A DNA stretch of 64,000 nucleotides, from contig CAYUIS010000003.1 in the NCBI GenBank assembly GCA_964444825.1, forward strand, positions 5,088-69,087, given 5' to 3'. Below, one piece after another: positions 1 to 64,000 of the stretch (its first letter is position 1; every line of letters begins with the position of its first letter). The notes beneath the pieces are model-generated. The model had not been told where the DNA came from and made no database searches. It was given only the letters and a program-made list of their open reading frames with translations. A program made the translations under genes and the position numbers. The stretch comes from an uncultured Anaerolineales bacterium. Its GTDB lineage: Bacteria > Chloroflexota > Anaerolineae > B4-G1.

Positions 1-157
1 CAACAGTGAAACGATCGGTATCAGTCTGCGGCTCATTAGAGATCCTCCTTGGTTGCGTCAGATTTGTCGTGCAAGATGTCAAGATCTATCCGTAAATTCG
101 CTCAAATCCCCGTCTCGGGGGGGGCTAGAGCAGTTGTAGGATAGGTCCATAGATAAG

Positions 158-3100
158 TCACTTGTCACGCAGTACCAGCGGCAGGTAAAGGAAGGTCCTG
201 TCGATGACAGTGATGACCACGCTGTCCGGTGCACCTGCCAGGCCCCTCGAGTCGGTGACAACGAGCGTAAACGTGAGGACGGTCGCCGTGCCAGGGGCCG
301 TAAAAGTGGTGCGGCTGATCATGGTGCTGTTCAGCACCACCGATGGTGTGCCGCCGGTCTGCGCCCAGCCGTATGTGAGCGGCAGGTCGTCATCGAGATC
401 GGTGCTGTTGCTGCCGTCCAGCGTGACGGTCGTGCTGACGACGACACTCTGATCGCTCCCGGCATCAGCTACCGGTGGCTCGTTCGGCTCCGGCTCCACC
501 GTGATGGTAAAGGCCTGCGTCGCGCTATCCTCCCCATCCGTGACGTGCAGGACGACGGGCACCTCGCCCGTGACGACCGGCGTGCCGGCGAGCATGGCAG
601 TCCGAGTCGTGAGCTGGGTGAGCGCGAGCCAGGTATCAGAGACCGGCGCTGTGATGGTCAACGCGTCGCCGATGTCAGCGTCGGCAGCAGTGATGGAATA
701 GGTATAGGGAACATTGACAAAGCCGACGCCGACGGGATCGCTCGTGAACTCTGGCGGGCTGTTCACACCGACAGACAGCACAAAAGCATCGTAGGCGGAG
801 GAGGTGTCATCGTACACCGTGATGGTGATGATGGCCGTCCCCGTCATCCCCGTCGTCGGGGTGACAGTCACGGTACGACCCGTGCCGCTGCCGCCAAAAA
901 CAATGTTCACTGTCGGCACCAGCATCGGGTTCGACGAAGCATCATCCACCATAAGCATCCCCAGGGGAGTGTCCACGTCACCCACTGTGAAGGTGATCGG
1001 CCCAATAGGAACATCCATATCGGTGCGCTGGTTGAGGATGTTGGATATCGTGGGCGTGTCGTCGTCAGCAGCGACCTTGACAGATACCTGAGCGGTATCA
1101 GTCAGGTTGCCGCTGTCCGCAACGGTGATCTCAAAAACGTCTATATAGTTGGCCGTACGGTTGGTCGCCGTATAGACCCACGCGCCCGTCATCGCGCCTA
1201 CGCTGGCCGCGCCGAAGGTCGGCGGCCTGGTGATGCTGTAGCCCAAGGGGTCGCCGTTGGCGTCGCTTGCCACGATAACACCGCTGGCGTTGACGTCGTC
1301 CTCGTCTATGCTGGCCGTGCTATCCTCCGCGATCGGCGCGACGTTGGCCACCGCCACTCCGGCTTCGCCGGTATTGTTCGCCAGATCGACCTCCTGTCTG
1401 ATCCCAGCGATGCTGGCGGTGTTGGTGAAGACGCTGGCGGAGAGCCCCTCGCGTAGCAGACCGGTGACGGTGATGACGCCGCCAGCCCCAAAGCTCAGGT
1501 CTTGGATACTCCAGGTGTAGGCGATGCCAGGTACAGCCGTAGCCATCGCCCCGGTGTAGGTGTAGCTGGTGTTGGTCAGCGTGACGGCCACCGCATCGGC
1601 GATGACTACGCCGGTGGCCGTGGTGTGACCGTCGTTGCTGAACGCCAACGTGTAGGTGATGTTCGTTCCAGGCGACACGGGGGTATCAGGCACGGCCCTC
1701 TTGCGCAGGACAAGATCCGGCCTGCCGTCCAGCGCCCACAGCTCATGGTTGTGGAATCCATCATCGGCGCTGAAGAAGAGCGTGTCCCCCAACACGGTCA
1801 GCTCGTCCGGATACGAATCGGAATCGGGACCTCCCGGCTCGATATCCGCGACTTGGACGGTGCCCACCTCCGTCCCGTCGCTCTTCCACAACTCATTCCC
1901 ACTCACGTTATCATCAGCGATGAAAAAGAGCGTATCGCCAAACGCGATCAGATGGTCCGGGTTCGAGGTACTGGTCCCCGAATAGATATCCTTGACCCGC
2001 ACCGTGCCCGTCGGCGTCCCATCGGTCTTCCACAACTCATCCCCGCTGGTGTCATCGGCGGCGGCAAAGTAGAGCGTGTCGCCGACAACGATCAGACGGA
2101 CCGGGTCCGAGCCACTGGTCCCCGAATAGATATCCTTGACCCGCACCGTGCCCGTCGGTGTCCCATCGCTCTTCCACAACTCGTCCCCAGCACTGCCATC
2201 CGCGGCGCCGAAGAAGAGCATATCCTTAAACACGGTCAAGCACTTTGGTTCCGAACCGCTGGTCCCAGAGTAGATGTCTTTGACCATCACCGTGCCCGTC
2301 GGCGTCCCGTCGCTGCGCCACAGCTCTGCATAACTGTTTTCATCCCCGGCGCTAAAGAAAAGTGTGTCGCTGAACACAGTCAAGTACTGTGGGTCCGAAC
2401 CGCCGGTCCCCGAGTAGATATCCTTGACCATCACCGTGCCTGTCGGCGTCCCGTCGCTCCGCCACAACTCCCCCCCACTGTCATCCTCGGCGCTGAAGAA
2501 GAGCTCATCGCCGAACACGATCAGGTACTGCGGGTACGAATCGTTCGTACCTGAGTAGATGTCCTTGACCAGCATCGTGCCCGTCGGTGTGCCATCGCTC
2601 TTCCACAGCTCCTTCCCGTTGACGGCGTCGGTAGCGGCGAACAAGAGCGTGTCGCCAAACACAACCAGGTTCTCCGGACTCGAACTGTCGGTCCCCGAGT
2701 AGATATCTTTGACCATCACCGTGCCCGTCGGCGTCCCATCGCTTTTCCATAACTCGTATCCACTGGCGTCATCGCCAGCGCCGAAGAAGAGCACATCGCC
2801 GAGCACCGTCAAGTACTCTGGACCCGAACCGTCGAACCCCGGGGCGATATCCGCGACCTGCACCGTGCCCGTCGGCGTCCCGTCGCTCCGCCACAACTCC
2901 TGTCCGCTGACGCCATCACTGGCGCCAAAGAAAAGCATATCGTCCAGCACGGTCAGACCTTGCGGACTCGAACTGTCAGTGTCCAGGTTGATGTCCTTGA
3001 TCCGCATCGTGCCCGTGGGTGTGCCATCGCTCCTCCATAGCTCATACCCGCTGCTCCTATCAGCGGCGCTGAAAAAGAGCGCATCACTGAACACAATCGT

Positions 3101-4639
3101 GTGCTGGAGCGGATACGAACCGTGAGTTCCCGGGTTGATGTCTCTGACCATCGTCGTGCCCGTCGGCGTGCCATCGCTCTTCCATAACTCATCCCCGTTG
3201 ACGTTTTCGTTGGCGCGGAAGAAGAGCGTGTCGCTGAATACAGTCAGATTCCTCGGATACGAACCATCAGTCCCCGAGTAGATGTCCTTGACCTGCACGG
3301 TGCCTGTCGGTGTTCCGTCGCTCTTCCACAACTCGTACCCGCTGAGCCCATCGCTGGCGTGGAATAGGAGCAAATCGCCCAACGCGGTCAAATACTGCGG
3401 CGCTGAATCGCTCGTTCCCGAGTAGATATCCTTGACCCGCACGGTGCCCGCCTCCGTCCCATCGCTCTTCCACAACTCGTCCCCGCTCGTCCCATCATCG
3501 GCCCGAAAGAAGAGTGTATCGCCGACGACGGTCAATTCCTGCGGGTAGGAAGGGGCAAAAGCTGTCGTGGCGTTGATGTCCTTGACCAGTTCCGTGCCCG
3601 CCGGGGTGCCGTCGCTTTTCCATAGCTCTATCCCGCCGCTGCTGCTACCGCCATTGGCCCGGAAGAAGAGCGTGTCGCTGAACACAGCCAGATACATCGG
3701 GCTGAAGTGGGCAGGCCCCGGATAGAAGTCGCCGACCCGAACCGTGCCTGCGAGCGTTCCGTCGCTCCTCCACAGCTCTTCCCCGTGGCTACCGTCATCG
3801 GCATTGAAGAAAAGCGTGCCGCTGAACACGGTCAGATACTTGGGGAACGACCCGTTGGTGCCTGTGTAGATATCCCTGACCCGCACCGTACCCGTCGGCG
3901 TGCCATCGCTCTTCCACAGTTCCTTCCCGCTGTTGCCGTCAGTGGCGGCGAAGAAGAGCGTGCCGCTGAACACGGTCAGATAGTCCAGCGACGAGCTACC
4001 AGTCCCTGTATAGATATCCCTGACCCGCACCGTGCCTGTCGGCGTGCCATCGCTCTTCCACAGCTCTTTCCCATAATCGCCGTCATCGGCAGCGAAGAAT
4101 AGTGTGTTGCTCATCACAGTCAGGTGTGCAGGGTTCGAATTACCGGTCCCCGTGTAGATATCTTTGACCAGCAACGTGCCCGCCGGCGTGCCATCGCTCT
4201 TCCACAATTCTGCCCCATGGCTGCCGTCATCAGCTTGGAAGAAGAACGTGTCACCAAGTCTGGCAAAGTATTTAGGGCTTGATCCCAGGGTGCTGGTGTT
4301 GATATCGAGGACTTGATAGGGCTCTGGAGGCGCGGCCCGGGCTATCTTCACTCCCAGAACCAGCACCAGTGTCGCCCCTATCCCGATGATCGAAGCCAGC
4401 GCTATCCGACCCGACCTCCAGGTCCATCGAGCGGATGTTTCGCTTTGAAGTATGTCGGTCATCTTCCTCCTTCCTCTCCTCGCGTATGCGTATCGTCTTC
4501 TGACCGAGGTTGACACCCGGTCTGAGTCCAAAGAAAGTCGATCAGACTCTCCAGACAGTCGAACCCCCGGCGTTCGCCGCTGCCAGGGCTCTCGAGCGAC
4601 GCCCGCCAGACCTGCTCGCTGCCGTCGCTCGTCTGCCAT
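158..4639 (-). CDS. Giant ELWxxDG-repeat cell-surface protein (N-terminal TM anchor, about 23 ELWKSDGTPTGT repeats, DUF11/Ig-like and PKD-like C-terminal domains)
   Basis: 1493-aa ORF. One TM helix (IALASIIGIGATLVLVLGV) follows a basic N-terminus. Roughly 60-aa units with ELW(K/R)SDGT..GT...DI repeat across the protein. The C-terminus carries a conserved-repeat (DUF11-like) segment and a PKD-like segment (EPPVADAGSDQSVVVSTTVTLDGSNSTD). Confidence 0.8.
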   Translation of the reverse strand: MADERRQRAGLAGVAREPWQRRTPGVRLSGESDRLSLDSDRVSTSVRRRYAYARRGRRKMTDILQSETSARWTWRSGRIALASIIGIGATLVLVLGVKIARAAPPEPYQVLDINTSTLGSSPKYFARLGDTFFFQADDGSHGAELWKSDGTPAGTLLVKDIYTGTGNSNPAHLTVMSNTLFFAADDGDYGKELWKSDGTPTGTVRVRDIYTGTGSSSLDYLTVFSGTLFFAATDGNSGKELWKSDGTPTGTVRVRDIYTGTNGSFPKYLTVFSGTLFFNADDGSHGEELWRSDGTLAGTVRVGDFYPGPAHFSPMYLAVFSDTLFFRANGGSSSGGIELWKSDGTPAGTELVKDINATTAFAPSYPQELTVVGDTLFFRADDGTSGDELWKSDGTEAGTVRVKDIYSGTSDSAPQYLTALGDLLLFHASDGLSGYELWKSDGTPTGTVQVKDIYSGTDGSYPRNLTVFSDTLFFRANENVNGDELWKSDGTPTGTTMVRDINPGTHGSYPLQHTIVFSDALFFSAADRSSGYELWRSDGTPTGTMRIKDINLDTDSSSPQGLTVLDDMLFFGASDGVSGQELWRSDGTPTGTVQVADIAPGFDGSGPEYLTVLGDVLFFGAGDDASGYELWKSDGTPTGTVMVKDIYSGTDSSSPENLVVFGDTLLFAATDAVNGKELWKSDGTPTGTMLVKDIYSGTNDSYPQYLIVFGDELFFSAEDDSGGELWRSDGTPTGTVMVKDIYSGTGGSDPQYLTVFSDTLFFSAGDENSYAELWRSDGTPTGTVMVKDIYSGTSGSEPKCLTVFKDMLFFGAADGSAGDELWKSDGTPTGTVRVKDIYSGTSGSDPVRLIVVGDTLYFAAADDTSGDELWKTDGTPTGTVRVKDIYSGTSTSNPDHLIAFGDTLFFIADDNVSGNELWKSDGTEVGTVQVADIEPGGPDSDSYPDELTVLGDTLFFSADDGFHNHELWALDGRPDLVLRKRAVPDTPVSPGTNITYTLAFSNDGHTTATGVVIADAVAVTLTNTSYTYTGAMATAVPGIAYTWSIQDLSFGAGGVITVTGLLREGLSASVFTNTASIAGIRQEVDLANNTGEAGVAVANVAPIAEDSTASIDEDDVNASGVIVASDANGDPLGYSITRPPTFGAASVGAMTGAWVYTATNRTANYIDVFEITVADSGNLTDTAQVSVKVAADDDTPTISNILNQRTDMDVPIGPITFTVGDVDTPLGMLMVDDASSNPMLVPTVNIVFGGSGTGRTVTVTPTTGMTGTAIITITVYDDTSSAYDAFVLSVGVNSPPEFTSDPVGVGFVNVPYTYSITAADADIGDALTITAPVSDTWLALTQLTTRTAMLAGTPVVTGEVPVVLHVTDGEDSATQAFTITVEPEPNEPPVADAGSDQSVVVSTTVTLDGSNSTDLDDDLPLTYGWAQTGGTPSVVLNSTMISRTTFTAPGTATVLTFTLVVTDSRGLAGAPDSVVITVIDRTFLYLPLVLRDK

Positions 4640-4765
4640 AGGCGCAGCAGATATGATAGATATCGTTGTCGTTCCTCGGTCATAGTAGCCCCCGGGCAGG
4701 AATCAACCCACCAGTTCCAGTGCTAGTAAGTATACCCACCTATCGTCAAAGAAACGTCAAAAGCG

Positions 4766-4794
4766 TTGCGTACAAAGCCCAACAGGGGTATAAT
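4766..4794 (+). promoter_or_regulatory. sigma70-like promoter TTGCGT-17-TATAAT upstream of the STAND regulator gene
   Basis: Read directly: TTGCGT (4766-4771), a 17-nt spacer, TATAAT (4789-4794), about 30 nt before the 4824 start. Confidence 0.4.
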
Positions 4795-4823
4795 TCTCCC
4801 AACTACGCTCGTACGGAAAAACA

Positions 4824-7800
4824 ATGACCCGGCTTTCACTCTCCCTGCTCGGCCCTTTCCGCATCACTTTGGACAACGTGCCTGTGACCGACTTTGCCAC
4901 CGACAAAGTACGGGCATTGCTGGCCTATCTGGCCGTCGAGGCGGACCACCCCCACCGCCGGGATGTCCTGGCTGGCCTGCTGTGGCCGGATCAACCCCAG
5001 CGCCGGGCGCGCCACAACCTGCGTCAGGCGCTTTCCAACCTGCGCCAAGCCCTCGGTGATCAAGAAAACGACAGGGAGCCATTCCTTCTGGTCACCCGCC
5101 AGACGGTCCAGTTCAACCCCAATAGCGACTATTGGCTCGACGTCGCCGCCTTCACCGCGCTGAGCACCACTTGCAGGAAGCACCGCCACCGCCGCCTGGG
5201 TAACTGTGTGCCCTGTATCCGCAGAATGACGCAGATGGCTGATCTGTACGGCGGCAGCTTGTTGGAACAGTTCTTTATCAGCGACAGCAGCATCTTTGAG
5301 GAATGGGCTACCCTGCAACGAGAATGGCTTAATCGCGAGGTCATGGAGGCGCTCTATCACCTGACCAACCACCACGAACGGCGCGGCGACTATGCACAGG
5401 CACGGGCGTACGCCCAACGACAGGTGCAGCTTGAACCCTGGCGAGAGGAAGCCCACCGACAATTAATGCGCCTGCTGGCGCTTGATGGCCAACGGAGCGC
5501 AGCATTGGCCCAGTATCAGACGTGCCGCTGCACATTGGCCAAGGAGCTAAACGTCGAGCCGACGACCGAGACCACGACACTGGTCGAACAGATTCGAGCA
5601 GAAGAAGAGTTGCGCTCCAAACCCCCGCCGCACCATCTGCCCACCTCACCTATCCCCTTTGTCGGTCGCAAAGAGGAACTGGCCGAACTCGCTGATCTGT
5701 TGGCGGATCCTGATTGCCGGCTCGTGAGTCTCATCGGCCCTGGCGGCATCGGCAAGACCCGCCTGGCGCTTCAGACAGCGGCCGACCACGTCGGGGCCTT
5801 TGCCCATGGCGTCCACTACATACCGCTCGCTTCCATCACCTCGCCCGATTTTCTCACTTCCGCTATGGTAAGCGCTATTGGAATCCCCCCTTACAGCACC
5901 CGGAATCCACAAGAATTGCTCCAAAGCTACCTGCACAACAAGGAGATGTTGCTCGTGCTGGACAACATGGAGCACCTCATAGATGGGAGTCTGGTGCTGA
6001 CCGACATACTTCAGCGCGTGCCGGGTGTAGTGATCCTGGTCACCTCCAGGGAAAGGCTTAACTTGCAGGAAGAACAGGTCTACGAGGTTGGGGGACTGGT
6101 GTATCCGGAGGGCGAAACGACCGGAGTCGAGTCCTACAGCGCGATCGACCTGTTCGAGCAATGCGCGCGGAGAGCTGATCGCCACTTTTCGATCGGAAAG
6201 GCGGAAATGGTGCACACCGTGCGAATCTGCCAGATGGTCGAGGGGATGCCATTGGGCGTAGAACTGGCCGCGGCCTGGGTGCGAGCGCGCTCCTGCGAAG
6301 AGATCGCCCGGGAGGTCGAACACAATCTCGACGTTCTTACGACCCGTCTGCGTGATGTGCCCAAACGGCACCGGAGTGTGCGGGCAACATTTGAATACTC
6401 TTGGCAGTTGCTGGCAGAAGCAGAGAGAAGCCTTCTCACCAGATTATCCGTATTCCAGGGGGGATTCCACCCACAGGCAGCCGCCCGCGTGGCTGGAGCA
6501 TCTCCGACCACGTTGTCAAATCTGCTGGACAAGTCCTTGATCCGCCGCATCTCATCCGAGCGGTATGATATGCACAATTTGCTGAGGCAGTTTGCGGCTG
6601 ATAAGCTTAAAACCACCCCCCAAGAACTTACCAGAACACAGAGAGAATATGCGCGCCATTTTGCCTCCTTTCTGGAGCAGCAAGCGGAGCATTTGAGGGG
6701 ACCAGGACAGAAACAGGCACTTGTACAGATCGGCCTGGAGATCGAAAACGCGCGCCAGATGTGGAAAATGGCCATAGCCCAGGGTAGTGATGACCTGATC
6801 GAGCAGTCCCTGGACAGCCTCTACTATTTCTATATGGTTCAGTGCCGCTATCAGGAGGGAATAGATCTTTTTGACCTGGCTATCGCCAGGTGGGGCGAAG
6901 ACTCAGGAAAGGAAGGCGTTTTTGGCAAGGCTCTATCTCGCCAAGGAGCCCTCCATCGGCGTTGGGGTCACTATCATCAGGCCAGAGCTGGGTTGGAGAG
7001 AAGCCTGAGGATCTTTGAGCGGTTGGAGAACCACACAGAGCAAGGTTTCTGCCTGGTTAACCTGGCGGACGTGATGCGCGGCCAGGGCAGATACGAGGAG
7101 GCAGAACAACTGGCCCAGAGAAGCCTGGCGCTTTCTAGACAGACCGGGGATAGCTGGGGCACCGCTCGCTCGCTCTACCTGCTTGGGTTGGTGCGATATC
7201 GAGCCGGGGACATAGACCAAGCGGAGACACTCCTTGCAGAAAGCTTGACCCTTGCACGTACGAATGGCAGCCAGCGCCTTATCATGCTGCCTCTGAATAT
7301 GCTAGGTGACGTCGCCTGCCACCGAGGAGACTATGCCAAAGCACAAATCGTGTTTGAGGAATGCCTGGCCCTGAGCCGTGAACTTGGCGATCTATTCAAC
7401 GTCGCCATCCACCTCAACAACCTGGGCACCGTACTACACACCTGTGAGGCGTATGAGGAGGCCAAGGGCACCTATCAAGAGAGCCTCGAGATCTGCCAAG
7501 AGATCGGTGACCAAAGGGGGCAGGCCATCGCGTTGAGCAACCTGGGTGAGGTGGTTTTCGCACTCGGCGCGCATCGTGAGGCAATGGCGTACTACCAGCG
7601 AGCCTTGTCAATGGGGCGCGACGCCGACGACCACTGGACGGTTTTAGCGTGTCTGAACAACCTAGGGGAGACGGCGTGCGCACTGGAAAACTATGAGGAA
7701 GCCAATGCTTGCTTCACTGAGGCGCTCAGAATCGCCTCAGAAACCCAGACGCTGGTGATATTGCTAAAGACCATGGTCAATCTGGCCGTACTGTATGCCA

Positions 7801-8006
7801 GACAGGGTCAAACAGACCGGGCCGCGGCATTGCTCGCCCTGGCGCGCCGTCACCCTGCTTGCGAGCAATCGGATCACGAGAAGGCCAAACGCTTACTAGA
7901 AGAGATGGGCTTGACTTTGCCGGATGGTACCCCCTCGCCTCTGGATGACGTGATCGCCGAGATACTCACGGGCACCTCCAGGCAAACGTCCGATTCGAAC
8001 CCCTGA
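4824..8006 (+). CDS. AfsR/SARP-family STAND regulator (BTAD DNA-binding domain + NB-ARC P-loop NTPase + C-terminal TPR array)
   Basis: The N-terminus has the SARP/BTAD signature (LLGPFRITLDNVPV...KVRALLAYLAV...RRDVLAGLLWPD). A Walker A motif GPGGIGKTRLAL follows. The C-terminal half has many TPR-like repeats (..ALSNLG..Y..A...YQ.AL..). Confidence 0.75.
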   Translation: MTRLSLSLLGPFRITLDNVPVTDFATDKVRALLAYLAVEADHPHRRDVLAGLLWPDQPQRRARHNLRQALSNLRQALGDQENDREPFLLVTRQTVQFNPNSDYWLDVAAFTALSTTCRKHRHRRLGNCVPCIRRMTQMADLYGGSLLEQFFISDSSIFEEWATLQREWLNREVMEALYHLTNHHERRGDYAQARAYAQRQVQLEPWREEAHRQLMRLLALDGQRSAALAQYQTCRCTLAKELNVEPTTETTTLVEQIRAEEELRSKPPPHHLPTSPIPFVGRKEELAELADLLADPDCRLVSLIGPGGIGKTRLALQTAADHVGAFAHGVHYIPLASITSPDFLTSAMVSAIGIPPYSTRNPQELLQSYLHNKEMLLVLDNMEHLIDGSLVLTDILQRVPGVVILVTSRERLNLQEEQVYEVGGLVYPEGETTGVESYSAIDLFEQCARRADRHFSIGKAEMVHTVRICQMVEGMPLGVELAAAWVRARSCEEIAREVEHNLDVLTTRLRDVPKRHRSVRATFEYSWQLLAEAERSLLTRLSVFQGGFHPQAAARVAGASPTTLSNLLDKSLIRRISSERYDMHNLLRQFAADKLKTTPQELTRTQREYARHFASFLEQQAEHLRGPGQKQALVQIGLEIENARQMWKMAIAQGSDDLIEQSLDSLYYFYMVQCRYQEGIDLFDLAIARWGEDSGKEGVFGKALSRQGALHRRWGHYHQARAGLERSLRIFERLENHTEQGFCLVNLADVMRGQGRYEEAEQLAQRSLALSRQTGDSWGTARSLYLLGLVRYRAGDIDQAETLLAESLTLARTNGSQRLIMLPLNMLGDVACHRGDYAKAQIVFEECLALSRELGDLFNVAIHLNNLGTVLHTCEAYEEAKGTYQESLEICQEIGDQRGQAIALSNLGEVVFALGAHREAMAYYQRALSMGRDADDHWTVLACLNNLGETACALENYEEANACFTEALRIASETQTLVILLKTMVNLAVLYARQGQTDRAAALLALARRHPACEQSDHEKAKRLLEEMGLTLPDGTPSPLDDVIAEILTGTSRQTSDSNP

Positions 8007-8044
8007 TCCCTAATCCCTGATACCCGATACCCGCCCCCACCATT

Positions 8045-8731
8045 TCAGCTCTCTGCCTCCGCAGCCAACGCCTCCCGATCAAGGAGAATGATACGCTGTC
8101 GATCCATCTTCAGCAGGCCGGCATCCGCAAAGGCTCGCAACGTGCGCCCCACCATATCCCGTACTGTCCCAACGTGAGCGGCGATCTCCTCCTGTGTCCA
8201 GCGCTGCGTAATCTTGTCTTCTTCGGCACGTTCCAAAAGGAAACGGGCCAGTCGTCCCCGCACCGTGCGCAGCGCCAGATCCTCGACCAAACCGGTCAGG
8301 TGATCCAATCGGTCAGCGAAATCTCGGAGGATAACCAGCGCCAATTCTCCACACTCACTCACCAGGCGACGAAAATCATCCCGCCTGATCGCGTAGAGGA
8401 TACTTGCGGTGATGGACTCGGCAGTGGCATGATTGACACCATCGGGCTGAAACGGTGGCACCGTATTGAACGTCTGCCCCGCCCCTAGCCTCGCCAGCAC
8501 CTGCTCCCTCCCCCCTGGCGAAAGACGGTAGATCCGCACCTCACCCTCTGCAACGAAAAAGACGGCCTCGCAGGGATCTCCCTCAAAGATAATGGTCTCA
8601 CCCGGGCCGTGGACACTGGTATACGCGACGCGACACATTCGACCTAACGCTTCCTCCGAGAGATCGGCAAACAGGGCGATACGACGCAGGGCCTCAGGTG
8701 TAGGATTCATTGTCTTGCCATTGTAGCCCAA
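8045..8731 (-). CDS. Crp/Fnr-family transcriptional regulator (cNMP-binding domain + C-terminal HTH)
   Basis: A cNMP-binding beta-roll (GETIIFEGDPCEAVFFVAEGEVRIY) is followed by HTH_Crp (TQEEIAAHVGTVRDMVGRTLRAFADAGLL). It is divergent from the Fur-family gene. An alternative start at the second Met would be 8710. Confidence 0.8.
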   Translation of the reverse strand: MGYNGKTMNPTPEALRRIALFADLSEEALGRMCRVAYTSVHGPGETIIFEGDPCEAVFFVAEGEVRIYRLSPGGREQVLARLGAGQTFNTVPPFQPDGVNHATAESITASILYAIRRDDFRRLVSECGELALVILRDFADRLDHLTGLVEDLALRTVRGRLARFLLERAEEDKITQRWTQEEIAAHVGTVRDMVGRTLRAFADAGLLKMDRQRIILLDREALAAEAES

Positions 8732-8859
8732 ACCGCACCAGCGTCAAGAAGTGGTTCTCAATTGGGTCGCGATCGACGCCAGAATTGACAATCTGCCAGT
8801 CTATCCCTTGCGACAACGAGGTTTCTCTAGTATACTTCTTCCAGCAGGAAGGGCGATGC

Positions 8860-8888
8860 TTGACACGCGGCATCAACCCTGTTATAAT
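8860..8888 (+). promoter_or_regulatory. Consensus sigma70 promoter (TTGACA-17-TATAAT) for the Fur/PerR-like gene; a TTATA-N5-TATAA inverted repeat overlaps the -10 and is a possible operator
   Basis: TTGACA at 8860-8865, a 17-nt spacer, TATAAT at 8883-8888. The ATG at 8922 follows about 30 nt downstream. The palindromic TTATAATCGCTATAA overlaps the -10. Confidence 0.5.
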
Positions 8889-8921
8889 CGCTATAAGTTT
8901 AGAGGCATTACAAATAAACCT

Positions 8922-9356
8922 ATGACGTCTCTTGAGTCCCTGTGCGCACAACTTAAAGCTCACGGCCGCCGGGTGACCCCCCAGCGCCGGGCCATCATCC
9001 AGGTTTTGCTGGATGATGGGACACACGTCACTGCTGACCGCGTCTATACACAGGCACGGGATGTGATGCCCGATTTATCCCCTGCCACGGTCTACAACAC
9101 GCTCCACGAGTTGGCAGAGATGGGCATGCTGATGGAGTTGGACCTAGGGCTCGGCGAGCGCCGCTACGACATCCTGACGGCGGACCACGCTCACCTGGTC
9201 TGCCTCGAGTGCGGGCGCATTGAGGATGTGCCGTATGATTCTGGTACACTGGAGCTTTTGCCCGAGTATGCTTGCGGGTTCAAAGTTCTAGATCACAGAG
9301 TCACCTTTCGTGGTTACTGCCCCAAATGTGCTGTCCTCAAGGACAGGGAAAACTAG
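8922..9356 (+). CDS. perR: Fur-family metalloregulator, PerR-like (peroxide-responsive repressor)
   Basis: Has Fur-family DNA-binding helix and metal-site motifs (TPQRRAIIQVL, HHLVCLECGRIEDV, C-x2-C ... C-x2-C). The PerR call comes from context only: it heads a rubredoxin/rubrerythrin/peroxiredoxin/SOR island. The ORF track start at 8751 looks 5'-overextended; ATG 8922 is in-frame. Confidence 0.7.
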   Translation: MTSLESLCAQLKAHGRRVTPQRRAIIQVLLDDGTHVTADRVYTQARDVMPDLSPATVYNTLHELAEMGMLMELDLGLGERRYDILTADHAHLVCLECGRIEDVPYDSGTLELLPEYACGFKVLDHRVTFRGYCPKCAVLKDREN

Positions 9357-9394
9357 CGTGGGGCGTATAACACATCTTTGAGGAGGAAACGACA

Positions 9395-9556
9395 ATGGAT
9401 AAGTGGGAATGCCTGGTATGTGGATACATCTACGACCCGGCCGAGGGCGACCCTGACGCTGGCATTGAGCCTGGCACAACCTTCGAGGCACTGCCAGACG
9501 ACTGGGTCTGCCCCGACTGCGGTGCAGGCAAAGACATGTTTGAGAAAGTGGAGTAA
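9395..9556 (+). CDS. Rubredoxin (53 aa; absent from the ORF track because it is under 60 aa)
   Basis: Translation is [53 protein letters not shown], with the canonical rubredoxin motifs CxxCG...CPxCG. An RBS AGGAGGA sits 8 nt upstream. Confidence 0.85.
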
Positions 9557-9652
9557 CCGGATTGATGTTGTATGTGGGGCAGGCTTTCCAGCTTGCCTAT
9601 GTGGCGAATTGAAAAGCCCGCCCCACCCTCATCTCGCAACTTGAACAAGCTT

Positions 9653-10870
9653 ATGAAGCACGTCATCGTTGGCAACGGCGTCGCGGGCGTTACGGCAGCT
9701 CAAAGCATCAGCCGAGCCGATCCCACGGCCAAAATACACATCTTTGGCGAGGAGCCCCATCTCTACTACCGCCGTCCCCTACTGTGGGAGTTTATCGCCG
9801 GTCAGATCGAGCAGGACGATGTCTACTTTCGGCCTGCCGATTGGTACGCCGAGCGCGGTATTCACCTCCATATGGGGATCAGAGCGACGGTGCTTGTCCC
9901 CTTGGAACATCGCCTGACCCTATCAGACGGGACGACGGTGACGTACGATCGATTGCTGCTGGCAACAGGTGGGCGCCCCTTTGTGCCCTCGTGTCAGGGA
10001 ACGGGCAAGCAAGGCGTCTTTACCTTGCGCACGCTTGATGATGCCCTGGCGATCAAGGCATACGCACAGAGGGTCTCCGCAGCAGTGGTCATCGGAGGAG
10101 GACTGCTGGGACTGGAAACGGCGCGGGCATTGCGCACTGCCGGTCTGGACGTGACGGTCGTCGAGTTCGCCCCCCACCTGCTGCCGCGCCAACTGGATGC
10201 CGAGGGAGCGGAGGTCCTGCAATCCCTGCTGGAAGCGCAGGGATTGCAGATTATCACGGGCGGCGCAATACAGGCCGTCCACGGAGATGAGCGCGCCGAC
10301 TGCATCTGGCTTCAAGACGAGCGTGTGGTGCCAGGAGAGCTAGTGATCTTTTCAACTGGCATCCGGTCAGAAGTTGCGCTGGCCCAGGCGGCAGGGCTAG
10401 AAGTCAAGCGCGGCGTCGTGGTAGACAAGCAGCTACAGACAAGCGCGGAGGATGTTCTCGCAGCGGGGGATGCCGCCGAGTTCGAGGGACGGGTCTACGG
10501 GATCATCCCGCCCGCCATCGAGCAGGCTAGAGTCGCAGCAGCCAATATGGTCGCGCCAGGAAGTGCCACCTACACTGGCACACTGCCCGCCACCACGCTC
10601 AAGGTCGCCGGCGCAGAGTTGACCTCTTTGGGAGAATCCATCGTCGATACGAATGAGGCCGTCCAATTGCGGCACACAGACTTCCCAGGTGGGCATTACC
10701 GCAAGTTCGTTCTGCGCGAGGGACGCGTCGTTGGCGCAATTCTGCTCAACGACAACGAGCGTGTCAGGCCCATCACCCAACTCATCGAGCAGGGTGTGGA
10801 CGTCTCAGCCAATTCTGATCACCTGTTGGACGACGACTTTGACCTGAAATCACTGCTACAGGCCAGCTAG
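9653..10870 (+). CDS. FAD-dependent pyridine nucleotide-disulfide oxidoreductase, NAD(P)H:rubredoxin oxidoreductase-like
   Basis: Two dinucleotide-binding folds (VIVGNGVAGVTAA and VVIGGGLLGLETARAL) in the NADH oxidase / rubredoxin reductase architecture. It lies directly downstream of the rubredoxin gene. Confidence 0.7.
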   Translation: MKHVIVGNGVAGVTAAQSISRADPTAKIHIFGEEPHLYYRRPLLWEFIAGQIEQDDVYFRPADWYAERGIHLHMGIRATVLVPLEHRLTLSDGTTVTYDRLLLATGGRPFVPSCQGTGKQGVFTLRTLDDALAIKAYAQRVSAAVVIGGGLLGLETARALRTAGLDVTVVEFAPHLLPRQLDAEGAEVLQSLLEAQGLQIITGGAIQAVHGDERADCIWLQDERVVPGELVIFSTGIRSEVALAQAAGLEVKRGVVVDKQLQTSAEDVLAAGDAAEFEGRVYGIIPPAIEQARVAAANMVAPGSATYTGTLPATTLKVAGAELTSLGESIVDTNEAVQLRHTDFPGGHYRKFVLREGRVVGAILLNDNERVRPITQLIEQGVDVSANSDHLLDDDFDLKSLLQAS

Positions 10871-10917
10871 GAACTGGCTAATCCCAAAGAACATATTCAT
10901 TGAGGAGGTGCACTTGA

Positions 10918-11421
10918 ATGCAGAAAATGACCAAGGATAATCTGGAAGCAGCGTTCGCTGGTGAGAGCCAGGCGCACATAAAGTACCTGATCTTTGCCGA
11001 TAAGGCGGAGAAGGAAGGTTTCGCCAACGTGGCCCGCCTGTTCCGCGCCACCTCTTACGCCGAGCAAGTACACGCCACCAGCCACTTTAGGACGTTGAAG
11101 GGCGTGGGCAAGACGGCGGACAACCTGGGCGCCGCCATCGGCGGTGAGACCTACGAGGTGGAGGAGATGTATCCTGCCTTCATAGCCATGGCCAAAGAAC
11201 AGCAGGAAAAGGCCGCCGTCCGGTCTAACGAGTGGGCGATGGAGGCGGAGAAAGTGCATGCGGCCCTGTACGGCAGGGCCAAGTCCTCGGTGGAGGCAGA
11301 GAACGACACGGATATCGGTCAGGTTTACGTCTGCTCCGTCTGCGGATGGACTGGAGAGGGCGAACCCCCCGACGAGTGTCCCTTGTGCAAAGCCAAGAAG
11401 GAGAATTTCGTCGCCTTTTAA
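10918..11421 (+). CDS. rbr: Rubrerythrin (diiron four-helix-bundle domain + C-terminal rubredoxin-like CxxC..CxxC domain)
   Basis: The N-terminal ferritin-like domain carries E..H motifs (AGESQAHIKY, YAEQVHA). The C-terminus reads CSVCGWTGEGEPPDECPLCKAKKENF. Confidence 0.85.
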   Translation: MQKMTKDNLEAAFAGESQAHIKYLIFADKAEKEGFANVARLFRATSYAEQVHATSHFRTLKGVGKTADNLGAAIGGETYEVEEMYPAFIAMAKEQQEKAAVRSNEWAMEAEKVHAALYGRAKSSVEAENDTDIGQVYVCSVCGWTGEGEPPDECPLCKAKKENFVAF

Positions 11422-11603
11422 CCAGTCACTGGCCTACACGACTGGTGGGGCACCCAGATAGCCGCACTGGCTCCCGGGCATTCTTCATATAAGGAGAACA
11501 ACCTATGGCTAAAGAAACGGATTCCTGTGTACAGGCAGCGGCAGGGCCCTTGATGCCCGAACCAGTTGCTGCCGCAAGTGTGTCACCAAAGGAGGCAGTC
11601 AAG

Positions 11604-12218
11604 ATGACAACGGCAAGTGTGGGCAAAGAAGCGCCCGACTTTGAAGCCTCAGCCTATATCCCTGGCGAGGGTTTTAAGAATGTGAGGTTATCAGACTATC
11701 GAGGCCGATGGGTAGTGCTTTGCTTCTACCCCGGCGACTTTACCTTCGTCTGACCGACGGAGTTGTCGGCAGTTGCCGTCAGATACCCAAAGTTCAAGGA
11801 ACTGGGCGCAGAAGTCCTCGCCATGAGCACAGATAGCCGCTTCATCCACAAGATCTGGAACGAGGCAGAGTTGTCCAAGATGGTGGAAGGTGGCATCCCC
11901 TTCCCTATGCTCTCGGATGGGGGTGGGCGCGTCGGTAAGGTATACGGGGTACACGATGAGGCAGCAGGCGTGGATATCCGCGGCCGCTTCCTCATTGACC
12001 CTGACGGGGTCATCCAGGCTATGGAGGTGCTCACTCCGTCCGTGGGCCGCAACCCAGACGAGTTGATCCGCCAGCTCCAGGCCTTCCAGCACGTACGGGC
12101 GACCGGCGGTGCGGAAGTGACCCCCTCCGGCTGGACGCCCGGTAAGACCACCCTCAAGGTTGGTCCGCACCTGGTAGGCAAGGTGTGGGAAGTCTGGAAG
12201 CCAGGAGACGAGTCCTAG
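11604..12218 (+). CDS. Peroxiredoxin (AhpC/Prx family) with an in-frame UGA (11751-11753) at the peroxidatic Cys position; candidate selenocysteine-containing Prx
   Basis: ORFs 11505-11753 and 11763-12218 are in the same frame and separated only by one TGA. The sequence reads ...[14 protein letters not shown]-[TGA][11 protein letters not shown], and the universal Prx motif is FTFVCPTE. The TGA therefore occupies exactly the peroxidatic Cys codon. A strong RBS AAGGAGG lies upstream of ATG 11604. Confidence 0.7.
11754..11782 (+). promoter_or_regulatory. Candidate bacterial SECIS hairpin immediately 3' of the in-frame UGA
   Basis: The hairpin is UUGUCGGC-AGUU-GCCGUCAG (11763-11782): a 6-bp stem with one U-U mismatch and a G/U-containing apical tetraloop. 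The apex sits about 19-22 nt after the UGA, inside the window allowed for SelB-binding elements. An alternative stem GACGG/CCGUC spans 11756-11780. Confidence 0.35.
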
Positions 12219-12273
12219 TCGAGCACGGAGCCAGTGTGGCAATACCCTAACTGAAAGAGCATCACACGAGACA

Positions 12274-12777
12274 ATGGGTGAGAGAACTCGGAGCAACGTA
12301 TATACAGCCTTTGTGGGCGAGGCCAAAGCATACCATCGCCTGTTGGCCTTCGCCCGCAAGGCGGATGACGAGAGCTATGATCAAATCGCCAAGCTGTTTC
12401 GCGCTGTTGCTGCCGCCGAGGGTGTGCACGCCGAACGCCACCTGAAGTTAATTGGTGAGGCGATGGTGCGCAGCACCGAGGAGAACCTCCAATCCTCCTT
12501 CGAGCGGGAGACCACCGTCAACGAGGTCTACTACCCGCAATTCATCCGGGAAGCGGAGGAAGAGGGCGAGCCAGCAGCGGCGCTGACTTTCAGCCAAGCC
12601 CGAGACGTGGAGGAAGGCCACGCCGCGCTGTACAAGCAAGCGCTGAGCGCTCTGCTGCGCGACGAGACCCACGACTACCACGTCTGCCAGGTTTGTGGGT
12701 ACATCGCCGAGCGAGAAGCTCCAGATCAATGCCCGGTCTGCAACGCAAAGCGCGACAGATTTCGCTTGGTGACATAG
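12274..12777 (+). CDS. rbr: Rubrerythrin (second copy)
   Basis: A ferritin-like diiron domain plus the C-terminal CQVCGYIAEREAPDQCPVCNAKRDRF rubredoxin-like domain. Confidence 0.85.
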   Translation: MGERTRSNVYTAFVGEAKAYHRLLAFARKADDESYDQIAKLFRAVAAAEGVHAERHLKLIGEAMVRSTEENLQSSFERETTVNEVYYPQFIREAEEEGEPAAALTFSQARDVEEGHAALYKQALSALLRDETHDYHVCQVCGYIAEREAPDQCPVCNAKRDRFRLVT

Positions 12778-12789
12778 TGGGAGCAGGAG

Positions 12790-13314
12790 TTGAATATGGA
12801 ACTAGAGGGCAAACGTATTGCCATTTTGGCTGAGGATATGTATCAGGAACTGGAACTGTGGTATCCCCTCTTGCGCATGCGAGAGGCCGGCGCAGAGGCC
12901 GTCGTCGTGGGTATGCCCGGCGTGAGCGAATACCACAGCAAACACGGGTATCCAGTACAGGTGGAAGCCACCGCCGACGAGGTCTCGGCCGGCGAATTCG
13001 ACGCCGTCATCATTCCGGGCGGTTTCGCGCCCGACCGGATGCGCCGCCATCAGCCGATGCTTGGCCTGGTGAAAGGCGTGTTCGAGCGTGGCGGTATTGT
13101 CGCCGCCATCTGCCACGCCGCGTGGGTGCCGATCTCTGCGGGTATTCTAGAGGGCAAGCGAGCCACCTGCGTCTCGGCGATCAAGGATGACGTTATCAAC
13201 GCGGGAGCGACCTACGTGGATGCAGAGGTGGTGCAGGACGGCAACCTGATCACCTCTCGGGTCCCCAGCGACCTGCCCGTCTTTTGCCGTACCATCATCG
13301 CCGCACTGAAATAG
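12790..13314 (+). CDS. DJ-1/PfpI-family protein (class I glutamine amidotransferase-like; deglycase/protease)
   Basis: The nucleophile elbow AICHAAW is present. Motifs IAILAEDMYQELEL and VIIPGGFAPD fit the PfpI/DJ-1 fold. Confidence 0.8.
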   Translation: MNMELEGKRIAILAEDMYQELELWYPLLRMREAGAEAVVVGMPGVSEYHSKHGYPVQVEATADEVSAGEFDAVIIPGGFAPDRMRRHQPMLGLVKGVFERGGIVAAICHAAWVPISAGILEGKRATCVSAIKDDVINAGATYVDAEVVQDGNLITSRVPSDLPVFCRTIIAALK

Positions 13315-13380
13315 AGAACATAGTCACAGACAAACTTGCCAAAAGGAAACAGTAGTACACAACATGTGAGGAGGTAACTG

Positions 13381-13779
13381 ATGAGATTTGGAGACAGGAT
13401 TCAACAGGCAGACTGGAAGAAGGAAAAGCACGTCCCAGTCATCGAGTGCCCGGACGAGGTACAGGCCGGTGAACCATTCGAGGTGAAGGTTGGCCTGGGG
13501 AAAGAGATTGCCCATCCCAACACCACCGAACACCACATTAGTTGGGTCTCCCTCTATTTTCACCCTGAGGGCGACAAGTTCAGCTACGATGCGGGCCATT
13601 TTGAGTTCAACGCTCACGGCGAGTCGGCCGCGGGCCCCAACCAAGGCCCCGTCTACACGCATCACCAGGTGACAGCAACGCTGAGGATCAACAAGCCTGG
13701 CACGCTGTACGCTGTAGCTATGTGCAACATTCACGGGCTATGGGAAAGCAACAAGGAGATCAAAGTCAGCTCCATCTGA
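13381..13779 (+). CDS. sor: Superoxide reductase, 1Fe (neelaredoxin-type) desulfoferrodoxin family
   Basis: The hallmark EKHVPVIE motif is present, with His/Cys ligands (HPNTTEHHISW, CNIHGLWE). There is no N-terminal desulforedoxin Cys cluster, so this is the class II 1Fe form. Confidence 0.8.
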   Translation: MRFGDRIQQADWKKEKHVPVIECPDEVQAGEPFEVKVGLGKEIAHPNTTEHHISWVSLYFHPEGDKFSYDAGHFEFNAHGESAAGPNQGPVYTHHQVTATLRINKPGTLYAVAMCNIHGLWESNKEIKVSSI

Positions 13780-13863
13780 GGTAATGGGCTCCGATCCCCG
13801 CGGGGTAGGCACGTATGCCTGCCCTGCGGGCTCTCCGTGGGGGCGGGTCATGGGAGGACAGAT

Positions 13864-14775
13864 ATGACAGAGACTTTCTCGGTGACCTTTTGGGGGGTAC
13901 GAGGCGGCTACCCCAAACCTGGCCCAACGACGACCGAATTCGGCGGTAATACCACTTGTCTAGAAGTCCGAGCTGGCAACCACCTGATCATCATCGACGC
14001 TGGTACGGGCATCATCGGTTTGGGCGAAAAGCTGGTCGCTCAGCACCAGGCCGACAAGCGACCTGTCGTGGCCAGCATATTGTTCACCCATACCCATCAC
14101 GACCACACCCAGGGTTTCCCATTCTTTATGCCATCCCATTTGGGCAGCAGTATCCTACACATTTTTGGGCCCAGGCTACTGCACGAGGACTTGGAGGCCG
14201 TCCTGGCCCGTGCCATGCTACCACCGGTGCACCCCATTCGCCTGGACGAACTAGGCGCTATGCGCGTTATCCGGAACATCTCCAACAACGAGGTGATCGT
14301 CTTCTCCGATCCAGAGACACCTCCACAGATATGCAACGCGTATCGCGCGGATGCGATTTGCTCCCCATGGGAAGCCAAGGTCGGGATTATGCGTGGCTAC
14401 AACCATCCACAGGGTGTTTTCCACTACCGCATCGAGATGGGGGACAGGAAGTTGGTGATCGCTAATGACACGGAAGGGTATGTTGGTGGTGATAGACGGC
14501 TGATCCAATTTGCCCGTGGAGCCAGTGTGCTTATTCACGACGCAGAGTTCACCACGGATGAGTATGTCAAGGGACCTCCTTCCCGGCAAGGATGGGGTCA
14601 CAGCACCTGGGAGATGGCTGTACAGGTAGCTGAAGCTGCCCAGGTCGAGCGCCTGGTCCTCACCCATCACAATGCTCACCACGATGACGCGTTTCTCAAA
14701 GATATGGAACGACAGGCCCAGGCAGTCTTCCCCGCGACAATGATGGCCCGCGAGGGTCTGACCCTGGAATTGTGA
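13864..14775 (+). CDS. MBL-fold metallo-hydrolase
   Basis: HxHxDH motif (FTHTHHDHTQG) with downstream His/Asp ligands. A start at the 13837 GTG/ATG is also possible. Confidence 0.7.
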   Translation: MTETFSVTFWGVRGGYPKPGPTTTEFGGNTTCLEVRAGNHLIIIDAGTGIIGLGEKLVAQHQADKRPVVASILFTHTHHDHTQGFPFFMPSHLGSSILHIFGPRLLHEDLEAVLARAMLPPVHPIRLDELGAMRVIRNISNNEVIVFSDPETPPQICNAYRADAICSPWEAKVGIMRGYNHPQGVFHYRIEMGDRKLVIANDTEGYVGGDRRLIQFARGASVLIHDAEFTTDEYVKGPPSRQGWGHSTWEMAVQVAEAAQVERLVLTHHNAHHDDAFLKDMERQAQAVFPATMMAREGLTLEL

Positions 14776-14788
14776 TGGGGAGCCGACA

Positions 14789-15856
14789 ATGGTGTCGTGG
14801 TTTCGCAAGAAGCGCGTAACAACAGACCTGCGAGCGCTGGTGGACCGCTTGGCGACCTATGGTGTACCCGACGCGATTCTGGACAAGCTGGAAAGCTATC
14901 TGCGCGAGGCAAGCGACCGCGAGCTGTACCAGGCCAACCCACGCCACATTGCCGCGCAGTTGGGGATTGACGCACATTCCGCTCTAGGCATCCTGGCGTA
15001 TGCAGTGCAGGAGGGGCTGTTCGAGCTTAACTGGGACGTACATTGCCCACACCATGGCCGAATACGCAGCTACTCTACACTAAACGAGAGCCGTGGTCAG
15101 GAGTATTGCCCCCTTTGTGAAGCAAGTTTTGACGCCCACCTGGACGACGAGGTTCATGTCACCTTCACTGTCAACGAGAGGGTACGCAAGCTCTCGACGC
15201 ACGAACCGCTCCCTGATGATGCCCATCCGCCGACCTACGGACTGGAGCTCTTGAACGTCCAGCCATTTCGGGATCTATTCTCCGATGAGACCCTCCCCCT
15301 TGGCGAGAGTCTCAAGGTCAAACGAGTCGCGTTTCTGTTCACGGACCTACTTGGATCGACGGCGATGTACGCGCGTGAAGGCGACCCCAGAGCATATGGA
15401 TGGGTCCGGCAGCACTTTGACGTGCTGTTTGAGGCAGCCAATCGCAACCGGGGCGTCACGGTAAAGACAATCGGCGACGCGGTGATGGCCTCATTTGTGA
15501 CGCCTGGCGATGCATTTCGGGCCACTGTAGACGTACATCAAAGTATGATAGGTCTGAACCGCCAGTTGGGACTGAGAGGAGACAAGGCCCTGATGATCCG
15601 TCAGGGGACACACGTCGGACCGTGCATTAGCGTGACCTTGAACGAACAGTTGGATTACTTTGGCAAGACAGTGAACATCGCTTCGCGCATAAGCCATCTT
15701 TCCCATGGAGGCGACGTGGTGCTTAGCGAAGCGATGATGTCGGATTCAGAGGTCCGCGCCGAGGCAACCCAGCAGGGAGCGATAGAGAGCTTTGTGACCG
15801 ACTTGCGAGGCTTTGATCGGCGTTTTGAATTACGGCGACTGATCTTTGCGGATTAG
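14789..15856 (+). CDS. Class III adenylate/guanylate cyclase with a novel N-terminal Cys4 (CPHHG...CPLCE) domain
   Basis: The C-terminal CHD domain reads VAFLFTDLLGSTAMYA...VKTIGDAVMASF. The roughly 170-aa N-terminal domain carries C-P-H-H-G ... C-P-L-C, a possible metal/redox sensor. Confidence 0.75.
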   Translation: MVSWFRKKRVTTDLRALVDRLATYGVPDAILDKLESYLREASDRELYQANPRHIAAQLGIDAHSALGILAYAVQEGLFELNWDVHCPHHGRIRSYSTLNESRGQEYCPLCEASFDAHLDDEVHVTFTVNERVRKLSTHEPLPDDAHPPTYGLELLNVQPFRDLFSDETLPLGESLKVKRVAFLFTDLLGSTAMYAREGDPRAYGWVRQHFDVLFEAANRNRGVTVKTIGDAVMASFVTPGDAFRATVDVHQSMIGLNRQLGLRGDKALMIRQGTHVGPCISVTLNEQLDYFGKTVNIASRISHLSHGGDVVLSEAMMSDSEVRAEATQQGAIESFVTDLRGFDRRFELRRLIFAD

Positions 15857-15910
15857 CGGAGTGGGTTGTGCATAGTTGTTCTACGTTGTACAATGTTGGA
15901 GGCGATAAAC

Positions 15911-16084
15911 ATGACAGAGACTGTGATATGCGACTATTGTGGCGAGGAGACTGAGGGAGAACCTATTCGCCGTGGTGATAAGGTCTACTGCAGCGAGGCC
16001 TGCGCCTTTGAGGCCAGTCGTAGCGCTGACTGTGGCGGTCGGTCCGACTCTACCTTCTCTCCACCGGTTGTCGAGCAAACATAG
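15911..16084 (+). CDS. Small TRASH-domain-like metal-binding protein (57 aa)
   Basis: The protein reads MTETVICDYCGEETEGEPIRRGDKVYCSEACAFEASRSADCGG, a C-x2-C-x17-C-x3-C pattern with the YCSxxC typical of TRASH/YHS metallochaperone domains. A GGAGG RBS lies 9 nt upstream. It sits immediately upstream of the encapsulin cargo gene. Confidence 0.45.
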   Translation: MTETVICDYCGEETEGEPIRRGDKVYCSEACAFEASRSADCGGRSDSTFSPPVVEQT

Positions 16085-16105
16085 ACGGCAAGACCGGAGG
16101 AATTG

Positions 16106-17062
16106 ATGAATGACAAACAAGCACTAATAGATATGCTGAACGCCGATCTGCGGGACGAGCATGCATCTGTGATTCGATACTTGATCCACGCTTATCAAGT
16201 CGGTGAGGATACTTCGTTAGGAGCCATGCTCCTATCGATGGCCCGCGAAGAGATGTGGCACATGGATTGGCTGGCCGACGCCATCGGTGAAATGGGCGCG
16301 GAGCCGGACATGGCCCCAGGTTTGTATCCTCACGATCCAGCGTCGAACGCGTCCTTGCTGCGTTCGTACATAGAATGGGAAGACGGTTTGGTCAAAGCAT
16401 ATGCCGGCCAAGCTGAGCGAGTCAGTGACCCCGAGATCAAGAGGATATTGACACAGCAGAGCCTGGAGTCAGCCATCCACAGCCAGCGCTTTGCCTCAGC
16501 CCTGCAAAAGTTGGGCGTGGAGGGTGAAGAGCCGCTGGCTTGTGAGGACTCGGGTAAGTTTTCGCCTGACATGGTGCGGCGACTTCAGGATGAGATGACG
16601 GACGAGTACAAGCTGATGCTTCAACATCTGCGACACGCCTTCGTCTTTGAGCACGACCATCCAGAGTTTGGCGAACTGGAGCTTGTGGCCATGCGGCACA
16701 TGAAGCACATGTCTCACTTCGCTGAGGAGCTCGCAGAATCTGGCCACGAACCACAGTTCGAGCTACCCGACCTGGACATGAGCCAGTCGGCCGATGTGGC
16801 ACTACAATCAAATCTGGAATTGACCAAGGAAGCACAGGCACGATTCATCAACCTGAGTCAAGAACCTGAGCTGGCAGAACACCCCGGACTCAAACTGGAA
16901 GTCGAGAATATGGTCATCCAGGAAGAGTTCCTGACCGCTACCATTCACGAGTTGCAGGAAGAAGCGACCATCGAAGGAGAATCATCCTCTGAACCGCAAT
17001 TCGGAGCCCCGGGCCATCGTTCACCGGGTGATCTTACTGTCGGTAGCTTGATGAAAGAATAG
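16106..17062 (+). CDS. Tandem ferritin-like (bacterioferritin/rubrerythrin-like diiron) protein with a C-terminal encapsulin targeting peptide; encapsulin cargo
   Basis: Two four-helix-bundle ferritin-like halves each carry E..H and EE..H motifs (LRDEHASVIRYL, AREEMWHMDWL; FVFEHDHPEF, MRHMKHMSHFAEEL). A Gly/Ser/Pro-rich linker is followed by the C-terminal ...PGDLTVGSLMKE, matching the family-1 targeting-peptide consensus (LTVGSL as in M. xanthus EncB/C). The gene sits directly upstream of the shell gene. Confidence 0.7.
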   Translation: MNDKQALIDMLNADLRDEHASVIRYLIHAYQVGEDTSLGAMLLSMAREEMWHMDWLADAIGEMGAEPDMAPGLYPHDPASNASLLRSYIEWEDGLVKAYAGQAERVSDPEIKRILTQQSLESAIHSQRFASALQKLGVEGEEPLACEDSGKFSPDMVRRLQDEMTDEYKLMLQHLRHAFVFEHDHPEFGELELVAMRHMKHMSHFAEELAESGHEPQFELPDLDMSQSADVALQSNLELTKEAQARFINLSQEPELAEHPGLKLEVENMVIQEEFLTATIHELQEEATIEGESSSEPQFGAPGHRSPGDLTVGSLMKE

Positions 17063-17071
17063 GAGGTTAAC

Positions 17072-17887
17072 ATGAGTGACTATTTGATGCGTGACGACGC
17101 TCCCTTGAGCGTCAAGGAATGGGAGCGGCTGGACGAAATGGTGATCTTGGCAGCTCGACGTGTGCTGGTGGGTCGCCGGTTTATCAGTCTGGCCGGACCG
17201 CTCGGTTTTGGGACACAGGTGGTGCCACTGGACAAGGTCGAGGGCAGCGGCGCATGCCGCCACGATGCCGGCACCTGCACCGAAGATGATGTGGTACACG
17301 TCACTGGGCGTCAGTTCATCCCCATGACGCTCATCCACAAGGATTTCTTCTTGGCCTGGCGTGATGTCGAGGCCGCCCATCAATCCGGCGCAGGGCTTGG
17401 ACTGGGTCCGGCTGCGGCCGCCGCCGTCCGCGTGGCCCGGGCCGAGGACGAGATGATCTTCCAAGCGCTCCTGAATGCGGAAGGAAGGCAGACCGCGTCC
17501 CTAAAGAACTGGGAAACCTCTGGCAACGCGCTGATGAACGTCGTTGAAGCCCGTCAGGCCCTGGCCGATGCTGGCTTCTACGCCCCGTATGCTTTGGTCG
17601 TGAGCACCGGTCTGTATGCGGATCTCCAGCGCGTCTACAAGGGCTCTGGTCGACAGGAGCAGAAACTGGTGAGCAACATCGTTGATGGTGGCATCTTCCA
17701 ATCACCAGTGCTGGCTCCAAAGCAGGCGCTGATGATCTCCCAAGGCCCCCATCATCTGGATTTGGCGGTGGGGCAAGACATGGTCACCGCTTACCTGGGG
17801 CCAGAGGAAATGGATCACCGGTTCCGGGTGCTGGAGACTCTGGTTCTACGAGTCAAGCAGCCCGGAGCCGTTTGTGTTTTCGAATAA
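17072..17887 (+). CDS. enc: Encapsulin nanocompartment shell protein, family 1 (HK97 fold, linocin M18-like)
   Basis: A 271-aa protein that aligns along its whole length with T. maritima / M. xanthus encapsulins: N-terminus LSVKEWERLDE...LVGRRFISLAGPLGFG, mid YALVVSTGLYADLQ, C-terminus LAVGQDMVTAYLGPEEMDHRFRVLETLVLRVKQPGAVCVFE. Confidence 0.85.
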   Translation: MSDYLMRDDAPLSVKEWERLDEMVILAARRVLVGRRFISLAGPLGFGTQVVPLDKVEGSGACRHDAGTCTEDDVVHVTGRQFIPMTLIHKDFFLAWRDVEAAHQSGAGLGLGPAAAAAVRVARAEDEMIFQALLNAEGRQTASLKNWETSGNALMNVVEARQALADAGFYAPYALVVSTGLYADLQRVYKGSGRQEQKLVSNIVDGGIFQSPVLAPKQALMISQGPHHLDLAVGQDMVTAYLGPEEMDHRFRVLETLVLRVKQPGAVCVFE

Positions 17888-17925
17888 GGACAAGATAACA
17901 TCTAGCCTTAAGGAGGCAACAAGAA

Positions 17926-18393
17926 ATGGCTGTTTTCACTGCCGCCCAAGCACTTGAAATGGCAATGGAAATCGAAAAGAACGGCGAGGTCTTTTACCTT
18001 GCCGCCGCCGAGAAGGTCGACGACTCCGAAGTCAAAACCCTGTTCAAAGACCTTGCCATCCAGGAACAGGGACACTACCAGATATTCCAGAAAATGTTGG
18101 GAGCGGTAGAACCAGCTCCTGATCTACCTGCGGCTGAGTTCGACCAGTACGATTCCTACATCCAGGTCGCCCTGGAGAACGCACTGTTCGCTGGACCAGA
18201 CAAGGCTCTAGCGATGGCGGAGCAGGCCGCGGATCGAGAGACAGGGCTGCGGGCGGCGCTAGGCTTTGAGAAGGACACGATGCTGTTCTTCTATGACGTG
18301 CGTGAGATGGTGGCCGAATCAGACCGAGAGGCCATCTCCAACGTCATTCGGGAGGAGAAGAAACACATGCGTCGGCTGGCCAAGATGCTGTAG
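17926..18393 (+). CDS. Rubrerythrin/erythrin-like ferritin-like diiron protein (no rubredoxin domain, no obvious targeting peptide)
   Basis: A single four-helix ferritin-like domain with MEIEKNGEVFY...LAIQEQGHYQIF and a second E..H half (EKDTMLFFY...REEKKHMRRL). Confidence 0.6.
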   Translation: MAVFTAAQALEMAMEIEKNGEVFYLAAAEKVDDSEVKTLFKDLAIQEQGHYQIFQKMLGAVEPAPDLPAAEFDQYDSYIQVALENALFAGPDKALAMAEQAADRETGLRAALGFEKDTMLFFYDVREMVAESDREAISNVIREEKKHMRRLAKML

Positions 18394-18407
18394 AGGCCAA
18401 TATACCT

Positions 18408-19610
18408 ATGCGTCCCATTGAGATTACACCCGGCATATACTGGATCGGCGTCAATGATCGCACCACCGACCTCTTTGAGGGACTGTGGCCCATTACGCAG
18501 GAAGGCGTCTCCTACAATTCGTATCTGATTGACGATGAAAAGAAAGCCATCATAGACCTGTCCAAAGCCCTAAAGACGGACGAGTTCTTTGATCAGATCG
18601 ATCAGGTCACCGACATCTCTCAGTTGGACTATATCATCATCAACCATATGGAGCCAGACCACTCTGGCGTCTTGCGCACGCTGTTGAGAATAGCTCCCCA
18701 GGTAACTATCTTGGGCACCCAAAAGACCCGCTCGATGCTCGAATCATTCTACGGCATCACCAGCGGCGTTGAGGTCGTCCAAGACGGGGACACCCTCCAG
18801 TTGGGTCGACATAGCCTCAAGTTTGTCTACGCACCCTTCGTGCACTGGCCCGAGACGATGATGACGTATGAAACCAGCCAGGAGATACTGTTCTCCTGTG
18901 ACGCTTTCGGCAGCTATGGTGCCTTGCGAGGCAGTATTTTTGACGATGAGTATGACGATCCCGAGTTCTATGAGCAGGAGGCGCTACGCTACTATGTCAA
19001 CATCGTGTCCGTCTTTAGCAAGCCGGTTCTGAAAGCGATTGAGAAACTGGCCAACGTACCGGTCTCCATTATCGCTCCTTCCCACGGCCTCGTCTGGCGG
19101 GCGAATCCACAGCGTATCGTCGAGCTCTACAAACAATGGGCGGAGTATGCCACAGGCCCCACAGAATTGGGCGTCACGCTGATCTACGGCTCGATGTACG
19201 GCAACACTGAGAAGATGATGAACGCCATAGCACACGGCATCTCTCAGGAGAGCGTACCGCTGGCTATCTTTGACGTAAACCACACGCACGTCAGTTACAT
19301 TCTACCTTCTATGTGGACGCAGCGAGGGGTGATGGTAGGTGCACCCACGTACGAAGGATCGCTCTTTCCCCCGATGGCCCAGGTGCTGACTATGGCCGCC
19401 ACCAAGCGAGTTCGTAACAAGCAAGTGGCTCGCTTTGGAAGCTATGGATGGAGCGGAGGCGCGCAGCGTCACTTTGAGCGGCTGATCGAGCCGCTGCAGT
19501 GGGAGCTGACGGAATCGTTCGAGTTTGTCGGCAGCCCGTCAAACGAGGATCTGAGACATGGCGAAGAGTTCGGAGCCAGGTTTGCGAGGATTCTGAAAGA
19601 CACTGATTGA
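18408..19610 (+). CDS. Flavodiiron protein (class A FDP: metallo-beta-lactamase-like diiron domain + flavodoxin domain); O2/NO reductase
   Basis: The N-terminal MBL-like domain carries INHMEPDHSG. The C-terminal flavodoxin-like domain carries GVTLIYGSMYGNTEKM, the FMN-binding loop. The length of 400 aa is typical. Confidence 0.8.
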   Translation: MRPIEITPGIYWIGVNDRTTDLFEGLWPITQEGVSYNSYLIDDEKKAIIDLSKALKTDEFFDQIDQVTDISQLDYIIINHMEPDHSGVLRTLLRIAPQVTILGTQKTRSMLESFYGITSGVEVVQDGDTLQLGRHSLKFVYAPFVHWPETMMTYETSQEILFSCDAFGSYGALRGSIFDDEYDDPEFYEQEALRYYVNIVSVFSKPVLKAIEKLANVPVSIIAPSHGLVWRANPQRIVELYKQWAEYATGPTELGVTLIYGSMYGNTEKMMNAIAHGISQESVPLAIFDVNHTHVSYILPSMWTQRGVMVGAPTYEGSLFPPMAQVLTMAATKRVRNKQVARFGSYGWSGGAQRHFERLIEPLQWELTESFEFVGSPSNEDLRHGEEFGARFARILKDTD

Positions 19611-19627
19611 TATTCTAGGAGGAACCA

Positions 19628-19804
19628 ATGGCACAGATGGAGAACTGGTGGAAGTGCTCTGAATGCGGATATACCCTTCAGGCCCCCACCCCACCCGAGG
19701 TTTGCCCTAGCTGCAAAGAGAAATGTATCTTTGTCGATGCCACGTGTTACACTCCCGAGTGTGGAGGACCGGGCAACATCGATCCTCAGATCGCACAAAA
19801 GTAG
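19628..19804 (+). CDS. Small rubredoxin-like Cys4 zinc-ribbon protein (58 aa; not in the ORF track)
   Basis: The protein reads MAQMENWWKCSECGYTLQAPTPPEVCPSCKEKCIFVDATCYTPECGGPG, with CxxC ... CxxC spacing like a rubredoxin / rubrerythrin C-domain. It starts 15 nt after the FDP stop and has a GGAGGAACCA RBS. Confidence 0.45.
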   Translation: MAQMENWWKCSECGYTLQAPTPPEVCPSCKEKCIFVDATCYTPECGGPGNIDPQIAQK

Positions 19805-19940
19805 CGAACACGCACCATCGACGACCCAGGAGCACGCGCACGGACCAAGATCACCGCAGTTGGAGCGCTCAGGCTGAATCATGCCCGCAGAGATAGGTCA
19901 TCGCGTCCTCACCTCTCAGTCGACATAGAGGAGACAGAAT

Positions 19941-21047
19941 GTGGATAAACAACGCATCCTGGTCGTAGATGACCATGAGCCCCTGCTGACAGCCATCCAG
20001 GGTATCCTGGAAGAAGAAGGCTATGCCGTCTTTACGGCCACTGACGGAACAGAGGCTCTGAATATGATGGAGGAGGTCTATCCCAGCCTCATCATCGCGG
20101 ATATCATGATGCCCCGTATGGATGGGTATGCTCTCTACGAAGCGATTCGCGCCCGGTCAGAGTGGATGGCTATTCCCTTCATCTTCCTCACTGCCAAGGC
20201 AGAGAGGGAGGACAAACTGAAGGGCAAAAGCCTGGGAGCAGAGGACTATCTCACCAAACCTTTTGATCCCGAAGAACTGGTCGTGGCAGTGGGCAGCAGG
20301 CTAGGACGTGCAAGGGATATCCAGGAGGCCGCGGATGCGCAGTTCGATCACCTCAAGCGGCAGATTGCCACTGTCCTGGGTCACGAGCTGCGCACCCCCC
20401 TTACCTATGTGCGTGGCTACACCGAACTGGCCCTGGAAGAGGCCTCTTCTACCGATGCTCTCCAGGATTTCCTCTTTGGGATCAAGCGAGGTGCTGACCG
20501 ACTGAATCAATTGGTCGAGGATCTTATGATGGTGGTCCAGGTAGACACGGGACGGGCCGCCGAAGAGTACAATATGCTGGTCCACAAGCACCCGGACATA
20601 GGGATGGTGGTCAAAGCCACTATGCACCGATTCAGGGAGCAGGCACAGGAACTCGGCGTAGCACTGGAATTCAAGGGAGAGTCAGACCTACCCCTGGTTT
20701 TGGTGCACGAGCCGTATTTTATGAATGCTCTAGGGAGGCTCATTGACAACGGCATCAAGTTCTCCCAAGGTGAAGGGAGCAAAGTCACAATCAGTGCTCG
20801 AGCCACGGAGGAATGGGTAGAGATCAGTGTGGCTGATCAGGGAATAGGCATTGCGCCCAAAGAACTTGAGCACATTTTTGAACGGTTCCGACAGATCGAC
20901 CGAGACAGGATGGAGCAGCAGGGTTCCGGGTTGGGACTGGCGCTTGCCACCGAGCTAATCCGGCTCCACGAAGGTGAGATCACTGTGGAAAGCGAACCAG
21001 GCAAGGGAAGTACCTTTACCATCCGATTACCCATAGCTGAAAACTAA
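19941..21047 (+). CDS. Hybrid response-regulator receiver / histidine kinase (REC + HisKA + HATPase_c)
   Basis: The N-terminal REC domain reads ILVVDDHEPLL...IADIMMPRMDG...LTAKAERE. The HisKA H-box is ATVLGHELRTPLT. The HATPase N/G boxes are LIDNGIKFS and GSGLGLALATELIRLHEG. The start is GTG 19941, with a GAGGAGA RBS. Confidence 0.75.
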   Translation: MDKQRILVVDDHEPLLTAIQGILEEEGYAVFTATDGTEALNMMEEVYPSLIIADIMMPRMDGYALYEAIRARSEWMAIPFIFLTAKAEREDKLKGKSLGAEDYLTKPFDPEELVVAVGSRLGRARDIQEAADAQFDHLKRQIATVLGHELRTPLTYVRGYTELALEEASSTDALQDFLFGIKRGADRLNQLVEDLMMVVQVDTGRAAEEYNMLVHKHPDIGMVVKATMHRFREQAQELGVALEFKGESDLPLVLVHEPYFMNALGRLIDNGIKFSQGEGSKVTISARATEEWVEISVADQGIGIAPKELEHIFERFRQIDRDRMEQQGSGLGLALATELIRLHEGEITVESEPGKGSTFTIRLPIAEN

Positions 21048-21131
21048 CCAGGTTAAGGGTGCTCGACAACCATCGGCAGCCAGCCACGTGGCTGACTGCC
21101 GACTATTACACAGACGTACAAGGAGGTATTT

Positions 21132-21422
21132 ATGTCAGAGGCAAAGGGGCACATAGAAGGATCCCAGGGAGATCGACGCACCGTGTTCTATGGATTATCT
21201 ACCTGCATCTGGTGCAAACGAACGCGCCAGTTCCTAGAAGACCAGCAGGTGGAATTCGACTATATTTACGTGGACAAGCTGAAGGGTGAGGAGAGAGAGG
21301 AAGCAGTCGAGGAAATCAAGCGCTGGAACAAAGCCGTGTCGTTCCCGACCATTGTAATCGATGATAAGGAATGCGTCATAGGGTACAAACCTGAGGAGAT
21401 CAAAAAGGCACTAGGACTGTGA
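21132..21422 (+). CDS. Glutaredoxin/thioredoxin-like CxxC protein
   Basis: Thioredoxin-fold motifs: TVFYGLSTCIWCKRTRQFLE ... FPTIVIDDKECVIGYKPEEI. The active site is CIWC. Confidence 0.6.
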   Translation: MSEAKGHIEGSQGDRRTVFYGLSTCIWCKRTRQFLEDQQVEFDYIYVDKLKGEEREEAVEEIKRWNKAVSFPTIVIDDKECVIGYKPEEIKKALGL

Positions 21423-21425
21423 ACT

Positions 21426-21785
21426 ATGAGTGAAGAAATCACCATCCCCCCTGATAGAGTAGACCGAGTCTACGAGAATCTGGACAAGTGGGCAGAGTCG
21501 ACCGGGTATCATCTCAATCCTGACCAAGAGTTTACCCGGCAACTGGTGGAAGGATTGCTCATCAATCGGCAGCGATACGGCTACCAGTCCTGTCCCTGCC
21601 GACTGGCATCGGGAGACAAGGACAGGGACAAAGACATCGTCTGCCCCTGCGCGTACCGCGATCCCGACCTGGAAGACTGGGGAGCCTGCTACTGCGCCCT
21701 ATATGTCTCGGATGAGGTCCTGCAAGGCGAACGTACGGTTCAGCCGATCCCGGAACGGCGGCCAGTGGAGAAGCAATTCCCGTAA
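21426..21785 (+). CDS. Ferredoxin:thioredoxin reductase catalytic-subunit-like protein (FTRc-like, 4Fe-4S + redox disulfide)
   Basis: Signature CPC...CPC...CYC arrangement ([41 protein letters not shown]). It begins 4 nt after the glutaredoxin-like gene and is in the same frame. Confidence 0.75.
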
Positions 21786-21981
21786 GCAGCGCCCACACAA
21801 GCATCCGCCAGACGTTCATCCGGCCACGTCCTTACAATCTGATCGTTTAGGTCAGGCACCGTACAGACGCCTGTCTAACTCGGATGTGTGCAGACGACCT
21901 GCAGGCACAGTCTTTGTGCCGCCCTAGTCGACTGAGAAGCAGCCTATCGAGAATCAGGCGCTCTATTTCCGGAGGTTTAGG

Positions 21982-22713
21982 TTGACAGAAAGCCGAATAG
22001 GAGACTCGTTCCAACAATCCACGAAATATCAGCGTGACAAACTGCCGGGTGGCAGGCTCGATTGGGCCAGCAAACCCGCAGGCTATAAGCGATACCCCTC
22101 CGCCCTCAAGATCGTGCTTAGTCCACCACAGGTCGACGCCGGAGCACCAATCTGGCAAGTCCTTTTCCGCCGGCGCAGCGAGCGTCGCTTTCAAGACACA
22201 CCGATCCCAGAGACTACCCTATCACAGTTGCTGTGGGCGACACAAGGAATCACCAGAGTTGGCCAGGGTATCGGGTTTCGCACCGCCCCATCTGCTGGGG
22301 CGCTCTATCCCATAGAGACCTACTTGGTGATCCACGCAGTGGAGGGTATCGAACCGGGCATCTACCACTACGCCGTCGATCAGCACGCGCTGGAGACGCT
22401 CAGGACAGGCGACTTTCGGACTGACATTGCCCGTGCTGCCCTTGACCAGGACATCGCCTTTTGGGCCAACGTGGTCTTTGTCTGGACAGCGGTTTTCGAG
22501 CGCTCAAAGTGGAAATACCGACAGAGAGCCTACCGCTATATCTACCTGGATGCCGGTCACATCGCCCAAAATGTCGCGCTTGGTGCAGTAGCCCTGGGAC
22601 TGGGCAGTTGCCAGATCGGGGCCCTGTATGACGACGAGGCAAACGCTCTGCTACAGGTGGATGGTGACGAGGAGAGTACCATCTATATGACAGTCGTTGG
22701 GAAACCGCGCTGA
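21982..22713 (+). CDS. SagB-type dehydrogenase domain protein (nitroreductase superfamily)
   Basis: The N-terminal FQQSTKYQRDKL (the YHExTKH-like SagB motif) and the nitroreductase-fold C-terminus (RYIYLDAGHIAQNVALGAVALGLG). The start is TTG, with a GGAGG RBS. Confidence 0.65.
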   Translation: MTESRIGDSFQQSTKYQRDKLPGGRLDWASKPAGYKRYPSALKIVLSPPQVDAGAPIWQVLFRRRSERRFQDTPIPETTLSQLLWATQGITRVGQGIGFRTAPSAGALYPIETYLVIHAVEGIEPGIYHYAVDQHALETLRTGDFRTDIARAALDQDIAFWANVVFVWTAVFERSKWKYRQRAYRYIYLDAGHIAQNVALGAVALGLGSCQIGALYDDEANALLQVDGDEESTIYMTVVGKPR

Positions 22714-22880
22714 GTGCCGACGGACCTGGTTTGGATCCGTAAACTGTGCCTGCAATGTGATCCGCGATCCACGTCACAACCAGCATCTCACAAGAAAAGC
22801 TCTGATGCCGAAGCGGGTAAGATCGAAACGCCAAGCACGTCTATAGCATATGAGGCGTCAGCACGAGTCAAGGAGAGCTA

Positions 22881-25004
22881 AACATGTAATGTTTAGTGGC
22901 GCGAACCGCGCCGAATAAATCAATTCCGCTTTTGTGGTACATTTATCCCGCATCTTGTTTGCGGGAGTAGACGTGAATATCCATATCGCACTATCAGATT
23001 GCACGTTATCAACTGAACACCAGGCCATCGTTAATGCGCTCAATAGGTTTCTGGCATTGCTACCAGACGATGACGATCCCGACGCGGCCCTCCGGCTGGC
23101 GATGGAGATACTGGAAGCCGCCGATGTGGCTCCGCAGGAAGTGCTGGCACAGACGGCGGGCTTCACCCAATCCCGTTCAGTGCGGGCATACAAGCAAAGA
23201 CTGCGGGAAGAAGGTCTGAGCGGACTGTTTGACCGTCCGATTCCAGGGCGGCCGGCAGTCACCACGCAGCCAGTGGTCGAGAGGGCGCTGCTCCAGCACA
23301 TCTTGAGCGCCGTGATCGAGGAGCACGCGTTGCCTGACGACGAAGTGTTGGCCCAGCGAGTAAACCAGGAGTTGAGCATAGCGCAAGCTCCAGAAGCAGG
23401 AAGTGTGACTGCTTCAATGGTCGAGAGCATCCGCCTACGGTGGGAGGTGCGACGTCCGGTCATTGCCCAGAAGTTGCAGGCCTCGCTGTCGTCGGAGGCA
23501 GTCGAGTCGGACACGGCCCAGCTTGGGCGCACGCGGGTTGGGGGTGCCTTCATCCTGGCCATTTTGCTGGTGGAGATAGGATGGTTGAGGTTTGCCCATC
23601 TGCTGCCCATGGCCCGTGGGTATGCGGTGACGGCGACCCAATGGCTGCTGACGGCTATCTTCTCCGTCATCTACGGCATCCGGCGGGCGTTTCACCTGGA
23701 CGATGTACGGGACATTGGGTTTGCCCTGCTGACCGGACGTCCACGGCCACTCACCCACGGCACCTTCCAACACTTGTTGCGCGCCATAGCGGCGGAGGAT
23801 GCAGAGCGGTTCTACCAGGCCACGGCTGAGCAAGAAGTCCAAGCGTTGGGGAATGGGACGCGCCGCATCAGCCTGGATGGGCACAACTTGCCGCGCTGGA
23901 CGCGCTTGGTGGACCTGGTCAAAGGCAAGATTGGCAACACGGGCCGCATTCTCAAGGCGGACGAGTTGGTGTTAGCCTACGATCTGGATGCGCTCCGCTG
24001 GCTGGGCTTGCGGGTCTATCAAGGGACCAAGAAGCTGAGCAAAGGCTTGATCGAGATCGTGCGCGAGTTGCTCAAGCACCGAGGGACGCTCGATGGTCTG
24101 CTGCGCTTGTTCTTCGACAAAGGGGGCTACAGTGGGCAGAACTTCCGGGCGCTGGCTGATGAACCAGCTGTCCATTTCTACACACCAGCGGTGCGGTATC
24201 CAGGCAGTGTGACCCAGTGGGAGCAACTGCAGGAGACCGACTTTGATTCAGAACCGTTCGTCTTCGACAAGCACGCAGACCTACCCGAGGAAGAACGGCC
24301 CGCCTATCGCCTGGCTGACACGGAGATGACGATCAACGTGTGGGAGAAGCAGAAGGTGGTGGACACCATTACGCTACGGGCTATCATCGTCCACGACCCC
24401 CAAGGAAAGAAGCCAGCCGAGCGCTGGCCGGTGGTCCTGCTCACCGATGACCGCCAGATCGAGGCCAGGGATTTGCTCAACGAGTTTGGTGACCATTGGG
24501 GCCAGGAGTTTGGGCATCGAATTGGCAAACACGACCTGTACCTGGACATCCTGCCACAAGGGTATGTGCTAAAAACCCAACGAGACAAGCAGGGACGACT
24601 GCACCGCGAGGTCGAGTACGATCAAACGGCCCTTTTCCTGTCCGCTTGGCTGCGTTGCCTGGTGTTCAACCTGATGAGCTGCTTTGCCCAAGCATTGGGA
24701 GGAGAGTACGCCAAGATGTGGGCTGGAACCTTGCTGAGAAAGTTCATACGCCGTCCGGCGACCCTGTATTTGATTGATAAAGAGCTACACGTCGTCTTTG
24801 ACCCCTTCCCGGGTCAAGATGAACTCCAGCCATTGCTGGACAAGCTAAACGTCAAACGAACACCGTTGCCTTGGCTCAACAACCTAGTCGTGCAGTTCAG
24901 CATCGCCCAGGATGAGCCACTTCATCCGCTGGCGGAGCCCGAAAAGCGGAATCGACTTTTTGGAGATGGAGAGCACCAGTGAAGCTCTCTAAACATTCCA
25001 TGTT
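22881..25004 (+). mobile_element. Putative insertion sequence (about 2.1 kb) with 16-bp imperfect terminal inverted repeats, inserted about 90 bp upstream of tRNA-His
   Basis: The left end AACATGTAATGTTTAG (22881-22896) and the right end CTAAACATTCCATGTT (24989-25004) are inverted repeats with 15/18 matching positions. They bracket a single 682-aa transposase-like ORF. No clear target-site duplication was found. Confidence 0.4.
22934..24982 (+). CDS. Putative DDE transposase (N-terminal HTH with the GLSGLFDRPIPGRP motif)
   Basis: The N-terminal helix-turn-helix is followed by ...EEGLSGLFDRPIPGRP, as in IS630/IS481-type transposase N-termini. Candidate catalytic acidic residues are ISLDGHNLPRW, LFFDKGGYSGQNF and VVLLTDDRQIEARD. 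The gene is flanked by inverted repeats. Confidence 0.5.
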   Translation: MVHLSRILFAGVDVNIHIALSDCTLSTEHQAIVNALNRFLALLPDDDDPDAALRLAMEILEAADVAPQEVLAQTAGFTQSRSVRAYKQRLREEGLSGLFDRPIPGRPAVTTQPVVERALLQHILSAVIEEHALPDDEVLAQRVNQELSIAQAPEAGSVTASMVESIRLRWEVRRPVIAQKLQASLSSEAVESDTAQLGRTRVGGAFILAILLVEIGWLRFAHLLPMARGYAVTATQWLLTAIFSVIYGIRRAFHLDDVRDIGFALLTGRPRPLTHGTFQHLLRAIAAEDAERFYQATAEQEVQALGNGTRRISLDGHNLPRWTRLVDLVKGKIGNTGRILKADELVLAYDLDALRWLGLRVYQGTKKLSKGLIEIVRELLKHRGTLDGLLRLFFDKGGYSGQNFRALADEPAVHFYTPAVRYPGSVTQWEQLQETDFDSEPFVFDKHADLPEEERPAYRLADTEMTINVWEKQKVVDTITLRAIIVHDPQGKKPAERWPVVLLTDDRQIEARDLLNEFGDHWGQEFGHRIGKHDLYLDILPQGYVLKTQRDKQGRLHREVEYDQTALFLSAWLRCLVFNLMSCFAQALGGEYAKMWAGTLLRKFIRRPATLYLIDKELHVVFDPFPGQDELQPLLDKLNVKRTPLPWLNNLVVQFSIAQDEPLHPLAEPEKRNRLFGDGEHQ

Positions 25005-25096
25005 ATTGTAAAGACCTTGCTAAACCTTTAGGGTCTCACCTGACAGTGTTTGACATTTCATCGGTTGTGTGGCATACTATGCACACGCCAATCCGT

Positions 25097-25174
25097 GGTG
25101 GATGTAGCTCAATTGGTTAGAGCACTGGTCTGTGGAACCAGAGGTTGCGGGTTCAAGTCCCGTCATCCACCCCA
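25097..25174 (+). tRNA. tRNA-His (anticodon GUG) with encoded G-1 and encoded 3' CCA
   Basis: Hand-folded cloverleaf. Acceptor GUGGAUG/CAUCCAC, with the extra 5' G-1 (25097) opposite discriminator C73. D arm GCUC-AAUUGGUUA-GAGC. Anticodon arm CUGGU-CUGUGGA-ACCAG (GUG). T arm GCGGG-UUCAAGU-CCCGU. The 3' CCA is 25172-25174. Confidence 0.9.
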
Positions 25175-25373
25175 AATCTGATACACGGCTATCACAGAAC
25201 ACTAGGACGAAAAGTTGAAGCCCGGAAAGAGCTCCTACTCAATCGCTTCAGTAACCCGCGTCCACCACCAACGAGCGTGGCGCCGTCCGCACGCGCATCA
25301 CCATCATACCACCAACCACGCTCGAAGGGAGCTCTGATAGATCAGACTCTGCAGAGTAGATCAGCTTCTTCAA

Positions 25374-25408
25374 GCGTGGAACACCCCGGTGTCCGCGCTT
25401 TTTCTTTT
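25374..25408 (+). terminator. Intrinsic terminator/attenuator hairpin in the hisS leader (11-bp stem, CCCG loop, UUUUUCUUUU tract)
   Basis: The sequence GCGUGGAACACC-CCCG-GGUGUCCGCGC is followed by TTTTTCTTTT and ends about 38 nt before the hisS ATG. Upstream lie a CA-rich His-codon-rich tract (25261-25320) and a TAGATCAG direct repeat flanking a CTCTGCAGAG palindrome. Confidence 0.5.
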
Positions 25409-25445
25409 GCACAGCCCGGTCATAGTCACTCCAGGAGGCCAAAAG

Positions 25446-26966
25446 ATGGAACAAGTGAAACCCAAACTGCCCCGCGGGATGCGAGACATGCTACCCCAGA
25501 ACATGATCCTGCGCCAGTACGTCGTACGAGTCATCCAGGACGTCTTTGAAGAATTCGGCTTCGAGCCCTTGCAGACGCCGGCCGTCGAGCTGGAGGAGAC
25601 GCTGATGGGCAAATACGGCCCCGATGCCGAGCGGTTGATATACAACGTCGGTCACACTGGGGGCAGGGAGAGGCTTGCCCTGCGCTACGACCTCTCGGTA
25701 CCCCTATGTCGCGTGGTTGCCCAGTATCCCGACCTTAGCAAGCCGCTCAAGCGATACCAGATCGCGCCGGTGTGGCGGGCCGAGCGCCCGCAGAAAGGCC
25801 GCTACCGAGAGTTCTATCAGTGTGACGCGGACACCGTCGGCTCGGACAGTATGCTGGCTGACGCCGAGATCGTCAACGTCATCTATGAGATATTGCGCAG
25901 GCTGGGCTTTGAGCGATTCGTGATCAATATCAACAACCGCAAGATCATCGCCGGCATTGGCCAACTCGCCGGCGTGCCCGACGACCTATTGGGAGGGTTG
26001 TACCGCTCCATCGACAAGCTCGACAAGATCGGGTTGGAGGGCGTCAGGACCGAGCTACGCCAGACCGGCCTGGGTGATGCCGTCTCCATCCTGAGAAAGG
26101 CCCAGGTACCCAAGACGTTGATCGCCGGCCTCGTGGAAGATTTGCGCGGGCCGGATCTGGACGGCGTGGCATCCAAGCTCCGCCAGGCAGACGTGGAGCC
26201 AGAGACGAGCGCCGACATCTTGGACCAACTGTCGGCCCTGGACCTGGAGAACAGGGCCACGATACCCGAGATGGTGATCGAGCGGTTGCTCGAGTTCCTG
26301 GGGATCGAGGGCAGCAACAGGGAGATCCTCGCCCAACTGCGGCAGTGGCTGGCCGACTATCCGGACGCCCTGGCAGGGGTCGCCGAATTGGAAAAGATGA
26401 CCGGCTACCTGGAGACGCTTTCCATCCCGGAGGCGGTCTGCCCTGTGGTTCCGTCAATGGTGCGGGGACTGGAATACTACACAGGGCCGATCTATGAGAC
26501 AATCGTCGAGGAACCCAAGATCGGGAGCATCACGGGCGGCGGGCGCTACGACAAACTGATCGGGGTCTTTACCGATCGTAGCTATCCAGCCACCGGCACC
26601 ACCATTGGCATCGAGCGCATCATCGACGTGATGGAGGAACTAGGTATGTTCCCACCTGAGGTCGGTACCACGGTGACTCAGGTATTGGTCACGCTGTTCA
26701 GCCCGGATTTGGTCACAGAATCGATTCAACTGGCCCGAGACCTGCGCCAGACAGGGCTGAACACCGAGCTGTATTTCGATGACGATCCCCTGGGCAAGCA
26801 GATTCGCTACGCCTTGAAGAAAGGGATCCCCTACGTAGCGATCCTGGGACCAGACGAGGTGGCTGCCGGGCAGGTAACGGTCCGCAACCTAGAAATGAAA
26901 CAGCAAGAGACGGTCTCTCGGGCACAGGTTATGGCTCGTATCAAGGCGTGGCAGGAAGAGCGCTAG
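25446..26966 (+). CDS. hisS: Histidyl-tRNA synthetase (class II aaRS)
   Basis: The N-terminal PRGMRDMLP and motif 2 (RYREFYQCDAD) are present. The C-terminal anticodon-binding domain reads IPYVAILGPDEVAAGQVTVRNLE. The ORF track start at 25389 is probably too far 5'. Confidence 0.8.
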   Translation: MEQVKPKLPRGMRDMLPQNMILRQYVVRVIQDVFEEFGFEPLQTPAVELEETLMGKYGPDAERLIYNVGHTGGRERLALRYDLSVPLCRVVAQYPDLSKPLKRYQIAPVWRAERPQKGRYREFYQCDADTVGSDSMLADAEIVNVIYEILRRLGFERFVININNRKIIAGIGQLAGVPDDLLGGLYRSIDKLDKIGLEGVRTELRQTGLGDAVSILRKAQVPKTLIAGLVEDLRGPDLDGVASKLRQADVEPETSADILDQLSALDLENRATIPEMVIERLLEFLGIEGSNREILAQLRQWLADYPDALAGVAELEKMTGYLETLSIPEAVCPVVPSMVRGLEYYTGPIYETIVEEPKIGSITGGGRYDKLIGVFTDRSYPATGTTIGIERIIDVMEELGMFPPEVGTTVTQVLVTLFSPDLVTESIQLARDLRQTGLNTELYFDDDPLGKQIRYALKKGIPYVAILGPDEVAAGQVTVRNLEMKQQETVSRAQVMARIKAWQEER

Positions 26967-27002
26967 ACGGCGCTGGTCCTATATGCGATGGAGGAAAAGT
27001 CA

Positions 27003-28010
27003 ATGACCAAAAGGAGCGACATTCGCCTGTCACTACCCAGCAAGGGCCGCCTAGCAGAGGATGCTGCCAGATTGCTGAGCGCCTGTGGCCTGGCGATCGA
27101 TAAGCCCAACCCACGCCAGTACGCCGCACGTATTCTCGCCCTGCCCGGACTGACCGTGCTCTTCCAACGGCCTGGCGACATTGTCGTCAGCGTGCGGGAT
27201 GGTAGCGTGGACTTGGGCATTACCGGGATGGACATGGTGGCGGAGCGTCGAGGAGCCAACGGCACGGTGCTCGTACTCCACGACGGGCTGGGTTTTGGCC
27301 ACTGCCGTCTGGCAGTGGCAGTGCCGGAGGAGTGGGAGACGGTTCACACGATGGAGGACCTGGCACGCTACAACCAGGCACTCGGACGCCCGGTCCGCGT
27401 GGCAACAAAGTTCCCGCACCTCACAGGCGAGTTCTTGACTCGCCACGGCGTCCCGCATGCCGTCATCGATGCCGAAGGCACATTGGAGGTCGCACCAGCC
27501 ATCGGCTACGCCGATCTCATCACCGATCTGGTCTCCTCAGGGCAGACGCTGCGAGATAACCGGCTGCGCGCTCTTGAAGACGGCATTGTCATCCGCTCGC
27601 AGGCCACTCTGATCGCCCATCGACCTGCCTTGCAGAGCCGCCCACAGGTATTGGCGCTTGCGCGCACGTTGCTCGAGACCATCGAAGCTCACCTGCGAGC
27701 CGAGGAGCATCTGTCGATCGTGGCGAATATGCGAGGCGAATCGCCCCAAGCTATCGCCCAACTGATGTTCGAACAAAGGACGCTCGGCGGGCTCCAGGGC
27801 CCTACCATCTCGCAGGTCGTCGTCCGTGATGGAAACTCTAGCTGGCACGCCGTACACATCGTCGTACGCCAGGATCAGTTGTTCGAGGCAGTGAGCGAAC
27901 TGCGCGCTATTGGCGGCAGTGGCGTCGTCGTCACACCAGTGGTCTATATCTTTGAGGAGGAACCAGACCGCATCCGGGCCATGATGGAGACGCTTGATGA
28001 AGTCACCTGA
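27003..28010 (+). CDS. hisG: ATP phosphoribosyltransferase, long form with C-terminal regulatory domain
   Basis: The N-terminus reads RLSLPSKGRL...LLSACGL, the PRPP loop reads DLITDLVSSGQTLRDN, and a C-terminal regulatory domain is present. Confidence 0.85.
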   Translation: MTKRSDIRLSLPSKGRLAEDAARLLSACGLAIDKPNPRQYAARILALPGLTVLFQRPGDIVVSVRDGSVDLGITGMDMVAERRGANGTVLVLHDGLGFGHCRLAVAVPEEWETVHTMEDLARYNQALGRPVRVATKFPHLTGEFLTRHGVPHAVIDAEGTLEVAPAIGYADLITDLVSSGQTLRDNRLRALEDGIVIRSQATLIAHRPALQSRPQVLALARTLLETIEAHLRAEEHLSIVANMRGESPQAIAQLMFEQRTLGGLQGPTISQVVVRDGNSSWHAVHIVVRQDQLFEAVSELRAIGGSGVVVTPVVYIFEEEPDRIRAMMETLDEVT

Positions 28011-29358
28011 GGTGCTGACACTCTACGAGGACTGGGAACAGGCTCGCCAGACGGTGCTCTGCCGGCGAGATATGGCGGACATCGGCGAGGTGCCAGAAGC
28101 AGTACGTGAGGGCATCCGGCGCGTCTTTGGTGAGGACCTGAAGCTCCCGGCGGCCGTGGCCCGCATACTGGCTGACGTGCGAGAACGGCGCGACGACGCG
28201 CTCCGGGATTGGACGGCCCGGATCGATGGCCTGATGCTCGACGAATTGGAGGTGCCAGCCGAGGCGTGGGAAAGCGCCTACAACACCCTGCCCCACGATC
28301 TGGCTCAAGCAATGAGGCTCTCGGCCGAACGTATCCATGCCTTCCACCTCCGCCAGCCAGTCTCTTCCCTCTCTTGGTCGACGACGGACCTGGGGGGCAG
28401 GCTGGGCCAGCGTGTGGTACCGATCCAGTGTGTGGGCGTCTATGCACCTGGCGGCACCGCCCCACTCCCCTCATCGCTGTTGATGGCCGCGATTCCAGCT
28501 CAGGTTGCAGGGGTGGAAACGATCGTGGTGTGTACACCGCCCGGGCGCGCGGATGGCAGGATCCCGGACGTGACTCTGGCTGCGGCCCACGTCGCCGGGG
28601 TGGACCGGCTCTTCCGCCTAGGCGGGGCCCAGGCCATTGGAGCGCTGGCTTACGGTACGGCGACCATACCCCAGGTAGATAAGATCGTTGGAGCTGGGGG
28701 CCTGTTCACCACGCTGGCCAAGCGCCAGGTGTACGGCCAGGTTGGATTGGATGGGCTGTATGGACCGACAGAGACGCTGGTGGTGGCGGACGATTCGGCG
28801 AATCCAGGCTGGGTGGCCGCCGATCTGCTCGCTCAGGCGGAACACGACATCCTGGCGACCGCCATCCTTCTGACACCCTCGCGCTCACTGGCGCAGGCGG
28901 TCCAGGCCGAGGTCACTCGACAGGTAGAGAAGCTGACCCGCGCGGAGGTTGTGGCGGCTTCGCTGGCTGGGCAGGGCGGCATTGTTCTCACGCCTGACCT
29001 GGAGACGGCCATACAGTTGGCCGACGAGTTCGCTCCGGAGCACCTGTGCCTGTCGGTCGAGGAACCTTCCCGATGGGCCGAGCAGGTCCGCAACGCTGGC
29101 GGCATCTTCCTGGGCGAACACTCCTTCGAGGTGTTGGGTGATTACGTCGCCGGACCAAGCCACATCATGCCGACCGGCGGCACGGCTCGCTTTAGCTCTC
29201 CCGTAAACGTCCTCGACTTTGTCAAGATCATCAACGTCATCGGGTTGGATGCGGCGACGACGGCTCAGATCGGCCCAGCAGCCGCTCGTTTCGCCCGGGC
29301 CGAATCGCTCACCGCCCACGCCGCTGCGGTCGAACGTAGAGGAGGTGACCAGACGTGA
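27997..29358 (+). CDS. hisD: Histidinol dehydrogenase
   Basis: Motifs GPTETLVVADDSANP, AQAEHD and HLCLSVEE. It overlaps the hisG stop. Confidence 0.9.
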   Translation: MKSPEVLTLYEDWEQARQTVLCRRDMADIGEVPEAVREGIRRVFGEDLKLPAAVARILADVRERRDDALRDWTARIDGLMLDELEVPAEAWESAYNTLPHDLAQAMRLSAERIHAFHLRQPVSSLSWSTTDLGGRLGQRVVPIQCVGVYAPGGTAPLPSSLLMAAIPAQVAGVETIVVCTPPGRADGRIPDVTLAAAHVAGVDRLFRLGGAQAIGALAYGTATIPQVDKIVGAGGLFTTLAKRQVYGQVGLDGLYGPTETLVVADDSANPGWVAADLLAQAEHDILATAILLTPSRSLAQAVQAEVTRQVEKLTRAEVVAASLAGQGGIVLTPDLETAIQLADEFAPEHLCLSVEEPSRWAEQVRNAGGIFLGEHSFEVLGDYVAGPSHIMPTGGTARFSSPVNVLDFVKIINVIGLDAATTAQIGPAAARFARAESLTAHAAAVERRGGDQT

Positions 29359-30443
29359 ACGTGTCAGACCTCGTGCGGGCAGACATCGCCGCAATGGAGC
29401 CCTACACACCCATCTTTCCGCTCGACGTCGTGGCGGCCCGGCTCGGGCTCGCTCCCGACGACATCATCAAGCTGGACGCGAACGAGAACCCGTACGGCAC
29501 CTCGCCGGCGGTGCAGGATGGGCTGGCCAACCTGGGCTATGCACACATCTATCCCGACCCGGAGAGCCGAGCCCTGCGGACAGCGCTCTCTGACTATGTC
29601 GACGTCCCAGCCGACCTGCTACTGGCAGGAGCGGGCGCCGACGAGCTGATCGACCTGACTATGCGCCTCCTTCTTCAGCCGGGCGACAGGATAATCAACT
29701 GTCCGCCCACGTTCGGCATGTATCCGTTCGACGCGGCGATCAACGGTGGCAAGTCGATCGCCGTTCCGCGCCGCGCCGACTTTTCGCTCGACGTGGAGGG
29801 AATTGAACGGGCTGCTCACCAACACAAGCCCAAACTGATCTTTGTCGCCTCCCCGAACAACCCGGACGGAGGCTGGCTCCTCAACGCCGACCTGGAGCGC
29901 CTGCTGGCTCTGCCGCTCGTCGTCGTGTTGGATGAGGCCTATGTGGAGTTTGCGGGCGCAGAAAACAGCCGTATACAGCAGGTTGCCCAGCGTGACAACC
30001 TGGTCGTGCTGCGCACATTCAGCAAGTGGGCTGGGCTGGCCGGTCTGCGCGTGGGCTATGGGGCCTTTCCCGCGCCACTGATGGACCACCTCTGGAAGAT
30101 CAAGCAGCCATACAACGTCTCGATCGCCGCCTCAACCGCCGCGATTGCCGCGCTCGAAAACCGGACCTGGCTGGACCACCACGTTTGCCTTATCCTGGAG
30201 GAGCGGGAGCGAATGGTGCGCCTCCTGGGCGATATCCCATTCCTGCGTCCGTATCCCTCCCGATCCAACTTTGTTCTCTGCCAGGTGGTGGGACGGGATG
30301 CCCGGCGCCTCAAGCTAGCGCTGGAACAAGCGGGCATCCTGATCCGGTATTTCGACAAGCCTGGGCTGGACGATCACGTACGCATCAGCGTCGGTAGACC
30401 GGATCAGACGGACGCACTCATCGCGGCGCTGAAGCGACTATGA
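29355..30443 (+). CDS. hisC: Histidinol-phosphate aminotransferase
   Basis: Class II aminotransferase with the PLP lysine in TFSKWAGLAGLRVGY. The N-terminus reads IKLDANENPYG. Confidence 0.85.
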   Translation: MNVSDLVRADIAAMEPYTPIFPLDVVAARLGLAPDDIIKLDANENPYGTSPAVQDGLANLGYAHIYPDPESRALRTALSDYVDVPADLLLAGAGADELIDLTMRLLLQPGDRIINCPPTFGMYPFDAAINGGKSIAVPRRADFSLDVEGIERAAHQHKPKLIFVASPNNPDGGWLLNADLERLLALPLVVVLDEAYVEFAGAENSRIQQVAQRDNLVVLRTFSKWAGLAGLRVGYGAFPAPLMDHLWKIKQPYNVSIAASTAAIAALENRTWLDHHVCLILEERERMVRLLGDIPFLRPYPSRSNFVLCQVVGRDARRLKLALEQAGILIRYFDKPGLDDHVRISVGRPDQTDALIAALKRL

Positions 30444-30687
30444 CAGAGAGTTGGACGCAGACGAACGCAGAAACACGCTGATCTTTTTCTCTTTGAGAGA
30501 GGAGTCCCGTGAACTACAAGCACACTAATATTGTGCCCGCCAGGGATCGTCAGATCCCGGCCCTGCGCGGCAAGAACGACGCTTCAGACGGGGATCTGAC
30601 AGCCTGTCCTGAGTCTGTCGAAGGAATCCCCTTCGAGCAGGGAACCAGGTGCTCATTTCCGCCGCGATGCACTAGGGAGGTACAAGA

Positions 30688-31281
30688 ATGACCACACGTA
30701 CTGCTACCATCCAGCGCTCGACCAAGGAGACGACCATACAGATCGAGCTTGATCTGGATGGATCGGGCCAGCACGAAATCGATACGGGTATCGGCTTTCT
30801 CGACCATATGCTGGCGCACGTGGCCGTTCACGGCCTATTCGGCCTAAAGACGCAGGCAAGCGGCGACCTGGAAGTCGACCCCCATCACACGGTCGAGGAC
30901 GTGGCCCTGACACTCGGCGAGGCATTTGCGCAGGCCCTGGGCGATCGGGCGGGCATCGTTCGCGTGGGATCGGCGACGGTGCCAATGGACGAGTCGTTGG
31001 CGTTCGTCGCGGTGGACCTCTCGGGTCGCCCCTACTGCGTGACCGAGATAGAGTGGACCGGGCCTGCGGTTGGGGGCATACCCGTGACACTTTTCCCGCA
31101 CTTTTTCGAGTCCTTTGCCATCACCGCCCGAGCCAACATCCACGCGCGTGTCCCATACGGACGGGATGACCACCACAAAGCCGAGGCACTGTTCAAGGCG
31201 CTCGGCCGGGCGCTGGACGCCGCCACGCGCATCGATCCGCGGCGAGGTGGGCAGATCCCATCAACCAAGGGAGCCCTGTAA
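30688..31281 (+). CDS. hisB: Imidazoleglycerol-phosphate dehydratase
   Basis: Motifs [16 protein letters not shown] and [14 protein letters not shown], the Mn-binding His clusters. Confidence 0.85.
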
Positions 31282-31283
31282 GA

Positions 31284-31901
31284 ATGATCGCCCTCATCGA
31301 CTATGGCGCTGGAAACGTTCGCTCGGTACACAAGGCATTGGAAACGGTCGGAGCGAAGGTAGCGTTGGCCAGCGAGCCAGGCCCACTCCTGAGCGCCGAC
31401 AAGATCGTACTGCCGGGGGTAGGAGCGTTCGGGGACTGTATCAGCAGCCTGCACCGCGCCGGTCTGGTGGACGCGCTCCTTCAGGCGGTCGAACGAGGCG
31501 CACCTCTGCTCGGCATCTGCGTGGGTATGCAGGTCCTGTTCGAGGAAGGGGAGGAGATGGGACTGCACGCCGGCCTCGGCATCCTGCCCGGGCGCGTGAT
31601 CCGCTTCCCCGACAGCATCGTGTCAGAAGGGCTCAAAATCCCGCACACCGGCTGGAATCAGATAACGCCGAGTGGAACGAGTCCGTTACTCGAGAACCTG
31701 GCGGACGGTGCGTGGGTGTACTTTAACCACGCCTACTACTGCCAGGCCCGTCCAGAACACACCAGCGCCGTCACCGACTATGGCGGTCCATTCCCCTCGG
31801 TCGTCGAGCAGGGGTTGGTCTATGGCATACAGTTTCATCCCGAGAAGAGCCAACAGACCGGCCTGCGCATCCTGCGGAACTTTGTGGAGGGTGTAGAATG
31901 A
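31284..31901 (+). CDS. hisH: Imidazole glycerol phosphate synthase, glutaminase subunit
   Basis: MIALIDYGAGNVRSV, the catalytic GICVGMQ, and HPEKS. Confidence 0.85.
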   Translation: MIALIDYGAGNVRSVHKALETVGAKVALASEPGPLLSADKIVLPGVGAFGDCISSLHRAGLVDALLQAVERGAPLLGICVGMQVLFEEGEEMGLHAGLGILPGRVIRFPDSIVSEGLKIPHTGWNQITPSGTSPLLENLADGAWVYFNHAYYCQARPEHTSAVTDYGGPFPSVVEQGLVYGIQFHPEKSQQTGLRILRNFVEGVE

Positions 31902-32623
31902 GGACCTGGGACATTTACCCAGCCATTGACCTGCGCCAGGGGCGGGTCGTGCGGTTAGCTCAAGGCGATCCCAACCGGGAGACCGAGTACGCCGACGACC
32001 CGCTGCGCGTGGCCCGTCGTTGGCAGCAGGCCGGGGCCAAGTGGCTCCACATCGTGAACCTGGATGGCGCCTTTGGCGAGCACAGCCAAGAGAACCAGGA
32101 TGCACTCATCCGCATCTTGACGATGGGTCTCCATGTCCAGCATGGCGGAGGTATGCGCGATCTCGAGGGAATCCAGCGAGCCCTGGAACTGGGCGTAAGC
32201 CGTGTGGTGGTTGGCACGTTAGCTCTGAATGATCCCGCCCAGGTCGAGGCAGCACTTGACGCTTTCGGACCAGAGCGGATCGCCCTGGGCATCGATGCTC
32301 GGGATGGAACGGTGCGCACCCACGGCTGGAAGAAGGACACGCCGGTGGCTGCAATCGAGCTAGGGCAGCAATGGGCGGCCCAGGGTGTGCGGTGGGCGGT
32401 TTTCACTGACGTCGCCCGAGATGGGGTACGCACGGGCCTCAATCTGGAGGCCACAGTAGAACTGGCCCAGGCTACGGGCCTACAGACTATTGCATCCGGC
32501 GGCGTGGCCAGCCTGGAGGACGTGCAACAGGCGTACGATGCCGGCCTGAACGGCGTCATTATCGGGCGGACCCTGTACGAGGGAGAGATCCTGTTAGAAG
32601 ACGCATTGCGTGTGTGCAGTTGA
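31898..32623 (+). CDS. hisA: 1-(5-phosphoribosyl)-5-[(5-phosphoribosylamino)methylideneamino] imidazole-4-carboxamide isomerase
   Basis: IYPAIDLRQGRVVRL ... VIIGRTLYEG. A (beta/alpha)8 barrel of HisA length. Confidence 0.85.
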   Translation: MRTWDIYPAIDLRQGRVVRLAQGDPNRETEYADDPLRVARRWQQAGAKWLHIVNLDGAFGEHSQENQDALIRILTMGLHVQHGGGMRDLEGIQRALELGVSRVVVGTLALNDPAQVEAALDAFGPERIALGIDARDGTVRTHGWKKDTPVAAIELGQQWAAQGVRWAVFTDVARDGVRTGLNLEATVELAQATGLQTIASGGVASLEDVQQAYDAGLNGVIIGRTLYEGEILLEDALRVCS

Positions 32624-32668
32624 TCCGTTTTCCACCGGCTACGCCGGGGATCGAAGGAGAATTCTTGG

Positions 32669-33121
32669 ATGACACAACAACGGTACCCTGAACCAACCGT
32701 GGGCGCATTGATCGTTAACCAACAGAACAGAGCCCTGTTCGTCAAGTCAAACAAGTGGAGAGATATGTACGCCATACCCGGCGGGCACATCGAGTTGGGC
32801 GAGACGATGGAGGAGGCTCTGAGAAGGGAGATCAAGGAGGAGACTGGACTTACTATCCACAGCATCGAGTTCGCCTCGTTGCAAGAGTTTGTCTTTGACG
32901 AGGCGTTTCACGAACAGAGACACTTCGTCTTTATCGATTTTGTCTGCAAGACGGATGCAGGCGAGGACACAGTCGTGCTGAACGAAGAAGGCCAGGACTA
33001 TACCTGGGCCTCTCTTGACGAAGCACTTGGGCTCCCACTGGAGCCCTACACGAGACGGCTGATCCAGAATCTGGAGCGGACCGGGACAGCCCCAGACAGG
33101 CTTATCACTGGAAAATCATAA
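32669..33121 (+). CDS. NUDIX hydrolase
   Basis: The Nudix box is GGHIELGETMEEALRREIKEETGL. Confidence 0.75.
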   Translation: MTQQRYPEPTVGALIVNQQNRALFVKSNKWRDMYAIPGGHIELGETMEEALRREIKEETGLTIHSIEFASLQEFVFDEAFHEQRHFVFIDFVCKTDAGEDTVVLNEEGQDYTWASLDEALGLPLEPYTRRLIQNLERTGTAPDRLITGKS

Positions 33122-33148
33122 CGCAAACATAGGAGGTCTGAACACATC

Positions 33149-33592
33149 ATGGGAAACATCGAAGAAGCATCGTCGAACTTTGAAGCAGGTTTTAGTTGCT
33201 CCCAATCGATCGTCGCGGCCTATGGACCGGACATGGGTCTGGAGCGCATGCTAGCCCTGAGGGTCGCAGCCGGTTTGGGTGGTGGGCTGGCTAGCTCAGG
33301 GCAGACGTGCGGCGCGGTGAGTGGCGCGCTTGTCGTCATCGGCCTCAAGTACGGCAGGATAGAGGCAGATGACGAAGAGGCAAAGGAAAAGACCTACCAG
33401 CTTGGAGGAGAATTCCTAGAGAGGTTCGGATCCCACGCCGGATCAACCGTCTGTAGAGAGTTGCTCGGGTACGACGTCAGCGATCCTGAGCAGAAACAAC
33501 TGGCCAAGGAAAAGGGGCTCTTCACCTCGGTCTGCCCCAGGCTCGTTCGGGACGCGGCCGAGATTCTGGAGCAAATCCTGCAGGAGGAATAG
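33149..33592 (+). CDS. C_GCAxxG_C_C family redox-active protein
   Basis: [13 protein letters not shown] ... [18 protein letters not shown] ... CREL ... VCPRL is the family pattern. Confidence 0.65.
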
Positions 33593-33595
33593 ACC

Positions 33596-34375
33596 GTGTT
33601 AGCTAAACGAATCATTCCCTGTTTGGACGTCAAGGAAGGGCGCGTCGTCAAGGGCGTCAACTTTGTGAACCTGCGCGACGCGGGCGACCCGGTGGAGAAC
33701 GCCCGGCTATACAATACCGAGGGCGCGGACGAGCTGGTCTTTTTAGACATCTCGGCCACGCCGGAGGGTAAAGCGACCACGGTGGACATGGTGCGCCAGG
33801 TCGCCGTCGAGGTCTTTATGCCGTTCACTGTGGGCGGGGGCGTGCGCACCGTCGAGGATGCGCGCGCGCTCCTGCTGGCTGGCGCCGACAAGGTGAGCAT
33901 AAACACCGCCGCCGTGCGACATCCGCACATCTTGACAAGGGCCGCGGAGCGCTTTGGCAGCCAGTGCATCGTAATAGCCGTTGACGCCAAGCGGGTATCC
34001 CACGATCCACCCCGTTGGGAGGTCTATGTCAATGGGGGACGCACGCCCACGGGGCAGGATGCAGTAGAATGGACGGTGCGGGCGGTCGAAATGGGAGCCG
34101 GCGAGGTGCTTCTGACCAGTATGGATGCGGACGGCACGCTGGCCGGCTACGACCTGGCGTTGACCCGTACCGTAGCGGAGGCAGTACCGGTGCCCGTCAT
34201 CGCCAGCGGAGGGGCGGGCAATCTGGACCATTTTGCCCAGGCCCTCACCGAGGGCAAGGCGGACGCGGCGCTGGCGGCGTCCCTGTTCCACGACCGGGTG
34301 ATGAGCATTGGCGAGGTCAAAGCGTACCTGGCCGCCAGGTCCGTTCCAGTGCGTCCCACCGAATCAGCGGAATAA
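33596..34375 (+). CDS. hisF: Imidazole glycerol phosphate synthase, cyclase subunit
   Basis: [23 protein letters not shown]... is the canonical HisF N-terminus. The start is GTG. Confidence 0.9.
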
Positions 34376-34388
34376 CGAGTCAGACCAA

Positions 34389-34745
34389 ATGAGCAAATCA
34401 GACAACCGCACGGTCAGTGAATCAGCAGGTGAGAGAATCCAGGTGCAGTTTGACCAACGAGGGCTGGTTCCAGCAGTAGTCCAGGATGCCAACACCGGTG
34501 AGGTACTCATGGTCGCCTGGATGAACGAGGAGGCACTGGAACGCACCTGTGAGACAGGACAGGCCCACTTTTGGAGCCGCAGCCGGCAGGAGTTGTGGCA
34601 CAAGGGGGCTACGTCGGGTAACTTTATGAACATACGCGAGATCTGGGTGGACTGTGACGCTGACACGGTGCTGCTCAGAGTGGACCCTGCCGGCCCTGCC
34701 TGCCACACCGGTCGCCAAAGCTGTTTCTACCGGAGGTGGAAATGA
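34389..34745 (+). CDS. hisI: Phosphoribosyl-AMP cyclohydrolase
   Basis: [26 protein letters not shown] ... [10 protein letters not shown]. The ORF track start at 34308 is probably overextended. Confidence 0.8.
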
Positions 34746-35026
34746 AGAACAACGTGCTGGACGAGCTGTTTGCGACTATCATTGATCGGCAAGCATACCC
34801 ACGGCCCGGCTCATACACAGCCAGGCTGCTGGAGGCTGGCGAAGACGAGATCCTGAAAAAGGTAGGTGAGGAGGCGATGGAGGTGATCCTGGCCGCCAAG
34901 GGGCAGGGAGACGAACGAGTTGTCTCTGAGATCGCCGATCTGTTCTACCACCTGCTGGTATTGCTGGCGGCACGAGGTCTCACATTGGACCAAGTCGAGG
35001 CCGAGTTAAAACGGAGGCGAAGATAA
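34736..35026 (+). CDS. hisE: Phosphoribosyl-ATP pyrophosphatase
   Basis: [12 protein letters not shown]...[27 protein letters not shown]...[10 protein letters not shown]. The start is GTG 34736 or ATG 34742. Confidence 0.8.
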
Positions 35027-35028
35027 AA

Positions 35029-36552
35029 ATGACGATCAAAAGAAGTCTATTCAGTGTGTATGACAAGACCGGGCTGGTGGACCTGGCACGCCCACTGGCC
35101 AAGCGGGGGGTCGAGATCGTCGCTAGCGGCGGCACTGCCCGCGCTCTGCTCCAGGCTGGCCTGAATGTGCAATCTGTCAGCGACGTGACTGGCTCTCCCG
35201 AGATCCTGGGAGGGCGGGTAAAGACGCTCCATCCCGCCATCCACGGCGGCATCCTCTCCCGCCGCATCCCGGCCGACCGAGAGGAACTGGAGGGCCAGGG
35301 CTGGGATGAGGTCGACCTGGTCGTAGTCAACCTCTATCCCTTTGAGGAGACGGCGGCCGATCCAAGCGCCTCGCTGGAGACCGTCATCGAACAGATCGAC
35401 ATCGGCGGCGTAGCGTTACTGCGAGCGTCGGCCAAGAATTATGCCCACGTGACCACGGTGTGCGACCCTGCGGATTATGAGCTTGTCCTCGCAGAGATCA
35501 ACAGGCACGGGCAGGTGTCCCTGGAGATCCGACGGCAGTTGGCGGTCAAGGTGTTTGCCCACACCGCCGCCTACGACACCGCTATCTGGCGTTATCTGGG
35601 CAGGGACGCGGATGAACCGGCGGGGTTCCCTGAGCAACTGACGATGGGCCTCAACAAGCTGAACGACCTGAGATACGGTGAGAACCCGCATCAGCGGGCC
35701 GCATTGTACGCCCCCCCTGGTGTGACCGGTCCGCTGGGTGGACGGTTACTGCAGGGGAAAGCCCTCTCTTACAACAACTTGCTCGATCTGGACGCCGCGT
35801 GGCGGGCCTGTGCTGCCTTTGAAGGCCCCACCATCGCCATCATCAAGCACCTGAGCCCCTGCGGTCTCGCATCGGCCGACAGGCTGGCAGAGGCGTTCCC
35901 GCTGGCGCTGGCAGGAGACCCGGTCTCAGCCTTTGGGAGCGTCATTGCTGCCAATCGAATCGTCGACTTGGACACGGTCCGCGCGCTGGGCGATCTGTAC
36001 ATCGAGGCCATCGCAGCGCCCGCCTTCACCGCGGAGGCGCAGCAGGCCCTTGAAGCGCGCAAAGGATGCCGGTTGGTCGCGATAGGCCAATCAGAACCGG
36101 ATCAATTGGAGATGCGGAGCATTCAGGGTGGGTTTTTGCTCCAGGACCCCGATCCGGGCGACCAGGCTGAGTGGCAGGCGGTCACCCAACGCGCTCCTAC
36201 CCCCGCGGAGAAAAGAAGCCTGAGATTTGCCTGGCGGGCGGTCGCCCACGTCAAGTCGAACGGCATCCTGGTGGCCCAGGGCGAGGCTGCGGTCGGCATC
36301 GGCGGCGGACTGCCCAGCCGGGTGGACGCCGTCCGGCTGGCATTGGCCAAGGCGGGCGAACGGGCCCAAGGAGCGGTCCTCGCCTCCGATGCCTTTTTTC
36401 CATTCCCCGACGGCGTCGAGATAGCGGCCAGCCAAGGGGTAACGGCCATCGTCCAACCTGGAGGCTCAGTGCGCGATCAACAGGTCATCGAAACCGCCGA
36501 TCGATCGGGACTGGCGATGTGCTTTACCGGCGTGCGCCACTTTCGGCACTGA
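35029..36552 (+). CDS. purH: Bifunctional AICAR transformylase / IMP cyclohydrolase
   Basis: The N-terminal MGS-like domain (SVYDKTGLVDLA, ASGGTA) and the C-terminal AICARFT domain are both present, at the canonical length of 507 aa. Confidence 0.9.
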   Translation: MTIKRSLFSVYDKTGLVDLARPLAKRGVEIVASGGTARALLQAGLNVQSVSDVTGSPEILGGRVKTLHPAIHGGILSRRIPADREELEGQGWDEVDLVVVNLYPFEETAADPSASLETVIEQIDIGGVALLRASAKNYAHVTTVCDPADYELVLAEINRHGQVSLEIRRQLAVKVFAHTAAYDTAIWRYLGRDADEPAGFPEQLTMGLNKLNDLRYGENPHQRAALYAPPGVTGPLGGRLLQGKALSYNNLLDLDAAWRACAAFEGPTIAIIKHLSPCGLASADRLAEAFPLALAGDPVSAFGSVIAANRIVDLDTVRALGDLYIEAIAAPAFTAEAQQALEARKGCRLVAIGQSEPDQLEMRSIQGGFLLQDPDPGDQAEWQAVTQRAPTPAEKRSLRFAWRAVAHVKSNGILVAQGEAAVGIGGGLPSRVDAVRLALAKAGERAQGAVLASDAFFPFPDGVEIAASQGVTAIVQPGGSVRDQQVIETADRSGLAMCFTGVRHFRH

Positions 36553-36578
36553 AACCGGAGCTAGCGCCCTTTTTGCTG

Positions 36579-36627
36579 ACCAGATTGGTCCAATCTTTAA
36601 GATTGGACCAATCTCTGGTTTCTCTTT
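36579..36627 (+). terminator. Rho-independent terminator after purH: long nested palindrome (CCAGATTGGTCCAATCTT/AAGATTGGACCAATCTCTGG) + TTTCTCTTT
   Basis: An inverted repeat of about 18 bp with internal ATTGGTCCAAT / ATTGGACCAAT sub-palindromes, followed by a T-rich tract. It also lies in front of the ECF sigma gene, so it could double as an operator. Confidence 0.55.
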
Positions 36628-36700
36628 GCGACCGAATATGCAACCCTATTCAATCGTTATACGTATATAGATTGCTAGAGCCTGGAGAGATTCAGGTAAT

Positions 36701-37318
36701 GTGGAGCACGAGTTGACTACGGAAACTGAGTGGATCCAACAAGCCCGTGGAGGCGACCAGGCCGCCTTTGGTCGCCTGGTTATGGCCTATCAGACGCCCG
36801 TTTACAACCTGACTTACCGAATGCTGGGCAACGCGGGGGAAGCTGAGGATGCGGCGCAGGAGGCATTTCTGCGGGCGTATACACGCCTGCACAGTTACGA
36901 TCCAGACCGGCCATTCCGGTCGTGGATGCTGTCTATTGCCTCCCACTACTGCATCGACCAGCTTCGCAAGCGGCGGTTCACGTGGCTATCGTTTGAGGAC
37001 GAGATAGCGGCGCCGAACGGCTCGACGAGCAACGCAGCCACCATCGCCGAAGCACACCTGACCAGCGGGAATCCTAATCCGGAGGCGGTCGTAGCGGAGA
37101 AAGAGAAACAGGGACATGTACAGGAAATGCTAGGATCGCTTTCGCCCACTGATCGGGCGGCAATCACGCTTCGCTACTGGTACGACTATTCCTACGAAGA
37201 GGTCGCTGACTCGCTGGGCCTGACGGTGAGTGCTGTCAAATCGCGGCTCCACCGCGCCCGGCGCGGTCTGGCAACCATGGTGGAACAGGATGGAGACTAT
37301 GGACTGCAAACGTGCTAG
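36701..37318 (+). CDS. ECF (sigma-70 family group IV) RNA polymerase sigma factor
   Basis: Region 2 reads AFGRLVMAYQTPVYNLTYRMLGNAGEAEDAAQEAFLRAY. Region 4 reads YSYEEVADSLGLTVSAVKSRLHRAR. The start is GTG. Confidence 0.8.
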   Translation: MEHELTTETEWIQQARGGDQAAFGRLVMAYQTPVYNLTYRMLGNAGEAEDAAQEAFLRAYTRLHSYDPDRPFRSWMLSIASHYCIDQLRKRRFTWLSFEDEIAAPNGSTSNAATIAEAHLTSGNPNPEAVVAEKEKQGHVQEMLGSLSPTDRAAITLRYWYDYSYEEVADSLGLTVSAVKSRLHRARRGLATMVEQDGDYGLQTC

Positions 37319-37832
37319 TAGAATGATGTCGCTGCGCCTGGATGGCAACCTGGATGGCGCCGAGATGACTCGCCTGGATGAACACCTGGGGGAGTGCAGC
37401 GCCTGTTTGGTCGAGTGGCACAGAATGCAGGCCATCGACAGCCTGCTGAGGGCTACTCCTATGGTCCATCCGCCGCTCAGGTTGCGGGTGCAGGTTATGG
37501 CCCGTTTGAGCCGGCGAGATCAGGCACGCCGGGCGATCATCGGCGGCACAGCACTGACGCTGGGGACGGTCACGCTGGCGCTGCTGACCCTGGCGCCAGC
37601 CCTGATCGGGCTGCTGAATGGACTGGGTATCGCACCCGCTCTGATCAGCGGCGGACCAGAGACGCTCAGCCAGTTGCTGCTCTTTGGCAGCACGATGGGC
37701 CGGGCAGTGTTGGTATTGATAGAAGCGCTCGCCCTTCCATTGGCAGCGCTGATTATGTGTAGCCTGTTGATGGCGCTGGCCGTCAACAGCCTGTGGATTC
37801 GTATGGTACGCCGAATGCGGGTCCGATCATAG
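37290..37832 (+). CDS. Anti-sigma factor (zinc-finger HxxxCxxC N-domain, multiple TM helices)
   Basis: The N-terminus reads MDCKRASRMMSLRLDGNLDGAEMTRLDEHLGECSACLVEW (an RsrA/ChrR-like zinc anti-sigma motif). Hydrophobic membrane segments follow. It overlaps the sigma gene 3' end. Confidence 0.65.
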   Translation: METMDCKRASRMMSLRLDGNLDGAEMTRLDEHLGECSACLVEWHRMQAIDSLLRATPMVHPPLRLRVQVMARLSRRDQARRAIIGGTALTLGTVTLALLTLAPALIGLLNGLGIAPALISGGPETLSQLLLFGSTMGRAVLVLIEALALPLAALIMCSLLMALAVNSLWIRMVRRMRVRS

Positions 37833-38047
37833 TAGTACCTCGTCAAGGTAAAGATGATGGCCCGTCATTCTGAGCAGCTTGTCCTGAGCCTGGCGAAGGA
37901 TAGCGAAGAATCTCTTGTCGAACAGAGAATCCCCACGCCGAGATTCCTCGCTCTGCTCGGAATGACCAGCGAAAACTTGACTAGGTCATAGTGTGCAAGA
38001 ACGATAAAGACCGGTGGCCGGGCTTGCGGCTACCAAAGGAGTAGAAA

Positions 38048-38941
38048 ATGAGAAAACTGACAATTGTACTCGCTGGACTTGTGTTGACGGGCAGCTCCCT
38101 GGCATGCTGTATCATGCCACAAATACCCGACATTGAGATCAACATGCCCGCCGTCGAAGTGGGAGATTTGCGGGAAGTACAGGAAGAGATCCCTCTCTCG
38201 GGCGCCGAATCGGCCACCGTCAAGATCAAGTTTGGCGCTGGCGAACTGAACATCGAGGCAGGAGATCCCGACTCACTGTTCGCCGGTCGTTTCCGTTACA
38301 ATGTCGAGCAATGGAAACCGTCGGTGACCTACAAGGAAGGCGAACTGACGATCGAGCAGGGAGGGACCAAGAGAGAGTGGGGCATCCCAACCGGGAACAC
38401 CCGCAACGAGTGGGAGCTCGAGTTCTCACCCCGGATACCGATCGAGATGAGGATCGACATCGGTGCGGGCGCGGGGAACCTGGACTTGAGCGGGCTGGGA
38501 CTATCGGAACTCGATCTGAGAATGGGTGCGGGGGACTTTCAGGTCAGGTTCAACGAGTCGAACCCGGTCGAAATGCGCGATCTGACGCTGGAGACAGGGG
38601 CCGCCAAGCTGGACGTCAGGGGAATCGGCTACGCCAGTCCCGAGAAAGCGACCGTGAACGGAGGCGTGGGTGAGATCACGCTGGACCTTACGGGGACGTG
38701 GTCCAACTCGAGCGAGGTGGATATCACGGCCGGCGTCGGTTCCATCACCCTGCGCCTGCCCGACGACATTGGCGTGCAGGTCGAGACAGATGGTGGGCTG
38801 ACAAACGTGGAGGCAGGGGAGTTCCGACGCACAGACGGCGCCTACGTGAATGACGCTTTTGGCGAGACAGAGGTAGAGTTACGCATCCACGTCACAACCG
38901 GCGTCGGCAATCTGCGGCTCGTCAGTGTATCGAACAACTAG
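38048..38941 (+). CDS. DUF4097-like beta-rich lipoprotein (LiaG/toast-rack-like putative adhesin)
   Basis: Lipoprotein signal and lipobox (LTGSSLAC). Repetitive beta-strand units (GAGELNIEAGD, GAGNLDLSG, GAGDFQV, GVGEITLDL, GVGSITLRL, GVGNLRL). Confidence 0.55.
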   Translation: MRKLTIVLAGLVLTGSSLACCIMPQIPDIEINMPAVEVGDLREVQEEIPLSGAESATVKIKFGAGELNIEAGDPDSLFAGRFRYNVEQWKPSVTYKEGELTIEQGGTKREWGIPTGNTRNEWELEFSPRIPIEMRIDIGAGAGNLDLSGLGLSELDLRMGAGDFQVRFNESNPVEMRDLTLETGAAKLDVRGIGYASPEKATVNGGVGEITLDLTGTWSNSSEVDITAGVGSITLRLPDDIGVQVETDGGLTNVEAGEFRRTDGAYVNDAFGETEVELRIHVTTGVGNLRLVSVSNN

Positions 38942-38965
38942 AATCACCGCCCGGAGGTAAGGTAT

Positions 38966-40108
38966 ATGAAAGCTAAACTTACAAAGAGACGATGGGCTAT
39001 CCTGATCATGCTGGTGCTGGTAGCTTGTGCGCTGGTCCCAACCACACCGGCGCTGGCCGATGGCGGCCCTCCCGACCCAGGGGGTGAAGGTACCGTCATC
39101 TGGAACGAAGACTATACGCTGGAAGAGGGAGAACAACTAGAAGGCGACCTGATCGTCTTTAACGGCAACGTGACGCTGGAAGAGGACAGCCAGGTCGAGG
39201 GGTCAGTCATCGTTTGGAACGGAAGCGCCAACATAGAGGGTTCTATCGCGGGTGACCTGGTTGTCTCCATCGGAGATATCCATCTTGGCCCCAGCGCCTC
39301 TGTGGATGGTCAGGTGGTGTGTACCTGGAACTGTGACGTCAAGCAGGACGAGGGTGCCCAAGTGGGCGGGGGCGTGTTCGAGGCCAATCCCTGGGAGGCA
39401 TTGCGCCTGGACCATGAACGGGGCGTTCCCATCCCGGTCCCCTCCCCCATCAGCTTTTGGGCATCGGCTCCGGGACAGGCTTTGGGTTGGATACTCAAGC
39501 TAGTGCGCACGGTGGCCGCCATTTTGGTCGTCGCTGCGGTCGCGGGGTTGGTGGCGCTGATCTGGCCTCAGCCTACAGCTCAGATCGGGCACACCGTGAT
39601 AGAAGCGCCGTGGCAGAGCCTGGGCATCGGCTTCCTCACCGTGGTCTCGGCTACGGTGCTCATCGTCGTGCTGGCGATCACCATCTGTCTGTCACCCATT
39701 GCTCTCCTGGCGGCCCTGGCGCTGGGCGCAGCCGGCCTGTTCGGCTGGATCGGAGTCGGCGCGGTGGTCGGGGAACGGATGCTACAGGCACTCAAGGCCC
39801 GCGAGACTGAACCGATGTGGGCCGCCGCATTGGGCACGCTGGTGGTCACGGCGATCAGCTCAGGGTTGAGCATAGCCTTTTGCCTGGCGCCGCTCGGATG
39901 GCTCGCGACCTTGATCGTGGGCTGTATGGGGTTGGGCGCTGTGGCGCTTACGCGGTTTGGTACGACGGCCTACGTCCCGACCACAGGCTCGGTCGATCCC
40001 CTCCCCACCCCCGCACCTGCGCCACCAGAGCCCGCACCAGTTGAGGAGATCGAGGAGCCCGAAGCTCCTGAGCCACCGGAAGACGAAGGGGAAAGCAGCG
40101 CGGAGTAG
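38966..40108 (+). CDS. Membrane protein with a bactofilin-like (polymer-forming, DUF583-like) periplasmic domain, 4 TM helices and an acidic C-terminus
   Basis: Signal/TM at the N-terminus. Bactofilin-like glycine ladder (LEGDLIVFNGNVTLEEDSQVEGSVIVWNGSANIEGSIAGDLVVSIGDIHLG), then four hydrophobic helices, and a Pro/Glu-rich tail. Confidence 0.5.
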   Translation: MKAKLTKRRWAILIMLVLVACALVPTTPALADGGPPDPGGEGTVIWNEDYTLEEGEQLEGDLIVFNGNVTLEEDSQVEGSVIVWNGSANIEGSIAGDLVVSIGDIHLGPSASVDGQVVCTWNCDVKQDEGAQVGGGVFEANPWEALRLDHERGVPIPVPSPISFWASAPGQALGWILKLVRTVAAILVVAAVAGLVALIWPQPTAQIGHTVIEAPWQSLGIGFLTVVSATVLIVVLAITICLSPIALLAALALGAAGLFGWIGVGAVVGERMLQALKARETEPMWAAALGTLVVTAISSGLSIAFCLAPLGWLATLIVGCMGLGAVALTRFGTTAYVPTTGSVDPLPTPAPAPPEPAPVEEIEEPEAPEPPEDEGESSAE

Positions 40109-40130
40109 GACGCGGCACACGCACAGACAC

Positions 40131-40166
40131 CGGGGAGCCCGCAGATAGGGCTCCCCGTTTTATTTG
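40131..40166 (+). terminator. Rho-independent terminator (CGGGGAGCCC-GCAGATA-GGGCTCCCCG + TTTTATTT)
   Basis: A perfect 10-bp GC-rich stem with a 7-nt loop and a T-tract, 23 nt after the 40108 stop. Confidence 0.6.
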
Positions 40167-40412
40167 CAGGTGGTTGACGATAGCCCGCAAGAATCGCCCG
40201 CCGTATTCAGGTATCGCCTTGATGTAATGTGTGTTCCTATCTGCTCCCAGCTCAGTATGCTCAGGGTCGTCATCAGTATACTATACTTCCCCCTTCTGTC
40301 CCGATCATAACAGTCAGAATGCACGATAGCTCTGGACCGCGTCAATCTCGTTGCAGAACGAATACAGTTTTGGGATATCGCCCCACCTTTGGATAAAACC
40401 GGCCGTTTTCGC

Positions 40413-40441
40413 TTGACAACCCCCGATTATCCTGGTATCAT
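40413..40441 (+). promoter_or_regulatory. Consensus-like sigma70 promoter TTGACA-17-TATCAT in an AT-rich 457-bp intergenic region
   Basis: TTGACA at 40413-40418, a 17-nt spacer, TATCAT at 40436-40441. It sits about 125 nt upstream of the FtsK-like gene. Confidence 0.45.
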
Positions 40442-40565
40442 GCGAGATATAGAACATTTGTTCTAATCTCCGACATCTCGCCATCAGCTCGAGACAAGCG
40501 CCAACAGCCAAGACCCACCCAACACATAGCACCTGAGCTGATGGCCTGGGACAAGGTCAGTCAAG

Positions 40566-41717
40566 ATGCGCAAAAAGCTCGAGTTCCAGGCGGACCGGAT
40601 CGAGACGGTGCTATCCGTGCACAAGATTCCAGCCCGGGTGACCGGCGGCACGGTGACGCCCCGATGGGTACGTTTCCAGGTGTTGCCCGCCGTGGGCGCC
40701 AAGATCTCCAAGATCAGAGGGCTGAGTGAGGAGTTGGCCGCTGCGCTCGGCGCGCGCAACTGCCGCGTGTCGAGGCGTGGGGCCGCCGTCGCCGTCGAGA
40801 TTCCGCGCGACGACCCCCAGGCAGTCCGCCTGCTGCCCCTGCTCCGCCAACTCAACGACGGCGACAAAACGGAGGGCACTATCCCAGCGGTGACCGGTAT
40901 CCTGGGTATCGCCGAGGACGGCGCGCCCCTGCTCATTCGCCTGCCCTCCCCCGACGTGGCGCACATCCTGGTGGCAGGGACGACCGGATCGGGAAAGACG
41001 ACGCTCTTGCAAAGTATGATCCTCAGCCTGGCGATGGTCAACACAGCCTGTAGTGGTCAGTCCCGGGCCTGCGGCTCCCAATTGAGCATACTCCTGCTGG
41101 ACCCCAAAGGTCACGCCTTTGCCCCCTTCGAAGGACTGCCTCACCTGGCGCGCCCGATCATCCGGGACGTGGAGGAGGCAACCGAGGCCCTGCAGAGCCT
41201 GGTACGCCTGATGGAGCGCCGCAGTGCCTCCCCCACCCCTCCGGGAGGAGACAATCCATCGTCAGGGCAGCCGCGCATCGTGTTGGTGATCGACGAGTTA
41301 GCCGACCTGCTGATGGTCGGTGGCAAACGAATACAACAGGCCCTCACCCGCCTGACCCAGCGCGGGCGGGAGGCTGGCATCCACGTCATCGCCGCCACCC
41401 AGAAACCAACGGCCGCCGTCCTGGGCTCGCTGATCAAGGCAAACTTTCCGGTGCGGCTTGTGGGGCGGGTGACGAGCGCCGAAGATGCGCGCACGGCCAC
41501 CGGTTGGAGCGGCACCGGAGCCGAGCGATTGCTGGGACGGGGGGATTTCCTGGCGGTGGCGGAGGGACGAGTGGTCAGATTCCAGGCAGCGCACATCTCC
41601 CAGGAAGAGATCCGGGAGATCGTAGACCAGATGGAACGAGACGCGAGACGATTGACGGAATCAGATCTGCTTCAACCGGTGAGGCAACTCCGGGACAGTT
41701 TTGGAGGGGGGAGGTAA
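40566..41717 (+). CDS. FtsK/SpoIIIE-family DNA-translocase ATPase, soluble (no N-terminal membrane domain, no gamma domain)
   Basis: Walker A is VAGTTGSGKTTLLQS. Walker B / arginine finger are VLVIDELADLLMV and IHVIAATQKPT. This is the FtsK alpha/beta-like motor, at only 383 aa. Confidence 0.75.
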   Translation: MRKKLEFQADRIETVLSVHKIPARVTGGTVTPRWVRFQVLPAVGAKISKIRGLSEELAAALGARNCRVSRRGAAVAVEIPRDDPQAVRLLPLLRQLNDGDKTEGTIPAVTGILGIAEDGAPLLIRLPSPDVAHILVAGTTGSGKTTLLQSMILSLAMVNTACSGQSRACGSQLSILLLDPKGHAFAPFEGLPHLARPIIRDVEEATEALQSLVRLMERRSASPTPPGGDNPSSGQPRIVLVIDELADLLMVGGKRIQQALTRLTQRGREAGIHVIAATQKPTAAVLGSLIKANFPVRLVGRVTSAEDARTATGWSGTGAERLLGRGDFLAVAEGRVVRFQAAHISQEEIREIVDQMERDARRLTESDLLQPVRQLRDSFGGGR

Positions 41718-41719
41718 AG

Positions 41720-42115
41720 ATGGATAGGAGATCAGATTCGGTCAACCGATGGGCTCGAATCAGGACCTTTGCTGGACTCGCCGGGATCGCCTTTGCCGTG
41801 ACGCTGGCGCTGGTGATTGGCAATCGCCTGAGCGATGAGGCGCTGGCCGTTTTGGCCGGCGCGGCGTGCGGGGTCGGGGCAGCGATTCCCACCAGTTTAC
41901 TCATCGTCGCCATCACGCAACGGCCACACAAGCAGTCGTCCGCCGATCACCCACACGCGTACCCCCCCGTGGTCGTGATCGCGCCCCCCGGTTCGGGGCA
42001 GCAGACGGACGCGTGGAACCACGTCCCACCATCAATGATCCCACCGATGGAGCGCAACTTTAGCGTGGTGGGAGGCGCAGAGACAGACACCGAATCACCG
42101 GGATATACCAATTGA
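41720..42115 (+). CDS. Small membrane protein, hypothetical (2 TM)
   Basis: It overlaps the FtsK-like stop (ATG 41720). Hydrophobic helices FAGLAGIAFAVTLALVIG and LAGAACGVGAAIPTSLLIVAI. The ORF track lists a longer overextended frame from 41504. Confidence 0.4.
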   Translation: MDRRSDSVNRWARIRTFAGLAGIAFAVTLALVIGNRLSDEALAVLAGAACGVGAAIPTSLLIVAITQRPHKQSSADHPHAYPPVVVIAPPGSGQQTDAWNHVPPSMIPPMERNFSVVGGAETDTESPGYTN

Positions 42116-42162
42116 GGAGCCTATCGATCCAGTCGGACGAGGTGCATCGCACCAGTAACAGC

Positions 42163-43089
42163 CTATTCGGGCCGGTCGGGATAGAAATCAATCACCTTCT
42201 GTCCCCCCGCGCTAGACTGCGCCGCGGTCCGCCCCCTCACGTCCTCGGGCACGAACGCCACACCAGCAGTCCCTTGTATGGCCTGTGTCAATGTCTCCAG
42301 CGGCAGAGCCAGGCCGATCAAAGTGCGCGACTCGGTCACGACAAAACGAGGTGCATCCGGTCTTCCCACCAGAGCCGACCGTGCCGGGTCCCAGACCAGG
42401 AAATAACCCTCATACGCGCCCCTGGTGTCGTTGTAAGAAACCCCGATGGCCGCTTCGTATCCCAGGTCTGGATTGATCTGAGCCGTGCCTACCGGACGAC
42501 CCGTGGCCGCGTCACCGTCCACATCCAGCACAAAGACCCAATCTGTCAAAACGGGGGGAGGGTCAGGAATGGGATCGTAGAACGAGAGCCACAGCAAAAG
42601 CTCACCTTCGCTCGCCCACTGGGCCAGTTCAACGGGAACTCGCTCGTCTGGCTGAAGCGACAGCCGTAGATCAAGGTCAACATTGGCAGACCGAATATCC
42701 ACGCCTCCAGGCGCTCCCTCGACCAGCGCCCCACTGCCATAGACTTCAACATCCCCTTGCAGGTCGAACACCGGTGTGGGAGACGGCTCCGGCAACGGGG
42801 AGAGGGTCGGAGATGGTGACAGGGTCGGTGCTTCGGTCGGGGCAAGCGCCTCAGTTTGCTCTGGAACGTTCGTCAGCACGGCAGTAGGCATCGGCGTGGA
42901 AGTAGGTAGAGCAACAGCGGTAGGGGTCGAAGTGCTCACCGCCAGCTTTGATGAGGCAGGCCAAAACGTCCGCGCGAGCATAACACCCGCAATACACAGG
43001 ACAAGAAAACCGATAACGCCCACTGACGCCAGCCGAACCGTCCTGGCACGTTGTTGAGCCTCAAACTCGCGGTATTCGCGCATGATCAT
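42163..43089 (-). CDS. Membrane-anchored hypothetical protein with a Pro/Thr/Ser-rich linker and a beta-rich C-terminal domain
   Basis: N-terminal TM (VGVIGFLVLCIAGVMLA), a low-complexity PT-rich stretch (STSTPTAVALPTSTPMPTAV...PSPTLSPLPEPSPTP), and a globular C-domain. Confidence 0.45.
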   Translation of the reverse strand: MIMREYREFEAQQRARTVRLASVGVIGFLVLCIAGVMLARTFWPASSKLAVSTSTPTAVALPTSTPMPTAVLTNVPEQTEALAPTEAPTLSPSPTLSPLPEPSPTPVFDLQGDVEVYGSGALVEGAPGGVDIRSANVDLDLRLSLQPDERVPVELAQWASEGELLLWLSFYDPIPDPPPVLTDWVFVLDVDGDAATGRPVGTAQINPDLGYEAAIGVSYNDTRGAYEGYFLVWDPARSALVGRPDAPRFVVTESRTLIGLALPLETLTQAIQGTAGVAFVPEDVRGRTAAQSSAGGQKVIDFYPDRPE

Positions 43090-43260
43090 CCGTTTCCTAT
43101 TGTTTTTGGCCTACAGCACCAAAGGCAACCTCATCGCCACGGTGCACCCACTATGACCTGGCACACAGTATAAAGCAAGCTTGCGCAAACGTCAAAGCAC
43201 AGCAGCTTGTGATTTTGCCCACTTGACAGGGTAAACTGCTCAGTGTATAATGCGAATGCT

Positions 43261-43283
43261 CGATAATCGATAATCGATAATCA
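43261..43283. repeat. Tandem heptamer repeat (CGATAAT)x3 in the 500-bp leader upstream of the PEP-utilizing enzyme gene
   Basis: Read directly: cgataatcgataatcgataatc. Confidence 0.6.
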
Positions 43284-43585
43284 GAGATTACGCGTGCACT
43301 CTGTTCTGCAAGGTTGTGATGTCTTCTGTTTCACAATCACAAGTTGCCCCACCAACGTATAAGAAAGTGCTATTCCAAGTTAACCCCATGTCTCACCAAG
43401 AGCCGTAACGCTGTCCTTTTCGCTTCGACATACTGCGGTGAGGCTCTAACTATGTTGTCAAGAAAGGAGGACACCATCGCGAAACCACAGGGCTGACGAG
43501 GGTTGTGCAGCGTGACAAGCAATCACGCAGTCGGTGATTCCGTAATGGGCCAAGGCCCACAAAACCCACGAGGAGGTATACACAA

Positions 43586-45283
43586 ATGACAGATCCAAAT
43601 GAGGTTCTAGGCACATTTTTCGGCGACGATGAATTCCCGGTCGAGTGGGAAAGCGAGGAAGAGAAGAGTCTGTTCTGGTTCTATGACGACAACCATTGCC
43701 CCCGTCCGATCTCGCCCATGTTCTGGAGCTTGAATGGCTGGTGGGGACCGACGCTGGATTATATGTACCGGCGTTTTGGCTTCCCCCTCGGCAAGGCGTG
43801 GATCGGCAAGCGCGTCAACGGCTACCTGTACAGCGCCATCGTGCCACGCGAGGCCGAGTCGGCAGGTATGCTTGGCCCATACTATATGTGGATCATGTCC
43901 ACCTACGCCAGCAATTTCCTGGACTGGTGGAATGACCGCTATCTGCCCGAAATCGCCCGCAACTTTGAATACCTGGACACCTACCCCACCGAGGAAGCCT
44001 CTCTTCAGGAATTGATGGTCTATCTGGAGGAAGCCATCGACATCCAGGAGCGGCACTTTCGTCTGCACTGGATCCTGAACCTGGCCCAATTCCAGTCCTC
44101 GATGGACCTCCAAGCGGCCGTGGGCGAGGTCGTCGGCGAGGTGGATCCCGCCCTCGTCGGTCGGATCTTGATCTCAATCAAGGACCGCAACTGGGACAGC
44201 CTGGATGCTCTTTGGAAGCTCAAGGAACAGGTGAAAGCCGATTCAGAGTTGAAGGCGACCTTTGAGGCTGGGGAAACCGCATCCGTCATCATACCCGAGC
44301 TGGAAAAGAGCGAAAAGGGCAAAGCCTTCTTGGCGGATGTGGAAGCCTACTGCAAAGAGTACGGCGTCAAGCCCTCATTGTACCCCCACGAATACGTCAA
44401 CAAGCTGTGGGTCGAGGACTTTACACCCGCCGTCGAGACAGTCAAGGGCTACCTGGCTGCCGATTACGACTTTCCTTCCGAGTACCAGCATATGGTGGAC
44501 GACCACTATGCGGCCATCGAGGAACTCAAGGCATTGGTGCCTGATACAGCTTCGCCTGAGCAACGGGAGAAACTGGAAACCGCCGTCGAACTGGCCACCC
44601 GTATGATGCCCCTCACTCCCGACCACCACTTCTACATGGATCAGGGCACATTCTCCCGAATGCGCCTCGTCCTGCTGGCGGTCGCCCGCCGCATGGTCAA
44701 AGAAGGACTGCTAAAGGACGCAGAGGACATCATGTTCCTGGAGTACGATCAGTTGCGCGCCTATGTGGCCAACCCTGATGGCTATGACGGTCAGGCCGTG
44801 ATCAAGGCTGGGCGCGGCGCCTACGACAAGGCACACCAGATTCGCCCGCGCGGCTGGGTCGGTACCGTGACCCACTGGGCGATGTACGAAGAGCCCTACC
44901 ACACCCTCTGGGGCTGGCCCCAGCGCTGGGAACGCGCCCAGGCAGGCGAAGATGTGATCGAGGGGGTGGTGAAAGGTCTTCCGGCCGCGGCTGGCGTCGT
45001 GGAAGGCGTCGCCCGGGTGGTAGTTGGGACCGAGGACTTTGACAAAGTGAAGCGCGGCGACATCCTGGTCTGCATCATGACCAACCCAGCCTGGGTGGTG
45101 CTCTTTAGCAAGGTCAAGGGCGTGGTCACCGACACCGGGGGCGTGCTGTGCCACACGGCCGTCGTGGCGCGCGAGTTCGGTATCCCGGGCGTGGTGGGAA
45201 CCGGCGACGCGACCCATCGCATCAAGACGGGCGATCACATCCGCGTGAACGGCAGCACCGGCATCGTCGACATCTTGGCTTAG
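43586..45283 (+). CDS. PEP-utilizing enzyme family protein, phenylphosphate synthase PpsA-like (substrate-binding region + C-terminal phospho-histidine mobile domain)
   Basis: The C-terminal PEP-utilizers domain reads GDILVCIMTNPAWVVLFSKVKGVVTDTGGVLCHTAVVAREFGIPGVVG and carries the conserved catalytic His. It lacks the N-terminal ATP-grasp (PPDK_N) domain, which is encoded separately at 52827. Confidence 0.7.
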   Translation: MTDPNEVLGTFFGDDEFPVEWESEEEKSLFWFYDDNHCPRPISPMFWSLNGWWGPTLDYMYRRFGFPLGKAWIGKRVNGYLYSAIVPREAESAGMLGPYYMWIMSTYASNFLDWWNDRYLPEIARNFEYLDTYPTEEASLQELMVYLEEAIDIQERHFRLHWILNLAQFQSSMDLQAAVGEVVGEVDPALVGRILISIKDRNWDSLDALWKLKEQVKADSELKATFEAGETASVIIPELEKSEKGKAFLADVEAYCKEYGVKPSLYPHEYVNKLWVEDFTPAVETVKGYLAADYDFPSEYQHMVDDHYAAIEELKALVPDTASPEQREKLETAVELATRMMPLTPDHHFYMDQGTFSRMRLVLLAVARRMVKEGLLKDAEDIMFLEYDQLRAYVANPDGYDGQAVIKAGRGAYDKAHQIRPRGWVGTVTHWAMYEEPYHTLWGWPQRWERAQAGEDVIEGVVKGLPAAAGVVEGVARVVVGTEDFDKVKRGDILVCIMTNPAWVVLFSKVKGVVTDTGGVLCHTAVVAREFGIPGVVGTGDATHRIKTGDHIRVNGSTGIVDILA

Positions 45284-45398
45284 GAATAGGATTCGAACCC
45301 AGCTTTTTCGGTCCTTACACGCAGAATGGGTCTGGGGAGAACCAGTGCCCCGGACCCATGTTTTGGACGGATGGGTTCCTTATGAAAGGTCACAGACT

Positions 45399-47276
45399 AT
45401 GAAATCAGGATACACAGGGAAGGTACTACAGATCGATCTGAGCGATGGAACAGTCGACGTGGAACCGTTGGACGAAACCTTTGCCAAGACCTACATCGGC
45501 GGGCGGGGCTTTACGTCGAGGCTGCAATACGACCTCATCCCCAAACAAGTCGACCCCCTCGGACCGGAGAACGTGCTGATCATCGCGCCCGGTGCGTTGA
45601 CGGGCACGTCGGCGCCCTCTGCCGCACGGTTCGTCGTGGCCGGACGATCCCCGCTGACCGGGATCCTTGGGGATGCCAACTCGGGTGGATTCTTTGGCGC
45701 GATGCTCAAGCGGGCCAGTTACAGTCTCGTCCTGATCCGTGGCCAATCGCCACACCCGGTCTACCTCAAGATCGACGACGACGAGGTGGAGCTGCGGGAT
45801 GCACGCCATCTGTGGGGCAAGGACGTGCACGAGACCACCGACGCCATCCAGGCGGAAGGGCGAGGATTCCACGTCGCCGCTATCGGTCAGGCCGGCGAAA
45901 ACCTGGTCCGCATAGCGGCGATCATCGCCGACAAAGATCACGCTGCGGCGCGGACCGGCCTGGGGGCCGTGATGGGCGCCAAGCGGTTGAAGGCCATTGC
46001 TGTGAGATCGAGGAAAGACTTTCCCTACCGTGACCGGACTGCTTTCAAGGAACTGGTTGACGAGCTACTAGAGATCGAGCGAAATGACAGGCGGGCTCGG
46101 GACTTTTCTGCGCGTGGGACGCTTGGCACGCTGATGGACCATCACTCGGCCATCGGAGCGATGAACACGCGTAACTATCAGTATGGTCAGTTCGAAGGTA
46201 AGGAACAGATCGATGGTCAAGCCCTCTCGGCGGAGTACCTGGTGCGGACGACCGGTTGCTACCGCTGTTCGTTGCGGGCCGACCGGTATTGTCGGGTGGA
46301 AAACGGCGAATTCGCCGGCGTCGAGGTCGGTGGACCCGAGTACAGCACAGCCGTGGCCCTGGGTTCGGGCGTGGGGGTCGACCACATCCCCGCGATCCTC
46401 AAGGGCAACGACCTAGCCAACCGGTATGGACTGGACACAATAGACCTGGGGGGCGTGATAGCCTTCAGCATGGAGCTGTATCAGCGAGGTATCCTCAGCA
46501 AAGAGGAGGCCGACGGCCTGGATCTGACGTGGGGCAACTACCACGCGATGCTAGATTTGATCGAGCGCATTGCCTTCCGGGAGGGGCCCTTTGCCGACCT
46601 GCTGGCCAACGGCGTACAAATGGCGGCACAGGAAATCGGGCGCGGTGCGGAGCGGTATGCGGTGCACGTTAAAGGTATGACCCCTGCGCCACTCGACGCA
46701 CGCCCCGTCAAGGTCTACAACTTTCGCTATGCGGTCTCACCCCGAGGCGCCGACCACCTGCGCATCTCCTGTCCGGGCGGCTATGCCCTGGACGAGCTTC
46801 CAATCCTTGAGGCGGCGGAGAAGCTGCGATACTGGCAGGGCATCATCGCCGTCCCGGATCTGATGGGGGTGTGCAAATTCGCCTACACATACTACACCGA
46901 GACGCCGGACGTCGCCATGCACAGGACGCTTGACATCGTTCCCCGGCTCTACACAGCAGCCACCGGGCTCGAGCTCACACGTGATGAACTGCTCGACACC
47001 GCCGCTCGGGTCACCAATATCGAGCGCGCCCACAACTGCAGGTTGGGTCTAACCGCTGCCGACGACACGCTGCCGCCGCGTTTCACACAAGACCCGATGC
47101 CTGCCGGGCCTTCCAAGGGCAAGGTGTACGACATCTTGGAGCCGATGAAAGAAGCGTGGTACACGGTTCAGGGTTGGAACACGGAGACCGGAATACCGAA
47201 ACGTGATCGGCTAGAGGAACTGGGGATTGGAGACATCGCCGACGATCTAGAACATCACGGTGTAGACATTTCCTAG
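45399..47276 (+). CDS. Aldehyde:ferredoxin oxidoreductase family (tungstopterin) enzyme, copy 1
   Basis: The N-terminal AOR_N domain aligns with P. furiosus AOR (GKVLQIDLSDGTVDVEPLDE..YIGGRGF...VDPLGPENVLIIAPGALTGTSAPSAARF.VAGRSPLTG...ANSGGFFG). The full length is about 626 aa. Confidence 0.85.
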   Translation: MKSGYTGKVLQIDLSDGTVDVEPLDETFAKTYIGGRGFTSRLQYDLIPKQVDPLGPENVLIIAPGALTGTSAPSAARFVVAGRSPLTGILGDANSGGFFGAMLKRASYSLVLIRGQSPHPVYLKIDDDEVELRDARHLWGKDVHETTDAIQAEGRGFHVAAIGQAGENLVRIAAIIADKDHAAARTGLGAVMGAKRLKAIAVRSRKDFPYRDRTAFKELVDELLEIERNDRRARDFSARGTLGTLMDHHSAIGAMNTRNYQYGQFEGKEQIDGQALSAEYLVRTTGCYRCSLRADRYCRVENGEFAGVEVGGPEYSTAVALGSGVGVDHIPAILKGNDLANRYGLDTIDLGGVIAFSMELYQRGILSKEEADGLDLTWGNYHAMLDLIERIAFREGPFADLLANGVQMAAQEIGRGAERYAVHVKGMTPAPLDARPVKVYNFRYAVSPRGADHLRISCPGGYALDELPILEAAEKLRYWQGIIAVPDLMGVCKFAYTYYTETPDVAMHRTLDIVPRLYTAATGLELTRDELLDTAARVTNIERAHNCRLGLTAADDTLPPRFTQDPMPAGPSKGKVYDILEPMKEAWYTVQGWNTETGIPKRDRLEELGIGDIADDLEHHGVDIS

Positions 47277-47295
47277 CACAAGGTGGACAACGCCA

Positions 47296-47709
47296 ATGAA
47301 ACGTATCTATGTGATCGAAGATCTTTGCAATGGGTGCCGGCTGTGCGAGACGTTCTGTTCGTCGCTGGCTGACGGGGTGTTCGACGTGGCCTATTCATCC
47401 TCGGATCGGACACGGGCCCGGGTCAGGGTGATCAAGATCCCTGGAGAGGAAAAGGACATCCCCATAGTAGATTGTGATGGCCGATGCGTACGTCCACTGA
47501 ACAGCGACGGCGGCCCAACCTGCGTCGCCGTATGCCCAACTGGCGCTCTGATCTACGCGGAACAGGAAAACGCCGTCGCCAAGCGCCTGGCGTTGGAGGA
47601 GGCCAGAGAGGCACACGGCCTGTTCAAGGTGATCGCCCCCTGGAAGTGGCCCCTGCCCTGGCGAAAGCCTGAGACGACCCGAGGCAACAGCGGCGGAGAA
47701 GGTGCATGA
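47296..47709 (+). CDS. 2[4Fe-4S] ferredoxin-like protein (AOR electron-transfer partner)
   Basis: CNGCRLCETFC and CDGRC...CVAVCPTGAL Cys clusters. It is translationally coupled to the second AOR (ATGATG overlap at 47706). Confidence 0.7.
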   Translation: MKRIYVIEDLCNGCRLCETFCSSLADGVFDVAYSSSDRTRARVRVIKIPGEEKDIPIVDCDGRCVRPLNSDGGPTCVAVCPTGALIYAEQENAVAKRLALEEAREAHGLFKVIAPWKWPLPWRKPETTRGNSGGEGA

Positions 47710-49655
47710 TGGCGCGAGATAACAAGGTTCAAACAATCCTGCGGGTGGATCTATCCACCGGCAGCAGTCACCTGGAGGATCTTCCGGAGGAATGGACGCG
47801 CAAGTATCTCGGCTGCCGGGGGATCAACGCACGGCTGCTGTTTGACGAGGTTCGACCCGACACGGATCCACTGGGACCTGACAACGTGCTTTTCTTTGGC
47901 ACCGGCCCGATGGATGGTGTGCCGATCGGCATGGGGCGCATGTCGGTGGCCTGCAAGTCGCCTCGGGGCAGCGTAGCGGAGGGGAGCTTTGGTGGATTCT
48001 TTGGCCCCGAGATGCGGAGAGCCGGTGTTGACTACGTGGCGATTCGAGGTAAGGCAGATCACCCGATCTACCTAAGCATCGAGGACGGAACAGTCGAGAT
48101 TCGAGACGCCACTCACCTGTGGGGCCTCAAGACAGACGAGACAGACGCAGCACTCCATCGTGAGTTCTCCGATCCAAACGTCCAGCTCCGCTACATCGGC
48201 CCTGCCGCTGAGAACCTGGTGCATGCCAGCCCCATCTTTGGGAACCTCAACAACAGCGGGGGGCGTGCCGGGTGTGGTCAGGTGATGGGCAGCAAGCGGC
48301 TGAAAGCCATCGCCGCACGCGGATCGCAAGGGATTCGAGTTGCCGATTACGACGCCTTCCTGGAAGCCTACAAAGTACTAAGGCAGCGGTTGGATTTGGC
48401 AACGTCGCGGGATATGTGGACACCGGTCTGGTCCACCTACGGCGCGCCTGTGCTGGCCCGGCTGTTCCCCGACCTGGGCAACCTGATGACGCGCAACGCT
48501 CAGGAGATGAGCTGGGATTATGATAAAGCCATGCGCATCTCCGGTGAGCCCTACCTCGACGACTATGTCACCAAGGCAAAGGCCTGCTACTGCTGCCCGT
48601 GGCCCGCCTGTCAGAAGTTACACCAGATCAAATCGGGCAAGTACCAGGGCTTTAAGGGCGGCAACTACTGGGCTGCCCAGCCGGTAGCGTTTGGGTCGCT
48701 GATCGACAATGACGATCTGGATTTGATCCTGGTGATGTCCGGGCTGTGCAACCAATATGGACTGGACGTCTTTCACGTCGGCTACACGCTGGCTTGGGCG
48801 ATGGAGTGTTTTGAAAATGGCATACTGACCGAGACGGACACGGACGGGCTGGAACTCCGGTTCGGTTGCCCGGACAAGGACGGTCTGGTCGATCTGATCC
48901 GCAAGATTGCCCTACGGGAGGGTTTTGGCGATCTGCTGGCACAGGGGTGCGCCGAGGCCGCCAAGATCGTGGGCCAGGACTCCGAGCGGTTCTGCCTGTC
49001 GGTGAAGGGCCAGGAGCTGGAGGGGATTCCCCAGCGGAACCTCTACATGGTGGCTCTGGGCATCGCTGTGAGCGAGGTAGGCCCTGATCACACACGCTGG
49101 TATCCGCCCTATCCCTGCAATCCCGGCCTCATCTCGAAGGAAGAGCTGGCAGAACTCGGTATCGATCTGGACCTGCGGCTGGCGTTCCAGGGGCGTAACC
49201 CGGAACAAAAGGGGAGATTGCTGCGCTGGTTCACTATCAGCCGGGCCGTCGTGGAAAGCATGCCCAGTTGCGTGTTCCTGGTGCGGGATACCCTGGGGCT
49301 GGACATGCGGCCCTGGTGGAATTTGTTCAACGCGGCGACCGGGGCTGATCTGGACTATGCCGAGTTCATCTTGGCGGGCGAGCGGCTCATGAACCTGGAT
49401 CGGGCGTTCAACGTACGTGAGGGATACCGTCGGGCCGACGACCGTCCTCCGATCCGAATGTCCACCGAGGATGTGCCTGGCTTTGGATACCCCAAGCTGG
49501 CTCCAGAGGTGTTTGAGCCGATGTTGGACGAATACTATGAGGCAAATGGGTGGAGCGCGGACACATCGATTCCAACACGTGGTAAACTGGAGGAACTGGG
49601 AATAAGCGACGTGGCCGACGAGCTCGACGCATTGGGAATCGAGGTGGCACAATGA
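47706..49655 (+). CDS. Aldehyde:ferredoxin oxidoreductase family (tungstopterin) enzyme, copy 2
   Basis: The same AOR_N/AOR_C architecture (TILRVDLSTGSSHLEDLPEE..YLGCRGINARLL...DPLGPDNVLFFGTGPMDGVP...). It is 649 aa and diverges from copy 1. Confidence 0.85.
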   Translation: MMARDNKVQTILRVDLSTGSSHLEDLPEEWTRKYLGCRGINARLLFDEVRPDTDPLGPDNVLFFGTGPMDGVPIGMGRMSVACKSPRGSVAEGSFGGFFGPEMRRAGVDYVAIRGKADHPIYLSIEDGTVEIRDATHLWGLKTDETDAALHREFSDPNVQLRYIGPAAENLVHASPIFGNLNNSGGRAGCGQVMGSKRLKAIAARGSQGIRVADYDAFLEAYKVLRQRLDLATSRDMWTPVWSTYGAPVLARLFPDLGNLMTRNAQEMSWDYDKAMRISGEPYLDDYVTKAKACYCCPWPACQKLHQIKSGKYQGFKGGNYWAAQPVAFGSLIDNDDLDLILVMSGLCNQYGLDVFHVGYTLAWAMECFENGILTETDTDGLELRFGCPDKDGLVDLIRKIALREGFGDLLAQGCAEAAKIVGQDSERFCLSVKGQELEGIPQRNLYMVALGIAVSEVGPDHTRWYPPYPCNPGLISKEELAELGIDLDLRLAFQGRNPEQKGRLLRWFTISRAVVESMPSCVFLVRDTLGLDMRPWWNLFNAATGADLDYAEFILAGERLMNLDRAFNVREGYRRADDRPPIRMSTEDVPGFGYPKLAPEVFEPMLDEYYEANGWSADTSIPTRGKLEELGISDVADELDALGIEVAQ

Positions 49656-49924
49656 AGCACCTCCAATTGCGATACGTCGCCCACGTCACGACACTTACCA
49701 GCGCTCTCCAGGAGAGCCACCAAACGGAGGTGGCCACTTTGCGGGAATTAGTAGACGAGTTGGATCTAGCGTATGGTGGATTTCGCAAGTTGTTTGTGAA
49801 TCCCGAAACCAGACAGTTGAATCTTAATACGATGATCTACTACAGCGATCCAGGCGAGGTCCCGATCTCGGTCATAAACCTGGATCACCCGGTGAGCGAT
49901 GGCGGAACCGTCACATTCTGGTAA
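49652..49924 (+). CDS. MoaD/ThiS-like beta-grasp small protein (lacks the C-terminal Gly-Gly)
   Basis: Alignable by eye to MoaD (RYVAHVTTLTS ~ RYFARLRELTG; TLRELVDELDLAYGGFRKLFV ~ TVRDLLEALAERYPELRELLF). It ends ...VSDGGTVTFW, without a free GG terminus. It overlaps the AOR stop. Confidence 0.4.
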   Translation: MKHLQLRYVAHVTTLTSALQESHQTEVATLRELVDELDLAYGGFRKLFVNPETRQLNLNTMIYYSDPGEVPISVINLDHPVSDGGTVTFW

Positions 49925-49936
49925 AAGGAGCAAACA

Positions 49937-50656
49937 ATGACAAAACTGATTGATCTGAGCATGGAAGTGAGCGGGGATATGGTGGTCTTTCCTCGGGTGG
50001 CTCGCCCGATCATGGCGATGCTGGAAAGCTGGGAGGAGTTTGCCAGCAACATCGGTGCGGCCGAGTATGGCACCACCTGGCTGACGGCCCACTATGTCGT
50101 CGTCCTGGGGGATCACGTGGGCACTCACGTAGACTCGTTGAGGCATATGCGTGACGATGCCCCTGGCCCCGATGGGATTCCCCTGGAGTACTGTTACGGC
50201 GACGGCGTCGTCCTCGATTTCAGCGACAAACCGGTCGGCTATGGCATCACCGCCGAGGATTGCCAGAAAGAGCTGGGCCGCATCGGCTACACCCTCAAGC
50301 CACTGGACATCGTCCTCATCAAGACCGGGGCGGGGCGCTACAACACCGAGCTGCGCTACCTGACCGATCACTGCGGTATGACGGGCGAATCGACCAATTG
50401 GCTCATCGACCAGGGGATCAAGATGGTGGGCATTGATGCGGTCACCTGGGACCGCCCGGTCAAATCGATGTTCGAGACAAAAGAGTTCTGGCCGGCGCAC
50501 CAGGTAATGATAGAGCGGGAGTACTATCACCTGGAGAACATGGCCAACCTGGACGCCATCCCGGTACCGTTTGGATTCAAGGTTTCTGTCTTTCCCATCA
50601 AGTGGAAGGGCACGACGGCTGCGCCTGTACGCGCCGTGGCTATGCTGGAAGATTAG
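49937..50656 (+). CDS. Cyclase-family protein (kynurenine formamidase-like metal-dependent hydrolase)
   Basis: The HxGTHxDxxxH motif (DHVGTHVDSLRH) is characteristic of the putative-cyclase / formamidase family. Confidence 0.7.
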   Translation: MTKLIDLSMEVSGDMVVFPRVARPIMAMLESWEEFASNIGAAEYGTTWLTAHYVVVLGDHVGTHVDSLRHMRDDAPGPDGIPLEYCYGDGVVLDFSDKPVGYGITAEDCQKELGRIGYTLKPLDIVLIKTGAGRYNTELRYLTDHCGMTGESTNWLIDQGIKMVGIDAVTWDRPVKSMFETKEFWPAHQVMIEREYYHLENMANLDAIPVPFGFKVSVFPIKWKGTTAAPVRAVAMLED

Positions 50657-50671
50657 GAGCAGTTTCGGCCT

Positions 50672-51898
50672 ATGACGTGCCATGTGGCCATCTTGGGCTC
50701 ACTGGACACAAAAGGGCTGGAGGTAGACTTTCTTCGGCATGTGGTCCGCGCCGAAGGGGGGCAGCCGCTCGTGGTTGACACCGGCGTCCTGGACAAGCCC
50801 ACCACGGCTGCCGACGTCACCCGGCACGAGGTGGCCCTTGCGGCAGACACTAGCATCGAAGCGCTGATCCAGCAGGGCAACAAGGCGTATGCGCTGGTGA
50901 CTATGGCTGAAGGCGCCAGCGCTATTCTGCTCAAGCTGTTCCAGGCGGGGCAGTTGGGAGGCGTGCTGTCGATCGGAGGCTCCCGGGGCACGGCCCTGAG
51001 CACTCGCGTGATGCAATCTCTGCCGGTGGGTTTACCCAAGCTGATGGTCTCTACTATGGCCAGCGGTCACAATCCCTTTGGGCCTTATGTCGGCACAAGG
51101 GACATCACCCTGATGCACTCGGTGGCGGACGTGCAGGGCATCAACGCTGTGACGCGGCCGATCTTTACCAACGCCGCAGCGGCCATCGTCGCGATGAGCC
51201 GCGTTGGTACGCCGGTTCAGCGCGGAGAGAAGCGGGTACTGACAGCCTCGATGCTCGGCGTAACAACCACGTTGGTGGGGCAGATTCAGGCGCTGATGGA
51301 CCCGGAAAGGAATGAGGTCATCGCGTTTCACGCCGTCGGTACCGGTGGGCGGGCGATGGAAGAGCTGATCGACAGCGGCCTGGTCGAAGGGGTGTTTGAC
51401 GTCACTCCAGGGGAGATGACTCAGTTCATAGTGCAAGGTTCGTTTTCCGCCGGCCCAGACCGGATGAAGGCGGCTGGACGGCGAGGCATTCCCCAGGTCA
51501 TCGCCCCTGGCGGCCTTGATTTTATCATCGAAGGGTCACTGGACGAATTGCCGGCCGAGTATCAAGATCGTAGGACGATGGTCCACACGCCCACGATCAC
51601 GCTGGTGCGTACATCGCCTGAGGAGATGGCGGCTGTGGCGCGCCTGATTGCGGAGCGACTGGCTGAATCCGCTGGGCCGGCAGCGATGATCCTTCCGCTA
51701 CGTGCCTTTGGCTGGTTTGCAAGGGAGGGACAGCCGCTGCACGATCCCGAGTCAGACCGGGCCTTTGTCGAGACGTTCAAAGCCCACGCGCCAGCGCAGG
51801 TCAGGATCGTCGAGATGGACACGCACCTGAACGACCCGGAGGTGGGCAAGATGGCGATCCAACTGATGCACGAGATGCTGGAGCAGGGGACCAGATAG
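50672..51898 (+). CDS. UPF0261 family protein (Tm-1 N-terminal-like domain)
   Basis: The N-terminus reads CHVAILGSLDTKGLEVDFLRHVV...PLVVDTGV, resembling the UPF0261 signature (GTxDTKxxEL...V.D.G). No characterised function is known. Confidence 0.5.
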   Translation: MTCHVAILGSLDTKGLEVDFLRHVVRAEGGQPLVVDTGVLDKPTTAADVTRHEVALAADTSIEALIQQGNKAYALVTMAEGASAILLKLFQAGQLGGVLSIGGSRGTALSTRVMQSLPVGLPKLMVSTMASGHNPFGPYVGTRDITLMHSVADVQGINAVTRPIFTNAAAAIVAMSRVGTPVQRGEKRVLTASMLGVTTTLVGQIQALMDPERNEVIAFHAVGTGGRAMEELIDSGLVEGVFDVTPGEMTQFIVQGSFSAGPDRMKAAGRRGIPQVIAPGGLDFIIEGSLDELPAEYQDRRTMVHTPTITLVRTSPEEMAAVARLIAERLAESAGPAAMILPLRAFGWFAREGQPLHDPESDRAFVETFKAHAPAQVRIVEMDTHLNDPEVGKMAIQLMHEMLEQGTR

Positions 51899-52018
51899 GA
51901 GCAAGACGCCGCGATGCAGGTTCACGTGCAGCCTTTCTCTTTCCTGCGAGATGCACTCAATCACACTCCCGACGTCGGTCTGGAGAACAATCACGAATAG
52001 ACGTGGTATTGCCGGAGG

Positions 52019-52813
52019 TTGACAACTATGACTTTGTTTGACGCTTATCTGAATCTATACAATCTGAAGGACAAGGTGGCCCTGGTGGCCGGAGGCGGAG
52101 GTGGCATCGGCAGCGCCATCTCCGAAGGGCTGGCCGCCTACGGCGCAACCGTCATCGTATGTGATCAGGCCAGGGCGAAGGCCGAGAAGGTGGCAGCCGG
52201 GATCGAGGCTGCCGGCGGCCAGGCATGGGGCACGGAACTGGACATACTCGACTTTGAGGCTGTGCGCCGCTTCATGGGTCAGGTAATCAAGCGCTATGGT
52301 CGCCTGGACATACTGGTGAACTGTGTAGGCACGCACAAGGAGGCCCCGGCCGAGGACTATGCCGAGGACGACTGGGATCGGGTGCTCGACCTCAACCTGA
52401 AAGCGGCCTTCTTCCTGTCCCAGGCGGTCGCCAGGGTACAGTTGCCACAAGGAGGGGGCAAACATGTCCATATCACCTCCGTTCGCAGTATGCTGGGCAT
52501 CCGCCGGGGTTACGTGGCCTACTGTTCCAGCAAGGGGGCTATGAACCTGATGATCAAACAACTGGCGACCGAATGGGCCAAGTACAACATCACGGTCAAT
52601 GGCATCGCCCCGACGTTTACGCGCACCGAGCTGGTAAAGGATTACCTGGAGGACCCCGACTTTTACAACCCTTTGGTAGCCCGCATCCCGCTGGGACGCA
52701 TCTGCGAGCCGATCGACCTGGCGGCACTGGCGATCTATCTGGCAGCGCCTGCCTCTGACTTTATCACCGGGCAGATCATCTTTGCCGATGGTGGTGTGAC
52801 AGCAACCCAATAA
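52019..52813 (+). CDS. Short-chain dehydrogenase/reductase (SDR)
   Basis: TGxxxGIG cofactor loop (VALVAGGGGGIGSAISEGL), NCVG, and the catalytic S...YxxxK (YCSSKGAM). Confidence 0.8.
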   Translation: MTTMTLFDAYLNLYNLKDKVALVAGGGGGIGSAISEGLAAYGATVIVCDQARAKAEKVAAGIEAAGGQAWGTELDILDFEAVRRFMGQVIKRYGRLDILVNCVGTHKEAPAEDYAEDDWDRVLDLNLKAAFFLSQAVARVQLPQGGGKHVHITSVRSMLGIRRGYVAYCSSKGAMNLMIKQLATEWAKYNITVNGIAPTFTRTELVKDYLEDPDFYNPLVARIPLGRICEPIDLAALAIYLAAPASDFITGQIIFADGGVTATQ

Positions 52814-52826
52814 GGAACAGCCGATC

Positions 52827-53780
52827 ATGTCGGATAAATCGTGTGTGTTGTTTGGCGAGATATGTCGCAAAGATGTATCAGTGGCTGGAGGCAAAGGGGC
52901 CAACCTCGGGGATATGGTTCAGGCCAATCTCCCCGTTCCGCCTGGTTTTGTCATCTGCGCCCCGGCCTACCGGGAGGTGGTGCAGCGTTGTGACCTGACA
53001 ACCAGGATCGAAGGGATGTTAGCAGGTGTGGATCACGGCGATAGCGCACAACTCCAGGCGGTCGAAGGGCAGATCCGCGAACTGTTCGAGGACATCCCGA
53101 TTGCGGGTGAACTGCACCACGTGATCGTGGAACGGTACCGCGCCCTGGGTGAAAACGTGCCGGTGGCGGTTCGATCGAGCGCCACCGCCGAGGATCTGGC
53201 CGGAGCCAGCTTTGCCGGACAGCAGGAGACGTTCCTGAACGTGGTAGGCGAGGTGGAACTGCTCGACGCGGTGCGTCGATGCTGGTCCTCCCTCTACACC
53301 TCCCGGGCCATCTTTTACCGGCAACAGAGAGGCTTTGGCGATGTCGAGGTCTCGATGGCCGTGGTTGTCCAAAAGATGGTCAACTCGGAAAAGTCCGGTG
53401 TCATCTTTACGGTAGATCCCGTCTTTCGTAACCATTATCACATGGTGATCGAGGCGGTCTGGGGCCTGGGTGAGGGCGTAGTATCAGGCGCAATCACCCC
53501 CGATCACTACAAGTTGGACCGGGAGACATACGAGATCGTTTACGAATTCGTGCCCGAAAAGCGAATCATGTTCTGCCAGGGTGACGATTGCGGCATTATC
53601 GAGATGGATGTACCGTCCGACAAGGTAACGATGCGCATCCTCACGGATGCTGAGCTACAACAACTGGTGGACATGGGCAACAAGATCGAGCAACACTTTG
53701 GCTGCCCTCAGGATATCGAATGGGGTATCGAGAACGACGACATCTATCTCCTCCAGAGCCGGCCAATCACGAATCTGTAG
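52827..53780 (+). CDS. PEP synthase/PPDK N-terminal ATP-grasp (nucleotide-binding) domain protein, phenylphosphate synthase PpsB-like
   Basis: PPDK_N motifs: VAGGKGANLGDM, VAVRSSATAEDLAGASFAGQQETFLNV, IEWGIENDDIYLLQSRPIT. No His-swivel domain (317 aa). Confidence 0.7.
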   Translation: MSDKSCVLFGEICRKDVSVAGGKGANLGDMVQANLPVPPGFVICAPAYREVVQRCDLTTRIEGMLAGVDHGDSAQLQAVEGQIRELFEDIPIAGELHHVIVERYRALGENVPVAVRSSATAEDLAGASFAGQQETFLNVVGEVELLDAVRRCWSSLYTSRAIFYRQQRGFGDVEVSMAVVVQKMVNSEKSGVIFTVDPVFRNHYHMVIEAVWGLGEGVVSGAITPDHYKLDRETYEIVYEFVPEKRIMFCQGDDCGIIEMDVPSDKVTMRILTDAELQQLVDMGNKIEQHFGCPQDIEWGIENDDIYLLQSRPITNL

Positions 53781-53794
53781 AGGATGAACCCATC

Positions 53795-54307
53795 ATGACC
53801 GATTTCATCGAGTTTGACAGCTTTCTGCAGCGAGCCTGCGAACTTGGAGCCATTGAGGCCAAGATCATCGACCCTGACAGCATCGTGATTGCTGCGTGGG
53901 TCAGGCTAAAGTGCCAGTTTGGCTGTCCGCACTACAATACGCGCCATTACTGTCCACCGCATACACCCACCCCAGAGCAGATGAAGTCTGTCATCGATTG
54001 CTACTCGGTCGCGCTCCTGTTTCACAGTCTGGGCATGGAAATCAGTCCCCTGAACCTGGCGTACGAGTTGGAGCGTGAAATCTTTCTCAGCGGGTACCAC
54101 AAGGCGCTTGGTTTTGGCGCTGGACCGTGCTGGCTGTGCAAGAAATGCAACCCTGAGAGCTGCATACATCCCTTGGAGGCTCGCCCTTCGATGGAAGCAT
54201 GCGGCATCGACGTGTATGCTACCGTCCGTGCCCACGGATTTCCCATTCAGGTCGTGAGAGACCGGTCCGAGGTGCCCAATCGCTACGGTCTGATCCTGAT
54301 CGAATAG
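53795..54307 (+). CDS. DUF2284-like predicted metal-binding protein
   Basis: Cys-rich pattern CQFGCPHYNTRHYCPP ... GPCWLCKKCNPESC ... ACG. Confidence 0.4.
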   Translation: MTDFIEFDSFLQRACELGAIEAKIIDPDSIVIAAWVRLKCQFGCPHYNTRHYCPPHTPTPEQMKSVIDCYSVALLFHSLGMEISPLNLAYELEREIFLSGYHKALGFGAGPCWLCKKCNPESCIHPLEARPSMEACGIDVYATVRAHGFPIQVVRDRSEVPNRYGLILIE

Positions 54308-54373
54308 AGGGGTGTGGCCGCTGGATAATTCCGTCTGCTGGCAAACCGCCAGAAGGAAAAGGAGGAGAATGAT

Positions 54374-55255
54374 ATGCTGCTATTGAGTGAAGAATTCGCT
54401 TCTGGTGAAGCACGTTTGCGCGTGGACGTGCACGGCTCCGGACCGTTGGAGCACGTCCTAGATGATATGACCTTCCTAAACTATCGCCTCGCCAGCGTGG
54501 AGGTTGTAGCCGAGCCGACCAGCCAAGCACCCCACCTGGTCTGGCACCGGGACGCGTCCCAGAAGAGCATCCGCTACGAGGATCAGACGCTCATCCTGGC
54601 AGGAGACTGGTTCCAGGGCGAGCTGCAAAAGATCATCGTCTCTGCACTGGCGCTCCAGATGGAGAAGGTTGGTTTGCATCCTTTCCATTCTTCGGCCGTG
54701 CGCTATCGGGACCGCACGATTATGTTTATGAGCGGTGAGGCCAATCACGGCAAAACAATGTGCCAGATCGAAGGGTGCCGGCGCGGAGGCTTGGTCGTCT
54801 CCACCGAGACCACCGTGACCGACGAGCGCGGCTGGGCGGTGATGGGTTCCAAGAACGTCTTTTTGAAGAAACGGGCCAAAGGGACCGAGCGCGCCGATAT
54901 CCCCGACGCCCAAAAAGGGGCTGCCAAGTTCTTTGATGAGACCCCCACGTTCGTCAACTATGAGAAGCCTAGCGACGTTGATTTGGTTATCCTGCCCGCC
55001 ATCGACGGCAACTTTGACACCCAGGTGGTAGAGATGACCCCATTCGAAAAAGAGTATCAGACCTACCATTCACTGGCAAACTACTTTGGCCTGGCGCAAC
55101 TGCTGGCCTCGGGTCACCCGATGCCCATGATCGACACCGACGATCTGCGAATCGCGCGCGCCGACTTTTGTTTTCGCTTTGCCAAACGTACCTACACCCT
55201 GATCCGGGCCAAGAACCCGCAGCTCTTGTTGGACGAGGTGGAGAAACTGGCGTAA
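54374..55255 (+). CDS. HPr kinase C-terminal-domain-like P-loop protein (putative small-molecule/protein kinase)
   Basis: HSSAVRYRDRTIMFMSGEANHGKTMCQIEGCRRGGLVVSTETTV resembles the HprK/P C-domain (GxSGxGKSE...RGH.LVADD) by eye. The assignment is weak. Confidence 0.35.
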   Translation: MLLLSEEFASGEARLRVDVHGSGPLEHVLDDMTFLNYRLASVEVVAEPTSQAPHLVWHRDASQKSIRYEDQTLILAGDWFQGELQKIIVSALALQMEKVGLHPFHSSAVRYRDRTIMFMSGEANHGKTMCQIEGCRRGGLVVSTETTVTDERGWAVMGSKNVFLKKRAKGTERADIPDAQKGAAKFFDETPTFVNYEKPSDVDLVILPAIDGNFDTQVVEMTPFEKEYQTYHSLANYFGLAQLLASGHPMPMIDTDDLRIARADFCFRFAKRTYTLIRAKNPQLLLDEVEKLA

Positions 55256-55317
55256 ACTGCGCGGGACAGCATCACAGATTTGATGTCTACTCGTGGTCGA
55301 GGTGAGGAGGGAAAACG

Positions 55318-56010
55318 GTGAACTCTGTACGCACACCGCGGAATTCCGAGACGGATGAAGCCCTACTATCGCGCGTCGTACTCAGTGACCAGGTCAAGGA
55401 ATTCATCATAGACGCGATCATGAGCGGCGAGTTCAAGCCTGGGGATCGCGTCGTCGAAAGCTCTCTGGCGCGCCAGCTGGGCGTCAGCCAGGCTCCAGTG
55501 CGCGAGGCGATCCGTGACCTGGTGTTACTGGGCTTTCTAGCGACAGAACCTTACAAGGGCACCTCGGTACGCTCTTTCTCTCCCGAGGAACTGTGGGAGG
55601 TCTACACCGTGCGTGCGGCCCTGGAATCGCTAGGGGCTCGTTTGGCAGCCTCTCGCCTGACCGAGGCGAATGCGGAGACGCTGCGCGAAATCCTGGACCA
55701 GATGGTTGATGCCGGTCGAAAGCACGACTTTGATCGAATGACGCAACTGGACAATGATTTTCACGGGACGATCATGCAGGTCTCGGGCAACATGCTGTTG
55801 TATCAACTGTGGCAGACGCTACGGTTTGGATATTGGACCATCGTCACTGCAAAAATGTCCAGCTTCGATCTGGAGCACCTGGCCGTCCGTCACGAAGAGC
55901 TGCTGGACGCCCTCAAGTCACGTGATCCTGAAAAGGCATCGCACGTTATGCAACACCACATCGAAGACCTGGGCAAACCACCAACGAATATAGAGGCCGA
56001 AAATGAATGA
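55318..56010 (+). CDS. GntR-family transcriptional regulator (FadR/FCD subfamily)
   Basis: The N-terminal wHTH reads VVESSLARQLGVSQAPVREAIRDLVLLGFL. The C-terminal FCD domain has His ligands. The start is GTG. Confidence 0.8.
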   Translation: MNSVRTPRNSETDEALLSRVVLSDQVKEFIIDAIMSGEFKPGDRVVESSLARQLGVSQAPVREAIRDLVLLGFLATEPYKGTSVRSFSPEELWEVYTVRAALESLGARLAASRLTEANAETLREILDQMVDAGRKHDFDRMTQLDNDFHGTIMQVSGNMLLYQLWQTLRFGYWTIVTAKMSSFDLEHLAVRHEELLDALKSRDPEKASHVMQHHIEDLGKPPTNIEAENE

Positions 56011-56497
56011 GCAGCAAGCTGTCGAGCAGGCACGCGCCACCTTTATCACCGAGGACAATATCCACGGCTGCGCCGAGACCACGCTCATGGTCCTGCAACA
56101 GGCCTATGGCTTGCCCGCTGCCACCGACTCGTCGCCGGCGATGGCCCTGAACGGCGGCGTGGCCTGGAGCGGCGGTTGCTGTGGCGCGATTACCGGGGCA
56201 GCCATGGCGGTAGGCCGCCTGGCCGCCCAACGGATCGCCGACCACAAGGAGGCCAAAAGGACTGCCCGCAGCATCATCATACACCTGATGGATGATTTCC
56301 GCGTCGCGTATGGCCACGTCAACTGCCAGGACCTGGTCGGCCTGGACATCTCATCCGAGGAAGGGCATGCCGCGTTCATCGAGGGACAGGTTTGGCATAC
56401 CGTCTGTATGGACCAGATCGAGTTCGCTCTCCGCAAACTGGTGGCGCTCCAGGACGACCAGGTCTGGCAGGAAACGATTCGTCAGTTCCGGACCTAG
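56003..56497 (+). CDS. C_GCAxxG_C_C family redox-active protein (second copy)
   Basis: HGCAETTLMVLQ ... GGCCGAITGAAMAVG ... CQDL. Confidence 0.6.
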   Translation: MNEQQAVEQARATFITEDNIHGCAETTLMVLQQAYGLPAATDSSPAMALNGGVAWSGGCCGAITGAAMAVGRLAAQRIADHKEAKRTARSIIIHLMDDFRVAYGHVNCQDLVGLDISSEEGHAAFIEGQVWHTVCMDQIEFALRKLVALQDDQVWQETIRQFRT

Positions 56498-56542
56498 TCT
56501 CCTCAGACAGGGGATACGCCATCGCGACATAGAGGAGTAGCT

Positions 56543-57910
56543 ATGCCTTTTGAGATCACCATGCCCCAATTGGGGCTGACCATGGAAACAGGGATTGTTG
56601 TCGAATGGTTGGTCAAAGAGGGGGAGCAGATTTCACCAGGCCAGGAAATCCTTGACGTCGAAACAGACAAATCTGTCGTCGCCGTCGAGGCTCGCCAGGC
56701 GGGGACCATCGCCCGTATCCTGGTGCTGCCTGGACAGGACGTGCCGGTGGGAACGGTCCTTGCGGTCGGCGTTAGCCCTGGCGAATCCCTGCCCGCCGAG
56801 TGGCAACCCGACCAGCCCGCTATGCCATCGACGCCCGCGCCCAAGCCAGTTACCCAAGGTAACCAGACGCCAGCGACTCGGGCTTTTTCCCGAGCCGGCC
56901 CCCAGCAAGTATCCTGGAAAGCCCGCAGGATGGCCCACGAGGCCGGCTTGGATCTGACAGGAGTGAACGGCAGCGGACCTGGTGGCCGGATCGTGGCCAA
57001 GGATGTAGCCCAGGCTTTGGCAACGCCGCCCGTGGAAGAACCAGCGCCGGCCAGTGTCTCCCCAGTTGCTGCCCAACTAGCGAGCACCTTGGGCTTGGAC
57101 CTGCAGCACGTGGCAGGCAGTGGCCCTGAAGGACAGATTAGACAAACTGACGTGATCGCCGCTGCGGCTGCGGTGATTCAAGGGCGGGCAGGCCCTGGCC
57201 CGAGCCCAACCCACGGACCGGCGCAGGTGGCAAAGACCATCCCGCTCACCGGCATCCGTGGCACCGTCTCCAGGCGTATGGCGGTCAGTGGTAGCACGAC
57301 GGCCCGCGTGACGCTCCTGCGGGAGGTAGACGCGACCGCGCTGATCGAACTCCGCGAGCGGTTTGTCGCGCGTCTCCAGGACACGCGGGTCTCGTATAAC
57401 GACATCCTGATTCGGATCTGCGCGGCGGTACTGCGTGAACATCCCGGCGCGAACGCGCGGATGGGCGACGGACAGATCGAGTGGCTTGATCAGATCAACG
57501 TCGGTCTTGCGGTAGACACGGACCAGGGCTTGTTGGTGCCGGTGGTCTACAATGCGGACACGCTGACCATTCCACAGATAGCCGCCAGAAGCGCCAGCTT
57601 AATCGAGGCTGCCCGTTCGGGTCGCTGCCTCCCCGACGAACTCACGGGAGGCACGTTCACGATCACGAACCTGGGAATGTTCAGGGTCGAGGGGTTCACG
57701 CCGGTGATCAACCTGCCAGAGTGCTGTATCTTGGGCGTGGGGTGTTTCGTACGCAAGCCGGTGGTCGTGGACGAACATGATACGGTGGCTGTACGGCCAA
57801 TGATGGCCCTCAGCCTCGCATTCGATCATCGGGTCATTGATGGCGCTGCTGCGGCCCGTTTCCTGGATGACATCGCGCAACTGATCCAGGACCCGTTGTT
57901 GTTGCTGTAA
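56543..57910 (+). CDS. Dihydrolipoamide acyltransferase (E2) of a 2-oxoacid/acetoin dehydrogenase complex
   Basis: The lipoyl domain carries DVETDKSV. The PSBD reads PAARKLAHEAGLDL-like (ARRMAHEAGLDLTGVNGSGPGGRIVAKDV). The catalytic domain ends in DHRVIDGA. Confidence 0.85.
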   Translation: MPFEITMPQLGLTMETGIVVEWLVKEGEQISPGQEILDVETDKSVVAVEARQAGTIARILVLPGQDVPVGTVLAVGVSPGESLPAEWQPDQPAMPSTPAPKPVTQGNQTPATRAFSRAGPQQVSWKARRMAHEAGLDLTGVNGSGPGGRIVAKDVAQALATPPVEEPAPASVSPVAAQLASTLGLDLQHVAGSGPEGQIRQTDVIAAAAAVIQGRAGPGPSPTHGPAQVAKTIPLTGIRGTVSRRMAVSGSTTARVTLLREVDATALIELRERFVARLQDTRVSYNDILIRICAAVLREHPGANARMGDGQIEWLDQINVGLAVDTDQGLLVPVVYNADTLTIPQIAARSASLIEAARSGRCLPDELTGGTFTITNLGMFRVEGFTPVINLPECCILGVGCFVRKPVVVDEHDTVAVRPMMALSLAFDHRVIDGAAAARFLDDIAQLIQDPLLLL

Positions 57911-58105
57911 CTAGCTTCACAATGTCACATGTCACATTTCATCAAGATGCCCGTTCTTGCTCAAAGGGGATCGTCAGATCCCCGTCTCAGGCGCTGAGCA
58001 TGCTGCACAGAGCCGAAATCTGGCGATCCCTGGCGAGCGACGAGAAATGATCACCGAATGTGACATTGTCAAGGGATGGCCGTTATTCACACAGGCAGAG
58101 GAGTT

Positions 58106-59134
58106 ATGAACAACGAGATAAGAGAAGAGATCACTGAGAGTCCTCCCAAAGATCTGGCGCGCGAACAGTTATTGTCCATGTACCGGCGTATGCGACTGAT
58201 CCGAGGTTTTGAAGATACGGCTCAAAGGTATTTTGAAGCGGGCGAGATTGCCGGCTTTCTGCACCTATCACAAGGACAAGAAGCGGTGCCGGTGGGCACG
58301 TGTGCGGCCCTGCGTAGCGACGACTATATCACCAGCACACACCGAGGACACGGTGACGTTATCGCAAAGGGCTGCGAGGTCAAATACATGTTCGCTGAGC
58401 TGTACGGTCGTACCACCGGCTACTGCAAAGGCAAAGGTGGCTCCATGCACATCGCGGACTTTAGCCAGGGGATCATTGGCGCGAACGCCATCGTCAGCGG
58501 CGGCCTGCCCATCGCGCTGGGAGCTGCCCTCTCCATCAAGCTGCGGTGCACTGACCAGGTTGCGGTCTGTTTCTTTGGCGATGGCGCCACTGCAGAGGGT
58601 GCCTTCCACGAAGCACTGAACCTATCCTCACTTTGGCAAGTGCCCATGATCTTTGTCTGTCAGAACAACCTGTATGGTCTATCACAGCCCTGGGAAAAGA
58701 CGGCTTACGAGTGCGAGCTGCCACGCAGGGTGTCCACCTACAACATACCGGCCGAATGCGTAGATGGGATGGACGTCATCGTCGTGTATCAGGCAGTCAA
58801 GAAAGCCGTCGACCGCGCCAGGGCAGGCGGAGGCCCCACCTTTATCGAAGCCAAGACGTATCGCTTCCTGGGTCACTATGTGGGTGATCCGGCCCTCTAC
58901 ATGCCCCAGGAGGAGCGGGATGCCTGGCGCAAGCGGGACGCGATCCTCAAGTTGGGACGACAACTCCGCACCTGGAAATACATCACCGACGAAGAGGATG
59001 AACAGATGGACACCGACGTCGAGACTGAACTGGCAGAAGGTGTCAAGTTTGCCAGATCAAGCCCGATCCCTGAGCCTGAAGAGGCGCTTGCCGACCTTTA
59101 CGTGCACTTTGATCATCAGGGCAATCCGCTGTAG
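58106..59134 (+). CDS. TPP-dependent E1 alpha subunit (acetoin/pyruvate dehydrogenase type)
   Basis: TPP-binding motif GDGATAEGAFHEALNLSSLWQVPMIFVCQNNLYG, and YRFLGHYVGD. Confidence 0.85.
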   Translation: MNNEIREEITESPPKDLAREQLLSMYRRMRLIRGFEDTAQRYFEAGEIAGFLHLSQGQEAVPVGTCAALRSDDYITSTHRGHGDVIAKGCEVKYMFAELYGRTTGYCKGKGGSMHIADFSQGIIGANAIVSGGLPIALGAALSIKLRCTDQVAVCFFGDGATAEGAFHEALNLSSLWQVPMIFVCQNNLYGLSQPWEKTAYECELPRRVSTYNIPAECVDGMDVIVVYQAVKKAVDRARAGGGPTFIEAKTYRFLGHYVGDPALYMPQEERDAWRKRDAILKLGRQLRTWKYITDEEDEQMDTDVETELAEGVKFARSSPIPEPEEALADLYVHFDHQGNPL

Positions 59135-59148
59135 GGAGAGAAAAGAGT

Positions 59149-60135
59149 ATGCGTGAGATCACATATCGAGACGCGTTAAAAGAAGCATTGCGTGAGGAGA
59201 TGCTGCGCGACGAGCGCGTATTCGTCATGGGGGAAGACATCGCCGATCCCTTCGGCAGCGCCTACAAGGTCACGCTGGGACTGTCCCCGGAATTCGGCAC
59301 CGATCGCGTCATACAGACCCCTATCAGCGAAGAAGGATTCGTCGGCGCGGGTGTTGGCGCTGCCCTGACGGGTATGCGGCCGGTTATTGAATTGATGTAC
59401 ATTGACTTTGCAACGATGGCGATGGACCCAATCGCGAACCAAGCAGCCAAGCTGCGCTACATGTCGGGGGGACAGGCCAAGGTTCCCCTGGTTATCCGCA
59501 CCCAAGGTGGCCCGGGAAGATCGTCAGCCGCGCAGCACGCGCAGAGTCTGGAGGCCTGGTTCCTACACATACCGGGTCTTTTGGTCGCGATGCCGTCCAC
59601 GCCCTACGACGCCAAAGGGCTGCTCAAGACGGCCATTCGCCTGGATGACCCGGTCATGTTCATCGAGCAAAAGCTGCTCTACAACACACAAGGCCCGGTG
59701 CCGGAAGAGGAGTACACGATTCCCTTTGGGGTGGCCGACATCAAGCGTGAGGGAAGCGACTGCACCGTCGTCGCCACCTCGATGGCCGTCGTCAAGGCTC
59801 TGCGGGCCGCCGAACTGCTGGAGAAAGAGGGCATCAGTATTGAAGTGGTCGATCCGCGCACGCTCTTCCCGCTGGATATCGACACCATCGTCGCGTCGGT
59901 GAAAAAGACGTCGCGGCTGGTAGTAACCCACGAAGCGCCAGAGCGGGGCGGTTTTGCGGCCGAGGTGGTGGCCCAGGTTGCCGACGGGGCGTTTGGCTAT
60001 ATCGACGCACCGATTCAGCGCGTCTGCGCGCCTTCCGTTCCCCCACCGTTTGCCCGTAATATGGAAGACTATACCATGATCGACGAGCACAAGATCGCGG
60101 ACCGCGCGCGCAAACTCGTCCGAGGTGAAATCTAG
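59149..60135 (+). CDS. E1 beta subunit (transketolase-like) of the same complex
   Basis: REITYRDAL...VFVMGEDI...GTDRVIQTPISEEGFVGAGVGAALTGMRPV. The C-terminal domain reads EVVDPRTLFPLD. Confidence 0.85.
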   Translation: MREITYRDALKEALREEMLRDERVFVMGEDIADPFGSAYKVTLGLSPEFGTDRVIQTPISEEGFVGAGVGAALTGMRPVIELMYIDFATMAMDPIANQAAKLRYMSGGQAKVPLVIRTQGGPGRSSAAQHAQSLEAWFLHIPGLLVAMPSTPYDAKGLLKTAIRLDDPVMFIEQKLLYNTQGPVPEEEYTIPFGVADIKREGSDCTVVATSMAVVKALRAAELLEKEGISIEVVDPRTLFPLDIDTIVASVKKTSRLVVTHEAPERGGFAAEVVAQVADGAFGYIDAPIQRVCAPSVPPPFARNMEDYTMIDEHKIADRARKLVRGEI

Positions 60136-60156
60136 AAAAAGAGCAGGGAGGATCAG

Positions 60157-61185
60157 ATGGGAAAGGTGAAAGTTGGGGTCTGTGGATACGGTGCCGTCGG
60201 ACAGCGATTGGCCGACGGAGCAGCCCGGCAAGGAGATATGGAGCTGGTGGGCATCGTCGACGTAGCGCCCACTCTGGCCGTCAGGGCCCTCCACGAGAGC
60301 GGCATGGCCTTCGATCTGTATCTGGTCGACATGTCGCGCAAGCCCGAGTTCGACGCCCTCGGGATACCCATTGCAGGCTCGTTCGACGATCTGCTGGAGC
60401 AGGTGGACGTCGCGTTGGACGCCACGCCCGCCGGCATCGGCGCTAAGAACAAGGTCATGTATGAAAAGCACGGCGTCAAGGCCATCTTTCAGGCCGGCGA
60501 AAAGAACGACATCGTCGATGTCTTTTTCCACGGCTACGCCAACTATGAGAAAGGCATCGGCCAGAGCTTTTTGAAACTGACCTCGTGCAACACCACCGGC
60601 CTGATCCGGGCGGTCGATGCCCTGGACCGCGAGGTCGGCGTGGAAAAGGTGGCCATCACCATCATTCGCCGCGTGGCCGATCCCGGCGACACACATCGCG
60701 GCCTGGTGGACGTGCTCATGGTCGATCCGGTACCCAATCACCAGGCAGAAGACCTGATGCTCATCATGCCCCACGTGCACGCGACCGGACTCCTGGTGCA
60801 CACGCCAGTGACGCACGGGCACATCATCAGCCTGGTCGCCACCCCGAAAAAGTCGATCAGCAAGACATCGTTCCTCGACATCTGCCGCGCCCACCCGCGA
60901 ATCCGCGTGTTCCGCATCGCCGACGGGTTCAACTCGAACACGTCGCTGTGGAAGTACGCCCGCGACATGGGAAACAAGCGGGGCGATATGTACGAGATCG
61001 GCGTGTGGGAGGAGTGCGTCGGCATGTCGGGCAAGGACATCCTGTTTGCCATCAACATCCCGCAGGAACCGGTGACCACGCCAGAGACGCTGGATGGCGT
61101 GCGGGCTGCCATGAAGATGCAGACGGACCGCCTGGAGGCAGTGGGCCAGACCAACAAGTATCTGGGCCTGGCGCCGGGCCGCTAA
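60157..61185 (+). CDS. gap: Type II (archaeal-type) NAD(P)-dependent glyceraldehyde-3-phosphate dehydrogenase
   Basis: The N-terminus KVKVGVCGYGAVGQRLADGAARQGDMELVGI is followed by ..TPAGIGAKNKVMYEKHGVKAIFQAGEK.. and the active-site SCNTTGL. All match archaeal class II GAPDH rather than the bacterial class I form (which has SCTTNC). Confidence 0.75.
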   Translation: MGKVKVGVCGYGAVGQRLADGAARQGDMELVGIVDVAPTLAVRALHESGMAFDLYLVDMSRKPEFDALGIPIAGSFDDLLEQVDVALDATPAGIGAKNKVMYEKHGVKAIFQAGEKNDIVDVFFHGYANYEKGIGQSFLKLTSCNTTGLIRAVDALDREVGVEKVAITIIRRVADPGDTHRGLVDVLMVDPVPNHQAEDLMLIMPHVHATGLLVHTPVTHGHIISLVATPKKSISKTSFLDICRAHPRIRVFRIADGFNSNTSLWKYARDMGNKRGDMYEIGVWEECVGMSGKDILFAINIPQEPVTTPETLDGVRAAMKMQTDRLEAVGQTNKYLGLAPGR

Positions 61186-61389
61186 GCACCTATCCTATAA
61201 TCGCTCTAGCCCTCGTCCTCGGGGGGCGAATCAGACCCCAGAGACAGGGGGGGGGCGAGCGAATTCACGGATAGATTCTACGCTGCCACCGACGGTAGTA
61301 GCGAGAGCGCAGAGAGCCTGCAGAGCAACCGGTCAGTCACGAGGGTGACCGGCGCTCTGCGCTTCTTGATACAACAAGGGAGATAGACT

Positions 61390-62643
61390 ATGCAAGCTGG
61401 CATCCTCACCCTGGATGATCTCGACTTCCACCACAAGACCGTCATCCTGCGGGTGGACATCAACTCACCGATTGACCATACCACGGGCGGGCTGGCCGAC
61501 GACAACCGCATTCGCAAGAGCCTGCCGACCATCCGGGAGCTGGCGGACGCGGACGCACGGACGGTGATCCTGGCCCACCAGGGCGACACAGAGGATTACG
61601 GGAGCCTGGTATCGCTGACGCCACACGCCGCGCGGCTGGCCGAGTTGCTGGAGCGCCCGGTTCAATACCTCGACGACATCGCCGGGCCTACGGCCATCAA
61701 GCGAATCAAGGCACTCAAAGACGGCGAGATGCTGCTGCTCAACAACGTGCGCTACCTGACCGAGGAGGTGTCCACCTTTGTCAGCTTTGTCCAGCTCAGC
61801 CCGGAGCAGATGGCTCAGACGCGGCTGGTGCGCAACCTGGCCCCGCTGGCCGACTGTTTTGTCTGCGAGGCCATCGCTGCCGCTCACCGCTCCGCCCCGT
61901 CGCTGGTGGGCTTTTCAGAGGTGCTGCCGGCAGCCGGAGGTCGTCTCTTTGTGGACGAGCTGAGCGCCCTGACACGCATCAAGGAGTCGCCCGCGCAGCC
62001 GTGCGTCTTTGTCCTGGGCGGCAGCCGTATCGCCGATGCCTTTAGCATGATGGCGCAGGTATTGCGCGAAGGCACGGCCAGACACGTCCTCACCAGTGGA
62101 CTGACCGGCGAGGTGATGCTGCTGGCTCAGGGCCGCAAGCTGGGGGAACCCACCGAGCGCCTGATCCGGGACAAGGGACTGTGGCCCTACGTGGAAAAGG
62201 CGCGCGCCCTGCTGGAGGCCTACAGAGAGCGCATCTCCTGCCCGCTCGACTTTGCGGTGGACGACGGCGGGCGGGTGGAGACCGACCTGGAGGACCTACC
62301 CTCCGACAGACTGCTGGTGGACATCGGAGAGAAGACCATCTCAGGCTATGTGGAGATTCTTCAGCAGGCAGCCACGATTTTTGTCAACGGCCCGGCGGGC
62401 GTATACGAGCAGCCGGCCAGCGCGCTGGGAACCGAACGCCTCTGGACCGCCATCGCTGACGCGGCGGGATACTCGGTTATCGGCGGAGGCGATAGCGTCG
62501 CTGCGGCTGGCCGGTTCGGCGTGCGGGACCGGATGGATTATGTCTGCACGTCGGGTGGTGGTATGGTGCGATTTCTCTCGGGGCAGTCGCTGCCGGTGGT
62601 CGAAGCGCTACGGCGTGCGGCGCGGCGTCAGCGGGGGATTTGA
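61390..62643 (+). CDS. pgk: Phosphoglycerate kinase, archaeal-type
   Basis: TLDDLDFHHKTVILRVDINSPID...DDNRIRKSLPTIRELADADARTVILAHQG. The INSP motif is typical of archaeal PGKs; bacterial PGKs have DFNVP. The C-terminal GGG..A motif is also present (SVIGGGDSVAAA). Confidence 0.8.
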   Translation: MQAGILTLDDLDFHHKTVILRVDINSPIDHTTGGLADDNRIRKSLPTIRELADADARTVILAHQGDTEDYGSLVSLTPHAARLAELLERPVQYLDDIAGPTAIKRIKALKDGEMLLLNNVRYLTEEVSTFVSFVQLSPEQMAQTRLVRNLAPLADCFVCEAIAAAHRSAPSLVGFSEVLPAAGGRLFVDELSALTRIKESPAQPCVFVLGGSRIADAFSMMAQVLREGTARHVLTSGLTGEVMLLAQGRKLGEPTERLIRDKGLWPYVEKARALLEAYRERISCPLDFAVDDGGRVETDLEDLPSDRLLVDIGEKTISGYVEILQQAATIFVNGPAGVYEQPASALGTERLWTAIADAAGYSVIGGGDSVAAAGRFGVRDRMDYVCTSGGGMVRFLSGQSLPVVEALRRAARRQRGI

Positions 62644-62658
62644 TGCCGATCTTCCTAC

Positions 62659-62997
62659 CTAAAGCTCCAAAGCACGGCGCAATCGTTGATCTACTTGAGC
62701 CAGGTCCGTCGAGGTCAGCGCCCCGATGTGATGGAGTACACGGGAAGGATCAAGTGTGAAAAGCGCCGGCTTGAGTGCTGAAGGATGACGCAGACCCGCC
62801 GTGTGCCAGTCGCTTAATACATAGTCAAGCGGAGTCGGCGACGCTGTAATCCTGGAGGTAAGAGCGGCCAACAAGAGATCCGGTTCAGTCGTGTGATACA
62901 GAGCACTGCTCACAACCACTGCAGGCCTGACTTTGGTCGTGCTGAGATCGCTGAACGGAAAAGGTACCAGAACCACATCACCGCGCTGGAACGCCAT
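62659..62997 (-). CDS. MazF/PemK-family type II toxin (endoribonuclease)
   Basis: MAFQRGDVVLVPFPFSDLSTTKVRPAVVVSS is the MazF/Kid N-terminal signature. An alternative upstream start is at 63027 or 63102. Confidence 0.7.
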   Translation of the reverse strand: MAFQRGDVVLVPFPFSDLSTTKVRPAVVVSSALYHTTEPDLLLAALTSRITASPTPLDYVLSDWHTAGLRHPSALKPALFTLDPSRVLHHIGALTSTDLAQVDQRLRRALEL

Positions 62998-63256
62998 ACA
63001 ACTCTCTCCAATTGTCGTAAACAGCATCCTCCTCGTTGTCCCATACACGCTGTAAGGAAGCTTCTGAAAGGAAAGACCAACCCTGGCGCTCAACACGTTC
63101 ATCGAAAAGGTCAGTCAAGGCAAAGAGAACGTCCAGCGCTTTTTCGACAATCTGATCTTCGTCAGTCTGGTGAACCTCAGCCAGGCGACTCAGGCGTTCA
63201 GCACACTCCACAGACAGTCGAATTTGCTTTTCCACTACACTTGGTGAGCTATTCAT
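62978..63256 (-). CDS. Putative antitoxin of the MazF-like toxin
   Basis: A small protein immediately upstream, overlapping the toxin start by about 20 nt. The C-terminal motif is SEASLQRVWDNEEDAVYDNWRELYG. Confidence 0.5.
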   Translation of the reverse strand: MNSSPSVVEKQIRLSVECAERLSRLAEVHQTDEDQIVEKALDVLFALTDLFDERVERQGWSFLSEASLQRVWDNEEDAVYDNWRELYGVPAR

Positions 63257-63495
63257 TTTCCACCCCCAACTTGACACCGGCTGGGCTTCAAAGCTACCTA
63301 TTGGACACCACATCTCAGACTCTCACGAGCGTCTATCGATCAAATGCAAGGCCTACACACACCCGTGTCGTGGCTCCAATTATAAGCGAATGGTAGCACT
63401 TGCACAAACAACGGTGCCAATAGACCGGCAGTGATCACAATCCCAAGACGTCTGGCGCGAGACCGACGGAGTTCAACAGGGATGCGGAATACCAA

Positions 63496-63532
63496 CCGGC
63501 TCGGATGGTACATCCGAGCCGGTTTCTGTGTG
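63496..63532. terminator. Bidirectional intrinsic terminator hairpin (12-bp stem CCGGCTCGGATG/CATCCGAGCCGG)
   Basis: A perfect 12-bp stem with a 3-nt loop. TTTCTGTGTG follows on the + strand, and the U-containing tract TTGGTATT follows on the - strand. It lies downstream of the minus-strand gene ending at 63590. Confidence 0.5.
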
Positions 63533-63589
63533 TGCCGGGCACGGTGTGTATGCAGGAGGTGAAAACCCCCTGCCGTTTCCTCCCAGTCA

Positions 63590-64000
63590 CTACCTGATCG
63601 AGCTCCAGAACGTCGTGGTGCTTGTAGCAGTATGGCTGCGCCCATCAGGACAGCGGTTCTCCATCCACACTGTGCCACGATCGTTCGGCTGAACGGCGAT
63701 GAACAACAGGGTGGGATCGATCCGGTGCGGCCGGCGCGCTGATTTGAACCGCTGCGGTTCCTGCGGCGTGTCACCCACAAACACCACAGCGAAAGGGTCA
63801 AAACCGCTGCCGCTGATCTGCACGAGCATGTCGTCGCCAACCTGGGCAAGCGTCAGATCGTGGATCACCGGCTGGGCGCAAAAAGTGCCGGAATAGGTCG
63901 TCCACCGGTCCGCTGCGTAGACGGACACCGGTCCGCTGACGGTGGCAGCGTTGAGTTCGACCTCTATTTGCTGATACCCGTCCCCGGTCTCCCTCAGGCT
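63590..64000 (-). CDS. Partial gene (runs off the window end) with IPT/TIG-like beta-sandwich sequence
   Basis: The open frame continues to position 64000 with no stop. It reads ...VQISGSGFDPFAVVFVGDTPQEPQRF..., which is IPT/TIG-like. Confidence 0.3.
   Translation of the reverse strand, partial: SLRETGDGYQQIEVELNAATVSGPVSVYAADRWTTYSGTFCAQPVIHDLTLAQVGDDMLVQISGSGFDPFAVVFVGDTPQEPQRFKSARRPHRIDPTLLFIAVQPNDRGTVWMENRCPDGRSHTATSTTTFWSSIR

Follow-up and report, generated by a model that had tools for sequence, protein, structure and literature searches.

We show that the archaeal-type GAPDH and PGK genes of the window, the 64 kb stretch of DNA analysed here, represent one copy of a two-gene module, gapII followed by pgk, that is conserved in bacteria and spreads among them horizontally, and that this module sits in catabolic rather than glycolytic operons. 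The function that we favour, by a small measure, is that the pair would oxidise malate semialdehyde to D-malate with a yield of ATP, a substrate suggested by gene context and by the chemistry. Stated for the bacterial gapII-pgk pair as such, our proposal is more tentative and held with a little under even confidence: it may be a new substrate-level-phosphorylation couple, in which a phosphorylating D-malate-semialdehyde dehydrogenase would act with a malyl-phosphate:ADP kinase, both derived from an archaeal gap-pgk operon.

The window GAPDH gene (60157..61185, forward strand) encodes a 342-aa type II, or archaeal-class, GAPDH homologue of the bacterial module subclade. It scored 367 bits against the NCBIfam model NF003251 ('type II GAPDH', cutoff 185) and 280 bits against TIGR01546 ('GAPDH-II_archae', cutoff 233), and its top PDB matches were the archaeal structures 2czc, 1cf2, 2yyy and 1b7g at 204-255 bits (255 for 2czc), whereas class I GAPDH models gave at most 21 bits and class I structures about 25 bits. 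Its constant partner, an archaeal-type PGK homologue of 417 aa (61390..62643, forward strand), scored 335 bits against Pfam PGK (PF00162), and the top structure for this protein was the P. horikoshii PGK 2cun at 285 bits, compared with 193 bits for the top bacterial PGK. The archaeal class that a sequence-only reading of this DNA had assigned to both enzymes is therefore confirmed, as are the motifs that it had cited: SCNTTGL (aa 143-149, nt 60583-60603) and IGAKNK (aa 94-99, nt 60436-60453) in the GAPDH, and RVDINSPID (aa 21-29, nt 61450-61476) at the N-terminus of the PGK. The GAPDH retains the catalytic residues Cys144 (within SCNTTG), His222 and Asp175, but reads N-H-Q-A-E-D where type II enzymes have S-H-H-G-P-D (His193, His194). 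The PGK keeps D23, N25, R38, H62, R122 and R170, with the equivalent of R65 replaced ('HQGDTED'). We propose that the first enzyme would serve as an NAD-dependent phosphorylating aldehyde dehydrogenase and the second as an ATP-yielding acyl-phosphate:ADP phosphotransferase.

Close relatives occur in at least 585 species genomes. The best 80 of these are all bacterial, cover about ten phyla and show 66-81% identity, compared with just 34-41% for the archaeal relatives identified. Comparison of codon usage and GC3, which had been suggested as a check, gave no foreign signature. GC3 is 0.83 for the GAPDH and 0.80 for the PGK, the correlation of codon usage with the window is 0.94 and 0.92, respectively, and with GC, GC3 and codon usage all native a recent foreign origin of the pair was rejected. 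The host is bacterial, as had been supposed, the named close homologues all coming from MAGs of Anaerolineae, Anaerolineales, Thermoflexales or Chloroflexota. PGK lies immediately 3' of GAPDH in 70 of the 73 loci with enough sequence, and every one of 69 module PGKs favours an archaeal over a bacterial PGK anchor, the smallest margin being 56 bits; the pair was evidently acquired, and its genes are inherited together as a single unit. Outside the module, the closest relative found (41% identity) is a GAPDH on the archaeal contig L087, where gap and then pgk stand beside TIM, FBA and ADP-PFK. Because this is an archaeal pair in the same order, descent of the module from an archaeal gap-pgk operon fits. 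Named representatives of the outgroup are a Hodarchaeota archaeon and Caldinitratiruptor; outgroup sequence P0248 has an archaeal context, and P0251 is bacterial and without PGK. The notion of a co-acquired archaeal module thus survives as regards the class of both proteins and their inheritance as one unit, and fails as regards a recent, private import, the close relatives being bacterial. Reviews describe PGK as all but closed to exchange between archaea and bacteria, and type II GAPDH as essentially archaeal (PMC12525153), whereas the module is an archaeal-type pair that many bacteria carry and that moves among them.

Active sites were compared across 84 module GAPDHs, 69 module PGKs, 73 outgroup sequences and two archaeal PGKs. 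Cys144, His222 and Asp175 (window numbering) are invariant in all 84 GAPDHs; Charron et al. (2000) are said to have described the roles of Cys140, His219 and Asp171 (M. fervidus numbering) in type II GAPDH. The changes H194Q, R136K, A210L and T208G are likewise fixed in 84 of 84, together with additional invariant His residues. The position of Gln196 is Gln throughout the subclade and His in 60 of the 73 outgroup sequences. Type II GAPDH owes its preference for NADP to Lys33, and this position, at which Lys is commonest in other type II enzymes, is Asp in every module GAPDH (Asp35 in the window). The window GAPDH therefore lacks the residue that determines NADP preference, and the replacement of this NADP-binding Lys by Asp predicts the use of NAD+. 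The M. fervidus (1cf2) and P. horikoshii (2czc) type II GAPDHs are of the same family and length as the window GAPDH, and the catalytic Cys (SCNTTG), His219, Asp171, Arg167 and Arg168 are conserved in the module; module GAPDHs are nevertheless only about 35-45% identical to these archaeal enzymes, carry the changes listed above and are found in bacterial catabolic operons.

In PGK, three arginines, Arg65 among them, bind the 3-phosphate of 3-PG, within a basic patch made up of Arg65, Arg122, Arg170 and His62 (PMC7729029). In all 69 module PGKs the equivalent of Arg65 is D, S or G accompanied by acidic residues (HQGDT.., HQGSD.., HQGGD..), whereas both archaeal PGKs that were compared still have K or R there (HQGK, HQGR), and the nearest archaeal pair keeps both PSHHGPD in its GAPDH and HQGR in its PGK. 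The window PGK retains His62, Arg122 and Arg170 and has lost Arg65, leaving the patch incomplete. With D35, K140, Q196, L213, H215 and H220, which are invariant in the subclade, in its GAPDH and HQGDTED in its PGK, the window pair is a member of this subclade. Most 3-PG residues of PGK and the conserved Arg/His residues of type II GAPDH are still present, so some activity on G3P and 1,3-BPG may persist.

Gene context was counted in 47 loci with good flanks, and these counts are not phylogenetically independent. Upstream of the pair, transketolase alone was found in 16 loci, an aminotransferase alone in 10, E1alpha alone in 9 and an alcohol dehydrogenase in 3-5, the first three being mutually exclusive. 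Downstream, 13 loci have IsoDH only, 13 LarA with malic enzyme (ME), 9 LarA and 3 ME; IsoDH never occurs together with LarA or ME. Malate racemase/malic enzyme or tartrate/D-malate dehydrogenase is present in 38 of the 47, including L017. The LarA homologue that follows pgk is a malate racemase, matching the Ni-dependent malate racemase Mar2 (LarAH6) in the PDB at 429 bits versus 259 bits for lactate racemase and scoring 585 bits against the equivalog model NF052593 (cutoff 500). IsoDH is a tartrate dehydrogenase, with 381 bits to 3flk and 545 bits to TIGR02089 (cutoff 470). In Clostridium magnum DSM 2767, a tight operon encodes an ABC transporter, ME, GAP, PGK, TK-N, TK-C, IolB, IolD, IolE, IolG and malate racemase, with no kinase, aldolase or ALDH in the operon; a Thermotogae operon has tartrate dehydrogenase in place of ME and racemase. 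With the canonical myo-inositol pathway (IolG, E, D, B, C, J, A) such operons share IolG, IolE and IolD above equivalog cutoffs and an IolB-family protein, but instead of the IolC kinase, the IolJ aldolase and IolA they have a split transketolase, GAPDH-PGK and malate racemase/malic enzyme (or tartrate dehydrogenase).

These conserved neighbours, taken with the active-site changes specific to the clade, suggest that the substrate is an analogue of G3P that bears a carboxylate and is not phosphorylated, and they make the triose-handling route suggested by the sequence-only reading probably wrong. We hypothesise that the pair has been retooled for such an analogue, the likeliest being malate semialdehyde (3-hydroxy-4-oxobutanoate, OHC-CHOH-CH2-COO-). 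Its oxidation by the GAPDH-like enzyme, using NAD+ and phosphate, would yield an acyl phosphate, from which the PGK-like enzyme would transfer phosphate to ADP to give ATP and D-malate. D-Malate would then reach pyruvate through malate racemase and malic enzyme, or through tartrate/D-malate dehydrogenase. The upstream enzymes, namely split transketolase in iol operons, acetoin/PDH-type E1-E2 in the window, omega-aminotransferase and alcohol dehydrogenase, could be aldehyde suppliers, one per lineage. In iol operons without iolC, iolJ and iolA, the split transketolase would cleave 2-deoxy-5-keto-D-gluconate; in other lineages the aldehyde might come from the omega-aminotransferase or from the alcohol dehydrogenase; and in the window an E1/E2 of the PDH/acetoin-dehydrogenase type may cleave a 5-keto sugar acid provided by a neighbouring SDR.

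In the window, the pair closes a block on the forward strand headed by a GntR/FCD-family regulator (55318..56010; Pfam GntR, FCD), orthologues of which hold the equivalent position in loci L009 and L017. The regulator is followed by a lipoyl-bearing E2 acyltransferase of the PDH/acetoin-dehydrogenase type (56543..57910; Pfam Biotin_lipoyl, E3_binding, 2-oxoacid_dh), whose top NCBIfam matches are PDH E2 models, every one under cutoff, by a TPP-dependent E1 alpha (58076..59134; Pfam E1_dh at 270 bits; 351 bits against TIGR03182, under its cutoff of 394) and by E1 beta (59149..60135; Pfam Transket_pyr, Transketolase_C), which stops 21 nt ahead of the GAPDH start. The E1beta-GAP-PGK junction is also found in L001, L017 and L009. 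Further upstream lies an SDR dehydrogenase of the gluconate-5-dehydrogenase/KduD type (52019..52813, forward strand; Pfam adh_short), its top NCBIfam matches being gluconate 5-dehydrogenase and KduD, all under cutoff; an SDR accompanies the module in L034 and L036, and that of the window could be the source of the 5-keto (ketol) sugar acid. Alternatively, the E1/E2 might be a genuine PDH that works further down the pathway, on pyruvate. In the 64 kb there is no malate racemase, malic enzyme, tartrate/D-malate dehydrogenase, transketolase or E3, in which the window differs from the Mar2/malic enzyme systems, and it is tied to the proposed malate module through relatives such as L017, L009, L034 and L036.

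The earlier reading had also placed the pair as an appendage to an upstream catabolic island, with AOR-family enzymes hinting at a GAPOR-type route. Two AOR-family genes (aldehyde:ferredoxin oxidoreductase; 45345-47276 and 47706-49655, forward strand; Pfam AFOR_N, AFOR_C) do lie about 10 kb upstream, and an AOR adjoins the pair in Dehalococcoidales (L014, L015, L020), Atribacterota (L045, L059) and Bacillota (L034, L036). A recent co-acquisition of archaeal lower glycolysis, joined to an AOR island in a GAPOR-like glyceraldehyde or triose route, would accord with these neighbours and with the archaeal class of both proteins, yet we consider it highly improbable. Its expected archaeal relatives are distant, the close ones being bacterial and very numerous, and the pair is native in codon usage and GC. 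The two AORs scored 38.7 and 28.1 bits against the archaeal GAPOR model GAPOR_Arch (NF040818, cutoff 1300), and an identity as archaeal GAPOR was rejected; of the 47 loci with good flanks, just 3 contain an AOR. What holds is the tie to the island itself: the E2-E1alpha-E1beta-GAP-PGK order recurs in other Anaerolineae and the AOR/SDR/E1/E2/GAP/PGK set in Bacillota MAGs, so the pair is functionally linked to the genes upstream of it. More weight is due to an ordinary glycolytic or gluconeogenic pair of archaeal ancestry, a true NAD-dependent GAPDH and PGK acting on G3P, 1,3-BPG and 3-PG, which we nonetheless think unlikely. Anaerolineae would then use the genes for housekeeping, or carry them as an additional copy that boosts lower glycolysis near sugar-catabolic islands and PDH. 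Scores against the curated family models lie above cutoff, no catalytic residue has been lost and six of the seven residues that contact 3-PG are retained, but Arg65 is lost clade-wide and H194Q is fixed, while the nearest archaeal pair keeps both original residues. The position right after the PDH-like E1/E2 would suit a 'central carbon' block and the high GC3 is consistent with high expression. Against this reading, C. magnum has two module copies in two separate catabolic operons. Some Actinomycetota loci have the housekeeping-like neighbours serA, purA and purB; however, no tpi, eno or pgm was found beside the pair in the bacterial loci analysed, the bacterial module never adjoins tpi, fba or pfk, and its constant companions are malate racemase with malic enzyme, or tartrate dehydrogenase. 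The iol operons, in addition, have no phosphorylation step that could supply triose phosphate. The sole bacterial type II GAPDH assayed, not necessarily of the module subclade, was inactive on G3P with either cofactor, NAD or NADP, and the organism it comes from possesses two type I enzymes that are active (PMC6543838), although poor expression may have caused this result.

It is also conceivable, but improbable, that the same ATP-yielding module serves another 2-hydroxy-aldehyde, such as tartrate semialdehyde derived from 5-keto-D-gluconate and oxidised to tartrate, or that its substrate range depends on the operon. The IsoDH partner reaches the tartrate dehydrogenase equivalog, the window SDR resembles gluconate 5-dehydrogenase and malate racemases have a side activity on tartrate (PMC11770544). 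The IolE, IolD and IolB steps, however, would give a 2-deoxy acid that leads to malate, not tartrate, and malic enzyme stands with the racemase in 13 loci. Two further substrates were dropped: sulfolactaldehyde, as no sulfonate-related genes recur beside the pair, and erythrose-4-phosphate, as no pdxB-type genes do.

The malate-semialdehyde reading has parallels among known systems. Aspartate kinase and aspartate-semialdehyde dehydrogenase interconvert a C4 carboxylate semialdehyde, an acyl phosphate and a carboxylate, with ATP; the proposed chemistry would be alike, but those enzymes have no sequence relation to the module and work in the reductive, biosynthetic direction. In E. coli epd(gapB)-pgk, Epd is a GAPDH paralogue with altered substrate encoded beside pgk, an arrangement that the module might echo with a type II enzyme, whereas Epd is class I and non-phosphorylating. 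The papers on malate racemase used a malic enzyme neighbour as a context clue and make no mention of GAPDH, PGK, transketolase or inositol (PMC7583248, PMC11770544), and for type II GAPDH one study notes 'no functional evidence in bacteria' (PMC6543838). A search of mostly open-access literature found no description of a transketolase/GAPDH/PGK/malate-racemase inositol route, of malate (malic) semialdehyde or of bacterial class II GAPDH in this role. If the proposal is right, anaerobic metabolism would gain a new pair of reactions that yields ATP, and several anaerobic pathways would have the module as their shared core, one of them a myo-inositol route that depends on transketolase and needs no kinase. 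The module would explain the type of iol operon without iolC, iolJ and iolA, and provide a metabolic source of D-malate for the widespread nickel-dependent malate racemases. The PDH/acetoin-type E1/E2 of the window would be a ketol-cleaving enzyme that frees the semialdehyde from a 5-keto sugar acid, and metabolic reconstructions of Anaerolineae, Clostridia, Actinomycetota and others would be led astray by 'GAPDH' and 'PGK' labels assigned automatically in hundreds of cases.

Between the two genes of the window lies an unusually long, strongly structured spacer of 204 nt (61186..61389, forward strand; MFE -89.9 kcal/mol, z = -4.9 versus shuffles), the median in other module loci being about 27 nt. 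A search of the spacer against Rfam returned no family match (best E = 0.58), and scanning it revealed neither a promoter-like site nor a convincing terminator. On its downstream side the operon is delimited by a MazF/PemK toxin gene with a small upstream ORF, a putative antitoxin (62659..63313, reverse strand; Pfam PemK_toxin), a locus that is atypical for the window, its GC3 being 0.57 and its codon usage correlating at 0.55. In L017, the closest long relative, a LarA-type malate racemase homologue stands where the window has MazF/PemK.

The genes at 60157-61185 and 61390-62643, both on the plus strand, encode a 342-aa type II GAPDH and a 417-aa, full-length archaeal-type PGK. The GAPDH scored 367 bits against NF003251 (cutoff 185) and 280 bits against TIGR01546, 'GAPDH-II_archae' (cutoff 233), with class I GAPDH models giving only 21 bits. 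Its top solved structures are archaeal (2czc, 1cf2, 2yyy and 1b7g; 204-255 bits), and class I GAPDH structures reached ~25 bits. The PGK scored 335 bits against Pfam PGK; its top solved structure is the Pyrococcus horikoshii enzyme (2cun, 285 bits), the best bacterial PGKs scoring 193 bits. The motifs SCNTTGL, IGAKNK and RVDINSPID were all found in the window proteins, and named homologues place the host in the Anaerolineae. The sequence-only reading was thus correct in seeing an archaeal-type pair in a bacterium, but its interpretation, a co-acquired pair appended to an AOR-bearing catabolic island, is supported only in part.

More than 100 protein clusters lie at 76-100% identity to each window protein, the named ones all being from Anaerolineae, Anaerolineales, Thermoflexales or Chloroflexota MAGs. 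When one genome per species was scanned, a close GAPDH relative was found in at least 585 species genomes. The best 80 of these relatives (66-81% identity) are bacterial without exception (80/80) and come from Anaerolineae, Dehalococcoidia, Thermoleophilia and other Actinomycetota, Atribacterota, Spirochaetota, Thermotogae, Planctomycetota, Saprospiraceae and many Clostridia, including Acetobacterium woodii, A. wieringae and Clostridium magnum DSM 2767 (two copies). In a 50%-identity representative library, GAPDH identities stand at 63% or more and then at 41% and lower, with nothing between, and a simple neighbour-joining tree placed every other type II sequence outside the bacterial subclade. 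Named distant representatives, from a Hodarchaeota archaeon and the bacterium Caldinitratiruptor, are each ~34% identical. The GC3 of the GAPDH (0.83) and PGK (0.80) genes is the highest among window genes and their codon usage correlates with the rest of the window at 0.94 and 0.92, respectively, so there is no compositional sign of recent import. Given these bacterial relatives and the native codon usage, an archaeal acquisition particular to this genome is not borne out; gapII-pgk is instead a conserved, mobile bacterial module that sits within catabolic operons and has its nearest relatives in archaeal gap-pgk pairs.

In 70 of the 73 loci with enough downstream sequence, the PGK gene comes directly after the GAPDH gene in the same orientation. 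The median spacer is ~27 nt, and the pairwise identities of the two proteins are correlated across loci (r = 0.55). Each of the 69 full-length PGK partners is closer by score to archaeal than to bacterial PGK (medians 287 versus 202 bits; smallest margin 56 bits). The nearest GAPDH outside the module (P0248, 41% identity) is encoded on an archaeal contig, L087 (GC 31%), together with Hjc, XPF, class II FBA, TIM and ADP-dependent PFK/GK, and its gap and pgk follow the module gene order with a 4-nt overlap. Together, the archaeal-like scores, the linkage and this gene order give good support for an archaeal gap-pgk operon as the ancestor of the bacterial module, which runs counter to the view of PGK as nearly refractory to transfer between domains (PMC12525153). 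Several type II GAPDH-like representatives (P0250, P0251, P0295, P0322 and others) have no catalytic Cys-Asn motif and could be paralogues with no catalytic activity or with a different one; P0251 (L088) has bacterial surroundings with GGDEF proteins and no PGK.

In PGK, the 3-phosphate is bound by Arg65, Arg122 and Arg170, the bridging oxygen by His62, and the 2-OH by Asp23 and Asn25 (PMC7729029). D23, N25, R38, H62, R122 and R170 are present in every one of the 69 module PGKs, all of which have D, S or G, then acidic residues, at the Arg65 position; this position is K in the P. horikoshii PGK and R in the archaeal neighbour. Each of the 84 subclade GAPDHs carries Asp at the position equivalent to M. 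fervidus Lys33, the NADP determinant; with this replacement the enzymes are predicted to use NAD+ and to work in the catabolic direction. The L087 GAPDH already has Asp here. Cys140, Asn141, Arg147, Arg167, Arg168, Asp171, His193 and His219 are retained, and 84/84 have the changes H194Q, R136K, A210L and T208G and extra invariant His residues. Given that the nearest archaeal pair keeps PSHHGPD (GAPDH) and HQGR (PGK), these changes arose in the bacterial lineage. They are consistent with, though no proof of, binding of a smaller carboxylate that carries a single charge.

ORFs from 84 loci were clustered, and families that turned up repeatedly were annotated; no tpi, eno or pgm accompanies the bacterial pair in these loci. 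For partner counts we used 47 loci, those whose flanks extend 3 kb or more upstream and 4.5 kb or more downstream. Upstream lies a split transketolase only (16/47), a class III aminotransferase only (10/47), a PDH/acetoin-type E1alpha only (9/47), an alcohol dehydrogenase directly before the pair (3/47, plus 2 more with transketolase) or none of these (7/47); transketolase, aminotransferase and E1alpha are mutually exclusive. Downstream, an IsoDH-family enzyme occurs alone in 13 loci, a LarA homologue with malic enzyme in 13, a LarA homologue only in 9, malic enzyme only in 3 and none of these in 9, the IsoDH-family enzyme never being found with either of the others. The LarA homologue is identified as a malate racemase (429 bits against PDB Mar2 versus 259 against lactate racemase; NF052593, 585 bits, cutoff 500), and the IsoDH-family enzyme as a tartrate dehydrogenase (3flk, 381 bits; TIGR02089, 545 bits, cutoff 470), a family that also decarboxylates D-malate oxidatively. 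The identities and mutual exclusion of these partners point to two alternative D-malate-to-pyruvate routes after the pair. In Dehalococcoidales MAGs L014, L015 and L020 pgk is followed immediately by an AOR-family gene, and gap has an iron alcohol dehydrogenase upstream; here AOR is recurrently associated with the module in an arrangement different from that of the window.

A possible substrate is suggested by locus L033 of C. magnum DSM 2767, where thirteen head-to-tail genes encode an ABC transporter (three genes), malic enzyme, GAPDH, PGK, TK-N, TK-C, IolB, IolD, IolE, IolG and malate racemase. IolD, IolE and IolG score above equivalog cutoffs, and the operon has no IolC kinase, IolJ aldolase, IolA or other aldehyde dehydrogenase, leaving the GAPDH-like enzyme as its sole aldehyde-oxidising candidate. 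A Thermotogae operon (L057) has the same gene set, with tartrate dehydrogenase replacing malic enzyme and racemase. The IolB product, 2-deoxy-5-keto-D-gluconate, is a ketol that would have the D-threo configuration required by transketolases; removal of a C2 unit would yield OHC-CHOH-CH2-COO-, the D-form of malate semialdehyde and a G3P analogue with a carboxylate instead of a phosphate ester. The GAPDH-like enzyme would oxidise this aldehyde, PGK-like transfer from the acyl phosphate would make ATP, and the route would end in D-malate, substrate of the downstream enzymes. At aminotransferase loci the same aldehyde could derive from 4-amino-3-hydroxybutyrate, and at alcohol dehydrogenase loci from oxidation of 3,4-dihydroxybutyrate. 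Genes for glutamate dehydrogenase and an ABC importer also occur at aminotransferase loci, some of which add MtbB-like methyltransferases. In Actinomycetes MAGs these Dimeth_Pyl-family genes adjoin the aminotransferase-GAP-PGK-racemase block, on its downstream side in L019 and its upstream side in L027 and L056, raising the possibility that a methylated 4-amino-3-hydroxybutyrate (carnitine/norcarnitine type) is demethylated to feed the module.

On balance, we lean towards a module that oxidises malate semialdehyde to D-malate with a yield of ATP. The main rival, a normal GAPDH-PGK pair, is in our view less likely, although the catalytic residues listed are kept. The only experimental datum that we found on a bacterial type II GAPDH is from Pseudoclostridium thermosuccinogenes, whose enzyme, perhaps outside the module subclade, had no G3P activity with NAD+ or NADP+, whereas both type I GAPDHs were active; its authors regarded class II GAPDH in bacteria as without functional evidence (PMC6543838). 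Papers on the LarA superfamily, in which malate racemases are said to form the largest group, draw on malic enzyme as a context clue and are silent on GAPDH, PGK, transketolase and inositol. For Dysosmobacter grown on inositol, a 2026 paper found iolJ missing and an acetoin-type dehydrogenase complex abundant, and still assumed an aldolase route. The full-text literature searched, which covers few subscription journals, holds no description of the module or proposed route. With L033 and a second copy, L040, in an E1/E2/E3 operon (also encoding an MBL-fold protein, a 3-hydroxyacyl-CoA dehydrogenase and a MoCoBD/2Fe2S/FAD molybdo-flavoprotein), the cultured C. magnum DSM 2767 is a good experimental system.

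The window operon reads GntR, C_GCAxxG protein, E2, E1alpha, E1beta, GAP, PGK, with 21 nt between E1beta and GAP. An Anaerolineae relative (L017, 79% identity) has a divergent malic enzyme, GntR, E2, E1alpha, E1beta, GAP, PGK and malate racemase; a Thermoflexales operon (L009) ends in tartrate dehydrogenase; and Bacillota L034 and L036 share AOR, c58 protein, SDR, cyclase-like protein, E1alpha, E1beta, E2, E3, GAP, PGK, LplA, radical SAM protein and tartrate dehydrogenase. These layouts assign the window copy to the E1/E2 operon type. Given that E1alpha never occurs with transketolase or aminotransferase, our preferred reading is that E1/E2 is another source of the aldehyde, acting by oxidative cleavage of a ketol from a 5-keto sugar acid that the SDR would supply; E1/E2 may otherwise be a conventional PDH acting on pyruvate formed downstream. 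No downstream D-malate enzyme lies within the 64-kb window, so this copy has either lost it or has it elsewhere. The racemase gene of L017 holds the place taken in the window, directly after pgk, by a MazF/PemK toxin and a small upstream ORF, a putative antitoxin (62659-63313, minus strand), of atypical composition (GC3 0.57, codon-usage correlation 0.55).

The island upstream encodes two AORs, a cyclase-like protein, UPF0261, DUF2284, a gluconate-5-dehydrogenase/KduD-type SDR and a 293-aa protein (54374-55255) with only a weak PEPCK_ATP P-loop match. A PEP-synthase or phenylphosphate-synthase-like enzyme is split over 43586-45283 and 52827-53780, one part with a PEP-utilizers mobile domain and the other with a PPDK_N ATP-grasp. 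Curated family model scores rejected the AORs as GAPOR. The gap-pgk spacer (61186-61389), at 204 nt against the median of ~27 nt elsewhere, has no match in Rfam and is very stably folded (MFE -89.9 kcal/mol, z = -4.9). Two short stretches of it resemble window 84-146 read on the opposite strand (one of 20 nt at 95%, one of 25 nt at 88%), and it may therefore be a small repeated intergenic element.
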